Part shown: positions 1 through 64,000 of the stretch, one piece after another | Layout: the number at the start of each line of letters is the position of its first letter | How positions within the stretch are numbered: position 1 is the first letter of the stretch | Assembly (NCBI RefSeq): GCF_006345805.1 | Contig: NC_043023.1 | Coordinates: 10,416,001 to 10,480,000, forward strand | Source: Octopus sinensis | Taxonomy: Eukaryota | Reading direction: 5' to 3' | Length of the DNA: 64,000 nucleotides | Made by a program: the position numbers and the translations under genes | Notes under the pieces: generated by a model | Seen by the model: only the letters and a program-made list of their open reading frames with translations | Told to the model about the DNA's origin: nothing | The model's database searches: none

Positions 1-756
1 TGTGGTCGGTCGGTTGAGCTGAAAATATGCACAGCTCTGCTAAAAGTGCTGGCAAGTTTGCATGACAAATATTTTTTTCCTCAAATGAAAGGCGTGGCCT
101 CTAGGACAAAATTCCTCATCTTATAAAATGTGGCCCCAGTACACCCGAATGAAATCAAGTTGTATTAACCAAAATGTGAAAAGGGGTCTAAATGGGGCTG
201 GAAGGGGATTAAAATTTAAAGGAGCGGGTGTTTAGGAATTCTCTGTTACATCAAGCTAAAAATTTTGAGCCAGCCTTTTAATCGTCAATGTGTTGCCGTC
301 TACGATGAAGAAGTTTTGCATGCTTGCCATGGTGAGTCTACTGTCATGAGAAAGAATCACTTCAAAAATTGGTGTTTACCAATTTTCTTTTACATCAAGT
401 TCAAAATTTTACGCCAGCCATTAAACTGTCAATATGTTGCTGTCCATCGTTAAGAAATGCCAGCCATGGTGACTCTACTATCCTCAGATTCTATCCCTTT
501 AAACTTTTGTTTCCAATATTTTATTATTTTTATTCAGCTCGCAAGTTCGTCAGTCCCTTTTAAATGTTAGTGTTTTGCTGTCTGCCTTGAAGCAGACCTT
601 TCTGTTGCCACTGCCTGATATTTATGATTGATCTTTCTAAATATTTTATTTCTCAACTTTCTCAAGATCTTTTGTTGTTTATAAATGGGAGAGAGATAGA
701 AAAAGATAGAGAGTAAGAGAAAGCGAGGGAGAGTCCGAAAGAAACAAAGAGGGAGA

Positions 757-1060
757 ATCATCATCATCGCTTAATGTTCGTTTTCCGTGCTAGCACGGGT
801 TGGACAGTTTGATCGAGGTCTAGGAAGCCTGGAGGCTTGCCAGGCTCCAGCCTGATCTGGCAGTGTTTCTACTGGTGGATGACCTTCCTAACGCCAACCA
901 CTCTGTGAGTGTAGTGAGTGCTTTTTACGTGCCGCCGGCACAGGTGCCAGGGGGGCTTGCAGCTGCAACGATCGGCTGGTGCTTTTTACGTGCCACCAGC
1001 ACAGAAGCCAGTCAAGGCGGCGCTGCTATGCGCCACGTTCGGATGGTGCTTTTTACGTGC
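757..1060 (-). mobile_element. SINE-like / isolated RTE 3'-UTR element
   Basis: Reverse complement of the RTE 3' end (cccatgctagcatggaaagcggacgttaaac-(gat)n) with gtgccggtggcac modules; matches 56200-56600. Confidence 0.75.
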
Positions 1061-1087
1061 TGAAAGGAAGCAACAGAAAGTAACAAA

Positions 1088-1370
1088 TATATATATGAAG
1101 CTATTATGTTACTTCTCATATATATTTGAAGGTGCATGGCTCAATCGTGAGTTCAATTCCCGTCATCTTCATCACATTGAACAATGTTAAAGGTTAAAGG
1201 GTCAAAGCGAAATGCAGCCACATTTTCTCTACAAAACTACTTTAAAACGTTTTCCAATGGCTGAATGACGAAACGTATTAATCTGGTTTCTGCCCTAAAT
1301 ATTCTGCTAAAGTAAGGATGCATCTTGTACACCAGCAAATACTCAGTGAAGTGCAAGTAAATCAGTTGAC
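1088..1370 (+). repeat. Dispersed copy of the block that follows the Helitron in the tandem units
   Basis: Near-identical to about 31135-31395, 49197-49455 and 56612-56880; shares the gttaaaggttaaaggg duplication and attatg variant specifically with the 56.6 kb copy. Confidence 0.8.
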
Positions 1371-1464
1371 CATAAGATTGACTCCTCGTTGTGAAACGAC
1401 GGAGATCCACCACCGATAAGGAAAATTAGTGAGTACAGGGAGATAAGCAAGGGCATGAGCCTAA

Positions 1465-2331
1465 TTACGGTTTCACTCCTGTATGAATACGTATGTGTCT
1501 AGTTAAATTGTTCTTTTCAGAGAATAATTTACCACAGATATCACAGTGATACGGCTTTTCTCCTGTATGACTTCGTTTGTGTCCAATTAAACTACTGCTT
1601 ACAGAGAAAGATTTACCACAGATATCACAGTGAAATGGTTTTTCCCCTGTGTGAATGCATTTGTGTGTAGTTAGGCTATTGTTTTCAGAGAATGATTTAC
1701 CATAGACATCACAGGGAAATGGCTTCTCTCCTGTATGAATGCGTCTGTGTTTAGTTAAGCTAACTTGTATAGGAAATGATTTACCACAGATATTACAGTG
1801 ATACGGTGTCTCCCCTGTATGAACACGTCTGTGTACAATTAAGGCACTTCCGTTAGAGAATGATTTACCACAGATATTACAGTGAAATGGTTTCTCTCCC
1901 GTGTGAATACGCCTGTGTCTAGTTAAATTACTACTCTGAGAGAACGATTTACCACAAACATCACAGTGAAATTGCTTCTCTCCTGTATGTATACGTTTGT
2001 GTACAGCCAGATTACAACTTGCAGTGAATGAATTACCACAAATATCACAGCGAAATGGCTTCTCTCCGGAATGAATACGTTTGTGTTTGGTTAAGTCACA
2101 GCTTTGAGAGTATGATTTACCACAGATACCACAGTGATATGGTTTCTCTCCTGTGTGAATACGCTTGTGAGTAGTTAACACACTATTTTGAGAGAATGAT
2201 TTACCACAGATATCACAGTCAAACGGTTTTTCTCCTGTGTGAGTACGCTTGTGTCTATCTAAGAAATCACTTCTAGTGGTTGATTTACCACAGATATCAC
2301 GATACAATGATTTTCGCATATTTGTCAGCAT
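1465..2331 (-). CDS. C2H2 zinc-finger protein, 10 finger units (8 intact)
   Basis: ATG-started 288-aa ORF of CxxC...HxxxH repeats with TGEKP linkers; unit 1 lacks the first Cys, unit 8 has CDVY. Candidate acceptor tttcag at 2713-2718 (minus). Confidence 0.9.
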
Positions 2332-2912
2332 TTCTTTGAGGAATCAAAATAGACCCAATCCTTGGCCTTTCTCACCACATTAAAGTTTTACCCCTATCTT
2401 TATCCTTCTTTTTATAGTTTATTCCTTACAAATATTTCCACTGCAAACTTCACTGATATCTAAAGATGCTATAAATTAAGAAAGTCATCAAAGAGTAACG
2501 AGAATGCAAAGCATCAGCTAATGAAATAGAAAAATGTTGCTATTAATCACAGTTCAGAGCAAACATTTCATAGAATTTCTACCAAAGATTTAAAGAAATA
2601 GTCTTCGATGCGTTCTGTGTAAACTTTTCCTCAAGACTTTAAAAGACGAAAAATGTCGAAGATGTATTCATTATAAAAGAAAATTTCTTTGATGCCAATG
2701 TCATCCGTAAATCTGAAATGATAAAGAAACAGAATTAGATAGAGAGAGAAAGATCAAAAGAGAAATGTTACAATATTTCTTTATTAATTAACAAATGACA
2801 TCATATAACATTGGGTGAAATGTAAAAATTTGTAAACTACAACTACTCTTTAACATTGGGTAACATTACTCATGCACGCACATATATACATATCTCTATC
2901 TATCTATATATA

Positions 2913-3475
2913 CATATATAAATTTATGGCGATCTTTCGTCTCTAGTAGACCTTTCCGTCGATGATTTCCGTAAAAAACTTTTATTTTTTTACATATGGG
3001 CTTGCGGGAACATTTGAAGTAATGAGAGCGAAAGAGACTAAGAGGAAGCGATTTTATGACGATACATACACACACACACATACATGCAGACATACATATA
3101 CACATACACCGACTAAAAAATTACACTGAATCGGCCATACATAGATACATACACACACACATACATACATATACACATACACCGAGTAAAAATTTTCAGT
3201 TACCTTTTCCTTTCACACACACTAACAGAAGCACTTCACTTACACAACATACTGTCTGTCTCCCACACCCCATCAAACACACACACACATGTACATCAAT
3301 GCTTCGGTAACTTCAAAAGAACTTCCCTCGACATAAAATCGCTTCCTCTTAGTCTCTTTCGCTTTCATTACTTCAAATGTTCCCGCAAGCCCATATGTAA
3401 AAAAATAAAAGTCTTTTACGGAAATCATCGACGGAATGGTCTACTACAAACGAAAGATTGCCAAATTTATATATG
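2913..3475. mobile_element. Fold-back element (MITE-like), about 145-bp inverted arms
   Basis: 2913-3058 is the near-perfect reverse complement of 3330-3475; CA-rich spacer; TA-rich ends. Confidence 0.7.
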
Positions 3476-5040
3476 ATGAGTTCAGGTTAGGCGGGGAACA
3501 ATATTTTGATTTTTTGGGGCTTCATTTTTGAGAACTCCCTGAAAAGATGTGGTTAGGGTCACAGAACAATGATATAAACATTTTTGCAATTTCAATTCTG
3601 GTAACTCCCCAAACCGAAAGGATCCCGCATTTCTGTAGTAATGCCCTAAATTTACTGACAAAATATACGTTATTAAACGATTAAAGGACTCAAAAGAAAA
3701 TTACACAAATCGGGTGTCAAAAGGGGAAATATCGTTTACCAAAAGGAAACCCGTTGTGAGGGAGGTCTTCCTGCTTGTCTTCAGGAATACTTAAAAAGCT
3801 GACAAATGTCTGTAGATATAGACTAACCTCCTATGGTTCAGTTTCTTGTCTTAGATATTACACACCTCCGTTAACAAGTGTGCAACAAATGCTATGTAGA
3901 TATATTTTTTCACTTACCATTAGAATACTTGTTGATCTGACCAGGATCCTTTCTTGAAATCGAGTTTGTTTTTCCCACCATGGATAGTAGAAAGGCGCAC
4001 AATACTTGCTACAAAGGGGCATACAAACAATTCGTGCTTTCGATCTAAGGTCCAAATGAAATATGAAGAAGGGCGAGCAAAGTTCCTCGATTGAAAGCTT
4101 TCCCCCCCCCCTTTCCTGTAAAATAGGGAACAACCAACTAAAACTGTGATCAAGAGAAATATTAAATCACAAATCATGTAAGTCGCTTCATGTTATTCAT
4201 AGAGATCAACGTTTACCTGAACACGAGGTATTACTACATCTGATATAATTAGATTCGTCTTAATTAGAAGCACGTGCAGAAGCTGTTGATAATTATTCCC
4301 GCGCTTGAACGACACCGGTGACATATATTAAAAGTCCCCGATATATAACACGAAAAGACATTAAAATTATATTAATTAACACCTTTAATTGCATCTCACC
4401 CAAGGTAAATGATAAAAACCTCATCCAGCTAAATAGTAATTACGTCTCAACAAGAGTGTCTGCGCACGGTCACTGAACCTGCTAAAAATAGCAGCCAGAT
4501 GTTTCTGACATCATTACATCTTAGCATTAGAATGCATATAATCGTATGTTTGTTCATTAAACGGACATATGATTAGAAACACAGCAGGTGGTGTTCCCTA
4601 CGCCTTTATCAGGGGTCGCCAAACTTTTTCGACCATCGACCCTCAACTATAGCGAAAATCTAAACGGAGCCCTTCCCGGCTTTGAAATTTCTTTCTGTTT
4701 TTTTTTCCCGGAATCCCACGTTTTTAGGCCATGGAAATTTCGATTCTGGAAAAGATTTTTTCAACAATCCCAATATCAAAATTTCAGTCCCATATCCCTT
4801 TCCTTCGTTTTTTAACTTTTTCCTTAAATAGAGGGGGAAGGGTTCCGTTTACGGCGGGGGGAAAGACAATGGACCGCACCCTCTTTCCGATGGTTTTTTG
4901 GTTTTGTTTTTACAGGAACCCACGATATCGAGTGCGGAGATTCTAAATCTGCAAAAACAATCTGCATTAAAAAATTTTTAATCTCCCCACGCAATTTCTT
5001 AAATTTTCTACTAAAAACAAAAACCGCTAAGTAACGGGGA

Positions 5041-5470
5041 CATAAACTCACCAGCATCGGTTGTCAAGCAATGCTAGGGGGACAAACACACACACGCATA
5101 TATATATCTATACATATATACGACGGGCTTCTTTCAGTTTCCGTCTACCAAACTCACTCACAAGGCTTTGGTCAGCCCGAAGCTATAGTAGAAGACACTT
5201 GCCCAAGGTGCCACGCAGTGAGACTGAACCCGAAACCATGTGGTTGGTAAACAAGCTACTTACCTCACAGCCACTCCTGTATGTATGTTTGTGTTTGTGT
5301 GTCCCCCCAAAAATGCTTGACAACTGATGCTGGTATGTTTATGTCCCCGTAACTTAGCGGATAGAATAAATGCTAGGCTTACAAAGAATTAGTCCCGGGG
5401 TCGATTTGCTCAACTAAAGGCGGTGCTCCAGCATGGCCACAGTCACATGACTGGAACAAGTAAAAGAGTA
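5041..5470. mobile_element. tRNA-type SINE: inverted 5' part (5041-5278, minus) joined to forward 3' part (5285-5470, plus)
   Basis: Both halves match the full-length SINE at 11561-11962 in opposite orientations. Confidence 0.8.
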
Positions 5471-5715
5471 TGTCTTACAGTGACGACATTGAAGTTGACG
5501 ATGATGAAATAGATATAGGAAATAACATATTCTACAGTGAAGATAATGAAATTGAGGCCGGCAGTGGGCAATTTGAGACGAAAATCTCTATAAATTACAC
5601 CAATAATCATTTGCATGGTTCCTGTATCAGGGGACCAGTATTTTGTAACACAATATATGAGTAAACTTTCTTAAAATGACCAGGTGAAGATTAAAAAAAC
5701 CAGAATTGAAAGTGA

Positions 5716-5790
5716 AATCTCTATGTGTATAAAGCTGAAGTTGTCTGTGTGTGGCAGGTTTTGTAGCCTTCAACTAACACTATCTCCTTC
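5716..5790 (+). mobile_element. 5' fragment of the non-autonomous Helitron
   Basis: tctatgtgtataaagctgaagttgtctgtgtgtggcagg matches the start of 30734-31132. Confidence 0.65.
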
Positions 5791-5954
5791 GTGGCCGACC
5801 GATTGATGGCCGGAATGAACTATTATAGAAGTTATTTCCCTTCATTTCATAGTATTTCTCTAATTCTCTCCTAGATGGCTCTACTGACAGGTGGGATTCC
5901 CTCCAGTATCCCCCTTAGTTTTATTCTATTAATATCTCTATTGTGTGTCAAGGT

Positions 5955-6070
5955 GCTCATTTGAGGGAATGATTTGCCACAGATCTCGCACTGATATATC
6001 TTCTCTCCTGTAAGAATATATTTCTGTTTAGCTAAAACGCTAAATAGAAAATCTCACAGTGATAAAATCT
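5955..6070 (-). pseudogene. Degenerate C2H2 finger remnant
   Basis: Minus strand reads aca gga gag aag ata tat cag tgc gag atc tgt ggc aaa tca ttc ([15 protein letters not shown]); no open context. Confidence 0.65.
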
Positions 6071-6789
6071 TTATTATGATCTTGAGATCGAACATAGAAA
6101 ACGACATAACAGTACAAAGAATTACAAAAATGGGATATTTTCCTTTTGAACGGCAGTTTTCAACACAATTTCTAGTTAACTAAACACTTTTAAACTTCGT
6201 ATACTGGCAGAATGTGTCAAAATAAAACATTTTTTTCTCTTGGCTTTCTTGACAAAATTGTAATTTGTAAGTTTAACGTAGTTTAATATTCCAAATTTTA
6301 ACCAATCCTATGCCCTCTATTGAGCAAAAATCATTTGCTACGTCTAAAACAGACAACATCCTGTCACTAACCCTTCAACTGCAGAAGGCATATCCTAATG
6401 TCAGCCCTTCTACAGAGTGCACTGGGTGTTATTTTTTCTTTTTTATGTGACAACAAAACCGTCAGGGTCCCCAAGGACCATGCAAGACAAAATAGCTCAA
6501 AACTGGCAGGGTGGAAGGTAGTATTGAAGGAACGTCACTTTGTGCCCGTTGACAGGTTTAAGGGAGAAAGGGAACAGGGTCCAGATATAGAGCAAAAAAA
6601 AACAAGCACAAAATAGATATTTTATTCATTATTCTTTATCAAGAAATTCCTCGCTTCACCTCCAGAGAAAACACAGATTTTCAAAAATGGCCAGCTAAAT
6701 CCTTAACTTTCAACCTGTTACTTTCATATTTTTAAGCGTTTGTTTGGATACCTTGATCTGTTCCCCTTTCGTTTCTCTATTTATCTCTA

Positions 6790-7060
6790 AACATGGCGTC
6801 TTCATGCATTTTTAAAGTTTACCTTTTCTTTCAGCGCCATCTTTGTTGTTTATTCCATTCTCCTTCAAAATATGCTCCCTCGTATCATATATCATATCGT
6901 ATTTATTATTTATTTTTTCATTCTCTCTCTGGCTTTCATCCATTTATCTAATTATTTTTCCCCTGAAATATAATATTCAAACTAGTTGCTTCGATGTTCG
7001 CGCCCGCCCTCCCACCCCCTCCACCAGTACTGGAAGTTTCTACCCAAATACCGGAAGTTC
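6790..7060 (-). promoter_or_regulatory. Candidate promoter and first exon for the 1465-2331 gene
   Basis: ETS CCGGAAGT 7051-7058, GC-box cgcccgccc 7001-7009, YY1-type CGCCATCTT 6835-6843, minus-strand donor AAG|GTAAAC at 6823/6822. Confidence 0.5.
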
Positions 7061-7134
7061 TACCCCTGTCTTACTTAACTACCCCCCACCCCCACTCGCA
7101 CCTATGTAGGGTTTATCTGATCATATAGCGCATA

Positions 7135-7455
7135 TGTGTCGGTGGCACATAAAAAACACCATCCGAGCGTGGCCGTCTGCCAGCCTCGTCTGGCACTTGT
7201 GTCGGCGGCACATAAAAAACACCATCCGAGCGTGGCTGTCTGCCAGCCTCGTCTGGTACCTGTGTCGGTGGCACATAAAATCACCCACTACACTCTCGGA
7301 GTGGTTGGCGTTAGGAAGGGCATCCAGCTGTAGAAACACTGCCAATCTGACTGGCCTGGTGCAGCCTTCGGGCTCCCCAGACCCCAGTTGAACCGTCCCA
7401 CCCATGCTAGCATGGAAAGCGGACGTTAAACGATGATGATGATGATGATGATGAT
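7135..7455 (+). mobile_element. SINE-like / isolated RTE 3'-UTR element with about 63-bp modules and (GAT)n tail
   Basis: Near-identical to 56280-56600. Confidence 0.8.
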
Positions 7456-7529
7456 GAAAGGAAAAAGCCTGTGTTTTAGCAGACCAATTAGTGTTAATTA
7501 TCGTTATGACTTCATAAATTTTGACATTG

Positions 7530-7781
7530 AGACAGTAACACGTCTCTGTGAATACCCCCATGTTTATGCATGTGGCTTTTTCGAGAGAATCATTTGCCAC
7601 ACATGTCACACGGACATGGCTACTCTCATGTAGGGATTCGTTCATGGACAGTTAAGTTAGGTCTATGAGAGAATGCTTTAACACAGACACGACCATTACA
7701 TAGGTTTTGTCTGGGATGAACATTTCCGTGTGTAGTTACAACACCATTTCCAAAAAATGAATTACAACAACTAATGCAAGG
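7530..7781 (-). pseudogene. Dead finger tail downstream of the 7782-8540 stop
   Basis: Minus strand reads KAFSHRPNLTVHERIPT*E* and other broken finger sequence. Confidence 0.65.
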
Positions 7782-8540
<759 letters not shown>

Positions 8541-9761
8541 TCAAGAGAAAGAAAAATATTTCGTTGTTCCTTGTTATAGATTGTATTTATATACAGAGGT
8601 AGACTTATTCATGAATGCTCCTTATAAATATACTGTCTTCCTTTAGGTGATGAGAATATCAAAGACACTTCTGAATGGAGAGATTTCCTTCACGTCAACA
8701 TGTTGTGATATTCTGAAATAGAAAAAGAAGCAGTAAGATAAAACTGGACAGTTCACCAACATAAGTAAATAAACATTGCAGATTTTATATCAATACTATT
8801 GTCATGCATTTACTGTCCATGCTTGCATAAGTAGATTGAGTTGGAAGGTGTTAGAAGCTAATGGGAATGGAGCTAGCCAAAACGAAAATATAGTGGGCAT
8901 AACATGACCAGAGTAGTGAGTTGATGCCATCCAGAATTTCGCAGAGCAAAGTTGCCACAAGTGAAATGGGCTGTTTAAGAAGTGATCAGAGTTAATGATG
9001 AAGAAGCATTGTTACTCGTCTGCCGCCTTTCCGCTAACTAATTAAAACTCCCACTTCTCTTCATGGGCACTGAACTTCCCTCTAGGATCCATGCGTGCCC
9101 ACACTGATGGGCTGAAGAATGACATAGCAGAACCGTGCTATGATGTGAGAACTAAAATAGCTTTCCTGAGTTGCTACAATATTAAATACTGGCAGAATCA
9201 CTAAGATTTCGGATTAATTGCTTAACAGCATTTCGTTCGTAAATAGCTTTGTCAAACTAGAGATAAAAGCAATCAGGAATGGGAGTGTGTCTGTGCATTG
9301 TTTATTTCTCTTCAATCAGGTACACACTGTGAGGGCGAGTACGATCGATCATTTGAGCATCCAGATGCCCCTCCCACCTAACCAGGAGTCCCTTCTCTGA
9401 AGACCAGCTTGCTAGCTAGCCCACAGTGAAGGTCCCTCTTTATATTTCGTCTGTCATGAGTTGGTGCCCCAAATGTCTTTCCTTCCACTGAGGTCGACTT
9501 TCATCCTTTCGAGGTAAATAAAATAAGCAGTAGAGCACTCGAGTCCCTGAAGTTAACTCGTCCCCTTCCTACAAATTTCAGGTTTTGTACTTAAAAATAC
9601 AAAAAGAAAAATCATTATTATTATTATTATTATCATCAACATTAATATTTTATAAACCCCAAAAAATCCTGACTCCAAATACATCTTACAATTTCATGAG
9701 TCCTTCATGAAAAAAAGGGACAACGGTAATTATTCTTCTTCCTCTCGTAGGGGTTACGACT

Positions 9762-9900
9762 ACTCACGGAAATGGCGACACACATCTTTGTGAGCAGGGA
9801 GGATCTCCTCAGTAGAATCAATAGCTGCAAACCCTCTGAACACCTCACGGGTTGTGTCCGGGTAGAATGGATATAATTCGCCTCTACCCATCTATAGACA
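9762..9900 (-). promoter_or_regulatory. Candidate non-coding first exon of the 7782-8540 gene
   Basis: Minus strand cgccatttcc|GTGAGT: YY1-like motif followed by a consensus donor at 9767-9762. Confidence 0.4.
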
Positions 9901-9970
9901 GAGATTTTCTTGTGGGGTGCTTGTAAAGACAAGAACATTACATACGTTGGTGAGACATCTAGAAGCATTG
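9895..9970 (+). mobile_element. Penelope-like GIY-YIG endonuclease remnant
   Basis: Reads ...ACKDKNITYVGETSRSI, resembling the PLE C-x2-C...YVGETxR motif; frameshifted upstream. Confidence 0.45.
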
Positions 9971-10035
9971 CAGGGGGATGAAATAAAAATTAGAGGCAGC
10001 ATGACCCCATAACCAGTCCTCCATACTCTACCAAA

Positions 10036-10413
10036 GGTACTACTCAAGAAGAATGGTCCCGGTGCGCGCACTTGTGCTAGTCCGTCATGACTGGTCGATC
10101 CTTCAATGACTACCTAGCGCGAGTATGCAAATTAACAGATGCGCGCATAATAATATATGTATATAATGGCTGAATATATATCAAATAAAATGGGTTTTGT
10201 CTAAAAAAAAGTAAATAAAAGACTCAACAAAAGAAATTACTTAATTTGTGTTTTATTTTCTTTGTTTAAAAAAAATTATTTGCTAAAAAAAACCTCATAC
10301 ATGTCTAGCGCATGCGAGTGTGATTTTTAGTCGCGCACTCGCCTTACGTAGTCTTTGTAAGATCGACTAGTCACGACTAGCTAGCACCGGGACCACACTT
10401 GTAGAAAAGTACC
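10036..10413. mobile_element. TIR element related to 13680-14081
   Basis: GGTAC...tggtcccggtg and caccgggacca...GTACC termini; no TSD recognisable. Confidence 0.55.
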
Positions 10414-10414
10414 C

Positions 10415-10845
<431 letters not shown>

Positions 10846-11560
10846 CTTACTTGGAGGAGATGAAATGAAACAAAACGAACTGAATCGAATCTACGTGAGG
10901 GCGCTCAGTCATACAATAGTGTAATAAATAAAATATATGCATACATACATTGATATATGTGCGTACCTACATCTATATGTATATATACATGCATATATAA
11001 ATATATATACGTGAGTACAGGACACCATAAATAGACGTAGAACTCAACGAGAAACGAAAATGTAAAAACAAACATGGAAACGGATCTTTTTTAACAACGA
11101 CAAAACAGAGTACAAGACAAACTACACAAGGAAAAATCCCCTTCATCAGCTGTCCCTAGTTCAACTCCAGCGTGTTTCGAAGGTGAGGACAGAACACGAC
11201 TCGCCGAACTAGCCCTTCCTGCGAAAGAATTAAATAAAATTACTTCGCAGAGGGGTAAAAGCAAGGAAAGAAAAAAATGTGACAAAAACAGGACGTAAAA
11301 ACAACACAAATAAAAATACAGTACAAGAAATAAAAACAAACAAGAAAACAAACAATGAGGGCCTTTTTTGGCCTAGACGAGGAAAGATTCTTAAGAGCGC
11401 TGGAAGAACATGTGTTCACTGTTAGAAGGCCGCAGGCGAAAGAAAATAGTCGCCCGGCTGTAACAACACACTGCTAAGCATTTTGCCCAGCATGGGTGTT
11501 TGCTGCCCTGCTCGCAATTTTATTAGATTCAGCTGTGCATCATTAACCAGCTAGAGTAGA

Positions 11561-11962
11561 CGCAGGAGTGGCTGTGTGGTAAGTAGCTTGCTAACCAACC
11601 ACATGGTTCCGGGTTCAGTCCCACTGCGTGGCATCTTGGGCAAGTGTCTTCTGCTATAGCCCCGGGCCGACCAATGCCTTGTGAGTGGATTTGGTAGACG
11701 GAAACTGAAAGAAGCCTGTCGTATATATGTATATATATATATATGTGTGTGTGTGTGTTTGTGTGATTGTGTTTGTCCCCCTAGCATTGCTTGACAACCG
11801 ATGCTGGTGTGTTTACGTCCCTTAGCGGTTCGGCAAAAGAGACCGATAGAATAAGTACTGGGCTTACAAAGAATAAGTCCTGGGGTCGATTTGCTCGACT
11901 AAAAGGCGGTGCTCCAGCATGGCCGCAGTCAAATGACTGAAACAAGTAAAAGAGTAAAAGAG
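11561..11962 (+). mobile_element. Full-length tRNA-type SINE (octopus OK-like family)
   Basis: A-box-like tggctgtgtggt, B-box-like ggttcagtcc, central (TA)/(TG) tract, gtaaaagag tail; at least five copies in the window. Family name is from recollection. Confidence 0.8.
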
Positions 11963-12048
11963 CGAGTAGCTGTCCTCTTGGGGTTAAAAATCACAGTTGA
12001 GTCTGCTCAAACGGACATCCATGTTAAACTGGCTACGAATATTACTTG

Positions 12049-12678
12049 TTACTCTTTACTCTTTTACTTGTTTCAGTCATTTGACTGCGGCCATGCTGGA
12101 GCACCGCCTTTAGTTGAGCAAATCGACCCCCAGGACTTATTCTTTGTAAGCCCAGTACTTATTCTATCAGTCTCTTTTCCCGAACCGCTAAGTGACGGGG
12201 AAGTAAAAGATCTATCTGCGACGATTTCATCTCAATCGAAGGAGAGGGGCTTTCTCCGTCCGGGTTGCGGATCCGTGGAATAAGCTGCCGGATGAGATGG
12301 TGAAGATGCCGACGACCGCTCGGTTCAAAGTCTCCCTTGACCACATGTGGCCTGAACTTTTTACATGAACACCACCCTGTACATAACTCCATGTCCCCCT
12401 ACATGGCCTTGCTTTTTGCTTTTTGAGCCAAAAAATTAACTAACACCAGCATCGGTTGTCAAGCGATGTTGGGGGGGGGGACAAACACAGACACACACAT
12501 ATATATATACATATATACGACAGGCTTCATTCAGTTTCCGTCTACCAAATCCACTCACAAGGCTTTGGTTGGCCCGAGGTTATAGCAGAAGACGCTTGCC
12601 CAAGATGCCACGCAGTGGGACTGAACTCGGAACCATGTGGTAAGCAAGCTACTTACCACACAGCCACTCCTGCGCCTA
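12049..12678 (-). mobile_element. Same SINE, antisense, split by a CR1 3' fragment
   Basis: 3' half 12049-12204, 5' half 12441-12678. Confidence 0.8.
12205..12440 (+). mobile_element. 5'-truncated CR1-clade LINE 3' end
   Basis: Matches 39280-39515; encodes RRFHLNRRRGAFSVRVADPWNKLPDEMVKMPTTARFKVSLDHMWPELF. Confidence 0.8.
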
Positions 12679-12739
12679 TAATAATTAATATAATAATAAT
12701 TATTATTTCAGTTCTGTATTTAAGAGATGAGGAATTATT

Positions 12740-12850
12740 TACATTGTTTACATTTGACGGATATTTGTCCTCATCTTGTTTGTTGTTAACGCAACATTTC
12801 GGCTGGTATACCCTCCAGCCTCCATCAGGTGTCTTGGGAGAAATTATGCA
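12740..12850 (-). mobile_element. Penelope-type terminal repeat fragment containing a degenerate minimal hammerhead ribozyme
   Basis: Minus 12833-12788: GACAC CUGAUGG A GGCUGG aggguaua CCAGCC GAAA U GUU GCGUU. Confidence 0.55.
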
Positions 12851-13679
12851 CGGGCGAAAGCTGGTCTTGTAAATAATAATCATAACATTTAACTTGGGGT
12901 ATTTCCGTGGGTTGTGGAGTATAGATATAACGAAATTATGCCAGCAATGTCTCGTTTTAAACTTGAAGAAAAAAAAGCCTTGCATATTTGTTCTTAACTG
13001 TTTCAGGTGTAAAATCCGCAAATTTCCAAGCAGAAAACAGAATCGGATTGTCATTTGCTTCCACGGAAATACCCGAAGTGAAATGTTTTAGTTTTGTCGA
13101 GTTATATCGAAGGAATGCCTCCGAATGAATGCGTAGAAATTATAAAATTATTATTACTTACAAGAAATTAATTAACGTTTAATTAAGCGGATTTGTCGAT
13201 TTCAACATTCGGGTGGCTCCGGCGGTTCCGGCTTGGCGAATATTTTAAAGTGAAAATCTTCAGAGATCAATAAATATTTAGTCCTGTTATCTAACTTTTG
13301 ACCCCAGAGAGATCGATGTGTTTGCTATCTCAGCTGATCTCCTCATATTTCGCCCTCGATCCAAAACAAAACATCAGGTTTGTAAATACATATACCGGTG
13401 CTTTCTAATATAAGTACCTCGTGTTACTTCTTCCGTACTACATCTGATTCCGGACATAATAAATCTAGATAGGGGCAAATTAGTTTTTTTTTGTGTGTTT
13501 TTAGCTTTAAGTAAAAGTAAGAGAAGATAACTCTCAATCTCGGTTTTCACGTGCTATTCCTATAAGGTGGTACTCCTACACATGTGCGCCCCTCGATTTT
13601 GTTTCCTCATAACATTTAGACAAATAGATAATTTTAGATGAAATTTTCTACAAATACGCTTCAGATGGCGTAGATTCTG

Positions 13680-14081
13680 GGTACTACTAGCGAACAGTGG
13701 CCCCGGTGCGCTGTTCCGCGCTAGCTAGACGTAAGTAGTCGATCCTACAACATTTTAACCCTTACCCTGAACCTAATTTTTTAACCCCAACCCTAAACCT
13801 AATTTTTTAAACCCTAACCCTAAACCTAAATCTAATTTTTTTAACCCTAACCCTAAACAGTGGTCCCGGTGCGCGCATCCGCGCTAGCTAGACGTAAGTA
13901 GTCGATTCTACAACTTTTAAACCCTAAGCCTAACCCTAATCCTACTTTTTTAACCCTAACCTTTGTTTATAAAAATAATTTATTTACTTAGTTTATAAAA
14001 TTATGTAGGATCGACTACTTACGTCTGGCTAGCGCGGATGTGCGAGTGCGCACACCGGGACCACTGTTCGCTAGTAGTACC
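13680..14081. mobile_element. 402-bp MITE with 9-bp TSD (Mutator-like) and internal telomere-like repeats
   Basis: TIRs ggtactactagcgaacagtgg / ccactgttcgctagtagtacc; TSD TAGATTCTG at 13671-13679 and 14082-14090. Confidence 0.85.
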
Positions 14082-14454
14082 TAGATTCTGATTATATCGG
14101 AATGTGTTGCGAAAAAAAGTTTTTCCGTGATTGGAAAGAGAAATTTAGGAAAATTCACACAAGTTAGTTTTGTTCCTTCGTAACTTTCAGGAAAACGGGT
14201 ATTTTTCAATGAAATTTTCTACAAATATTTCTCAGAGTGCATAAATGTGTAAATTACGATAATATTGGAATTTAACATGAAAAACAAAACTGTTTGGCAC
14301 AGACATGATTTTTTTTTTTTTTTTTTTCAAAATTTGAAGTTTAATCTAGATATATGTAAAGGGTGTCAGTATATATGTGTATAAGCCCACCAAATTTATA
14401 TTTTCATATTAAATTCCGATATAATCATAATCTACACATTCTGAACCGTCAATA

Positions 14455-15330
14455 TCACTCCGACCCTTTCTTCTGTTCTCTCTCTCATCCTTTCTATTTC
14501 TTCTCATCCTCTCTCTATTTCTCCTATTCCCCTCTATTTCTTCTCTTCCCCTCTATTTCTTCTCATCCTCTCTATTTCTTCTCATCCTCTCTATTTCTCC
14601 TCTTCCCCTCTATTTCTTCTCATCCTCTCTATTTCCTCTCATCCTCTCTATATCTTCTCCTCCTCTATTTCCTCTCTATATCTTCTCATCCTCTCTATTT
14701 CTTCTCTTCCTCCCTATTTCTTCTCATCCTCTCTATTTCTTCTCATCCTCTCTATTTCTTCTCCTACCCTCTCACTGTCTTACATGAACCCAACGACATT
14801 TTCCCGCCTTTTCCCTTCCCAGCAGACGACACCCTTCCACAGAGACAGACGACCATTTAATCTGTTCTTGTATTCTTGTGTATTTCTGTCATTCTTTACG
14901 CAATTTTCCATCTAATGTCCACTTTAAAGGTAAAAACTATTTTATTTTTCACTGAAAAAAATTCAACAAAACCACATTAAGTTATTTCTTGTGTTTGTTT
15001 GACATTTTGAATTCGTTTGAGAAAGTTTTCCATCTCTTGTTTAATTTTAAGATTAACTTGTTAAAATAATGGAAATTGAAAAAAGTAAAATGTATTTTTG
15101 ATTGAAAAATTTATTTCTCATTAAAAAAAATATCAATAATATATTTAAAAAAAATTTCGATATGTTACCTTCAATTTTCATGTCATTTCATGGGAGAAAT
15201 CTATTTTGACAATGTTTCTTGTAAAGACACACTGTATATAGATACCTGCATCTATGTGTATATAAGTGTGTATAAGTATGTATGAAATACAGATATATTT
15301 GTCTTTTTGTGCGTAATACATGCAAAAGGA
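14455..15330 (+). repeat. Local duplication, copy 1 (CT-rich tract plus unique block); copy 2 at about 17500-18480
   Basis: ttttcccgccttttcccttcccagcagacgacacc...gtccactttaaaggtaaaaacta repeated at about 17853-17992. Confidence 0.8.
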
Positions 15331-15379
15331 ACAGATGTTTACTATGAGTGTATGATAGACATGTATATATGTGTGTGTG

Positions 15380-15430
<51 letters not shown>

Positions 15431-15439
<9 letters not shown>

Positions 15440-15672
15440 AATGCGTCGCACTAGGAGGAACTCTTAAAGTCAAAACTACCATAATTTTTGACTTTAGGAG
15501 TCCCTCCTAGCGTGAGGCATTTATGTATATAAATGTTTTATGGAATATATTTATATATATTACGTAAAACATTTATATACATAAATGACTCGCACTAGGA
15601 GGGACTCTTAAAGTCAAAACTACCATAATTTTTGACTTTAGGAGTCCCTCCTAGCGTGAGGCATTTATGTAT
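15431..15672. repeat. Tandem nested palindromes (hairpin, AT hairpin, hairpin)
   Basis: Two copies of cgcactaggagggactcttaaagtcaaaa-ctaccataa-ttttgactttaggagtccctcctagcgtg around a palindrome with a 22-bp stem. Confidence 0.85.
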
Positions 15673-15837
15673 AGTAATGCCCTTAATACAAATAAAGATC
15701 AATATATTTGAGAGGCATAATTGATGGATTTTTCCCTTATGAGGTTTTTCACGCTAACTACTTGATAAATTCTTATAAAGATTTTATCCTATTTTTCAAT
15801 TCTATGTATGCATAGGTATTTATATGTAAACAAACAT

Positions 15838-15871
<34 letters not shown>

Positions 15872-16069
15872 TTTCGGAATAGCTGTTCCGTATTAGTTGG
15901 GTTTTCTCCATTATTGCCGGGATTTTTCACATATTTACTTTTAGCTTCATTCACTTCAAACTGATGGGATAGAGAGAGGCATTTTCTAAATGGGAAATTC
16001 TTGATCCATAGTTTTTTTATTCCCATCGATCTCCCTTCCCGTACCTTCACGACATCAACCAGTTTAAAG

Positions 16070-16108
16070 ATATATATATACATACGTATGTACGTATGTA
16101 TGTATGTA

Positions 16109-16140
<32 letters not shown>

Positions 16141-16316
16141 CGTATGTATATATGTACGTATGTATATATATATGTGTATGTATGTATGTATGTATATATG
16201 TACGTATGTATATATGTACGTATGTATATATATATATGTGTATGTATGTATGTATATATGTACGTATGTATGTATATATGTACGTATGTATGTATATATA
16301 TGTGTATGTATGTATG

Positions 16317-16349
<33 letters not shown>

Positions 16350-16495
16350 GTTTGTATGTATGTACGTATGTACGTATGTATATATACTAATACAATTGTT
16401 TGTTTGTATTCCACCTGCCTTCGTCTTTTGTCTATTTTCATAAAGCTTCCCGTTATATATATATATATGTATGTATACGTATGTATATATGTACG

Positions 16496-16540
<45 letters not shown>

Positions 16541-16685
16541 ATATATATGTTATATATGTTTGTATATATGTATATGTATGTATGTATGTACATATGTATG
16601 TATATATATATATATATATGTTATATATGTTTGTATATATGTATATGTATGTATGTATGTACATATGTTTGTATATATGTATATG

Positions 16686-16719
<34 letters not shown>

Positions 16720-16995
16720 TATATCTATGTATATATATGTATGTATGTATGTATATATATATGTATATATATGTATGTGTGTATGTATATATGTATGTAT
16801 ATGTATGTATGTATATATATATATGTATGTATGTATGTATATATATATATGTATATATGTATGTATGTATATATATATATGTATATATGTATGTATATAT
16901 GTATATATGTATGTATATATATATATATGTATATATGTATGTATATATATATATGTATATATGTATGTATATATATATATGTATGTGTGTATGTA
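16070..16995. repeat. Compound (TA)/(ATGT)/(ACGT) microsatellite
   Basis: Direct inspection. Confidence 0.95.
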
Positions 16996-16999
16996 TTCT

Positions 17000-17521
17000 C
17001 TTTCCCTTTTGTTTACGTTTTGCATTATTCCTCTTTTTCCCTTTGCCCTACTCTCACCCTCTCTATATTTCCCTCTCTTTTCTATATTCCTTTCTCTCCT
17101 CCCTCTCTCTTCTTTGTAGCTGCCTCTCTTTCTCTGTTCCCTTCATAACTCTATCACTCCTGCCCCTTTCTCTCTCACAATTTCTCTTCTTCTCTCCCAA
17201 CATACCTCTCTGTCATTTATTACATTCGTTCTCCTTTATTACGCTTTCTCTTCCCTCTCCTCTCTCTCTCTCTGTCTTGTGCGTCTCTATCCCCCCTCTT
17301 CCTTTACCAAATGTATAACTCTCTTCATCTCCCTCTCTCTATGTCTATCTATTTCTCTTCGTTATCACTCTCTCTCTCTCATTCCCTCTTTCTCTCTCTC
17401 TGTCTTTATCATTAGGTCCCTCCCTTCTTCCTTTTGTTTCCCCTCTCTCTTCCTTTTACTCTTTTCATCTCTGCGCCTTTCATATTTCTCTTTGCCGTCC
17501 CTATCACTCCGACCCTTTTTC

Positions 17522-17552
<31 letters not shown>

Positions 17553-17840
17553 GTCTTGTGCGTCTCTATCCCCCCTCTTCCTTTACCAAATGTATAATTC
17601 TCTTCATATCTCTCTCTCTATGTCTATCTATTTCTCTTCGTTATCACTCTCTCTCTCTCATTCTCTCTGTCTTTATCATTAGGTCCCTCCATTCTTCCTT
17701 TCGTTTCCCCTCTCTCTTCCTTTCACTCTTTTCATCTCTGCACCTTTTATATTTCTCTTTTCCCTCCTTATCACTCCAACCCTTTCTTCTCTCCTCCCTC
17801 TTCCCTTCTATATCTCTCCCTCTCTCCCTCCCTTTACATC
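17000..17840. repeat. CT-rich low-complexity region with an about 278-bp tandem duplication
   Basis: ctgtcttgtgcgtctctatcccccctcttcctttaccaaatg at about 17273 and 17551. Confidence 0.8.
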
Positions 17841-18620
17841 AAACATCCCACCATTTCCCGCCTTTTCCCTTCCCAGCAGACGACACCCTACAACAAAGAC
17901 AGACGACCATTTAATCTGTTCTTGTATTCTTGTGTATTTCTGTCATTCTTTACGCAATTTTCCATCTAATGTCCACTTTAAAGGTAAAAACTACTTTATT
18001 TTTCACTGAAAAAAATTCAACAAAACCACCTCAAGTTATTTCTTGTGTTTGTTTGCCCAGTTTTTTTCTTGTTTCGTTTTAAGATTAACTTTTTTAAAAC
18101 AATGAAAAGTTTGACAAGAAAAATATATTTTTGAGAAATGATTGAAAAATTTATTTCTCATTAACAAAATGTCAATAATTTGTTTTGTTTTGTTTCGTTT
18201 TATATCTATAAAGTAATTATAATATCGAAAGTAATTTGTCTGAATGGAATTATGGATATTTTTGAGTGAGATAATACATTATTTTAAGATCATTATTGTG
18301 TAAGAATTTTCTCTTTGATTCATCAAAATGTTCAAATCATTTTGTCTTTCATTTTTATGTCATTTCACGGGAGAAATCTGTTTGATATTGTTTCTTATAG
18401 AGACAAACTATATAGATACGTGCATCTATGCGTAGACATGAGTGTGTATAAGACATGAAATATAGATATATCTATATGTCTGTAGTTCTGCGAAATACAA
18501 TTCTACCCTAAACGTGTGTGTGTACATGTGTATGTGTGTGCATGTATATGTGCAAAGATGGAGAGAGAGAGAGAAAGACAGAAAATGGGTGCAAAGAAAG
18601 AGTGAGAGTGAAGAAAGCGT

Positions 18621-19102
18621 GGATCTTTGCGGTTTGACCGGCAGTTTTTTTCTAGCGGTGTCATGAAATTTTCACCCATAATTATGACCCCAGTATTGAT
18701 CTATTGCATTTCAATCTGTTTTAGGGTTAGGGTTAGGGGTGGGAGGAAGGGTATCTTTTTTTCTTCAGAAATGTAAATAAACCCAGTTTGTTTCTTAAAC
18801 GAGGGACGTATTCATACGGCACAGAATGTTTTTTTTACCTCAATAGACGTCAGTGATTGGTTGAAATTGCAGAAAAAACCCAACAAATATCTTACAAACT
18901 ATAGAATTTTCTCAATAAAGCCAAGAGAAAAAGATGTTTTATAAACACATTCTACCAGTATACGAAGTTTAAAAGTGTTTAGTTACCTAGAAAATTATTA
19001 TTCAAACCAAAAAGATCCTAGATCGATACTAGGGTCATAATTATGGGTGACAATTTCATATGACACCGTTAGAAAAAACTGCCGTTCAAACCGAAAAGCT
19101 CC
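18621..19102. mobile_element. MITE with about 85-bp TIRs and an internal (TTAGGG)-like tract
   Basis: ggatctttgcggtttgaccggcagttttt...gatcta mirrored by tagatc...aaaaactgccgttcaaaccgaaaagctcc; related fragment at about 6140-6260. Confidence 0.75.
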
Positions 19103-19232
19103 TCAAATTGTCTTTCTTTATTTGAATGACATTGCCAGGTTTGGAGAAATCTTTATTTCTGAGGTTGTTTCTTTCCATAAAAGATGGAGAGATGGACTCT
19201 CTTCGTCATTGTGATGTATTTTGCAACACACA

Positions 19233-19283
<51 letters not shown>

Positions 19284-19294
19284 ACACACACGCA

Positions 19295-19650
19295 AAGATA
19301 CTGCTGAAAAGTTCCTAGCGCTGGGTAAAAGAAAATAGAGGTGGATCAGTTAATTACGATTTAATACAGCATATTTCTCTCTCAGATTCACCCACTCATT
19401 GCAGCGGTCCTTCAGTTTTCCTAAGCCCTGTAAAAGAACTCGGAAAGTTGAACCTCCAACCAGATCTTACGCGACACCCGTAAAGCAAGGAACAAATTCA
19501 GCTGCAGATCATATGATTCTATAATTAGTGCACAAAATGCTTCAAGAGTTGCGGTCCATCATGTTCAGTACAATGTATTTATTATGGTAGTTTTGACTTT
19601 AAGAGTCCCTTTTAGTGTGAGGTATTTATGTATGGTAGTGCCCTTAATAT
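19295..19650 (-). mobile_element. Mariner transposase C-terminal remnant with TIR-like end
   Basis: Minus strand WLEVQLSEFF(fs)QGLGKLKDRCNEWVNLREKYA; ctgaaaagttcct end motif at about 19303. Confidence 0.6.
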
Positions 19651-19656
19651 GAATAA

Positions 19657-19715
<59 letters not shown>

Positions 19716-20063
19716 CTACAAAATTAGAAAATGGAGAAAACATACTTAAATCAATCAAACATCAACCATCAGATGATACCCAATCAATACTTTATTACAC
19801 CATTACATAACAGTAAAGGCATTATACAAAATATATTGTAAATATAATTAGACAAGGAAATAGAAATATAAAATATAATATATAATTATATAATTATATA
19901 TATATATATATATATGAATGTTTTATTTTTTTTTTTTTTCTTTTAGATGAATTCTAAAGCTGATATTAACCTCAACAATGTATCTGGGGATATTGAACCC
20001 TTTTTCACTAAAGCACAACTGGAGAATATGTCTAAATAAATACACACACACACATATATGTAT

Positions 20064-20127
<64 letters not shown>

Positions 20128-20128
<1 letters not shown>

Positions 20129-22746
20129 AAAGAAGACCAGCTCGGAGGAGAAGAGTCTGGAAACTTAAAGATCCTGAAAATGGACGGAGATTTAGAGAAG
20201 TTCTACTCGAAGCTTTCGACGAAATAGAAAGGGATATAGCATCACATAATGTGGAAGCCAACTGGAGGTTTCTACGGGACAATCTGCTGAGAGCCACTGA
20301 CCAGATCTGTGGGTGGAGCAAAGTCCCATCTCATCCCAGGGTAACATGGTGGTGGAACAATGTTGTAGACAGGGCTATTAGAGACAAGAGACAGGCTTGG
20401 AAGGACTGGAGGAAACGCGGTAGTAGGGAATTGTATCAGACTGCGAAAAGAGAAGCTAGGAGACAGGTATATTTAGCTAGAGGGGAAGCAGATTAGAAAA
20501 AATTTGCCAATGTTCTGCACCGCGAGGACCAAAGACTTGAGGTGTTTCGTGTTGCAAGACAGTGTGTGAGAGAGAATCGTGATGTGGTAGGAGAGAAATG
20601 TGTCCGCATGGATGATGGTTCACTTGCGCTAAATGAGGATGCAAAGAGAGAGGTTTGGAGATGCCACTATGAAAGGTTGCTCAACAAAGAGAATGAATGG
20701 GATAATGAGAGTCTGCCGAATGTTGACCCAATAGAGGGACCAGCTATCCGAGTTGACAGTTCCATGGTAATTAAGGCAATTGGAAGCATGAAGACAGGGA
20801 AAGCCCCAGGCCCATCAGGAATTACTGCTGAGATGCTCAAAATATCTGGCAGTGTCGGCTATAGCCTAGTCACCCGTATAGTTAACCAGGTGATACACGA
20901 AGAAGTCATACCCAATGACTGGTGTAGCAGCATAATAGTTAACTGCTACAAAGGTAAAGGTGACGCCCTAGATACAAATAACTACAGGGGTATCAAGCTG
21001 CTGGATCAGGTAATGAAGGTTACGGAGAGCGTTATAGCCCAACTAATTAGAGAGAGAATTAGCTTAGATGAGATGCAGTTTGGGTTCGTGCCAGGGAGAA
21101 GTACTACTGATGCTATATTCCTGGTAAGACAGCTGCAGGAGAAATACCTAGCCAAAGATAAGCCCCTGTACCTGGCTTTTGTCGATATGGAGAAAGCCTT
21201 CGACAGGGTCCCCCGATCCCTTATCTGGTGGTCAATGAGGAAACTAGGGATAGATGAATGGTTAGTGAGTGCTGTGCGTGCTACGTACAGGGACGCTGTT
21301 AGTAAGGTGAGGGTTGGCAACGAGTACAGTGAAGAATTCCGGGTGGAGGTTGGGGTCCACCAAGGCTCAGTCCTCACCCCCCTCCTATTTATCATAGTCC
21401 TCCAGGCAATAACGGAGGAATTCAAGACAGGATGCCCCTGGGCGCTCCTCTATGCTGACGACCTTGCTCTAATTGCTGAATCACTATCAGAACTCGAGGT
21501 GAAGTTTCAGGCGTGGAAGCAAGGATTATAATCGAAGGGCCTTAGAGTCAATCTAGCTAAAACCAAAGTCCTAATAAGTAGGAAGGTAGACAAATCTCAA
21601 ACACCTTTAGGTAGATGGCCCTGCTCGATCTGTAGAAAAGGCGTAGGTAGGAACTCTATAAGATGCACCAAGTGTAAGCTATGGACACATAAGAGGTGCA
21701 ACAATGTCAAAGGAAGGCTAACTAGGAAGATAGTTTTTGTATGTGGCAGATGCTCTGGTTCAATAAAGACTGAAGAAGTGCAGAGACCATCTTCCGCCAC
21801 ATTCCAGGGAGAAAAACTTGAAATTGTTGATAGTTTCCGTTACATAGGTGACCAAGGGTGGGTGTGCTGAAAGTGTAACTGCTAGAGTAAGAATAGCCTG
21901 GGCAAAGTTCAGAGAGCACTTACCTCTGCTGGTGACAAAAGGCCTCTCGCACAGAGTAAAAGGCAGACTGTATGACGCATGTGTGCGAACAGCCATGCTA
22001 CATGGCAGTGGAACATGGGCCGTGACTGCTGAGGATATGCGTAAGCTCGCAAGAAATAAAGCCAGTATGCTCCGTTGGATGTGTAATGTCAGTGTTCATA
22101 CCCGACAGAGTGTAAGTGCCTTGAGAGTAAAGTTGAACCTAAGAAGCATCAGATGTGGTGTGCAAGAGAGGCATCTACGCTGGTATGGACACATAGTAAG
22201 AATGGATGAAGATAGTTGTGTGAAAAAGTGCCACACCCTAGCGGTTGAGGGAACCTGTGGAAGAGGTAGACCCAGGAAAACCTGGGACGAGGTGGTGAAG
22301 AACGACCTTCGCGCTTTAGGTCTCACTGAGGAAATGACCAGAGACCGAGACCTTTGGAAGTATGCTGTGCGCGAGAAGACCCGGCAGGACACATGAGGCC
22401 ATAACCCATGGCCCCTACCTGGGACGTAGTCAGTCCACCTGTGCATACCTTCCTTCTTGGGACACATAACTCTACTTGTGAAGACCTGTTGAGGCAAGTG
22501 AAAATCAAATCAAATCAAAATCGATGAACATCAATAGAATTTGTATTTTTGTGGTACCAGTGCTGGTGGCACATAAGAAAACAATCCGAACGTGGCCGTA
22601 GCCAGTACCGCATTGACTGGCCTCCATGCTGTGGGCACGTAACAAACACCATCCGATCGTCGCTGTATTTACCCGGTGCATATCGCCACACACTCCCGGA
22701 GACTGACGGCATCGATCGCGCCTATGTTAAACGATGATGATGATGA
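20128..22746 (+). mobile_element. 5'-truncated RTE-clade LINE, disabled ORF2 (RT)
   Basis: QFGFVPGRSTTDA, FVDMEKAFD, GVHQGSVL, YADD motifs; stops at 20494 and 21529, frameshifting deletion near 21855; 3' UTR and (GAT)n tail. Confidence 0.95.
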
Positions 22747-23045
22747 TATATACACACCTATATATATGTAATTTGGGTGTATGAGAATATATATATGTTT
22801 TATGATCTAAAAGGCTCCAGATAGGGTGTGGTTGAAAAAATCTTATGAATTCGAGCCATATTCATTATTCAATAGAAATCTAATCTGTTTCTCCTCTAAA
22901 TATTTAACTTTCTATGTAAAGCGACAACGTGACTTAACTATGAAAATGAGAGGGAGAGACTAAGAGAGAGAGGGGGAGGGGAGAGACAGAGGGTGGGGCA
23001 ATAAAGCATAGAGAGATATAACAACGCAACAACTCTGAGAGTGTA

Positions 23046-23670
23046 GTGGGTACTTTTACGTACGACTGGCATGAGGGCCAGTCAGGCGGTACTGGCAATG
23101 GCCACACTCGAAAGGGTGAATTTTATGTGCCACCTGCACAGAAGCCAATCAGCTGCTCTGGCAATGATCATGCTCAGATGGTGCTCTTAGTGCTCACTGG
23201 ATGGGTGTCAGTCATTGAATTTGCGAATTTGATTCAATTTCAATTTCACTTGCCTCAACAGGGCTTCGCAAGCAGAGTTTAGTGTCCAATGAAGGAAAGG
23301 TATACATAACTGCGCTGGTTACACCCCTGGCATAGGCCACTCGGTTTGCTGGGTCTTCTCATGCACTGCATATTTCCAAAGGTCTCAGTCACTAGTCATT
23401 GCCTCGGTGAGGCCTAAAGTTTGAAGGTTGTGCTTCACCACCTCATCCCAGGTCTTCCTGGGTCTACCTCTTCCACAGGTTCCCTCAACCACTAGGGTAT
23501 GGCACTTTTTCACATTCTCACCACATGTCCATACCAGCGCATTCGTCTCCCTTGCACACCATATCTGATGCTTCTTAAGTCCAACTTTTCTCTCAAAGAT
23601 GCTTACACTCTGTCGAGTATGCACAGACATTACACATCCAGCGGAGCATACTGGCTTCATTCCTTGCGAG
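23046..23670 (-). mobile_element. RTE 3' fragment, antisense
   Basis: LARNEASMLRW...GRGRPRKTWDEVVKHNLQTLGLTE plus the 3' UTR of the same family. Confidence 0.85.
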
Positions 23671-23865
23671 ACTGTTACAAAAGGCCTTCAAGACAAACAC
23701 AGAGGAAAATTTACTGAAATGGTCTTGGTTCACCAAGGCAGTTCTCCAGGACACAAATCTGTTCCAATGGCTGCTGTGTTTAACTGTGGATTTGAACTTG
23801 TTGACATCGATTTATCAATCCACCCTTGACAGAGCCAAATACACTCCGAATCTGGCCATTCTGCT
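23671..23865 (+). mobile_element. Mariner transposase remnant
   Basis: KGLQDKHRGKFTEMVLVHQGSSPGHKSVPMAAVFNCGFELVD then YTPNLA; resembles mariner VLFHQDNAPAH...GFELVDHPPYSPDLA. Confidence 0.7.
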
Positions 23866-24463
23866 GGTTTGCTGTCTATTTGGTGTCAAATTTCTTTTCA
23901 TCAGTGAACCCCAGTTAGGGCAGCATGCTTTCAACAATCTCACGCATGATAAGACGATTCCTCTCCACTCTCGTGGTTTTGTAAACTTGTATGAGCTCAT
24001 GACAATGGATCATCTTTTAGCGTTGGGTCCTGAGACCCTCCTTCAGTACTGGGATACATTGATGTTCAGCTCATTTTTCTGAGGGAATGATGAGGATTTC
24101 CCCATATCTTCTCTCTGGTACTTATGATAAGCTGAGTGGTCTGCACATTGCTTTTTTGGCCACGTCCAGGGTGATCAGCCGTGGAACCAGTCTCTTGAAA
24201 TTTCTTCACACTTTTCTTGACTGTTGTTCGGTTACTTTTAAGCATTTTTTGCTATAGTTGTATTACTTTCGCCTCCTTGGAGAGTATTATGATTGAATTT
24301 CGGTCTGTAGCCATTATCTAATCCATAAATATGAATTTATTTAGTCTGAAGCAAACACAAGACACACTAAGCTTTTACAATGATGTATAATTTTCATATC
24401 TTATCGCATCTATTGATTGTTATTAAAGTCCAAAATTGGGGGCCTTAATTTCGGAACACCCTG
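23866..24463 (-). mobile_element. Tc1/mariner-superfamily element (maT-like): left end and transposase N-terminus
   Basis: TA|CAGGGTGTTCCGAAATTAAGG terminus at 24463; ATG 24314; reads NRTTVKKSVKKFQETGSTADHPGRG ... FTDEKKFDT with several stops. Confidence 0.75.
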
Positions 24464-24518
24464 TACACACACACATACACATTATCATTATCTTCTTCTC
24501 TCTCTCTCTCCCATTCCC

Positions 24519-26440
<1,922 letters not shown>

Positions 26441-26590
26441 TTTATCCTGATACCTTCGGCATCTACATATCGAATTAGGCTGCAATTAGATTGAGGATGC
26501 CCGAGATCCTAGAGGACACACAGACAGACAGAACAGATTTTATATTATAAATATATATACGTATATACGTATGTATATATATATATATAT

Positions 26591-26869
26591 ATTAGAAAAA
26601 CTACCTTTTATCAATTCAAAATGAACAATTAAATTACACCATCTAGAAAATTACATATAATAGAAATATTAAAATTAAAATAACCATAAAATATCCATGA
26701 TTAAGTAAATTGCAAAAAAATAATAAGAACATATATAATGGGTAGAGTAACGACACGTCATTGATATTTTATTGTTATTTTAATTTTAATAATTCTATTA
26801 TATGTAATTTTCTAGATGGTGTAATTTAATTGTTCATTTTGAATTGATAAAAGGTGGTTTTTTTCTAAT
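26591..26869. mobile_element. AT-rich fold-back element with about 110-bp arms
   Basis: 26591-26700 reverse-complements 26758-26869; set in (TA)n. Confidence 0.7.
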
Positions 26870-26989
26870 TTTTCATATATATATATATATATATTATATT
26901 GTGAAATTTGATTTAGTATTTCTAAATTGAATTTTTTTCCTTGTGAGTTTGGATTTATATTCCCTCAAATAATTTTTATATGTATGTAT

Positions 26990-28260
26990 ATATATATCAT
27001 GGTGATCTGTATAAGGGGCATCTATACTGCTTTGCATAAAAGACACCCATACATGTACCATGTGAGAAGATCTCAACACAGTCTCTAAAGTGGTTGGCGT
27101 TAAGAAGAGTGTCCAGCTGTAGAAAGCAATCTAAATCAAGCAGGAACTGGGGGCAGCACCCCTGTTTGCCAGCACAGGTCAAACCAACCAACCCAGGGAA
27201 GCATGGTAAATGGACATTAAATGTAAAAAGCTGTGCCAAAACTGACCTTGCCTGTGATCTTGCCACTTAAAATGTACTCAATACACTCTGTAGTATGGTT
27301 GGTGTTAGGAAGAGCATCCAGCTGTAAAAGCTGAGCCAAAACAGACACACAAGTCTGGGGCAGTCTTCTGACTGACCACCTCCTACCAAACCATCCAGCA
27401 GATACTGGTATTGAAGGTGGACATTAAATGAAGGGGATCAGGAAACGAGAATCCTGGCAGTTTGCTGTGTTTGAAAAGACACATCAAGCTAAGTAAAAGC
27501 ATGGTTGCCCTTGCATACAAGCTTGTCCCTTGCAACCCCCTCCAGCTGAGCATCCCTAATCCTGCAGGCTCATGGGTGCTGATACCACGTAAAAAGCACC
27601 CAGTACATTGTGTAAAGGGTTTGTGTTAGAAAGGGCATCCAGCAATAGAAACTATTTTAAGATAGAGATGGGGCCTGATCAGCCCTTCAGCTGGTTAGCT
27701 CCTTTCAAACCATTCAACCCATGCCAGTGTCTAAAATGGAATTTAAATGATGATGAAGTAATAATTTTAAATTTGTATATAGACATTGCAGTATGCCATT
27801 TAAAGCCTGCTCACTGTATTTGGCTATCTGATGTCATCAACAATATGGATTGAAATGACAATGGATTTACTGTAGGAATTCCTTCATGTCCCTAGAGTTT
27901 AAACAATGAAAGGAAAGGAAATAGAATTTACAAGTCTATGATACTCTGTGATCATTGCAACCCATCATGCATCATTGCCTTGCAGGTGTGTCTTGTCAGG
28001 TGTGCTTTGTCAGGTGACTTGTCAAAAGGTACCACATAATTTAATTTTCTTTCCTTTTTTCATTAGAATTCTTTCTAGTTCGAATGTGTCAATGATTTTT
28101 CAGTTCCCCTACCACATCCTCTCACAAGGCTTATTGCCACTTGGGACTGAACGAGTGACTTATGTGGTTAAGCCAACATCTTATACACAACCATGCACTT
28201 CTATAGCCATGTCTATATAAAAATGTAGTAAAACTCTCACTGTTTTAATCTCTCTAATTC
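26990..28260 (+). repeat. Duplicated upstream block X (decayed SINE/RTE-tail pieces)
   Basis: Collinear with 58620-61260 (which carries two extra insertions) and partly with 43030-44960. Confidence 0.85.
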
Positions 28261-28314
28261 CGAATTATCTTGTATGTTTTACACTGTTGTTTCTCTTTCG
28301 TTTCAGATTATCAG

Positions 28315-28410
28315 ATGACATCTGCTTCACAAGAGTTTTATATAAGCAACGTCATTAGAATGGAAAGTCTTTTGAAGACTGAGCAAAGATGTTATACAAA
28401 ACACGTATAA
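28315..28410 (+). other. 31-codon upstream ORF MTSASQEFYISNVIRMESLLKTEQRCYTKHV (also 33402-33497, 45014-45109, 51460-51555, 61283-61378)
   Basis: Starts 8 nt after acceptor tttcag in four copies; same length and open in all five. Confidence 0.6.
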
Positions 28411-28981
28411 CCCTGTTTCTATAAATATTTACTGAATTACTGCAAAATATATCTTCTGAACTGACATATGTTATGAAATTTCTCTTCTTTATTGTCTGGA
28501 GTACACGGAAAATTATATTTGTATTTGAATTAATCCTTTAGCATTTGTACTGGCCGTATCAGTCCCAAACGTTCAAGCTATTTTATGTTAAAACTGCCCA
28601 CATCTGGCCTCTTATACTCACCTGGCAATGTCATATAAACATAAAGAATCACATCCTTGAAATCTTAAAGCAATAAGATAATGAATGATTAATTCAGAAA
28701 AATTTGAATAAATAATCATTACATTCGACAGAGTAATCTGCGTGTTAATGAGAAGTAATTAAGAAGGCAGTTTGCAGCATCTTCAGATATTAACAAAGAT
28801 CACTATTGATGGAGATATATCAGTAGAAATATTTGTTTAGAGCAATATACGAGAAGAAGGAAAACCTTTGTGTACTGTGACGAGAGAAAGGAAAATTATG
28901 GAAAATGAATTATATCGGAGTGAAGTTGAATGTAAAAGAGAGTCTGAAGAAATTGATTTTTCTGATGAGTAGAAGAATGAA

Positions 28982-30100
28982 ATGGGCAAAACAGCATTTG
29001 ATTGTGATATCTGTGGCAAGTCGTTCTCTCGGAAAGCTAAGTTAGTCATTCACGAACGTACTCATACAGGAGAAAAACCATATCACTGTGAAATCTGTGG
29101 TAAATCTTTCTCTCGAAACGAAAACTTAACTAGGCACAAGAGTGGTGTTCACACTGGAGAAGCACCATATCACTGTGAAATCTGTGACAAATCGTTTTCT
29201 CAAAACGATCACTTAACTATGCACAGGCGTGTTCATACAGGAGAAAAACCATATCACTGTGAAATCTGTGGTAAATCTTTCTCTCGAAACGATACCTTAA
29301 CCAAGCACAAGCGTGTTCATACAGGAGACAAGCCATATCACTGTGATATCTGTGGTAAAATATTATCTCAGAAAGGTAGCTTAGTCACTCACCGACGTAT
29401 TCATACAGGAGAGAAGCCATATCACTGTGATGTTTGTGGTAAATCATTTTTTGATATTCATCATTTAACTACTCACAAACGCATTCATACAGGTGAGAAG
29501 CCATATCGCTGTGATATCTGTGATATATCATTCTCTCAAAGGTATAACCTAACTAGGCACAAATACATTCATACAGGAGAAAAACCATATCACTGTGATA
29601 TCTGTGGTAAATCCTTTTCTCTAAACGATCACTTAACCAAGCACAAGCGTGTTCATACAGGAGAAAAACCATATCACTGTGAAATCTGTGGTAAATCTTT
29701 TTCTCAAAACGATACCTTAACTATGCACAGGCGTGTTCATACAGGAGAAAAACCATATCACTGTGAAATCTGTGGTAAATCTTTCTCTCAAAACGGTACC
29801 TTAACCAAGCACAAGCATTTTCATACAGGAGAAGGATCATATCACTGTGAAATCTGTGGTAAATCCTTTTCTCAAAACGATCACTTAACTATGCACAGGC
29901 GTGTTCATACAGGAGAAAAACCATATCACTGTGAAATCTGTGGTAAGTCTTTCTCTCGAAACGATACCTTAACCAAGCACAAGCATGTTCATACAGGAGA
30001 AAAACCATTTCACTGTGAAATCTGTGGTAAGTCTTTCTCTCGAAACGATACCTTAACCAAGCACAAGCATGTTCATACAGACAGAGAACACATTTCATGA
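28982..30100 (+). CDS. C2H2 zinc-finger protein, 13 fingers; leader interrupted by TAG
   Basis: 372-aa ORF ending HTDREHIS*; the paralogous start ATG (28898) is followed in frame by TAG at 28970. Confidence 0.8.
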
Positions 30101-30733
30101 GGAATAGATTCATTTCCCAAGGTACAGACTTCGTTTATGAGTTTTATTTTTCAAGCACAACATCCAAATTTTGAAAGACTCTACTACCATAACAAATGCA
30201 TCTGTGTCTTACCAAGAAGTTTATAAAGAGCAAAGGAATGCTTCTCAGTAAAGAACTCTAGACTTGTTTCTTGTGAATCAGTGGTCACGTCTACAAATAA
30301 TGGTGTCCCTGAGTCTTTTCAAAGCGATTCAGAAAACAATTATAATAATAATATTTTATCTATTCTAAATGATCTTGACATTGTTTTTGACTTTACATAA
30401 AATATTCTTTACATTCTACTGTTGTTTTATTGTCATTTATTTACAAGTATTATAAATTTTAGAGGTAAAATATTTTTCTGGAAATGAATTACAATTTATA
30501 ACATTGCTTCTATGGGAAATTATTGCTTTGCTTTATGAGTTTTCACTTTAGGAGCAATCTCCAGGAAGAAATTAACTCGTATATCAAGGCATTATTGTGT
30601 TTGACATTATTTTGGCACAAAGCCAACAATTTCAGGGGAAGGAATAAGTTGAATAACCACATGGATTAGCATGTGTGCTTTTTACATGAACTAGCACAAA
30701 TGCTTCTTTTAGGGAGTGGCATTGCATGATATA

Positions 30734-31132
30734 TCTATATATATAAAGCTGAAGTTGTCTGTGTGTGTGGCAGGTTTTGTAGCCTTCAACTAACACTATC
30801 TCTACCGAGATACTGTGGCGTATGTTGACCAAAATTGAGAGTATGATAAAAGACACCTTGCCCTTCCTTCCGTAGAAGAAAAAATTCAAATCGCACCATG
30901 TCAACACCAAAAATTATTTAGATCAGAATGGTGCTTTTTTTTCTATGAGAATCCCTAATTTTTACGATTCTTTGACTGCTGTGTCGCCGTTTTTCGGTGT
31001 ATTTCAACCAGAAAACTGTTCACTTTTAGAGAATAACAAGCTACATAATGCAAGATTTTTACTTTTCGAAAATTCCAATTCTAAAGGGTCGAAAAGAAAA
31101 TAAACCCGAGCAACGCTGGGCGATACTTCTAG
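30734..31132 (+). mobile_element. Non-autonomous Helitron (about 400 bp)
   Basis: A|TC start, 3' GC hairpin cccgagc-aac-gctggg, CTAG|T end, no TSD. Copies at 48800-49194, about 54976-55370 and 63891-64000 (partial). Confidence 0.75.
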
Positions 31133-31679
31133 TATATATATGAAGCTGTGTAACTTCTCATATATATTTGAAGGTGCATGGCTCAATCGTGAGTTCAATT
31201 TCCATTCATCTTCATCACATTGAACAATGTTAAAGGGTCAAAGTGAAATGCAGCCACATTTTCTCCACAAAACTACTTTAAAACGTTTTCCAATGGCTGA
31301 ATGACGAAACGTATTAATCTGGTTTCTGCCCTAAATATTCTGCTAAAGTAAGGATGCATCTTGTACACCAGCAAATACTCAGTGAAGTGCAAGTTAATTC
31401 ATAATTAGTCAACGCCGTTGCCAAACACTGAAGAATCTTGTTTAATAATTTGGCTAATTTAGTGAAATTCAAAAGTTACTCCAATACTGATTCGGTGTAA
31501 GGAATGGAAACCTACTTATTTCCCCTTTAATTTCTATTTACTTTCTTAAATCTCCCATACTGAAGGATTATGCTTATTAGAGCCATGCTATCCATGTCAA
31601 CCATGTACAATTACTAACATTTTCTCACACTAAACCATCCCTCTTACTAAAAATATCCTTCTTCTAGAGGATGGGGCTT

Positions 31680-32080
31680 AGTCAACGGGTACTTATTTTA
31701 TCGACACCTAAACGATGAAAGACCCAATCGACCATGGTGGAATTTGAACTGAGAACTGTGGGATGACGTCAGCGGTTAGGAAGCTGACCGGAAGAGGAAG
31801 AGTGCGTAAAGGGTTGGGGTGATTGCGCCCTTTTCGATCGGGGAAGTTGTGAGTGCAGGACGTGTCAGTGCTTCGACCAGATAAGGGATAGCATCTGCTA
31901 TTTTTAGCGTTTCGGGACGGGCCACGTGGAAGGGTACATTACTATCGGACAGATAAGGGTCAACGAAGAGAAGGTGAGTGTCTTACTTCTAATCTCCCGC
32001 ATTTACTACGAACGTAGCGACGGTCGAAATAGCGGTTAGTATTTCGTCCGGCGTGCTAACCATCCTGCCAGCTCGCCGCC
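31680..32080 (-). mobile_element. Antisense tRNA-type SINE (OR-like family) split by a 253-bp insert
   Basis: Flanks reverse-complement the intact SINE at 40326-40552; same arrangement at about 49740-50142 and 57167-57567. Confidence 0.8.
31757..32009 (+). promoter_or_regulatory. 253-bp CpG-rich insert: candidate promoter and exon 1 (copies 49819-50071, 57244-57496)
   Basis: TGACGTCA 31764, CCGGAAG 31788, CACGTG 31923, donor AAG|GTGAGT 31973/31974 (GTACGT in the other two copies); flanked by GAAC duplication. Confidence 0.65.
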
Positions 32081-32114
32081 CTGCAAAATACGTTAGATGC
32101 TTTGGGCAGATAGG

Positions 32115-32210
32115 TTGTCCAAGCGGTCACCCATCTAAGTACCCTGCAGGCTCGACATTGCTTCACTTCGGTGATCAGGCGAGACAAGGTGCAATCAGCA
32201 TTATATGGCT
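32115..32210 (-). pseudogene. 5S rRNA-derived sequence (copies 39775-39869, 50177-50272, 57602-57697)
   Basis: 39.8 kb copy reads gccatatcaagtagaatgcaccggttttcgtgcgatcatcgaagttaagcaatgtcgagcctaccaagtacttagatgggtgacc, matching about the first 95 nt of animal 5S; 3' end missing. Confidence 0.8.
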
Positions 32211-33989
32211 GTAATAACAATATTAACAGTTTCAAAACATTCGCATTTTCTGAAGGTGGTAAAGTAGAGTTTGGTCAGTCGGTCGTACAAGTTATTCTCC
32301 TTGATATAATTGTTTCTTCAGTTATCTGCTAGAAGCAAAGTTTTTATTAAAAGGCCTACTGATGGTGGTTTAGGGGACTTAGTAACTACCATCGACCTCT
32401 TGTTTTGACTGGGTCTTTATTTTATTCATCCCAAAGCAATGAAAGGTAAAATTGACATCGGTGGGATTTCGTTTCGGTAATTAAAGCAAACCAATGTATG
32501 TTTTATACATTCCCCTTTTTTATAAGTTTTTGTCAGTGATATTTCTGGTGTCAGATATTCTTTGATCTCGTCTGAAATTAATGATTTTTCTGGATGAATT
32601 TCTAGTTTTGTATCAAAACTGAAGGGGAAAGGACTATTTCGAAGATAACGAGTGAGATTAAATTGTGAGTGAAGTAATAATTTCTTCTTATTTTATATTA
32701 AATTTCGTTTTCTCTTTGTACAAACCTGTTTTGGTGGGAAATCTTAACAATATTCAAGATTTCTTTACATTTTCCCGATCATAAATGCTATTTGTAAACC
32801 TGCTGAAATTATGAAAATTAAGTTATTTATAGAAAAATATGTTTTTATGAAATTTGCTATAAATACCATTCAGAATGTGTATATTAGAATTCTATCGGAA
32901 TTTAATATGAAAATATAAATTTGGTGGGCTCGTACACGTGAAAGTTAAAATTTTTAACGAAATTCTGGACTTGTCTCAGTATGTATGTGTATTTGTGTGT
33001 CTTTGTGTTAGTGTTTCTTCCCCTCCCATTCCCGCTTAACGAACGGTGTTGGTATATTTACATCCCTGGAACTTTCGGCAGTAGACTGATAGAATGAATT
33101 CCTGGCATAAAAAAACAAGTACTTGGGTCGATCCAATCTCACTACAGATTCTTCAAGGAGATTCCCCAGCGTGGTGGCAGTCTAATGACAGAAACAACTA
33201 AAAGATAATAATAATAATAATAATTAATTCGTTTATTGGCCACAAGGGCTAACAAAAATCAATTATAACAAGCTATTTACCACACAACCACTCCTGTGCC
33301 TATAAAAAGATGTAGTAAAACTTTCACTGCTTTAATCTCTCTAATTCCTTATTATCTTGTATGTTTTACACCGTTGTTTCTCTTTCGTTTCAAATTTTCA
33401 GATGACATCTGCTACACAGAATTTTTACATATGCAACGTCATTAGAATGGAAAGTATTTTGAAGACTGAGCAAAGATGTTACACAAAACACGTATAACCC
33501 TGTTTCTATAAATATTTACTGAATTACTGCAAAATATATCTTCTGAACTCTGACATATATGTAGCAAAATTTCTCTTTATTGTCTGGAATACACAGAAAA
33601 TTATATTTGCATATTAATTAATCGTTTAGCATTAAACCTGGCCGTATCAGTCCCAAACGTTCAAGCTATTTTACGTTAAAACTGCCCACATCTGGCCTCT
33701 TCCACTCACCCTGCAATGTCATTCTAAACATAAACAATCACATCATTGAAATCTTAAAGCAATAAGATAATGAATGATTAATTCAGAAGAATTTGAATAA
33801 ATAATCATTAGATTTGACAGTGTAATCTGCGTGTTAATGAGTTAAAGTAATTAAGAAGGCAGTTTGCAGCATCTTCAGATATTAACAAAGATCACTTTTG
33901 ATGGAGATATATCAGTAGAAATATTTGATGTGAGCAATATATGAGAAGAAGGAAAACCTTTGTGTACTGTGACGAGAGAAAGGAAAATC

Positions 33990-35249
33990 ATGGAAAAGGA
34001 ATTTTGTGAAAGAACTGATTTTTCTGATGATGTAAACAATGAAAAGGGCAAAATATCATATGATTGTGATATTTGTGGTAAATTCTTCTCTAGGAAAGCT
34101 AGCTTACTCATTCACAAACGCATTCATACAGGAGAGAAGCCATATCATTGTGATATCTGTGGTAAGTCCTTCTCCCAGACTGGTTCTATAATTATTCACA
34201 AGCATAATGTTCACACAGGAGAAAAACCATATTGCTGCGAAATCTGTGGTAAATCATTCTCACAAGGTAATGACCTGACTAAGCACAGATGCGTTCATAC
34301 AGGTGAGAAGCCATGTCACTGTGATACCTGTGGTAGATCGTTCTTTCGAAATCATGTCTTGGCTAGGCACAGACGCATTCATACAGGAGAGAAGCCATAT
34401 CATTGTGATATCTGTGGTAAGTCCTTCGCTCAGACTAGTTCCGTGACTATCCACAAGCGTAACGTTCACACAGGAGAAAGACCATATCGCTGTGAAATCT
34501 GTGGTACATCATTCTCTCGAAATAATGGCTTGACTAGGCACAGACTTATTCATACAGGAGAGAAGCCATATCACTGTGATATTTGTGGTAAAACATTCAC
34601 TCAAAATAATGGTTTGACTAGGCACAGACGCATTCATACAGGAGAGAAGCCATATCACTGTGATATCTGTGGAAAATCATTCTCTGAAACTAGTCCCTTA
34701 AGTATTCACAAGTGTGTTGTTCACACAGGAGAAGAACTATATAACTGTGAATTCTGTGGTAAATCATTCTCTCAAAATAATGACTTGGTTAATCACAAAC
34801 GCATTCATACAGGAGTGAAACCATATCACTGTTATATTTGTGGTAAATCATTCTGTGAAGATATAAACTTAACTAATCACATACGTATTCACACAGGAGA
34901 GAAGCCATATCAGTGCTATATCTGTGGTAAATCATTCTCTCACGGACCCAATTTAGCTGTTCACAAACATGTTCATTCAAGTGTGAAGCCATATCACTGT
35001 GAAATCTGTGGTAAATCCTTCTCTCGAAACGATTACTTAACTTGCCATAAGCGTGTTCATACAGGAGAAAAGCCATATCACTGTGAAATCTGTGGTAAAT
35101 CATTCTCTCAAAATGAACAGTTACCTAAGCATATGCGTGTTCATACAGGAGAAAAGCCATATCACTGTGAAATCTGTGGTAAATCTTTCTCTCGAATTTA
35201 TAACTTAACTCGTCACAAACGTACTCACACAGGTGAAATGGCATATTGA
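33990..35249 (+). CDS. C2H2 zinc-finger protein, 14 diverse fingers
   Basis: First ATG in frame at 33990 ([14 protein letters not shown]...); 14 fingers; ends HTGEMAY*. Confidence 0.9.
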
Positions 35250-35764
35250 TTATATCACAAATTCTGAATGTAAACTTTGAATTACCAAAAATCCACGAGA
35301 TCCAGATAATTAACAAAGCCTGCAAACAATCACCTGACATATACATTAATGTCCAAGTACCCCATGATTGAAAACTTGTAGCTGGACCAGCAAGTGAAAC
35401 CCACCCCTTAAGCAATTTTATCAACATCCTACTGAAACCCCTTTTAAAATGTAAATGCTTCATTACAGATTACCTTGATATGCTAAACCACCTACCAGAA
35501 ACAATCGATGAAGGGGCAGTCATGGCTTCCTTCAATGTTATAAACCTGGACACTAATATCCCATATAAATATGGAATACAAGCAATTAAATTCTGGCTGG
35601 AAAACTGTCCAGAAGAACTTCCAGAGTGTGTGAATCAGGAGTTTGTTATGGAAGCTTTAAAATTTATCCTTCAGAGCAGTTAGTTTTTATTTGGTACCAC
35701 TTCCTACTGACAAAGATGTGGAATTGTGATGGGAATAAAACCAGCCCCAGTTCTTGTGAAGCTT
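35247..35764 (+). mobile_element. Penelope-like element RT fragment
   Basis: LPKIH...VAGPASETHPLSNFINILLKP...SFNVINLDTNIP...QRCGIVMGIKPAP, the PLE RT motif order, with stops. Confidence 0.85.
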
Positions 35765-35768
35765 TTAA

Positions 35769-35988
35769 CCCTTTTGTTACCAACCTGGCTGAAACCACCT
35801 CTGGTTCTGAGTACAAATGCCTTGTTTTCATAAGTTTTGAATTAAAATCTTCCACCAAACATTAGTCACAATTTATGTTCCTAACACTAGCTGAATGATA
35901 ACTAAGTTATTTTACTAAATTCTTTGTTATATCTAAAGTTATTGAAAGAAACACAGAGCATCTCAACAGAAATATGGTAACAAAAGGG
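35769..35988. mobile_element. piggyBac-type MITE, 220 bp
   Basis: Perfect 14-bp TIR CCCTTTTGTTACCA with TTAA on both sides (35765, 35989). Confidence 0.9.
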
Positions 35989-36037
35989 TTAAAATATATA
36001 ATAGAGAAACAATTCTTAGTCACCATGATATTTTTAA

Positions 36038-36262
36038 CCCTTTTGTTACCAACCTGGCTGAAACCAGCTCTGGCTCTGTAGTAACAAATGTCTTGTTTCC
36101 AAAAGTTTTGAATTAAAATCTTCCACCAAACCTTAGTCACAATTTATGTTCGTTCCTAACACTAGTTGAATGATAACTAAGTTATTTTAGTAAATTCTTT
36201 GTTATATCTAAAGTTATTGAAAGAAACACAGAGCATCTCAACAGAAATACAGTAATGAAAGG
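36038..36262. mobile_element. Second copy of the piggyBac-type MITE
   Basis: Same body, TTAA at 36034 and 36263, right TIR degenerate. Confidence 0.85.
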
Positions 36263-36595
36263 TTAATTTGATAATTCAGAAGTGCAAAAGTTTCTACTAC
36301 CATTAACAAATGCTTCTCCATGTTACTGAGAAATTTATAGAGGACAAAAATAAAAGCTTCTTCTAAGCAAACAACTTAAAAGTCCATCTATGAGTGCTTG
36401 TGAATTGGTTATTGCTTCTACAAATGATGTTGTGAGTCTAGCATGAATGAAAGTGATTCAGAAAACAATTATAATAATAATATTTTGTCTATTCTAAATG
36501 ATCTTGACATTGTTTTTGACTTTACATAAAATATTCTTTACATTCTACTGTTGTTTTATAGTCATTTATTTACAAGTATTATAAATTTTATACTC

Positions 36596-36958
36596 TTTAC
36601 TCTTTGACTTGTTTTAGTCATTTGACTGTGGCCATGCTAGAGCACTGCCTTTAGTCGACCCTAGGACTTATTGTATCAGTCTCCTTTGCCGAACTGCTAG
36701 GTTACAGGGACGTAAACACACCAGCATCGGTTGTCAAGCAATGTTGGGTGGACAAACACAGACACACAAACATACACACACATACATATACATATATACG
36801 ACGGGCTTCTTTCAGTTTCCATCTACCAAATCCACTCACAAGGCTTTGGTCGACCTGGGGCTATAGTAGAAGACACTTGCCCAAGGTGCCACGCAGTGGG
36901 ACTGAACCTGGAACCATGTCGTTGATAAACAAGCTACTTACCACACAGCCACTCCTAT
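36596..36958 (-). mobile_element. OK-like tRNA SINE in the 3' region
   Basis: Matches 11561-11962; paralogous 3' regions (e.g. about 30455-30470) show the empty site. Confidence 0.8.
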
Positions 36959-37718
36959 GCCCATAGGTAAAATATTTTTCTAGGAATGGATTACAATTTA
37001 TAACATTGCTTCTATGGGAAATGATTGCTTTGCTTTATGAGTTTTCACTTCAGGAGCAGTCTCCAGGGAGAAATTAGCTCAAATATGAAGGCATTATTGT
37101 ATCTGCCATACATGGCTCAGTGGTTAGAGCGTTAAGCCCACAATCGTGAGTTCAGTTTCTGAACCTCACTGGTTCAGCATGGCTTAGCAGATGGGTGCAG
37201 GTTTATAATTTTACCGAAGAGTAGGTTAGTCGATTCCATTGAACGCCATTGTTCAACAGGTATTTATTTCGTTGGCACCCAAAAGGATGAAAGGCAATCT
37301 CAACCTTGGCAGAATATGATCTCAGAATATAAAAACAGATGAAGTTCCACTATTTGATGTGATATCTGACCTCTGTGAATTTTCCAAGATTTTTTCTACC
37401 TCATTGTTTTGAAAATCTTTAATTCTGATGCGAGATGAATATCTGTTTTAAGTTGTTGAGTAGTGAATCAGAATTTGTTGCTCGAAGACATAGAAAAAGA
37501 ATCACTACATTCAGCAAAAGCAAAATCAACATAGTGTTTGTGCCAAGGAATTGCATATTTCTGTTTGTGAAAGTGAAAGTGATTCACACAATAACTCTAA
37601 TGGTGACAAGATAAATTTTTATCCAACTGGAACAAAAGCTTGTATACTGTTTTTGTGAAGAGACTGGACCCAGTCAGAGTCTTTTCCAGAATATAAGCAA
37701 TTCTATAGAAATAACTGT

Positions 37719-37876
37719 TATTGGCCTCCCACATGCTCAGATGAAATCCAAGCATTTTCTGCTATAAATATATTAATGAGAATAAGCAAGTTACCCAGAA
37801 TAGCAAACGATTGGAGCAGCGAAGACGCTTTTGGAGACCTGCATGTTTCCAGTATCAAGATAGAGACAGGATTTTA
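37719..37876 (+). mobile_element. piggyBac transposase remnant
   Basis: YWPPTCSDEIQAFSAINILMRISKLPRIANDWSSEDAFGDLHVSSI resembles the PGBD W...EI.AF.GI.I.MG...LP....YWS segment. Confidence 0.65.
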
Positions 37877-38644
37877 AAAACTGTCACAATACCTACACTG
37901 AAGACACTAGTAGTGGGCCAGTGGGTGGAGAACCAAACTGGTCCCTTATTTAAAATAAGACCTTCATCATAATGCTTATAAATGAGTCTCTAACCAAAAG
38001 ATACTTTTATCTAGTTTCACTTTCATTTTCAAAGAGTACTCATTTGTTTTTGTTTATATGTTAATATAATAGTTTTAGCCATTATTTTCTATACTTTTTA
38101 TGTGTTCTTAAGCAATACTATTACCAAAAACCATATTCTGATATTCCCTCATAAATGCCTATCCATCTATGAGGGTAGGGTGAGGTACAAAGGCAGAGTA
38201 TGTTTCCCACAGTACATGCTTGGCAAAATAGCAAATGGGGGATCAAAGTTTGCAAGATCTGTGAAGTCAATGCTGTAAACTGCTGTGGGTTCAATTTCTA
38301 AATAGGGAAAAGGGGACACTACTGTAAGCTAAATAGCCCTTAAAACATGCACCAATTTTGTTTCTTTACTTGTATAATAATAATCATACAATTTGCAAAT
38401 GAAAAAACAAATTCGCAAAACTTTTCCAGGCAATCCTGAAAATAAAGAAGATATGAGGGGTTAAAAACTACTTGAAAATGTCTTCCAATGGTTGTATGAT
38501 GAAACATCTTAACCATCTGATGGTGCAGTCCTGTATTTTTCATGGTTTAGCTATTTTTAGTACATTTTATTACTTTAAATGTGTTTTAAAGCAATAATAT
38601 TACCAAAAACTGTAATCTGATATAATGTATTTATTTAACATGTA

Positions 38645-39530
38645 AATGATGTCAAACTGGTCGCTCCTCGCGGTGATATAGATGATCTTCGTCAATGCCT
38701 CCACCAAGTTTGGAGATGGTCTAACAAATGGGACCTGTGTCTGAACGTGTCAAAGTGCTGTCATCTGCCTGTTGGCTCTTCTCCTGCAACTCAACTTGAT
38801 TTCGAGCCGGGTCGTCTGCTGCTGGAGAGGACCGACCAGGTAAAGGACCTGGGTATCTTGGTGGATTCTTCCTTTTCACCTTCAGCCCAGTGCGTCCATG
38901 CTGCCAACAATGCACGTGGAGTTCTCTTTTTGATTTGACGGTTATTCGGAATGCTCAAAGCAGCCATATTCCTACCGCTCTATGTCACGCTGGTGAGACC
39001 CATATTAGAGTGCGGGATTCAAGCCTGTTCTTCTTATCTCCTCAAAGAAATACATCATTTCAAAAGAGTCCAGAAGCTGGCTACCCGCATGGTTCTTGGT
39101 GTCAAGCATTTGTTTTATGAAGAAAGGCTGAAGACGCTCAACCTTTATTCTCTAGAAAAACGCTGCTGCCATGGTGATCTCATTCTCGCTCACATCATAA
39201 GTGGAAAGTGTAACCTCTTGAAAGAGCTGTTCTTCACTCCTGCTCCAGAGCGTCGGCTGTGGGGTCACTCCGAAAAGCTCTATCTATGACGATTTCATCT
39301 CAATCGAAAGAGAGGGGCTTTCTCCGACCGGGTTGTGGATCCGTGGAATAAGCTGCCGGAAGAGATAGTGAAGATGCCCACGACCACTCTGTTCAAAGTC
39401 TCTCTTGACGAGAAATGGCCTGAACTCTTTGCATGAACACCCTCCCTGTACATAACTCCATGTCCCCCTACATGGCCTTGCTTTTTGCTTTTTGAGCCAA
39501 AAAATTAACTTAACCTAACTTAACTTAACT
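38645..39530 (+). mobile_element. 5'-truncated CR1-clade LINE (RT C-terminus, 3' UTR, (TTAAC)n tail)
   Basis: DVKL...LNVSKC...KDLGILVDS...LYVTLVRPILE...RVQKLATRMV...YEERLKTLNLYSLEKR; internal stops. Confidence 0.9.
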
Positions 39531-39869
39531 ATCTCTCTTACTAAAAATCTCTTCTAAAGGCACAACGCCTGAAATGTGGGGAGTTGGCTAGTCGATTACA
39601 TCGAGTCCAGTGTTTAACTGGTAACCATTTTATCAACCCCGAAAATATAAAAAGCAAAGTCGATCTTGACAGAATTTGAACTCAGAACGTCGCGAAACAT
39701 TTTGTCCAGTGCGCTAACGATTCTGCCAGTTCACTGCCTTAGAAATGTGAGTGAGATGCTTTCATCATGTACGCTTCCCAAGTGGTCACCCATCTAAGTA
39801 CTTGGTAGGCTCGACATTGCTTAACTTCGATGATCGCACGAAAACCGGTGCATTCTACTTGATATGGCT

Positions 39870-40268
39870 TTAATGGCCGTTGCCAGCGCCGCCCCGACTG
39901 GCCTCCATGCCGGTGGCACGTAAGAAGCACCATCCAATCGTGGCCGTTTGCCAGCCTCGCCTGGCACGTAAAAAGCACCATCCGATTGTGGCCGTTGCCA
40001 GCCTCGTCTGGCCTCCGTGCCGGTGGCACATAAAAAGCTCCATCTGATCATGGCCGTTTGCCCGCCTCGTCTGGCACCTGTGCCGGTGGCACGTAAAAGC
40101 ACCCACTACACTCACAGAGTGGTTGGCGTTAGAAAGGGCATCCAGCTGTAGAAACACTGTCAGATCAGACGGGAGCCTGGCGCAGCCTTCTGGCTTCACA
40201 ACCCCAATTGAATCGTCTAACCCATGCTAGCATGGAAAACGGACGTTAAACGATGAGGATGATGATGA
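39870..40268 (+). mobile_element. SINE-like / RTE 3'-UTR element
   Basis: gtgccggtggcac modules and cggacgttaaacgatga tail; absent at the paralogous position near 32210. Confidence 0.8.
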
Positions 40269-40325
40269 ATCATAACAGTTTTAAAACATTTTTCGTATTT
40301 TCTAAAGGTGGTATATTAGTTCGTG

Positions 40326-40552
40326 TCGAGCTGGCAGAAACGTTAGCACGACGGGCGAAATGCTTAGCGGTATTTCGTCTGCCGTTATGTTGTGAGTTCA
40401 AATTCCGCCGAGGTCGACTTTACCTTTCATCCTTTCGGGGTCGATAAATTAAGTACCAGTTACGCACTGGGGTCGATGTAATCGACTTAATACCTATGTC
40501 TGTCCTTGTTTGTCCCTTCTACGTTTAGCCCCCTGTGTGTTATAAAGAAATG
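40326..40552 (+). mobile_element. Intact OR-like tRNA SINE with 16-bp TSD
   Basis: TSD ggtatattagttcgtg at 40310-40325 and 40553-40568; B-box gagttcaaattcc. Confidence 0.9.
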
Positions 40553-41290
40553 GGTATATTAGTTCGTGGCAGTTATTCACCTTGATATAATTGTTTATTT
40601 AGTTATCCGCTAGGAGCAAAATCGATCGACCTAATATTGGGGTTGTAGGGTGATTAGTGTCTGTCATCGATTTCTGTTTTTGATAGATCTTTATTTTATT
40701 GATTCTGAAGCATCTGAAGCAATGACAGGTAAAATTTGACATCGGCAGGATTTGACCTCAGAACATAAAAGAAACATAAGAAACACTGCATTACCTAATT
40801 TCGTTTCGGGATTTAATGAAAACCATTACGTATTTTATATATTCCCCGTTTACACAATTTTTGTCATGGTTCTTTTTAGGGTCAGATATTCTTTGACCTC
40901 GTCCGAAATTAATGATTTTTCTCGATGAATTTCTACTTTCGTATCAAAACTGCTGGGGGGAAAGACTATCGGAGGATAAGGAGTGATATTAAATGGTGAG
41001 TAAAGTAATAATTTCATTTTGTTTTTATATTAAATTTCGTTTTCTCTTTGTACAAACCTGTTTTGGTGGGAAATCTTAACAATATTCAAGATTTCTTTAC
41101 ATTTTCCCGATCATAAATGCTATTTGTAAACCTGCTGAAATTATGAAAATTAAGTTATTTACAGAAAAATGTATATGTATTAATGAGATTTGCTACAAAT
41201 ACCATCCAGAATGTTTATATTACAATTCTATCGGAATTTAATGTGAAAATATAAATTTGTTGGGTTCGTCCTCATTCATTACTGACATAT

Positions 41291-41712
41291 AGTTAAGTTA
41301 AGTTAATTTTTTGGCTCAAAAAGCAAAAAGCAAGGCCATGTAGGGGGACATGGAGTTATGTACAGGGAGGGTGTTCCTGCAAAGAGTTCAGGCCATTTGT
41401 GGTCAAGAGAGACTTTGAACCGAGCGGTCGTCGGCATCTTCACTATCCACGGATCCGCAACCCGGACGGAGAAAGCCCCTCCCCTTCGATTGAGATGAAA
41501 TCGTCGCAGGTAGAGCTTTTCGGAGTGACCCCACAGCCTACGCTCTGGAGCAGGAGTGAAGAACAGCTCTTTCGAGAGGTTACACTTTCCGCTTATGATG
41601 TTGTGAGCAAGAATGAGATCACCACGGTGTCGTCGTTTTTCTAGAGAATAAAGGTCGAGTGTCTTCAGCCTTTCTTCATAAGACAAATGCTTGAGACCAA
41701 GAACCACATGTA
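41291..41712 (-). mobile_element. CR1-clade 3' fragment, antisense
   Basis: KHLSYEERLKTLDLYSLEKRRHRGDLI... with (TTAAC)n tail. Confidence 0.9.
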
Positions 41713-42251
41713 TCGACAAAATAAAAGTTGGAATTTTTTAAAGCGAATTCTTAGTCTGTGTCAGAATGTATATTCGTGTGTGCAGTTTGGTCTCAGTGTT
41801 TCCACCTCTTCTATTCCCACTTAACAAATGGAGATGGTTAATTTACATTCCCGTAACTTAGCATTTTGGCAATAAACGGAGATTGAATGAGTTTCAGACA
41901 GAAAGGGGAAAATGAATAGATGACGGCGAATGTAAAGAAGACGGATCGCACCGCCTTTCGGTTATTATTTTCCTTTTTTGTTTGGGTATTTTCTACCCAC
42001 ATTTTCGACTGCGGAGATACCGAATCTGCGAAAAAAAAAATGGGCATTTCAGAATTTTAATTCCCCCGCCCCCCACCTCTTTTTCACTTTTTTTGGATTT
42101 TTTTTTTTTTTTTTTTGCGAAATACGTTGTAAAACACAGAAATTGTGATTCTGAAAAAAAAATTTGTAAAATTTCAATTTTACAAAAAAAAAGAAAAAAA
42201 ATTAAGAACCCTTCCCTCCTACTAAAATAGTAAACGTATCTAAAGAGAAAA

Positions 42252-43010
42252 CTCGACATGCTAGAAACAGCAGCTAAACAACGAGTCACTAATTCAAATT
42301 TTTATTCCACCTTCTCGACATGCTAGAAATAGAAGCTAAACAACGAATCACTAATTCAAATCTTTATTCCCCCACCACCCCCTTCTCGACATGCTAGAAA
42401 CAGCAGCTAAACAACGAATCACTAATTCAAATTTTTATTCCCCCACCACCCCCTTCTCGACATGCTAGAAACAGCAGCTAAACAACGAATCACTAATTCA
42501 AATTTTTATTCCCCCCACCACCCCCTTCTCGACATGCTAGAAACAGCAGCTAAACAACGAATCACTAATTCAAATTTTGATTCCCCCCACCACCCCTTCT
42601 CGACATGCTACAAAACAGCAGCTAAACAACGAATCACTAATTCAAATCTTTATTCCCCCCACCCCCCTTCTCGACATGCTAGAAACAGCAGCTAAACAAC
42701 GAATCACTAATTCAAATTTTTATTCCCCCCACCCCCCCTTATCGACATGCTAGAAACAGCAGCTAAACAACGAATCACTAATTCAAATTTTTATTCCCCC
42801 CACCCCCCTTCTCGACATGCTAGAAACAGCAGCTAAACAACGAATCACTAATTCAAATCTTTATTCCCCCCACCCCCTCTTCTCGACATGCTAGAAACAG
42901 CAGCTAAACAACGAATCACTAATTCAAATTTTTATTCCCCCCACCCTCTTCTCGACATGCTAGAAATAGCAGCTAAACAACGAATCACTAATTCAGATTC
43001 CACCCCACTC
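42252..43010 (+). repeat. About 71-bp minisatellite, 11 units
   Basis: ctcgacatgctagaaacagcagctaaacaacgaatcactaattcaaatttttattc(c)n at 42252, 42314, 42385, 42456, 42528, 42599, 42670, 42741, 42811, 42882, 42951. Confidence 0.95.
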
Positions 43011-43219
43011 TTTTTTTCATTGCTAGAGAGGTGGGGAGAAATCTGGTGCAGTCTTCTGACTGGCCACCCCCTGCCAAAGCATCCAGCCAATACTGGCATT
43101 GAAGACAGACATTAAATTATGAGGATCAAAAAACAAGGCTCCTAGCATTTTGCCGTGCTTGAAAAGACACATCAAGCTAAGTAAAAGTATGGTTGGCCTT
43201 GCATACAAGCTTATCTCTT

Positions 43220-43570
43220 TTATTGAAATCTTAAAGCAATAAGACAATGAATGATTAATTCAGAAGAAATTTCAATAAATAATCATTACATTTGACAGAG
43301 TAATCTCAATGTTAATGAGTTAAAGCAATTAAGAAGGCAGTTTGCAGCATCTTCAGATATTAACAAAGAACACTTTTGATGGAGATATATCAGTAGAACT
43401 ATTTGTTCAGAGCAATATACGAGAAGAAGGAAAACATTTGTGTACTGTGACGAGAGAAAGGGAAATTATGGAAAATGAATTATATAGGAGTGAAGATCAA
43501 TACAAAAAACAATCTGAAAAAATTGATTTTTCTAATGAGGAAAAGAATGAAAAGGGCAAAACAGCATTTT
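43220..43570 (+). pseudogene. Leader-only ZNF fragment, cut just before finger 1
   Basis: [34 protein letters not shown] followed by unrelated sequence. Confidence 0.85.
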
Positions 43571-44111
43571 TTCCCTAACCTTTTAGGCTCGTGGCTGCTA
43601 GTGCCATGTGGAAATCTCCAATATAAACTCTGTAAGGTGGTCGTGTTACGAAGGGCATCCAACCACAAAAACCAAGCTAAAATAGAGATGGAGCCTGAAC
43701 AGCCCTTCAGTTGGTTACCTCCTTTCAAACCATCCAACCCATGCCAGTGTGTAAAATGGAATTTAAATGATGATGAAGTAATAATTTTAAATTTGTATAG
43801 ACATCTTGTAGTATGCTGTTCAAAGCCTGCTCACTGTATTTGGCTATCTGATGTCATACCCTTGCATACAAGCTTGTCTCTAGCAACCTTCTCCAGCTGA
43901 GCATCCCTAATCTTCCAGGCTCATAGGGGCTGCATAAGAGCATCCAGCACACCCTGTAAAGTGGTTGCATTATGAAGGGCATCCAGCCATAGAAACTATA
44001 CCAAAACAGAAATGAACCCTGAACAGCCCTCAGCTGGTTAGCACCTTTCTAACCATCCAAGCCATGCCAGTATGTAAAATGGACTTGAAATGATGATGAA
44101 GTAATAATTCT

Positions 44112-44493
44112 GAGTGGCTGTGTGGTAAGTAGCTTGTTTACCAACCACATGGTTCCGGTTTCAGTCCCACTGCGTGGCACCTTGAGCAAGTGTCTTCTGC
44201 TAAAGCCTCGGGCCGACCAATGCCTTGTGAGTTGATTTGGTAGACGGAAACTGAAAAGAAAACCGTTGTATATATGTATATGTATATGTGTGTGTGTGTC
44301 TGTGTTTGTCCCCCTAACATTGCTTGACAACCGATGCTGGTGTGTTTATGTCCCTGTCACTTAGCGGTTCGGCAAAAGAGACCGATAGAATAAGTACTGG
44401 GCTTACAAAGAATAAGTCCCGGGGTCAAGTTGCTCGATTAAAGGCGGTGCTCCAGCATGGCCACAGTCAAATGACTGAAACAAGTAAAAGAGT
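44112..44493 (+). mobile_element. OK-like tRNA SINE
   Basis: Matches 11561-11962. Confidence 0.85.
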
Positions 44494-45616
44494 GTATAAA
44501 CCTTTTGTGCTATTTAAAGCCTGCTCACTGTATTTGGCTATCTGATGTCATCAACAGTCAGGATTTAAATGACACTGGACTTACTTGAGGCATTCTTTCA
44601 TCTCAGTCGAGACAAGAATATGAGAAGAAGAGAAGAGAAATAGAATTTACAAACTACTATTTAGTATGATTGCTTCAACACATCATTCATTAGTGACTTG
44701 TCAAAAGGTACCTCATATTTAAAGTTTCTGTTTTGCTTAATCCAATTAGAATTCATTTTCGTATTTGGTTTATGTCAAGCTTCTTTGAGTTTCCATCTAC
44801 CAAATCCTCTCCCAAGGCTTTGATTGGCCACTCTGGGACTGAACCCAGGACCATGTGGTTGGGAAGCCAACTTCTTACCACACAACCATCCCTGCACTTC
44901 TACAGCCATGTCTATATAAAAATGTAGTAAAACTTTCACTGTTTTAATCTCTCTAATTCCTAATTATCTTGTATGTTTTACACTGTTGTTTCTCTTTCGT
45001 TTCAGATTATCAGATGACATCTGCTTCACAGGATTTTTACATAAGCAACGTCATTAGAATGGAAAGTCTTTTGAAGACTGAGCAAAGATGTTATACAAAA
45101 CACGTATAACCCTGTTTCTATAAATATTTACTGAATTACTGCAAAATATATCTGCTGAACTGAAAGAAGTAATCACATCACTGAAATCTCAAATCTATGA
45201 GATAATCCATGATTCATTGAAAACAATTTGAATAAATAAGCATTACATTTGAGAAAGGAATCTGAATGCTTAAGGGTATTTCAATAAAATATTTACAAGT
45301 TCTTTATTCAAACCTGCCAGATCCTACCACTCACACCCACCCTACAATGTCATTCTAAACGTAAAGAATCATATCGTTGAAATCTTAAATCTGTAAGATA
45401 ATGAATGATTAATTAGGAGGAATTTGAATAATCATTACATTTGACAGAGTAATCTGAATGTTAATGAGTTAAAGCAATTAAGAAGGCAGTTTGCAGCATC
45501 TTCAGATATTAACAAAGATCACTATTGATGGAGATATATCAGTAGAAATATTTGTTAAGAGCAACATACGAGAAGAAGGAAAACCTTTGTGTACTGTGAC
45601 GAGAGAAAGGAAAATT

Positions 45617-47557
45617 ATGGAAAATGAATTATATCGGAGTGAAGTTGAATGTAAAAGAGAGTCTGAAGAGATTGATTTTTCTGATGAGGAGAAGAATGAA
45701 AAGGGCAAAACAGCATTTGATTGTGATATCTGTGGGAAGTCGTTCTCTCGGAAAACTAAGTTACTCATTCACGGACGTACTCATACAGGAGAAAAACCAT
45801 ATCACTGTGAAATCTGTGGTAAATCTTTCTCTCGAAACGAAAACTTAACTAGGCACAAAAGTAGTGTTCACACTGGAGAAGCACCATATCACTGTGATAT
45901 CTGTGACAAATCGTTTTCTCAAAACGATCACTTAATTATGCACAGGCGTGTTCATACAGGAGAAAAACCATATCACTGTGAAATCTGTAGTAAATCTTTC
46001 TCTCGAAACGATACCTTAACCAAGCACAAGCGTGTTCATACAGGAGAAAAACCATATCACTGTGAAATCTGTGGTAAATCTTTCTCTCGAAACGAAAACT
46101 TAACTAGGCACAAGAATGGTGTTCACACAGGGGAAGCACCATATCACTGTGAAATCTGTGACAAATCTTTTTCTCAAAACGATCACTTAACCATGCACAA
46201 GCGTGTTCATACAGGAGAAAAACCATATCACTGTGAAATCTGTGGTAAATCTTTCTCTCGAAACGATACCTTAACCAAGCACAAGCATGTTCATACAGGA
46301 GAAAAACCATATCACTGTGAAATCTGTGACAAATCTTTCTCTCTAAACGATCACTTAACCAAGCACAAGCATGTTCATACCGGAGAAAAACCATATCACT
46401 GTGATAAATCTTTCTCTCTGAACAATACCTTAACCAAGCACAAGCATGTTCATACAGGAGAAAAACCATATCACTGTGAAATTTGTGACAAATCTTTCTC
46501 TCGAAACGATAATTTAACCATGCACAGGCGTGTTCATACAGGAGAAAAACCATATCACTGTGAAATCTGTGGTAAATCTTTCTCTCTAAACGATCACTTA
46601 ACCATGCACAGGCGTGTTCATACAGGAGAAAAACCATATCACTGTGAAATCTGTGGTAAATCTTTCTCTCGGAACGATACCTTAACCAAGCACAAGCATG
46701 TTCATACAGGAGAAAAACCATATCACTGTGAAATCTGTGACAAATCTTTCTCTCGAAACGATAACTTAACCATGCACAGGCGTGTTCATACAGGAGAAAA
46801 ACCATATCACTGTGAAATCTGTGGTAAATCTTTCTCTCTAAACGATCACTTAACCAAGCACAAGCATGTTCATACCGGAGAAAAACCATATCACTGTGAA
46901 ATCTGTGATAAATCTTTCTCTCTGAACAATACCTTAACCAAGCACAAGCATGTTCATACAGGAGAAAAGCCATATCACTGTGAAATCTGTGACAAATCTT
47001 TCTCTCGAAACGATACCTTAGCCAAGCACAAGCATGTTCATACAGGAGAAAAAGCATATCATTGTGAAATCTGTGGGAAATCTTTCTCTCGAAACGATCA
47101 CTTAACCATGCACAGGCGTGTTCATAGAGGAGAAAAACCATATCACTGTGAAATCTGCGGTAAATCTTTCTCTCGAAACGATCACTTAACTATGCACAGG
47201 CGTGTTCATACAGGAGAAAAACCATATCACTGTGAAATCTGTGGTAAATCTTTCTCTCGAAACGATCACTTAACCATGCACAGGCGTGTTCATACAGGAG
47301 AAAAACCATATCACTGTGAAATCTGTGGTAAATCTTTCTCTCGAAACAATCACTTAACCATGCACAGGCGTGTTCATACAGGAGAAAAACCATATCACTG
47401 TGATATCTGTGGTAAATCCTTTTCTCAAAACGATACCTTAACTAGGCACAAGATTAGTGTTCATACAGGAGAAGTACCATATCACTGTGAAATCTGTTGT
47501 CAATCTTTCTCTCGAAACGATACCTTAATCAAGCACAAGCGTGTTCATACAGGATAA
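45617..47557 (+). CDS. C2H2 zinc-finger protein, 22 units (21 intact)
   Basis: First ATG at 45617; unit 9 has a 9-nt deletion (YHCDKSF); stop is GAA>TAA in a linker. Confidence 0.9.
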
Positions 47558-48161
<604 letters not shown>

Positions 48162-51100
48162 GGAATAGATTCACTTCCCAAGTTACAGACATTGTTTATG
48201 AGTTTTACTTTTCAAGCACAACATCCAAATTTTGAAAGTTTCTACTACCATAACAAATGCATCTGTGTCTTACCAAGAAGTTTATAAAGAGCAAAGGAAT
48301 GCTTCTCAGTAAACAACTCTAGACTTGTTTCTTTGCTTGTGAATCAGTGGTCACGTCTACAAATGATGGTGTCCCTGAGTCTTGTGAAAGTGATTCAGAA
48401 AACAATTATAATAATAATATTTTGTGTATTCTAAATGATCTTGACATTGTTTTTGACTTTACATAAAATATTCTTTACATTCTACTGTTGTTTTATTGTC
48501 ATTTATTTACAAGTATTATAAATTTTATTGGTAAAATATTTTTCTGGGAATGAATTACAATTTATAATATTGCTTCTATGGGAAATTATTGCTTTGCTTT
48601 ATGAGTTTTCACTTTAGGAGCAATCTCCAGGGAGAAATTAACTCATATATCAAGGCATTATTGTGTTTGATATTATTTTGGCACAAGGGCAGCAATTTCA
48701 GGGGAAGGAGTAAGTTGAATAACCACATGGATCAGCATGTGTGCTTTTTACATGAACTAGCACAAATGCTTCTTACAGGGAGTGGCATTGCACGATATAT
48801 CTATATATAGAATGCTGAATTTATCCGTGTGTGTGGCAGGGTTGCAGCCTTCAACTAACACTTTCTCTACCGAGACGCTGTGGTGAAAGTTGACCAAAAT
48901 TGAGAGGATTATAGATGAAGGCTTGCTCTTCCTTCCATAGAAAAAATTCAAATCGCACCATGTCAACACCAAAAATTATTTAGATCAGAAAGGTGTTTTT
49001 TTTTCTATGAAAATCCCTATTTTTTACGATTCTTTGACTGCTGTGTCACCGTTTTTCGGTGTATTTCAACCAGAAAACTGTTCACTTAAAGAGAATAACA
49101 AGCTACATAATGCAAGATTTTTACTTTTCAAAAATTCCAATTCTAAATGGTCGAAAAGAAAACAAACCCGAGCAACGCTGGGCGATACTTCTAGTATATA
49201 TATGAAGCTGTGTAATTTCTCATATATATTTGAAGGTGCATGGCTCAATCGTGAGTTCAATTTCCATTCGTCTTCATTACATTGAACAATGTTAAAGGGT
49301 CAAAGTGAAATGCAGCCACATTTTCTCCACAAAACTACTTTAAAACGTTTTCCAATGGCTGAATGACGAAACGTATTAATCTGGTTTCTGCCCTAAATAT
49401 TCTGGTAAAGTAAGGATGCGTCTTGTACACCAGCAAATACTCAGTGAAGTGCAAGTTAATTCATAATTAGTCAACGCCGTTGCCAAATACTGAAGAATCT
49501 TGTTTAATAATTTGGCTAATTTAGTGAAATTCAAAAGTTACTCCAATACTGATTCGGTGTAAGGAATGGAAACCTACTTATTTCCCCTTTAATTTCTATT
49601 TACTTTCTTAAATCTCCCATACTGAAGGATTATGCTTATTAGAGCCATGCTATCCATGTCAACCGTGTACAATTACTAACATTTTCTCACACTAAACCAT
49701 CCCTCTTACTAAAAATATCCTTCTTCTAGAGGATGGGGTTTAGTCAACTGGTACTTATTTTATCGACCCCGAAACGATGTAAGGCACAATCGACCGTGGT
49801 GGAATTTGAACTGGGAACTGTGGGATGACGTCAGCGGCTAGGAAGCTGACCGGAAGAGGAAGGGTGCGTACAGGGTTGGGGCGATGGCGCCCTTTTCGAT
49901 CGGGGAAGTTGTGAGTGCAGGACGTGTCAGTGCTTCGACCAGATGAGGGATAGCAGCTGCTATTTTTAGCGTTTCGGGACGGGCCACGTGGAAGGGTACA
50001 TTACCATCCGACAGATATGGGTCAACGAAGAGAAGGTACGTGTCTTACTTCTAATCTCCCGCATTCACTACGAACGTAGCGACGGTCGAAATAGCGGTTA
50101 GCATTTCGTCCGGCCTGCTAACGATCCTGCCAGCTCGCCGCCCTGCAAAATACGTTAGATGCTTTGGGCACATAGGTTGTCCAAGCGGTCACCCATCTAA
50201 GTACCCTGCAGGCTGGACATTGCTTCACTTCGGTGATCAGGCGAGACAAGGTGCAATCAGCATTATATGGCTGTAATAACAATATTAACAGTTTCAAAAC
50301 ATTCGCATTTTCTGAAGGTGGTAAAGTAGAGTTTGGTCAGTCGCTCGTAGAAGTTATTCTCCTTATAATTATTTATTCAGTTATCTGCTAGGAGCAAAGT
50401 TTTTATTAAAAGGCCTACTGATGGTGGTTTGTGGGACTTAGTATCTACCATCGACCTCTTGTTTTGAATGGGTCTTTATTTTATTCATCCCAAAGCAATG
50501 AAAGGTAAAATTGACATCGGTGGGATTTCGTTTCGGTAATTAAAGCAAACCAATGTATGTTTTATACATTCCCTTTTTTATAAGTTTTTGTCAGTGATAT
50601 TTCTGGTGTCAGATATTCTTTGATCTCGTCTGAAATTAATGATTTTTCTTGATGAATTTCTACTTTTGTATCAAAACTGAAGGGGAAAGGACTATTTCGA
50701 AGATAACGAATGAGATTAAATTGTGAGTGAAGTAATAATTTCTTCTTATTTTATATTAAATTTCGTTTTCTCTTTGTACAAACCTGTTTTAGTGGGAAAT
50801 CTTAACAATATTCAAGATTTCTTTACACTTTCCCGATCATAAATGCTATTTGTAAACCTGCTGAAATTATGAACATTAAGTTATTTATAGAAAAATATGT
50901 TTTTATGAAATTTGCTACAAATACCATTCAGAATGTGTATATTAGAATTCTATCGGAATTTAATATGAAAATATAAATTTGGTGGGCTCGTACACATGAA
51001 AGTTAAAATTTTAAAAGAAATTCTGGATTTGTCTCAGTATGTATGTGTATTTGTGTGTCTTTGTGTTAGTGTTTCTTCCCCTCCCATTCCCGCTTAACGA

Positions 51101-52203
51101 ACGGTGTTGGTATATTTACATCCCTGGAACTTTCGGCAGTAGACTGATAGAATGAGTTCCAGGCATAAAAAACAAGTAAGTACTGGGGTCGATCCAATCT
51201 CACTACAGATTCTTCAAGGAGATTCCCCAGCGTGGTGGCAGTCTAATGACAGAAACAAGTAAAAGATAATAATAATAATAATTAATTCGTTTATTAGCCA
51301 CAAGGGCTAACAAAAATCAATTATAACAAGCTACTTACCACACAGCCACTACTGCGCCTATAAAAAGATGTAGTAAAACTTTCACTGTTTTAATCTCTCT
51401 AATTCCTAATTATCTTGTATGTTTTACACTGTTGTTTCTCTTTCGTTTCAGATTATCAGATGACATCTGCTTCACAGGATTTTTACATAAGCAACGTCAT
51501 TAGAATGGAAAGTATTTTAAAGACCAAGCAAAGATGTTATACAAAACACGTATAACCCTGTTTCTATGAATATTTACTGAATTACTGCAAAATATATCTT
51601 CTGAACTCTGACATATATGTAGCAAAATTTCTCTTCTTTATTGTCTGGAATACACAGAAAATTATATTTGCATATTAATTAATCATTTAGCATTTTAACT
51701 AGCACAAATATTGTGACCTCTCACACTCACCCTGCAGTGTCAATTTAAACATAAACAATCAAATCACCGAAGTCTCAAAGCTATGAGATAATCCATGATT
51801 AATTCAAAACAATATGAATAAATAAGCATTACATTTCACAAAGGAATCTCAATGCTAAACGGTTAAACTGGCCATATTTTTGTGTGTTTTATATTCATAC
51901 TAGCCAGATCCCACCCCTCACACCCACCCTACAAGGTCATTCTAAAAGTAAACAATCACAACATTGAAATCTGAACATGATAACATAATGAATGATTAAT
52001 TCAGAAGAATTTCAATAAACATTCTATTTGACAGAGTAATCTGAATGTTAATGAGTTAAAGCAATTAAGAAGGCAGTTTGCAGCATCTTCAGATATTAAC
52101 AAAGATCACTTTTGATGGAGATATATCAGTAGAAATGTTTGTTCAGAGCAATATACGAGAAGAAGGAAATCCTTTGTGAACTGTGACGAGAGAAAGGAAC
52201 GTT

Positions 52204-53421
52204 ATGGAAAATGAATTATATCGGAGTGAAGTTGAATGTAAAAGAGAGTCTGAAGAAATTGATTTTTCTGATGAGGAAAAGAATGAAAAGGGCAAAACAT
52301 CATTTGATTGTGATATCTGTGGCAAGTCGTTCTCTCAGAAAGCTAACTTAGTCATTCACGAACGTACTCATACAGGAGAAAAACCATATCACTGTGAAAT
52401 CTGTGGTAAAACTTTTTCTCAAAACAATCACTTAACTAGGCACAAGCATGTTCATACAGGAGAAAAACCATATCACTGTGAAATCTGTGACAAATCTTTT
52501 TCTCAAAATAATCAGTTAACTATGCACAGGCGTGTTCATACAGGAGAAAAACCATATCACTGTGAAATCTGTGACAAGTCTTTTTCTCAAAACCATCACT
52601 TAACTATGCATAGGCGTGTTCATACAGGAGAAAAACCATATCACTGTGAAATCTGTGGTAAATCTTTCTCTCGAAACAATAACTTAACCAAGCACAAGCA
52701 TGTTCATACAGGAGAAAAACCATATCATTGTGAAATCTGTGGTAAATCTTTCTCTCGAAACAATCACTTAACTAGGCACAAGAGTTTTGTTCATACAGGA
52801 GAAAAACCATATCACTGTGAAATCTGTGACAAATCTTTTTCTCAAAATGATCACTTAACTATGCACAGGCGTGTTCATACAGGAGAAAAACCATATCACT
52901 GTGAAATCTGTGACAAATCTTTTTCTCAAAACGATCACTTAACTATGCATAGGCGTGTTCATACAGGAGAAAAACCATATCACTGTGAAATCTGTGGTAA
53001 ATCTTTCTCTCGAAACAATAACTTAACCAAGCACAGGCATGTTCATACAGGAGAAAAACCATATCATTGTGAAATCTGTGGTAAATCTTTCTCTCGAAAC
53101 GAATGCTTAACCAAGCACAAGCGTGTTCATACAGGAGAAATGCCATATCACTGTGAAATCTGTGGTAAATCTTTCTCTCGAAACGAATGCTTAAACAAGC
53201 ACAAGCGTGTTCATACAGGAGAAAAACCACATCACTGTGAAATCTGTGGTAAATCCTTTTCTCGAAACGATAACTTAACCAAGCACAAGCGTGTTCATAC
53301 AGGAGAAAAGCCATATCACTGTGAAATCTGTGGTAAATCTTTTTCTCAAAACGATCACTTAACTATGCACAGGCGTGTTCATACAGGAGAAAAGCCATAT
53401 CACTGTGAAATCTGTGATTAA
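52204..53421 (+). CDS. C2H2 zinc-finger protein, 13 complete fingers; premature TAA within finger 14
   Basis: ATG at 52204; gat TAA tct at 53419 where paralogous fingers have aaa; frame stays open to TGA 53794. Confidence 0.85.
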
Positions 53422-54337
<916 letters not shown>

Positions 54338-55390
54338 GGAATAGATTCATTTCCCAAGTTACAGACATTGTTTATGAGTTTTATTTTTCAAGCACAACAT
54401 CCAAATTTTGAAAGTTTCTACTACCATAACAAATGCACCTGTGTCTTACCAAGAAGTTTATAAAGAGCAAAGGAATGCTTCTCAGTAAACAACTCTAGAC
54501 TTGTTTCTTTGCTTGTGAATCAGTGGTCACGTCTACTAATGATGGTGTCCCTGAGTCTTTTCAAAGTGATTCAGAAAACAGTTATAATAATAATATTTTG
54601 TCTATTCTAAATGATCTTGACATTGTTTTTGACTTTACATAAAATATTCTTTACATTCTACTGTTGTTTTATTGTCATTTATTTACAAGTATTATAAATT
54701 TTATTGGTAAAATATTTTTCTGGGAATGAATTACAATTTATTACATTGCTTCTATGGGAAATGATTGCTTTGCTTTATGAGTTTTCCCTTTAGGAGCAAT
54801 CTCCAGGAAGAAATTAACTCATATATCAAGGCATTATTGTATCTGACATTATTTTGGCACAAGGCCAGCGATTTCAGGGGAAGGAGTAAGTTGAATAACC
54901 ACATGGATCAGCATGTGTGCTTTTTACATGAACTAGCACAAATGCTTCTTACAGGGAGTGGCATTGCACGATATACCTATATATATAAAGCTGAAGTTGT
55001 CTGTGTGTGTGTGGCAGGTTATTTAGCCTTCAACTAACACTATCTCTACCGAGACACTGAGGCGCAAGTTGACCAAAATTGAGAGTATGATAGAAGAAGG
55101 CTTGCTCTTCCTTCCGTAGAAGAAAAAATTCAAATCGCACCATGTCAACAACAAAAATTATTTAGATCAGAAAGGTGCTTTTTTTCTAGGAAAATCCCTA
55201 TTTTTTATGATTCTTTGACTGCTGTGTCACCATTTTTTGGTGTATTTCAACCAGAAAAATGTTCACTTTAAGAGAATAACAAGCTACATAATGCAAGATT
55301 TTTACTTTTCAAAAATTCCAATTCTAAATGGTCAAAAAGAAAACAAATGCGAGCAACACTTGGCGATTCTTGTATGATATATATATACAT

Positions 55391-56601
55391 AGGGTCTTCA
55401 CAAGTGTCACAAGCAGGAAGGTATGCACAGGTGGACTGACTACATCCCAGAAAACAACTTCCGTCACTTTCCAGGGGGAAAAATTAGAAGTAGTTAATAG
55501 CTTCCGTTATCTAGGTGACCAAGTCAGTAGTGGGGGTGGGTGCGCTGAGAGTGTAACTGCTGGAATAAGAATAGCCTGGGCAAAGTTTAGGGAGCTCTTA
55601 CCTCTGCTGGTGACTAAAGACCTCTTGCTCAGAGTAAAAGGCAGACTGTATGATGCATGTGTACGAACTCCCATGCTACATGGCAGTGAAACATGGGCCG
55701 TGACTGCTGAGGACATGCGTAAGCTCATGAGGAATTAAGCCAGTATGTTCCGATGGATGTGTAATGTCAGTGTACTTACTCGACAGAGCGTTAGTTCCTT
55801 GAGAGAAATGTTGTACCTAAGAAGCATCAGTTGTGGTGTGCAAGAGAGACGATTGTGCTGGTATGGTCATGTGGCGAGAATGGATGAAGATAGGTGTGTG
55901 AGAAAGTGCCAATCCCTAGCAGTTGAGGAAACCCGTGGAAGAGGTAGACCCAGGAAAACCTGGGACAAGGTGGTGAAGCACGACCTTCGAACGTTAGGTC
56001 TCACCATGGAAATGACTAGAGACCGAGACCTATGGAAGTATGCTGTGCGTGAGAAGACCCGGCAAGACTAGTGAAGCCATAACCCGTGGCCCCTACCTGG
56101 GACGTAGTCAGTCCACCTGTGCATACCTTCCTGCTTGTGACACTTGTGAAGACCTGTTGAGGCAAGTGAAAATCAAATCAAACCAAATCAAAATAGATGA
56201 ACATCAATGGAATTTGTATCCTTGTGGTACCAGTGCCGGTGGCACATAAGAAAACACCGAAAACACAACCCGAGCGTGGCCGTCTGCCAGCCTCGTCTGG
56301 CACCTGTGTCGGTGGCACATAAAAAACACCATCCGAGCGTGGCCGTCTGTCAGCCTCGTCAGGCACCTGTGTTGGTGGCACATAAAAAACACCATCAGAG
56401 CGTGGCCGTCTGCCACCTGTGTCGTTGGCACATAAAATCACCCACTACACTCTCGGAGTGGTTTGCGTTAGGAAGGGCATCCACCTGTAGAAACACTGCC
56501 AGATCTGACTGGCCTGGTGCAGCCTTCGGGCTCCCCAGACCCCAGTTGAACCGTCCAACCCATGCTAGCATGGAAAGCGGACGTTAAACGATGATGATGA
56601 T
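55391..56601 (+). mobile_element. 5'-truncated RTE with an inverted 5' piece
   Basis: ORF2 C-terminus (FRYLGDQ...GRPRKTW), modular 3' UTR, (GAT)n tail; inserted in the TA run at the Helitron 3' end; paralogs at about 31133 and 49195 lack it. Confidence 0.9.
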
Positions 56602-58847
56602 ATATATATATATATATATGAAGTTATTATGTAACTTCTCATATATATTTGAAGGCGCATGGCTCAATCGTGAGTTCAATTCCTGTCATCTTCATCACAT
56701 TGAACAATGTTAAAGGTTAAAGGGTCAAAGCGAAATGCAGCCACATTTTCTCCACAAAACTACTTTAAAACGTTTTCCAATGGCTGAATGACGAAACGTA
56801 TTAATCTGGTTTCTGCCCTAAATATTCTGGTAAAGTAAGGATGCATCTTGTACACCAGCAAATACTCAGTGAAGTGCAAGTTAATTCATAATTAGCCAAC
56901 GCCGTTGCCAAACACTGAAGAATCTTGTTTAATAATTTGGCTAATTTAGTGAAATTCAAAAGTTACTCCAATACTGATTCGGTGTAAGGAATGGAAACCT
57001 ACTTATTTCCCCTTTAATTTCTATTTACTTTCTTAAATCTCCCATACTGAAGGATTATGCTTATTAGAGCCATGCTATCCATGCCAACCGTGTACAATTA
57101 CTAACATTTTCTCACACTAAACCATCCCTCTTACTAAAAATATCCTTCTTCTAGAGGATGGGGTTTAGTCAACTGGTACTTATTTTATCGACCCCGAAAC
57201 GATGAAAGACCCAATCGACCATGGTGGAATTTGAACTGAGAACTGTGGGATGACGTCAGCGGCTAGGAAGCTGACCGGAAGAGGAAGGGTGCGTACAGGG
57301 TTGGGGCGATTGCGCCCTTTTCGATCGGGGAAGTTGTGAGTGCATGACGTGTCAGTGCTTCGACTAGGTGAGGGATAGCATCTGCTATTTTTAGCGTTTC
57401 GGGACGGGCCACGTGGAAGGGTACATTACCATCTGACAGATATGGGTCAACGAAGAGAAGGTACGTGTCTTACTTCTAATCTCCCGCATTCACTACGATC
57501 GTAGCGACGGTCGAAATAGCGGTTAGCATTTCGTCCGGCCTGCTAACGATCCTGCCAGCTCGCCGCCCTGCAAAATACGTTATATGCTTTGGGCAGATAG
57601 GTTGTCCAAGCGGTCACCCATCTAAGTACCCTGCAGGCTGGACATTGCTTCACTTCGGTGATCAGGCGAGACAAGGTGCAATCAGCATTATATGGCTGTA
57701 ATAACAATATTAACAGTTTCAAAACATTCGCATTTTCTGAAGGTGGTAAAGTAGAGTTTGGTCAGTCGCTCGTAGAAGTTATTCTCCTTCATATAATTAT
57801 TTCTTCAGTTATCTGCTAGAAGCAAAGTTTTTATTAAAAGGCCTACTGATGGTGGTTTGGGGGAGTTAGTAACTACCACCGACCTCTTGTTTTGAATAGG
57901 TCTTTATTTTATTCATCCCAAAGCAATGAAAGGTAATATTGACGTCGGTGGGATTTCGTTTCGGTAATTAAAGCAAACCAATGTATGTTTTATACATTCC
58001 CCTTTTTTATAAGTTTTTGTCAGTGATATTTCTTGTGTCAGATATTCTTTGATCTCGTCTGAAATTAATGATTTTTCTGGATGAATTTCTACTTTTGTAT
58101 CAAAACTGAAGGGGAAAGGACTATTTCGAAGATAACGAGTGAGATTAAATTGTGAGTGAAGTAATAATTTCTTCTTATTTTATATTAAAATTCGTTTTCT
58201 CTTTGTACAAACCTGTTTTAGTGGGAAATCTTAACAATATTCAAGATTTCTTTACATTTTCCCGATCATAAATGCTATTTGTAAACCTGCTGAATTTATG
58301 AAGATTAAATTATTTATAGAAAAATACGTTTTTATGAAATTTGCTATAAATACCATTCAGAATGTGTATATTAGAATTCTATCGGAATTTAATATGAAAA
58401 TATAAATTTGGTGGGCTCGTACACATGAAAGTTAAAATTTTAAAAGAAATTCTGGATTTGTCTCAGTATGTATGTGTATTTGTGTGTCTTTGTGTTAGTG
58501 TTTCTTCCCCTCCCATTCCCGCTTAACAAACGGTGTTGGTATATTTACATCCCTGGAACTTTCGGCAGCAGACTGATAAAATGAGTGCCAGGCATAAAAA
58601 ACAAATACATATATATATATATATCATGGTGATCTATGTAAAGGGCATCTATACTGCTCTGCATAAAAAACACCCATACAAGGACCATGTGAGAAGATCT
58701 CAATACAATCTCTAAAGTGGTGGGCATTAAGAAGAGTGTCCAGCTGTAGAAAGCAATCTAAATCAGGCAGGAACTGGGGGCAGCACTCCTGTTTGCCAGC
58801 ACAGGTCAAACCAACCAACCTAGGGAAGCATGGTAAATGGACATTAA

Positions 58848-59878
58848 CCCTTTCCTTACTATATTTCTGACTAAAATACACCCCTCATGAGTTTCAATTA
58901 AATTCTAAAATAATCATTAATCTAGGCTTGTTTCATTAAATAACTGTAACTTTTTTACTTATCAACATCTTAATGTGATATTTGGAACATAATGAAAGAA
59001 TGGGTTCTTAATCAATTCTATTGCATAACTTTTGTCTCAAATTGACTTTAATTACAGGTAAATTGAGCAAAAGGTAAAAATATTAAAATTTTGTTTAAAT
59101 TTCACCATAGAAAATGAATCATCAGCTAATATTCAAATGGGTATGCAACAAAATTTTGATAAAGAAGAATTGTGCACATCACTATATCATCAGTTGAATT
59201 TAATGCACAACAGGTGTACCATAAAGGTGGAATAAACTGAAATATTGGAATCCACCGTATGTTTGACCGAACTAAAGAAATCGGTCAAAAAATAATATAC
59301 GGCCCTGGTTTTGGTAAGGAAGTGATAAATTCCAGACCACATCGTTCCCTAGGCCATGCTGACTAACATTATTTTCCCTGTATAAGAACTAAATCCACAC
59401 AGTACCCAGTATTTGCTTCACAAATTTTCCGAAATTTAAACCCCCATTTTGGGTTTGTTTACATTCTGCGAAATTTTTGTTTCCGCATTGATCGCTTCAA
59501 ACAATAACTTCCAGACCACATCATACCCTAAACCATGCTGACTAACATTAGTTTCCTTGTATAAAAACTAAATCCACAACAGTACCCAGTATTTGTTTCA
59601 CAAATTTTCCAATTCGGAATCAATGCTTGATAACGTGAAACTCCTATCTATTTTCAAAGTTGAAGAAAAATCGATGCCGAAAAAAATGTGGAAAAAAATC
59701 TCCCAAAATTCAGGGAATTAAAATTACACATCGATCATTGTACAAAACTGTAGATGAACAGTTTAGGAAGTATAATCACGTGTTTTCACGAATGTACTAA
59801 AGAGATTTGCTCTGATATTCTCATTTAAAAATGAATAGGTAAATTCGGGCGGCTTTGGTCGGTTTGGTAACGAAAGGG
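58848..59878. mobile_element. 1031-bp non-autonomous piggyBac element
   Basis: TTAA 58844 and 59879; TIR ccctttc(c/g)ttac; single-TTAA empty site at 27217-27220; internal direct repeat with about 180-bp period. Confidence 0.92.
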
Positions 59879-60464
59879 TTAAATGTAAAAAGCTGTGCCA
59901 AAACTGACCTTGCCTGTGATCTTTCCACTTGAAATGTACTCAATACACTCTGTGGTATGGTTGGTGTTAGGAAGAGCATCCAGCTGTAAAAGCTGAGCCA
60001 AAACAGACACACAAGTCTGGGGCAGTCTTCTGACTGACCACCTCCTACCAAACCATCCAGCAGATACTGGTATTGAAGGCAGACATTAAATGAAGGGGAT
60101 CAGGAAACGAGAATCCTGGCAGTTTGCTGTGTTTGAAAAGACACATCAAGCTAAGTAAAAGCATGGTTGCCCTTGCATACAAGTTTGTCCCTTGCAACCC
60201 CCTCCAGCTGTACATCCCTAATCCTGCAGGCTCATGGGTGCTGATACCACGTAAAAAAACACCCAGTACATTGTGTAAAGGGTTTGTGTTAGAAAGGGCA
60301 TCCAGACATAGAAACTATTTTAAGATAGAGATGGGGCCTGATCAGCCCTTCAGCTGGTTAGCTCCTTTCAAATCATCCAACCCATGCCAGTGTGTAAAAT
60401 GGAATTTAAATGATGATGAAGTAATAATTTAAAATTTATATATATACACCTTATAGTATACCAT

Positions 60465-60737
60465 TGCCTTTCTGAGCGAACAATTTGCCACAGATAACAC
60501 AGTGATATGACTTCTCACCTGTATGGACGCGTCTGTGCCTAGTCAAGCCTTGATTTCGAGAGAATGATCTACCACAGGTATCACAATGATATGGCTTCCC
60601 TCCTATATGAATACGTCGGTGAGTGAGTAGGTTAGTTTTCCGAGAGAATAATTTACCACAGGTATCACAATCATATGATGTCTTGCCCTCTTCATTCTTT
60701 ACATCATCAGATAAATCAATTATTTTAGATAGCCTTC
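60465..60737 (-). pseudogene. Inverted ZNF coding fragment (leader end plus 2.5 fingers)
   Basis: IIDLSDDVKNEEGKTSYDCDTCGKLFSRKTNLLTHRRIH...CVICGKLFAQ; absent at the paralogous site near 27800. Confidence 0.9.
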
Positions 60738-62026
60738 CCACTGTATTTGGCTATCTGATGTCATCTACAGTATGGATATAAATGACACTGGATTTATTTG
60801 AGGAATTCCTTCATGTCAGTAGAGTTTAAAAAATGAGAGAAAGAGAAAGAAAATAGAATTTCCAAGACTAGTATTCACTATGATTGTTTCAACCCATCGT
60901 GCATCTGTGCCTCGCAGGTGAGATTCTGTACGAACAGTTGTGGGGCATCCTTTGATGCAGACATGTCCCATCAGGTGACTTATCAAATGGTTCCTCATAT
61001 TTAAATTTCTGTTTTGCTTATTTCGATAAGAATTCATTTTGGTACTTGGGACATGTCAAGCTTCTTTCAGTTTCCATCAACCATATCTTTGATTGGCCAC
61101 TCTGGGACTGAACCCAGGACCGTGTGGTTGGGAAGCCAACTTCTTACCACACAACCATCCCTGCACTTCTACAGCCATGTCTATATAAAAATGTAGTAAA
61201 ACTTTCACTGCTTTAATCTCTCTAATTCCTAATTATCTTGTATGTTTTACACTGTTGTTTCTCTTTCGTTTCAGATTATCAGATGACATCTGCTTCACAG
61301 GATTTTTACATAAGCAACGTCATTAGAATGGAAAGTCTTTTGAAGACTGAGCAAAGATGTTATACAAAACACGTATAACCCTGTTTCTATGAATATTTAC
61401 TGAATTACTGCAAAATATATCTGGGGAACTCTGACATATATGTAGCAAAATTTCTCTTCTTTATTGTCTGGAATACACAGAAAATTATATTTGCATATTA
61501 ATTAATCATTTAGCATTTAAACTAGCACAAATATTCTGACCTCTCACACTCACCCTGCCGTGTCAGTTTAAACATAAACAATCAAATCACTGAAGTCTCA
61601 AAGCTATGAGATAATCCATGATTAATTCAAAACAATATGAATAAATAAGCATTACATTTCACAAAGGAATCTCAATGCTAAACGGTTAAACTGGCCATAT
61701 TTTTGTGTGTTTTATATTCATACTAGCCAGATCCCACCCCTCACACCCACCCTACAAGGTCATTCTAAAAATAAACAATCACAACATTGAAATCTGAACA
61801 TGATAACATAATGAATGATTAATTCAGAAGAATTTCAATAAACATTCTATTTGACTGATTAATCTGAATGTTAATGAGTTAAAGCAATTAAGAAGGCAGT
61901 TTGCAGCATCTTCAGATATTAACAAAGATCACTTTTGATGGAGATATATCAGTAGAAATATTTGTTCAGAGCAATATACGAGAAGAAGGAAAACCTTTGT
62001 GTACTGTGACGAGAGAAAGGAAAATT

Positions 62027-63004
62027 ATGGAAAATGAATTATATCGGAGTGAAGTTGAATGTAAAAGAGAGTCTGAAGAAATTGATTTTTCTGATGAGGA
62101 ACACAACGAAAAGGGCAAAACATCATTTGATTGTGATATCTGTGGCAAGTCGTTCTCTCAGAAAGCTAAGTTAGTCATTCACGAACGTACTCATACAGGT
62201 GAAAAACCATATCACTGTGAAATCTGTGGTAAATCTTTCTCTGAAAATGGTCATTTAACTACCCACAAACGCATTCATACAGGTGAGAAGCCATATCGCT
62301 GTGATATCTGTGATAAATCATTCTCTCAAAGTTCTAACTTAACCAATCACAAGCGTGTTCATACGGGAGAAAAACCATATCACTGTGAAATCTGTGGTAA
62401 ATCTTTCTCTCGAAACGAAAGCTTAACGAGGCACAAGAGTGGTGTTCACACAGGAGAGGCACCATATCACTGTGAAATCTGTGACAAATCTTTTTCTCAA
62501 AACGATCACTTCACTATGCACAGGCGTGTTCATACAGGAGAAAAACCATATCACTGTGAAATCTGTGGTAAATCTTTCTCTCGAAACAAAAGCTTAACTA
62601 GGCACAGGCGTGTTCATACAGGAGAAAAACCATATCACTGTGAAATCTGTGGTAAATTTTTCTCTGAAAACGGTACCTTGACCAAGCACAAGCGTGTTCA
62701 TACAGGAGAAGAACCATATCACTGTGAAATCTGTGGTAAATCTTTCTCTCGAAACGATCACTTAACCATGCACAGGCGTGTTCATACAGGAGAAAAACCA
62801 TATCACTGTGAAATCTGTGGTAAATCTTTCTCTCGAAACGATACCTTAACCAAGCACAAGTGTGTTCATACAGGAGAAAAACCATATCACTGTGAAATCT
62901 GTGGTAAATCTTTCTCTCGAAACGATACCTTAACCAAGCACAAGTGTGTTCATACAGGGGAGAAGCCATATCATTGTGATATCTCTGGTAAATCATTTTC
63001 TTAA
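62027..63004 (+). CDS. C2H2 zinc-finger protein, 10 fingers
   Basis: First ATG at 62027; stop CAA>TAA inside a broken 11th unit (CDISGK). Confidence 0.9.
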
Positions 63005-63315
<311 letters not shown>

Positions 63316-64000
63316 GGAATAGATTCATTTCCCAAGTTACAGACATTGTTTATGAGTTTTATTTTTCAAGCACAACATCCAAATTTTGAAAGTTTCTACT
63401 ACCATAACAAATGCATCTGTGTCTTACCAAGAAGTTTATAAAAAGCAAAGGAATGCTTCTCAGTAAACAACTCTAGACTTGTTTCTTGTGAATCAGTGGT
63501 CACGTCTACAAATGATGGTGTCCCTATGATCTTGACATTGTTTTTGACTTTACATAAAATATTCTTTACATTTTACTGTTGTTTTATTGTCATTTATTTA
63601 CAAGTATTATAAATTTTATTGGTAAAATATTTTTCTAGAAATGAATTACAATTTATAACATTGCTTCTATGGAAAATTATTGCTTTGCTTTATGAGTTTT
63701 CCCTTTAGGAGCAATCTCCAGTAAGAAATTAACTCATATATCAAGGCATTATTGTATCTGACATTATTTTAGCACAAGGCCAGCAATTTCAGGGGAAGGA
63801 GTAAGTTGAATAACCACATGGATCAGCATGTGTGCTTTTTACATGAACTAGCACAAATGCTTCTTACAGGGAGTGGCATTGCACGATATATCTATATATA
63901 TAAAGCTGAAGTTGTCTGTGTGTGTGGCTGGTTTGGTAGCCCTCAACTAACACTATCTCCTCCGAGGCTCTGCGGTGCAAGTTGACCAAAATTGAGAGGA

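What the first reader, a model, noticed from the sequence alone, without database searches (positions are those of the whole stretch)
31757..32009. Promoter-like 253-bp cassette nested in a SINE and amplified with three ZNF genes; empty site visible
An antisense tRNA SINE is split at GAAC beside its B-box by a CpG-rich insert with CRE (TGACGTCA), ETS (CCGGAAG), E-box (CACGTG) and a donor, flanked by GAAC repeats. Length and motifs are the same at 49819 and 57244. The paralogous SINE at about 39600-39740, with the same 5S and unique downstream flank, has a single GAAC (39685-39688) and no insert. It begins TGTGGGA and has TCCCGCA near its end, so it may be a solo LTR, although a terminal CA is not clean. 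Inference: a TE-in-TE insertion was exapted as promoter and exon 1 and then spread by tandem duplication.
Basis: partly seen in the sequence, partly recalled or inferred. Interest (0 to 1): 0.8.

Follow-up and report, generated by a model that had tools for sequence, protein, structure and literature searches.

The report
Promoter-like insert upstream of octopus ZNF genes
A 253-base, CpG-rich piece of DNA with promoter-type motifs landed inside an old SINE upstream of an octopus zinc-finger gene and was then copied twice along with the gene. The structure is real, but its origin and its promoter role remain unproven, and this kind of event is ordinary.

Summary
Three gap-free 253-bp copies (31757, 49819, 57244) interrupt an antisense tRNA-derived SINE that carries a 5S pseudogene head. 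Each is flanked by a 4-bp duplication, GAAC. A fourth, older paralogous unit has the same SINE and 5S joined to the same right flank, with one GAAC (39685-39688) and no insert. An independent SINE copy (40326-40552) is also uninterrupted at that site. So the insertion followed the U2 split and preceded the tandem triplication (copies 94.5-97.6% identical).

The insert has no TG...CA termini and no terminal inverted repeats. No second copy was found in the window, in about 72 kb of other Octopus DNA, or in any searchable collection, so "solo LTR/TE" is unsupported. No eukaryotic genome could be searched.

The promoter and exon-1 role is plausible. The motif cluster is rare: the full CRE occurs only in the cassettes within 64 kb. 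A consensus splice donor lies in gene orientation, and CpG o/e is about 1.0 against 0.65 for the window. However, the cassette shows no sequence constraint, no transcript data could be reached, and two of the five paralogs lack it.

This is a tidy dated insertion and a candidate captured promoter. Interest is modest.

The parts
31757..32009 (+). 253-bp CpG-rich cassette, copy U1. CRE 31764-71, ETS 31788-94, TATA-like TATTTTTAG 31899-907, E-box 31923-28, donor AAG|GTGAGT after 31973.
49819..50071 (+). Cassette copy U3, with donor AAG|GTACGT after 50035.
57244..57496 (+). Cassette copy U4, with donor AAG|GTACGT after 57460.
31753..31756 (.). Left copy of the 4-bp target-site duplication GAAC. 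The right copy is at 32010-32013. The same pair sits at 49815-18/50072-75 and 57240-43/57497-500; the last right copy reads GATC.
31658..31756 (-). 3' part of the host tRNA-derived SINE (B-box side), separated from its 5' part by the cassette. The 3' boundary is approximate.
32010..32097 (-). 5' part of the host SINE (A-box side) plus the linker to the 5S head.
32098..32216 (-). Degenerate 5S rRNA pseudogene directly 5' of the SINE.
   Evidence: 25.4 bits, full model length
39530..39745 (-). Paralogous SINE copy (U2a), uninterrupted. The single GAAC at 39685-39688 is the empty site.
39758..39875 (-). 5S pseudogene of the paralogous unit U2.
   Evidence: 60.3 bits
40326..40552 (+). Independent copy of the same SINE family (SINE b). 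It has no 5S head and has a perfect 16-bp TSD (40310-25 and 40553-68). It is uninterrupted at the cassette site. U1, U3 and U4 are its empty sites.
33402..33491 (+). Exon-2-like segment of U1: poly-Y...CAG|ATG...CAC|GTATAA. Homologs are at 28315 (U0), 45014 (U2), 51460 (U3) and 61283 (U4). This is the proposed splice target of the cassette donor.
33990..35249 (+). C2H2 zinc-finger ORF of U1 (419 aa from MEKEF...). The downstream genes of the other two cassettes are at 52084-54317 and 61907-63295.

Best explanation
Setting. The window is a tandem cluster of Octopus C2H2 zinc-finger genes. Five same-strand units are present, here called U0 to U4.

Shown:
- In the ancestor of units U1, U3 and U4, a 253-bp CpG-rich DNA segment was inserted into an old antisense tRNA-derived SINE. 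That SINE has a 5S pseudogene at its 5' end and lies about 1.4 kb upstream of the gene's 5' exons.
- The insertion duplicated 4 bp of target (GAAC), right next to the SINE's B-box.
- The older paralog U2 keeps the pre-insertion state.
- A roughly 2-5 kb tandem duplication unit containing the cassette and the gene was then copied twice.

Inferred function. The segment works as an RNA polymerase II core promoter plus a short non-coding first exon:
- CRE and ETS sites sit at its 5' end.
- A TATA-like element and an E-box lie 30-75 bp before a consensus splice donor.
- The donor points toward a conserved acceptor-bearing exon 1.4-3.8 kb downstream, followed by the zinc-finger exon.

Inferred origin. 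The segment is more likely a one-off captured piece of DNA, such as another gene's promoter and first exon-intron junction pasted in during break repair or template switching with 4-bp microhomology, than a member of a mobile-element family. This could not be tested against a whole genome.
For: Structure:
- There are three gap-free copies.
- GAAC flanks each copy.
- The SINE is continuous across the site in U2a and in the independent SINE b.
- U1 and U2 are collinear on both sides. The junction between the 5S 5' end and the right flank is identical once U2's private insertions are removed (81.6% identity).
- U1-U2 flank identity is 77-88%, against 96-97% among U1, U3 and U4. This brackets the time of insertion.

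Promoter reading:
- GC is 51-55% and CpG o/e is 1.02-1.07, against 0.65 for the window.
- The full CRE palindrome occurs only in the cassettes within 64 kb.
- All three motifs together occurred in 0 of 20000 shuffles. A perfect donor occurred in only 2% of shuffles.
- The cassette has the same orientation as the genes.
- An acceptor-bearing exon-2-like segment is present in all units.
- The cassette has no coding potential or RNA-family match, as expected for a 5' UTR.

One-off origin:
- No terminal structure was found.
- No second copy was found in about 136 kb of Octopus DNA or in any collection.
Against: - No transcript, TSS or chromatin data could be reached, so promoter and donor use rest on motifs picked after the fact.
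- The cassette is no better conserved than neutral flanks: 16 substitutions in 253 bp, against 3.2-4.2 per 100 bp outside it. Power is low at about 4% divergence.
- U2 lacks the cassette and has the longest open frame. U0 also lacks it. The gene family therefore does not need it.
- If translation started in the exon-2-like segment, U1 and U3 would have stop codons before the fingers.
- The searchable collections contain almost no cephalopod DNA, so the absence of other copies is weak evidence against a TE.
Confidence: 0.5

Rival explanations
1. The insert is a solo LTR, or another short transposable element, that brought its own promoter and was exapted as promoter and exon 1.
For: - It starts with TG.
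- A 4-bp TSD fits LTR integrases.
- TGTGGGA at the start and TCCCGCA near the end form an imperfect inverted pair.
- LTRs carry enhancer and promoter motifs.
- Insertion beside a Pol III B-box recalls tRNA-gene-targeting retroelements (general knowledge, not tested here).
Against: - The 3' end is ...TTTACTAC, not CA. Eight bases lie beyond TCCCGCA with no explanation.
- There are no TIRs.
- No AATAAA is present in the sequence read.
- No other copy or LTR-internal neighbour was found in the window or in four other Octopus loci.
- A consensus splice donor with intron-like sequence after it is unusual inside an LTR.
Confidence: 0.15
2. The insert is an inert passenger. It is real and was duplicated with the genes, but it does not drive them. 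The ZNF genes are transcribed from elsewhere (or some are decaying pseudogenes), and the motifs are merely inherited from the source sequence.
For: - The cassette shows no excess conservation. Ten of its 16 substitutions are private to U1.
- U0 and U2 lack it.
- A more distant O. sinensis paralog (L002) keeps the exon-2-like segment and intron-1 homology but has no cassette, 5S or SINE upstream.
- An O. sinensis gene model starts at the inner ATG (MENEL...), with no information on 5' exons.
Against: - The motif cluster, donor, orientation and position upstream of an acceptor all fit a promoter.
- All three copies keep every motif and a usable donor even though the donor sequence itself differs (GTGAGT against GTACGT).
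Confidence: 0.3
3. The cassette was already present before U1 and U2 separated and was later lost precisely from U2, for example by deletion between the two GAAC repeats.
For: Deletion between short direct repeats does occur. With one event, the data cannot formally polarise it using the paralogs alone.
Against: - The SINE entered the genome intact. Both the independent SINE b and U2a show the uninterrupted sequence, so the uninterrupted state is ancestral.
- Exact restoration of that state requires an extra, precise event.
Confidence: 0.03
4. The 39.7-kb SINE is an unrelated, independent insertion of the same SINE family, so there is no true empty site.
For: - The U1 and U2a SINE bodies are only 71-74% identical, lower than the flanking 77-88%.
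- Each carries private indels.
- The family is active nearby, as SINE b shows.
- The left flank is obscured by a LINE 3' end in U2.
Against: - Both have the same unusual composite (5S head, about 25-nt linker, SINE) in the same orientation.
- Both share the same junction with the right flank, followed by a long collinear chain.
- A weak collinear match also exists on the left: 31269-317 with 38464-512, E = 3e-8.
- Even if this rival were true, the SINE consensus would still show the insertion and the TSD.
Confidence: 0.05

Closest known systems
TE-derived or LTR-derived alternative promoters and first exons of host genes (exaptation), including those of mammalian KRAB-ZNF genes
   Same: Inserted DNA upstream of a gene supplies transcription-factor motifs and a donor that could splice to the gene's existing second exon. 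The insertion is lineage-specific and datable from an empty site.
   Different: The insert could not be assigned to any TE class. No family copies were found and no expression evidence is available. The host is a cephalopod C2H2 ZNF without a KRAB domain.
Zebrafish chromosome-4 ZNF (FiNZ) genes with a shared promoter architecture multiplied by tandem duplication (Hadzhiev et al., as summarised in PMC10547256)
   Same: A promoter module is amplified together with young ZNF paralogs, giving an array of near-identical promoters.
   Different: There are only three copies here. The architecture is CpG-rich with CRE, ETS and E-box motifs, not the clear TATA-box type described there. No expression data exist here.
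Filler DNA or templated insertions captured at double-strand breaks, or by microhomology-mediated template switching
   Same: It appears to be a single-copy insert without terminal structure, flanked by a very short (4-bp) repeat.
   Different: No donor locus was identified, so this remains an inference by exclusion.
Nested TE insertions used with paralogous empty sites to order events in segmental duplications
   Same: This is the same logic: a filled and an empty paralog, a TSD, and divergence classes of 77-88% and 96-97%.
   Different: Nothing unusual. The second SINE (SINE b) gives a reciprocal empty site in the same pair of paralogs.

Membership tests
Solo LTR (LTR retrotransposon) | Termini 5'-TG...CA-3' with short terminal inverted repeats | tested here: not met
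   It starts TGTGGGA and ends ...TCCCGCATTTACTAC. No terminal inverted repeat was found at seed 6.
Solo LTR (LTR retrotransposon) | 4-6 bp target-site duplication | tested here: met
   GAAC lies on both sides of all three copies, with one right copy mutated. A single GAAC is present in intact SINEs.
Solo LTR (LTR retrotransposon) | Dispersed copies, some flanking an internal gag/pol region | tested here: inconclusive
   None was found in the 64-kb window (nhmmer) or in 72 kb of four other Octopus loci. No whole cephalopod genome was searchable.
MITE / cut-and-paste DNA transposon | Terminal inverted repeats plus a superfamily-specific TSD | tested here: not met
   There are no TIRs. GAAC is not TTAA, TA or TWA.
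Non-LTR retroposed fragment (LINE 3' end, SINE, processed RNA) | A 3' poly-A or microsatellite tail, and a TSD of variable, usually longer length | tested here: not met
   Neither end has a tail on either strand. The local SINE b shows what this genome's LINE machinery produces: a 16-bp TSD. No Rfam family matched.
CpG-island-type RNA polymerase II promoter with first exon | GC of at least 50%, CpG o/e above 0.6, length over 200 bp | tested here: met
   The cassette has GC 0.51-0.55 and o/e 1.02-1.07. The 550-bp block 31651-32200 has o/e 1.06, against 0.65 for the window.
CpG-island-type RNA polymerase II promoter with first exon | Cluster of promoter-type transcription-factor motifs beyond chance | tested here: met
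   CRE, ETS and E-box together: 0 of 20000 shuffles carried all three. The CRE is unique to the cassettes within 64 kb. The motifs were chosen post hoc.
CpG-island-type RNA polymerase II promoter with first exon | Mapped transcription start and use of the splice donor | not testable with these tools
   Exact-product look-ups found no contig for any window ORF. The O. sinensis models give CDS ranges only.
CpG-island-type RNA polymerase II promoter with first exon | Purifying selection relative to flanks | tested here: not met
   The cassette has 6.3 substitutions per 100 bp, against 3.2-4.2 in unique flanks. Power is low.
tRNA-derived SINE (host element) | tRNA-like head with A and B boxes, family copies with their own TSDs | tested here: met
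   TRGC..A-box-like and GTTCAAATTCC B-box-like segments align among U1, U2a and SINE b. SINE b has a perfect 16-bp TSD. ARAGORN calls no tRNA gene, as expected for a SINE.
5S rRNA (pseudo)gene next to the SINE | Match to Rfam RF00001 over the full model | tested here: met
   U2: 60.3 bits, above the gathering score. U1: 25.4 bits, below the gathering score, over model positions 1-120.

The most novel reading that the evidence does not exclude
A promoter and first exon-intron junction copied from an unrelated gene was pasted by a DNA-level event, not by transposition, into a SINE upstream of a ZNF gene. It gave that gene a new, broadly active (CRE/ETS/E-box) transcription start, and the rewired gene then expanded by tandem duplication. 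On this reading, promoter capture would be the trigger for a young ZNF sub-cluster in Octopus, with an unrewired sister paralog (U2) preserved next door as a natural control.
Probability: 0.2. Interest if true: 0.55.

Novelty: new member of a known kind. Interest (0 to 1): 0.3.

Why it matters
If the cassette is an active promoter, the locus is a clean natural experiment. Four neighbouring, recently related ZNF genes differ mainly by the presence (U1, U3, U4) or absence (U2) of one 253-bp insert whose arrival can be dated between two duplication waves. That would let one ask how a new promoter changes the expression and fate of young cephalopod ZNF paralogs, a family whose expansion is often linked to transposon activity (PMC12988792, PMC10547256). 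If the cassette is inert, it is just a well-documented nested insertion.

Tried and rejected
- MAFFT of the four units misplaced the large gap. It was replaced by pairwise alignment of joined flanks.
- Species and transcript look-ups by exact ORF product failed. This covered the ZNF ORFs and a 32-aa cassette ORF.
- A whole-ZNF protein search was swamped by generic vertebrate ZNFs. An N-terminal query gave two O. sinensis models.
- Translating the cassette and searching protein databases, to find hidden copies on public contigs, gave nothing.
- A second such search gave only a spurious hit to a repeat protein.
- Pfam matched none of the five longest stop-free translations of the cassette.
- Exact-pattern scans of metagenome contigs (two) and viral contigs (one) gave no hits.
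- O. sinensis locus L002 has a CpG-rich stretch upstream of its exon-2-like segment, but it is only a LINE 3' end.
- CpG-decay analysis, meant to infer germline methylation state, showed no CpG hypermutability anywhere and is uninformative.
- Considered and rejected: NUMT (GC far too high for octopus mtDNA, from general knowledge), small-RNA pseudogene, and internal tandem duplication (only a 15-nt repeat).

Full report
**What the window is**

The sequence is AT-rich (36.5% GC, CpG o/e 0.65). It is filled with tandem C2H2 zinc-finger arrays of 84-bp period and retroelement fragments.

An N-terminal query found only Octopus sinensis proteins. An O. sinensis contig (L001) matches 29233-31657 at 90.7%, and at 97% over the last 547 bp. 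Orthologous O. sinensis and O. vulgaris loci are 92-95% identical. The window is therefore from Octopus, either one of these two species or a close relative.

Five same-strand gene units can be recognised. I call them U0 to U4, with ZNF arrays ending near 30.1, 35.2, 48.1, 54.3 and 63.3 kb. Each unit has a highly similar exon-2-like segment (poly-Y...CAG|ATG...CAC|GTATAA) and an exon-3 start.

**Checking the observation**

The 38-nt start of the cassette occurs exactly three times, with at most one mismatch and none expected by chance. The three 253-bp copies align without a gap.

They sit inside a larger duplication:
- 28988-33633 matches 47049-51694 at 91.5%.
- 31133-33122 matches 56611-58608 at 96.2%.
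- 49195-51175 matches 56611-58604 at 96.7%.

The flanks are the two halves of an antisense tRNA-like SINE, followed by a 5S pseudogene. GAAC lies directly on both sides of the insert. One right-hand copy, in U4, now reads GATC.

**Is 39.7 kb a real empty site?**

A sensitive U1-against-U2 comparison gives a collinear chain:

| U1 | U2 |
|---|---|
| 31269-317 | 38464-512 |
| SINE tail and body | SINE tail and body |
| 5S | 5S |
| 32219-267 | 40268-319 |
| 32283-933 | 40564-41269 |
| 33297-769 | 44909-45400 |

U2 has private insertions:
- a LINE 3' end to the left of the SINE;
- a GC-rich repeat block at 39876-40267, with copies elsewhere in the window;
- a second SINE of the same family (SINE b, 40326-40552) with a perfect 16-bp TSD. 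For this one, U1, U3 and U4 are the empty sites.

When the last two insertions are removed in a script, U2's right flank aligns to U1's at 81.6%, starting at the first base after the 5S 5' end. The 5S-SINE composite therefore sits at the same junction in both units, so it is the same insertion inherited by both paralogs.

The SINE bodies are more diverged (71-74%) than the flanks (77-88%), and each has private deletions. I attribute this to decay and not to independent origin, and give the independent-insertion alternative 5%.

Independently of paralogy, both U2a and SINE b read straight through the site, as ...ACGTTCTGAGTTCAAATTC and ...ATGTTGTGAGTTCAAATTC in SINE sense. The 253 bp are therefore an insertion relative to the element as it entered the genome, and GAAC (GTTC in SINE sense) was duplicated.

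**Order of events**

1. The SINE and 5S were in place.
2. U2 split from the ancestor of U1, U3 and U4 (12-23% divergence).
3. The cassette was inserted.
4. Two tandem duplications followed (3-5% divergence).

U0's homology to the other units begins only at 26978, downstream of a 1.9-kb (TA)n array. Its equivalent region is missing and uninformative.

**What is the insert?**

- It has no terminal inverted repeats.
- It starts TG but ends ...CTAC.
- It has no poly-A or microsatellite tail.
- It matches no Rfam family.
- It has no Pfam match in the five longest stop-free translations.
- nhmmer with a profile of the three copies finds nothing else in the window.
- BLAST finds nothing in four other Octopus loci totalling 72 kb.
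- Protein-level searches with the two longest translated frames, meant to catch ORFs called on public contigs that carry a copy, found nothing real.
- Exact-pattern scans of metagenome and viral contigs were empty.

None of these collections holds a cephalopod genome, so the TE question stays open. Still, every testable hallmark of an LTR, a MITE or a retroposed fragment fails except the 4-bp TSD.

A short flanking repeat with no terminal structure also fits a fragment captured during break repair or template switching. In that case one GAAC would belong to the donor. I lean towards this, partly because the piece looks like a promoter followed by an exon-intron boundary and 36 bp of intron-like sequence.

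**Does it act as a promoter and first exon?**

For:
- GC is 51-55% and CpG o/e about 1.0-1.07, the strongest such block in the window.
- The full CRE palindrome occurs nowhere else in 64 kb.
- CRE, ETS and E-box together never arise in 20000 dinucleotide shuffles, and a perfect donor arises in 2% of them.
- A TATA-like TATTTTTAG sits about 70 bp before the donor in all copies.
- The orientation matches the genes.
- An acceptor-bearing exon lies 1.4 kb (U1, U3) or 3.8 kb (U4) downstream.

Against or neutral:
- The motifs were chosen after looking.
- The three copies carry 16 substitutions in the cassette (6.3 per 100 bp), against 3.2-4.2 per 100 bp in unique flanks. There is thus no sign of constraint.
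- The escape of the 21 motif positions from substitution has p of about 0.25.
- CpG sites do not mutate faster anywhere here, so methylation state cannot be inferred.
- U2, without the cassette, has the longest intact frame (716 aa if exon 2 is joined to exon 3).
- U0, U1 and U3 have stops between the exon-2 ATG and the fingers. All units keep an inner ATG (MENELY/MEKEF), which is also where an O. sinensis gene model starts. Exons 1 and 2 would then be 5' UTR.
- No transcript evidence could be reached.

I put promoter activity at roughly even odds.

**Comparison with what is known**

Insert-derived promoters and first exons are a well-known way for genes, ZNF genes included, to gain new regulation. 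Promoter modules multiplied with ZNF genes by tandem duplication are described for zebrafish chromosome 4 (PMC10547256). In octopus, the link between SINE bursts and ZNF expansion is discussed only at the genome scale (PMC12988792).

This locus would be one concrete, datable example. It is not a new kind of mechanism.

**Verdict**

- The insertion, the TSD, the empty paralogous site and the tandem spread are shown.
- The solo-LTR or TE identity is not supported.
- The promoter and exon-1 role is plausible but untested.
- Overall confidence in the combined explanation is about 0.5. The structural part is above 0.9. The functional part is about 0.5. Origin by capture is about 0.35-0.4.

Noticed in passing
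window 32010-32216 and 39530-39875 (minus strand); compare 40326-40552: The host element is a composite: a full-length 5S rRNA pseudogene, a linker of about 25 nt, then the tRNA-derived SINE. The independent SINE b, with its own TSD, has no 5S head. The composite may therefore be a chimeric retrocopy (template switch from SINE RNA to 5S rRNA) and not a 5S-headed SINE family.
   Followed up: partly
window 40310-40568: SINE b is a clean young insertion with a perfect 16-bp TSD (GGTATATTAGTTCGTG). U1, U3 and U4 preserve its empty site. U1 and U2 are thus reciprocal filled and empty sites for two different insertions within 1 kb.
   Followed up: yes
L001 3485/3486 (O. sinensis VCDQ01007568.1), matching window 31657/31658: The O. 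sinensis contig follows the U0-U1 intergenic region at 97% identity. It then diverges abruptly at about the 3' boundary of the host SINE into 507 bp that match nothing in the window. This could be a different rearrangement, another insertion, or a chimeric contig end.
   Followed up: partly
window 31873-31887 and 31945-31959: Two U1-private substitutions (31883 G>A, 31956 T>A) each create AGATAAGGG, a GATA-type motif, 72 bp apart. U1 carries 10 of the 16 cassette substitutions.
   Followed up: no
window 28838, 33942, 52177 (stops); 45497-47555 and 61907-63002 (open): If the exon-2-like ATG were the start codon, U0, U1 and U3 would terminate 20-31 codons into exon 3. Only U2 and U4 read through. 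A conserved inner ATG (MENELY/MEKEF) precedes the fingers in every unit. In U2, U3 and U4 the finger arrays continue past the ORF stop, which suggests frameshifts or sequencing indels.
   Followed up: partly
window 43344-43576: There is an extra, truncated copy of the exon-3 start (76 codons open, no fingers) inside U2's long upstream region. It is a remnant of another unit.
   Followed up: no
window 39876-40267; also 757-1060 (-), 7135-7448, 22560-22666, 56305-56601: A GC-rich repeat with internal repeats of about 60-90 bp (GTGGCCGTTGCCAGC...CACGTAAAAAGCACCATCC) ends in (GAT)n. One copy is inserted exactly between the 5S 5' end and its flank in U2. Another abuts the start of the U4 duplication unit.
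   Followed up: partly
window 24543-26437, 10415-10841, 16086-16996, 42310-42999, 17247-17801: Large simple repeats are present: 1.9 kb of (TA)n directly upstream of U0 where the cassette-bearing segment would be expected, further (AT)n and (GTAT)n arrays, a 71-bp satellite of about 10 units, and a strongly strand-skewed CT-rich 267-bp repeat.
   Followed up: no
window 38650-39520 (+), 41291-41719 (-), 12205-12444; L002 8711-9145: Copies of a LINE 3' end carry a reverse-transcriptase C-terminal ORF and end next to (TTAAC)n. The family is shared with O. sinensis at 87-91%.
   Followed up: no

Follow-up and report, generated by a model that had tools for sequence, protein, structure and literature searches.

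In-frame turnover of 84-nucleotide zinc-finger units in a probable birth-and-death gene family of the octopus

The zinc-finger gene at 45 kb (g45) of the window, that is, the whole 64-kb stretch of DNA analyzed here, is best explained as a member of a young, tandemly duplicated poly-C2H2 family that carries no recognizable effector domain and undergoes birth-and-death evolution, an interpretation that we consider fairly probable. Gene-sized segments have been tandemly duplicated, leaving copies at 29, 45, 52 and 62 kb (g29, g45, g52 and g62) and an older relative at 34 kb (g34). In every copy the fingers form an array with the behavior of a coding minisatellite: one to three fingers at a time have been duplicated as a block, and the units are mosaics assembled from a limited pool of variants. 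Among the variants present in several units, those in the backbone are biased toward synonymous changes and those in the contact codons (helix positions −1, +2, +3 and +6) are almost all amino-acid-changing.

Results

A 22-finger gene with an acidic leader

The g45 ORF starts at the ATG at 45617 and ends at the TAA at 47555−47557. It encodes a protein of the poly-ZF C2H2 class (PF00096/PF13465), with 21 intact fingers and one broken finger, and matches the Pfam families zf-C2H2 and zf-H2C2_2 with E-values of 1.7e-114 and 1.7e-149, respectively.

45617..47557, + strand: g45 ORF of 646 a.a., composed of an acidic leader and 22 C2H2 finger units, ended by a private TAA
45617..45715, + strand: acidic leader of 33 a.a., with no Pfam match and no detected protein relative
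45716..47563, + strand: the 22 finger units, in register

Eighteen of the units are 84 nt long, three are 87 nt (fingers 2, 5 and 21, with H-X4-H spacing) and one is 75 nt (finger 9). All four zinc ligands and the TGEKP-type linker are retained in 21 of the 22 fingers, and g45, if still translated, would bind DNA sequence-specifically through 21 fingers. TRF reported a period of 84 with 28.1 copies and 82% matches, extending to 48141. A 345-a.a. antisense ORF (46104−47141) was dismissed as a by-product of the stop-free antisense frame of the repeat.

Pfam matched the g45 ORF to C2H2 families only, leaving the leader and the 80 a.a. upstream empty and giving no match to KRAB (PF01352). When the window was searched by tblastn, neither KRAB-ZNF proteins nor an approximate KRAB consensus gave more than chance-level matches outside the fingers (E = 2.7−6), and four SET-containing PRDM9-like proteins matched through their finger parts only. 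The initial annotation, which had described the array as lacking KRAB and SET, was thus borne out within the window. As for relatives of the leader, a word-index protein search with the 47-a.a. leader region returned zero candidates, and in an exhaustive HMMER search no match was seen to span the leader, the query having included finger 1 and the output being dominated by multi-finger proteins that sum their finger matches. In the whole-protein search, generic vertebrate ZNFs crowded out other matches (best identity 53−58%), and no close relative or family name emerged; ZFP2 of Octopus bimaculoides is 40% identical to g45. An exact-product look-up of seven ORFs in the window recorded no annotated protein for any of them, which could reflect pseudogene status or merely an unannotated genome.

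Tandem duplication of gene-sized segments

The window contains seven finger arrays and a two-finger remnant. The relatives of g45 in it are listed below.

28898..30100, + strand: g29, 13 fingers, reaching the ancestral C-terminus
33990..35249, + strand: g34, an older intact relative with a homologous leader and 13 recognizable fingers
43342..43578, + strand: orphan copy of the leader region, a dead gene fragment, ~90% identical to 45377−45718
52204..54337, + strand: g52, 13 fingers followed by a private TAA in finger 14 (53419−53421)
62027..63315, + strand: g62, 10 fingers, a private TAA (63002−63004) and a shortened, decayed tail

The paralogues have common flanks, with identities of 95−98% on the 3' side, 86−98% on the 5' side and 96−97% in 2-kb downstream blocks. 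The leader of g29 is broken by a TAG at 28970−28972, and its listed ORF begins at a new ATG (28982). Beyond the private TAA of g52 lie more in-frame fingers, a stop shared within the family (53794−53796) and then a decayed tail, and the orphan leader copy stops where finger 1 would be expected to start. The ancestral architecture can be modelled on the older g34. The ORFs contain exactly the numbers of fingers first read from the sequence: 13 in g29, 22 in g45, 13 in g52 and 10 in g62. Diversity among finger DNA units is 0.105−0.175 in g45, g52 and g62, and 0.20−0.25 in g29, g34 (0.25) and two minus-strand genes. Like a KZFP cluster, the locus combines young tandem paralogues, differing finger numbers and diversified contact residues. 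The dN/dS comparison of the paralogues over their collinear parts (leader, finger 1 and fingers 2−4) was powerless, with 5−12 differences per pair and ratios of 0.3−1.1.

The window is also rich in TEs, with an RT ORF, which matches only unnamed proteins at 62% identity or less, and several short repeat families. Rfam gave one 5S rRNA-like match, and a tRNA scan of the window gave none.

Block duplication and mosaic units

Several segments of the g45 array consist of duplicated or shuffled units.

45800..46309, + strand: three-finger tandem duplicate, fingers 2−4 versus 5−7, 95.3% identity (255 nt)
46310..46972, + strand: shuffled young units, fingers 8−9 versus 14−15 at 98.1% and finger 10 versus 13 at 98% identity
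47057..47392, + strand: four near-identical fingers, 17−20, with helix RNDHLTM or RNNHLTM and mutual identities of 94−99%

Both higher-order blocks proposed in the initial annotation (fingers 2−4/5−7 and 8−9/14−15) were recovered. In addition, finger 12, which lies in the shuffled segment, is 99% identical to finger 7 (46226−46309), adjoining that segment on its 5' side; finger 11 is 95−99% identical to fingers 17−20; and fingers 3−5 of g52 match its fingers 7−9 at 98.0% identity. The description of the units as near-identical 84-mers holds for their length but is generous for their similarity, since the mean pairwise identity is 89.6% in g45 (at least 95% in 12% of pairs) and 84.9% across the four genes. 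The 58 fingers of the four ORFs contain 36 distinct helices. In the four-gamete test, 121 of the 231 informative site pairs in the 84-nt unit show all four combinations, indicating that the units are mosaics. The g45 array thus has the head-to-tail units (10−100 nt), high similarity, higher-order blocks and mosaic units of a coding minisatellite, a class whose arrays also vary in length from one individual to another.

Because one finger unit is exactly 28 codons, out-of-register pairing of units preserves the reading frame. Turnover would have proceeded by unequal exchange or slippage, probably together with gene conversion between units.

Variation at the contact residues

We tabulated the residues at the contact positions over the 58 fingers. 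Position −1 is occupied by R (30), Q (19), L (6), E (2) and D (1); position +2 by D (31), N (8), E (6), G (4) and others; position +3 by H (22), T (16), N (11), K (3), S (3), C (2) and Q (1); and position +6 by K (22), M (19), R (9), I (4), T (3) and N (1). Asparagine at +1 (50 of 58) and leucine at +4 (57 of 58) are nearly fixed. These counts agree with the combinatorial spectra first described, and the five helices cited as examples (RNDHLTM, LNNTLTK, RNENLTR, RNECLTK and ENGTLTK) are all present. Variation outside the contact positions is also substantial, occurring at G/D two residues past the second Cys, K/R at +8, R/H at +9 and in the linker. Reading the helices through the textbook recognition code, which gives G/T-rich triplets (GTG, NGG, GAG), was judged too crude for a test on the window and was given no weight.

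Pairwise pN/pS was 0.37/0.19 in the contact codons versus 0.083/0.27 in the other codons. Contact positions remained the more variable after synonymous correction, with Fisher P values from parsimony counts of 8e-7 for all 58 units, 8e-6 for the 49 core units and 0.03 for g45 alone. The outcome that the initial annotation had named as a refutation, contacts no more variable than other positions, therefore did not occur. Tree-based omega was 0.22−0.24 for the backbone (P < 1e-7), and for the contact codons 1.98 over the 58 units and 4.34 in the core set (P = 0.014). The last value, the only omega significantly above 1, is fragile, because recombination between units distorts tree-based estimates by inflating the counts at sites that are already polymorphic. 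Counts in which every variant enters only once are robust to recombination, and for the shared variants they stand at N11:S1 in the contact codons and N10:S15 elsewhere. The synonymous bias of the shared backbone variants indicates that the expansion took place, at least in part, under selection. The variant pool was probably filtered by selection for a functional DNA-binding protein, in which the zinc ligands, hydrophobic core and linker would be kept and the specificity residues would be free, or favored, to change.

The private variants, which are the newest, found outside the contact codons at N18:S6 versus N10:S15 for the shared ones (P = 0.021), have a different composition. Their omega is ~0.77, a value at which 0.22 is rejected (P = 0.002−0.004) and neutrality is compatible, and their density is 1.0 per codon in the contact and other classes alike, in a test that covers 28 substitutions from one haploid assembly and undercounts new changes at multi-allelic contact sites. 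This even spread gives no sign of ongoing selection at the contact sites. In g45 alone, the private substitutions (N8:S5, omega ~0.4) hint at residual constraint.

The share of diversity that falls at DNA-binding sites, a statistic after Baker et al. 2017 (PMC5519329), is 0.336 in g45, 0.332 in g52 and 0.330 in g62, compared with 0.687 in human and 0.910 in mouse PRDM9. Since the older arrays in the window score 0.27−0.31, the concentration of diversity at contact sites is a general property of the poly-ZNF arrays here, slightly sharpened in the young genes. The comparison with PRDM9 made in the initial annotation is apt in part: the conserved backbone, differing contacts, mosaic units and block gains are those of PRDM9 and young KZFP arrays, but the binding-site share is half that of human PRDM9.

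These data bear on whether g45 and its paralogues are active genes engaged in an arms race that still continues, as an engine of the PRDM9 or KZFP type under constant selection for new DNA specificities and probably directed against young transposons or satellites. The contact omega above 1 in the core set, the finger DNA diversity of 0.105 (inside the PRDM9 range of 0.016−0.21), the 1.9-kb ORF that remains open, the private ratio in g45 and the TEs of the window would all accord with such a role, as would the genome-wide enrichment of predicted octopus ZNF motifs in the consensus sequences of TEs (Wells et al. 2023, PMC10547256). However, the binding-site share lies close to that of the older neighbors, the newest substitutions show no enrichment in contact codons and are compatible with an omega of 1, every copy carries lesions, and neither Pfam, in the ORF, nor tblastn, in the window, found an effector domain. 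Nor does the open frame carry weight as evidence of selection: in an array so young, ~13 private substitutions predict ~0.6 stops and 1−2 indels, and one stop and one in-frame indel were seen. We regard an active arms race at this locus, with the rapid generation of new specificities first suggested for it, as unlikely.

Decay of the array

Signs of decay, which the initial annotation had overlooked, are found inside the g45 array and beyond it.

46394..46468, + strand: broken finger 9, with a 9-nt in-frame deletion of E-I-C that includes the second zinc-ligand Cys
47555..47557, + strand: in finger 22, a linker interrupted by a private nonsense codon (TGEKP to TG*KP)
47564..48161, + strand: decayed 3' third of the array, with stops and frameshifts in its seven dead fingers

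The dead fingers align collinearly with those at the 3' end of the intact g34 (80.7% identity), and the tail ends at the ancestral stop (48159−48161, HTDREHIL*). Its stop at 47621−47623 is common to g52 and g62, and the tails of the three genes contain both shared and private stops and frameshifts. Private nonsense mutations are found in all four paralogues. In g45 and g62 the private stop precedes the family-shared one by only 22 and 8 codons, respectively, and falls within or beside an already broken finger; it may therefore cost nothing, and both genes may be fully functional. Private changes also affect conserved structural residues, namely the first aromatic Tyr (to His) in finger 12 of g52 and the +4 Leu (to Phe) in finger 5 of g62.

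Could all four young copies be dead pseudogenes, a neutral minisatellite whose contact pattern is a relic of a few ancestral finger types recombined? The lesions in each gene, the private omega, the two structural changes, the loss of a zinc ligand from finger 9, the missing annotated proteins and the leader without a database relative would all accord with this. Against it, hardly any sequence is lost through the g45 and g62 stops in comparison with the shared one, ligands and linker are intact in nearly all g45 fingers, the shared backbone variants are strongly biased toward synonymous changes, and the private sample is too small to exclude an omega of ~0.4−0.5. We consider death of all four copies quite improbable.

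The lesions and the blocks could, in principle, also be errors of the assembly, in which mis-assembled 84-nt repeats would account for the unit number, the blocks and some of the stops and frameshifts. Long near-identical tandem repeats and segmental duplications of 90−98% identity are error-prone, and single-base indels such as those in the tails are a typical class of long-read error. However, several tail lesions occur at homologous positions in three paralogues, which errors would not produce, most unit pairs are below 95% identity so that units can be placed uniquely, and the four genes differ in architecture, each being internally consistent. An artefact is therefore very improbable.

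Under the birth-and-death explanation that we favor, the copies would now be disappearing, as suggested by the dead 3' third in three genes, the private nonsense mutation in each, the ligand-less finger and newest substitutions that look unconstrained.

Discussion

The locus resembles PRDM9 (Oliver et al. 2009, PMC2779102) in its 84-nt unit, in the duplication of blocks, in its mosaic units and in varying at −1, +3 and +6, and its finger DNA diversity (0.105 in g45) is near that of the human gene (0.079). However, within the window g45 lacks the PR/SET methyltransferase, KRAB-related and SSXRD domains that precede the finger array in PRDM9, and it varies substantially outside the contacts. Moreover, PRDM9, which is expressed in meiosis and specifies recombination hotspots, is a single gene, whereas g45 is one of several paralogues and its array is partly dead. 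The locus also resembles the young KZFP and other poly-ZF clusters of vertebrates (PMC2604467) and the FiNZ-ZNFs found in cyprinids (Wells et al. 2023): those genes, too, form tandem clusters, vary in finger number through duplication, deletion or inactivation of whole fingers, differ most at the contacts and include frequent pseudogenes. Unlike them, this locus has no KRAB, SCAN, BTB or FiNZ-like domain, only the 33-a.a. acidic leader; in KZFPs the N-terminal KRAB domain recruits TRIM28/KAP1. Binding and repression of TEs, which characterize KZFPs, would be hypothetical for g45. Finger gain and loss in young paralogues, together with positive selection on contact residues, has been described for vertebrate poly-ZF genes by Emerson and Thomas (2009, PMC2604467) and for PRDM9 by Oliver et al. 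The cluster is thus a real but already well-described route to the gain and loss of DNA-binding proteins.

Albertin and colleagues reportedly described lineage-specific C2H2 expansions in coleoid cephalopods in 2015. The locus shares with such expansions (Jiang et al. 2022, PMC9795677; Holzinger et al. 2025, PMC12513265) many-finger genes, clusters formed by tandem duplication and a repeat-rich, AT-rich genome. Those studies worked at the gene level, with trees and expression, whereas finger-unit turnover, decayed tails and per-codon selection are described here at a single locus. An arms race between octopus ZNFs and TEs has been proposed before (Wells et al. 2023; Holzinger et al. 2025), and whether an arms race with repeats lies behind the cephalopod C2H2 expansion is posed explicitly as an open question by Holzinger et al. 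A stronger proposal would be that the family is a finger-only cephalopod system whose PRDM9-style turnover yields new, long DNA-binding specificities, in which g45 is expressed, under diversifying selection and engaged with young TEs or satellites, representing an independent invertebrate counterpart of the KZFP/PRDM9 strategy that silences or recruits through its acidic leader; we think this rather unlikely.

The locus illustrates how poly-ZNF genes are built and discarded by tandem duplication and in-frame turnover of 84-nt units, with the fold kept and the contacts varied. A single window holds the older intact g34, the young expanded g45, g52 and g62, a dead 3' tail and an orphan leader fragment. 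If the family proves to be expressed and polymorphic, it would offer a tractable cephalopod locus for the arms-race question left by Holzinger et al. 2025, and would make it worth asking how a protein composed of fingers alone acts.

Seven zinc-finger arrays in a duplicated locus

The window is AT-rich (32–46% G+C outside the abundant microsatellites) and contains seven C2H2-encoding arrays of 84-nt repeats, two on the minus and five on the plus strand, and a two-finger remnant:

1465–2331, minus strand: zinc-finger array
7782–8540, minus strand: zinc-finger array
28982–30100, plus strand: array of g29, a paralogue of g45
33960–35249, plus strand: array of g34, an older intact relative
45491–47557, plus strand: array of g45, the gene studied here
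52183–53421, plus strand: array of g52, a young paralogue
60523–60675: two-finger remnant
61901–63004, plus strand: array of g62, a young paralogue

The flanks of the gene copies are 86–98% identical. Because a non-coding 2-kb block recurs 1–2.3 kb downstream of g29, g45 and g52 (31133–33122, 49195–51178 and 56611–58608; 96–97% identity), the duplicated unit must be much larger than the gene. No near-identical proteins to the ORFs of the window were found in the searched collections.

Several other elements lie between the arrays. An orphan copy of the leader region (43342–43578, plus strand), which shares ~90% identity with the 5′ end of g45, stops exactly where finger 1 would start; a 71-nt tandem repeat (9.7 copies, 42310–42999) lies immediately upstream of it. 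Very long microsatellites, (TA)n of ~1.9 kb (24543–26437), (AT)n of 0.43 kb (10415–10841) and (GTAT)n of 0.9 kb (16086–16996), give rise to long spurious ORFs rich in Y/I/C, and degenerate telomere-like repeats (AACCCT/TTAGGG type) are interstitial at 13753–13858. Rfam matches 5S rRNA over its full length at 39758–39875 (RF00001, 60 bits; minus strand), next to 48- and 62-nt tandem repeats (39914–40103), and a related ~300-nt repeat occurs at 757–1060, 7143–7448, 39964–40263 and 56315–56601 (77–92% identity); the match could represent a SINE derived from 5S, or else a 5S gene or pseudogene with a SINE-like element next to it. A non-LTR retrotransposon-like element with two ORFs (20542–22396, plus strand) has RVT_1 in the first (E = 3e-24), and the best database relatives of this RT ORF are only 62% identical. 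Judging from translation only, 41303–41719 (minus strand) is likely a retroelement C-terminal fragment.

Architecture of the g45 ORF

The g45 ORF occupies exactly the interval 45617–47557 of the initial annotation (ATG at 45617, TAA at 47555–47557) and encodes 646 aa, a 33-aa acidic leader followed by 22 in-register finger units (f1–f22). In the ORF, Pfam matched C2H2 families only, and the leader had no match. The annotation had described a PRDM9-like hypervariable finger minisatellite without KRAB or SET, and a tblastn search of the whole window with KRAB- and SET-containing proteins indeed returned nothing resembling either. Both defining domains were looked for and are missing, so the locus is neither PRDM9 nor a KZFP.

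The finger counts assigned to the 29, 45, 52 and 62 kb genes (13, 22, 13 and 10) are correct for the ORFs. Over these 58 fingers we reproduced the residue spectra reported for helix positions −1, +2, +3 and +6, and every quoted example helix is present; Asn at +1 (50/58) and Leu at +4 (57/58) are almost fixed, as proposed. The recurrent blocks were also recovered, with 95.3% identity between f2–4 and f5–7 and 98.1% between f8–9 and f14–15; additional near-copies within g45 are f10/f13, f7/f12 and f11 with f17–20, and in g52 fingers 3–5 and 7–9 are 98.0% identical. The units share a mean identity of 89.6% within g45 and 84.9% across the four genes, for which "near-identical" was generous. In f9, the second cysteine has been lost through a 9-nt deletion.

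The near-fixed Asn at +1 is one of several unusual helix habits in these four genes (for example, 47057–47392). Met at +6 is frequent (19/58) and nearly always paired with Arg-Arg at +8/+9, Lys at +6 pairs with Lys-His or Lys-Arg there, and Gly and Asp alternate after the second Cys. A 345-aa antisense ORF across the array (46104–47141, minus strand) was rejected as a gene; its openness comes from an antisense reading frame of the 84-nt unit that has no stops.

Contact codons and mosaicism

The contact codons (−1, +2, +3 and +6) vary more than the others even after correction, with a pairwise pN/pS of 0.37/0.19 versus 0.083/0.27 elsewhere. Using parsimony counts on a neighbour-joining tree of the finger units, we obtained a contact omega of 1.98 for all 58 units and 4.34 for 49 core units (P = 0.014), against a backbone omega of 0.22–0.24 (P < 1e-7); contact and other codons differed by Fisher's test (P = 8e-7 and 8e-6, respectively). 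The variation is combinatorial, as suggested: the 58 fingers use 36 distinct helices, and of 231 informative site pairs within the 84-nt unit, 121 failed the four-gamete test.

Comparison with PRDM9

As a recombination-tolerant yardstick, we adopted the share of within-array diversity in amino acids that falls on DNA-binding positions (Baker et al. 2017, PMC5519329), which are V11, V12, V15 and V18 in the supplement of that study.

Table. DNA-binding share and finger DNA diversity
Human PRDM9: 0.687; 0.079
Mouse PRDM9: 0.910; 0.034
g45: 0.336; 0.105
g52: 0.332; 0.130
g62: 0.330; 0.175
g29: 0.268; 0.203
g34 and the two minus-strand genes: 0.28–0.31; 0.21–0.25

On this yardstick, slowly evolving vertebrate arrays have a share of ~0.17–0.20. 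By finger DNA diversity, the young arrays are comparable to PRDM9 in how far they are homogenised, whereas their binding-site focus is about half that of human PRDM9 and only slightly above that of the older neighbour arrays. Variation outside the contact positions is sizeable (G/D after the second Cys, +8, +9 and the linker). We consider it unlikely that the locus represents an active family of finger-only genes engaged in an arms race like that of PRDM9.

The newest variants

Because recombination recounts old polymorphisms and makes tree-based omega unsafe, each variant in the 49 core units was counted once and classed as shared (at least two units) or private (one unit). The N:S counts of shared variants were 11:1 at contact and 10:15 at other codons, and those of private variants 3:1 and 18:6; the two classes differ outside the contact codons (P = 0.021). 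Private substitutions, only 28 events with new hits at multi-allelic sites undercounted, gave an omega of ~0.77, which is compatible with 1 and rejects 0.22 (P = 0.002–0.004); in g45 alone they numbered N8:S5. Their density is 1.0 per codon at contact and other codons alike, and some of them strike structural residues (for example, the first aromatic Tyr changed to His, and the +4 Leu to Phe). Thus, the newest layer has neither visible constraint nor contact-site focus, and nonsynonymous enrichment at contact codons is confined to shared variants (P = 0.020), indicating that the signature described initially is an older layer, which copying has spread.

The open 1.9-kb ORF was rejected as evidence of selection: given ~13 private substitutions, and with indels and substitutions in the proportion seen in the dead tail (~3:23), neutrality predicts ~0.6 stops and 1–2 indels in g45, and one of each was observed. 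When the leader and finger 1 were compared collinearly among paralogues, dN/dS was 0.3–1.1, with too few differences to decide.

Decay of the gene copies

The g45 repeat array extends past 47557 to 48141 (TRF, 28 copies), which the initial annotation missed. Seven finger units follow the TAA, decayed by stops and frameshifts, and terminate at the ancestral HTDREHIL* (48159–48161). The intact 3′ fingers of g34 (34653–35232) align collinearly with this tail at 80.7% identity, indicating that the ancestor resembled g34. The g45, g52 and g62 tails have common lesions at homologous positions (two stops, one of them in LLNH*YIH, and a frameshift), showing that the 3′ third was dead before these genes duplicated; each tail carries private lesions in addition.

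All four genes also have a nonsense mutation of their own:

47555: g45, TG*KP
53419: g52, within finger 14
63002: g62
28970: g29, in the leader, then a new ATG at 28982

In g29, leader codon 25 is TAG and a Lys codon four codons on became ATG (28970–28984), opening a 372-aa ORF just ahead of finger 1. The two changes are unique to g29 and could be coincidence or translation rescue.

Discussion

Taken together, the observation itself is confirmed and its initial interpretation partly supported. The g45 family is best explained as a lineage-specific, effector-less poly-ZNF family under birth-and-death evolution. The sequence itself demonstrates the duplication pattern, the mosaic units, the contrast between codon classes and the lesions. 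The copies arose via tandem segmental duplication; between the 28-codon units, in-register unequal exchange and gene conversion would have changed how many fingers a gene has and reshuffled a restricted set of helix variants, probably marked by past selection on a DNA-binding protein; and the copies appear to be decaying now, to differing degrees.

The locus works like other young poly-ZF paralogue clusters, an evolutionary mode established for PRDM9 and its invertebrate orthologues (Oliver et al. 2009, PMC2779102), as well as for poly-ZF paralogues of vertebrates (Emerson and Thomas 2009, PMC2604467). A published hallmark of octopus genomes is their expanded C2H2 genes in tandem clusters (Jiang et al. 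2022, PMC9795677; Holzinger et al. 2025, PMC12513265). TE consensus sequences show enrichment for the predicted motifs of octopus ZNFs (Wells et al. 2023, PMC10547256) and a TE arms race has been named an open question (Holzinger et al. 2025, PMC12513265), so the initial suggestion of specificities directed against TEs restates a standing hypothesis. The significance of the g45 locus is modest: it adds a member to a known kind, the young poly-ZF paralogue cluster.
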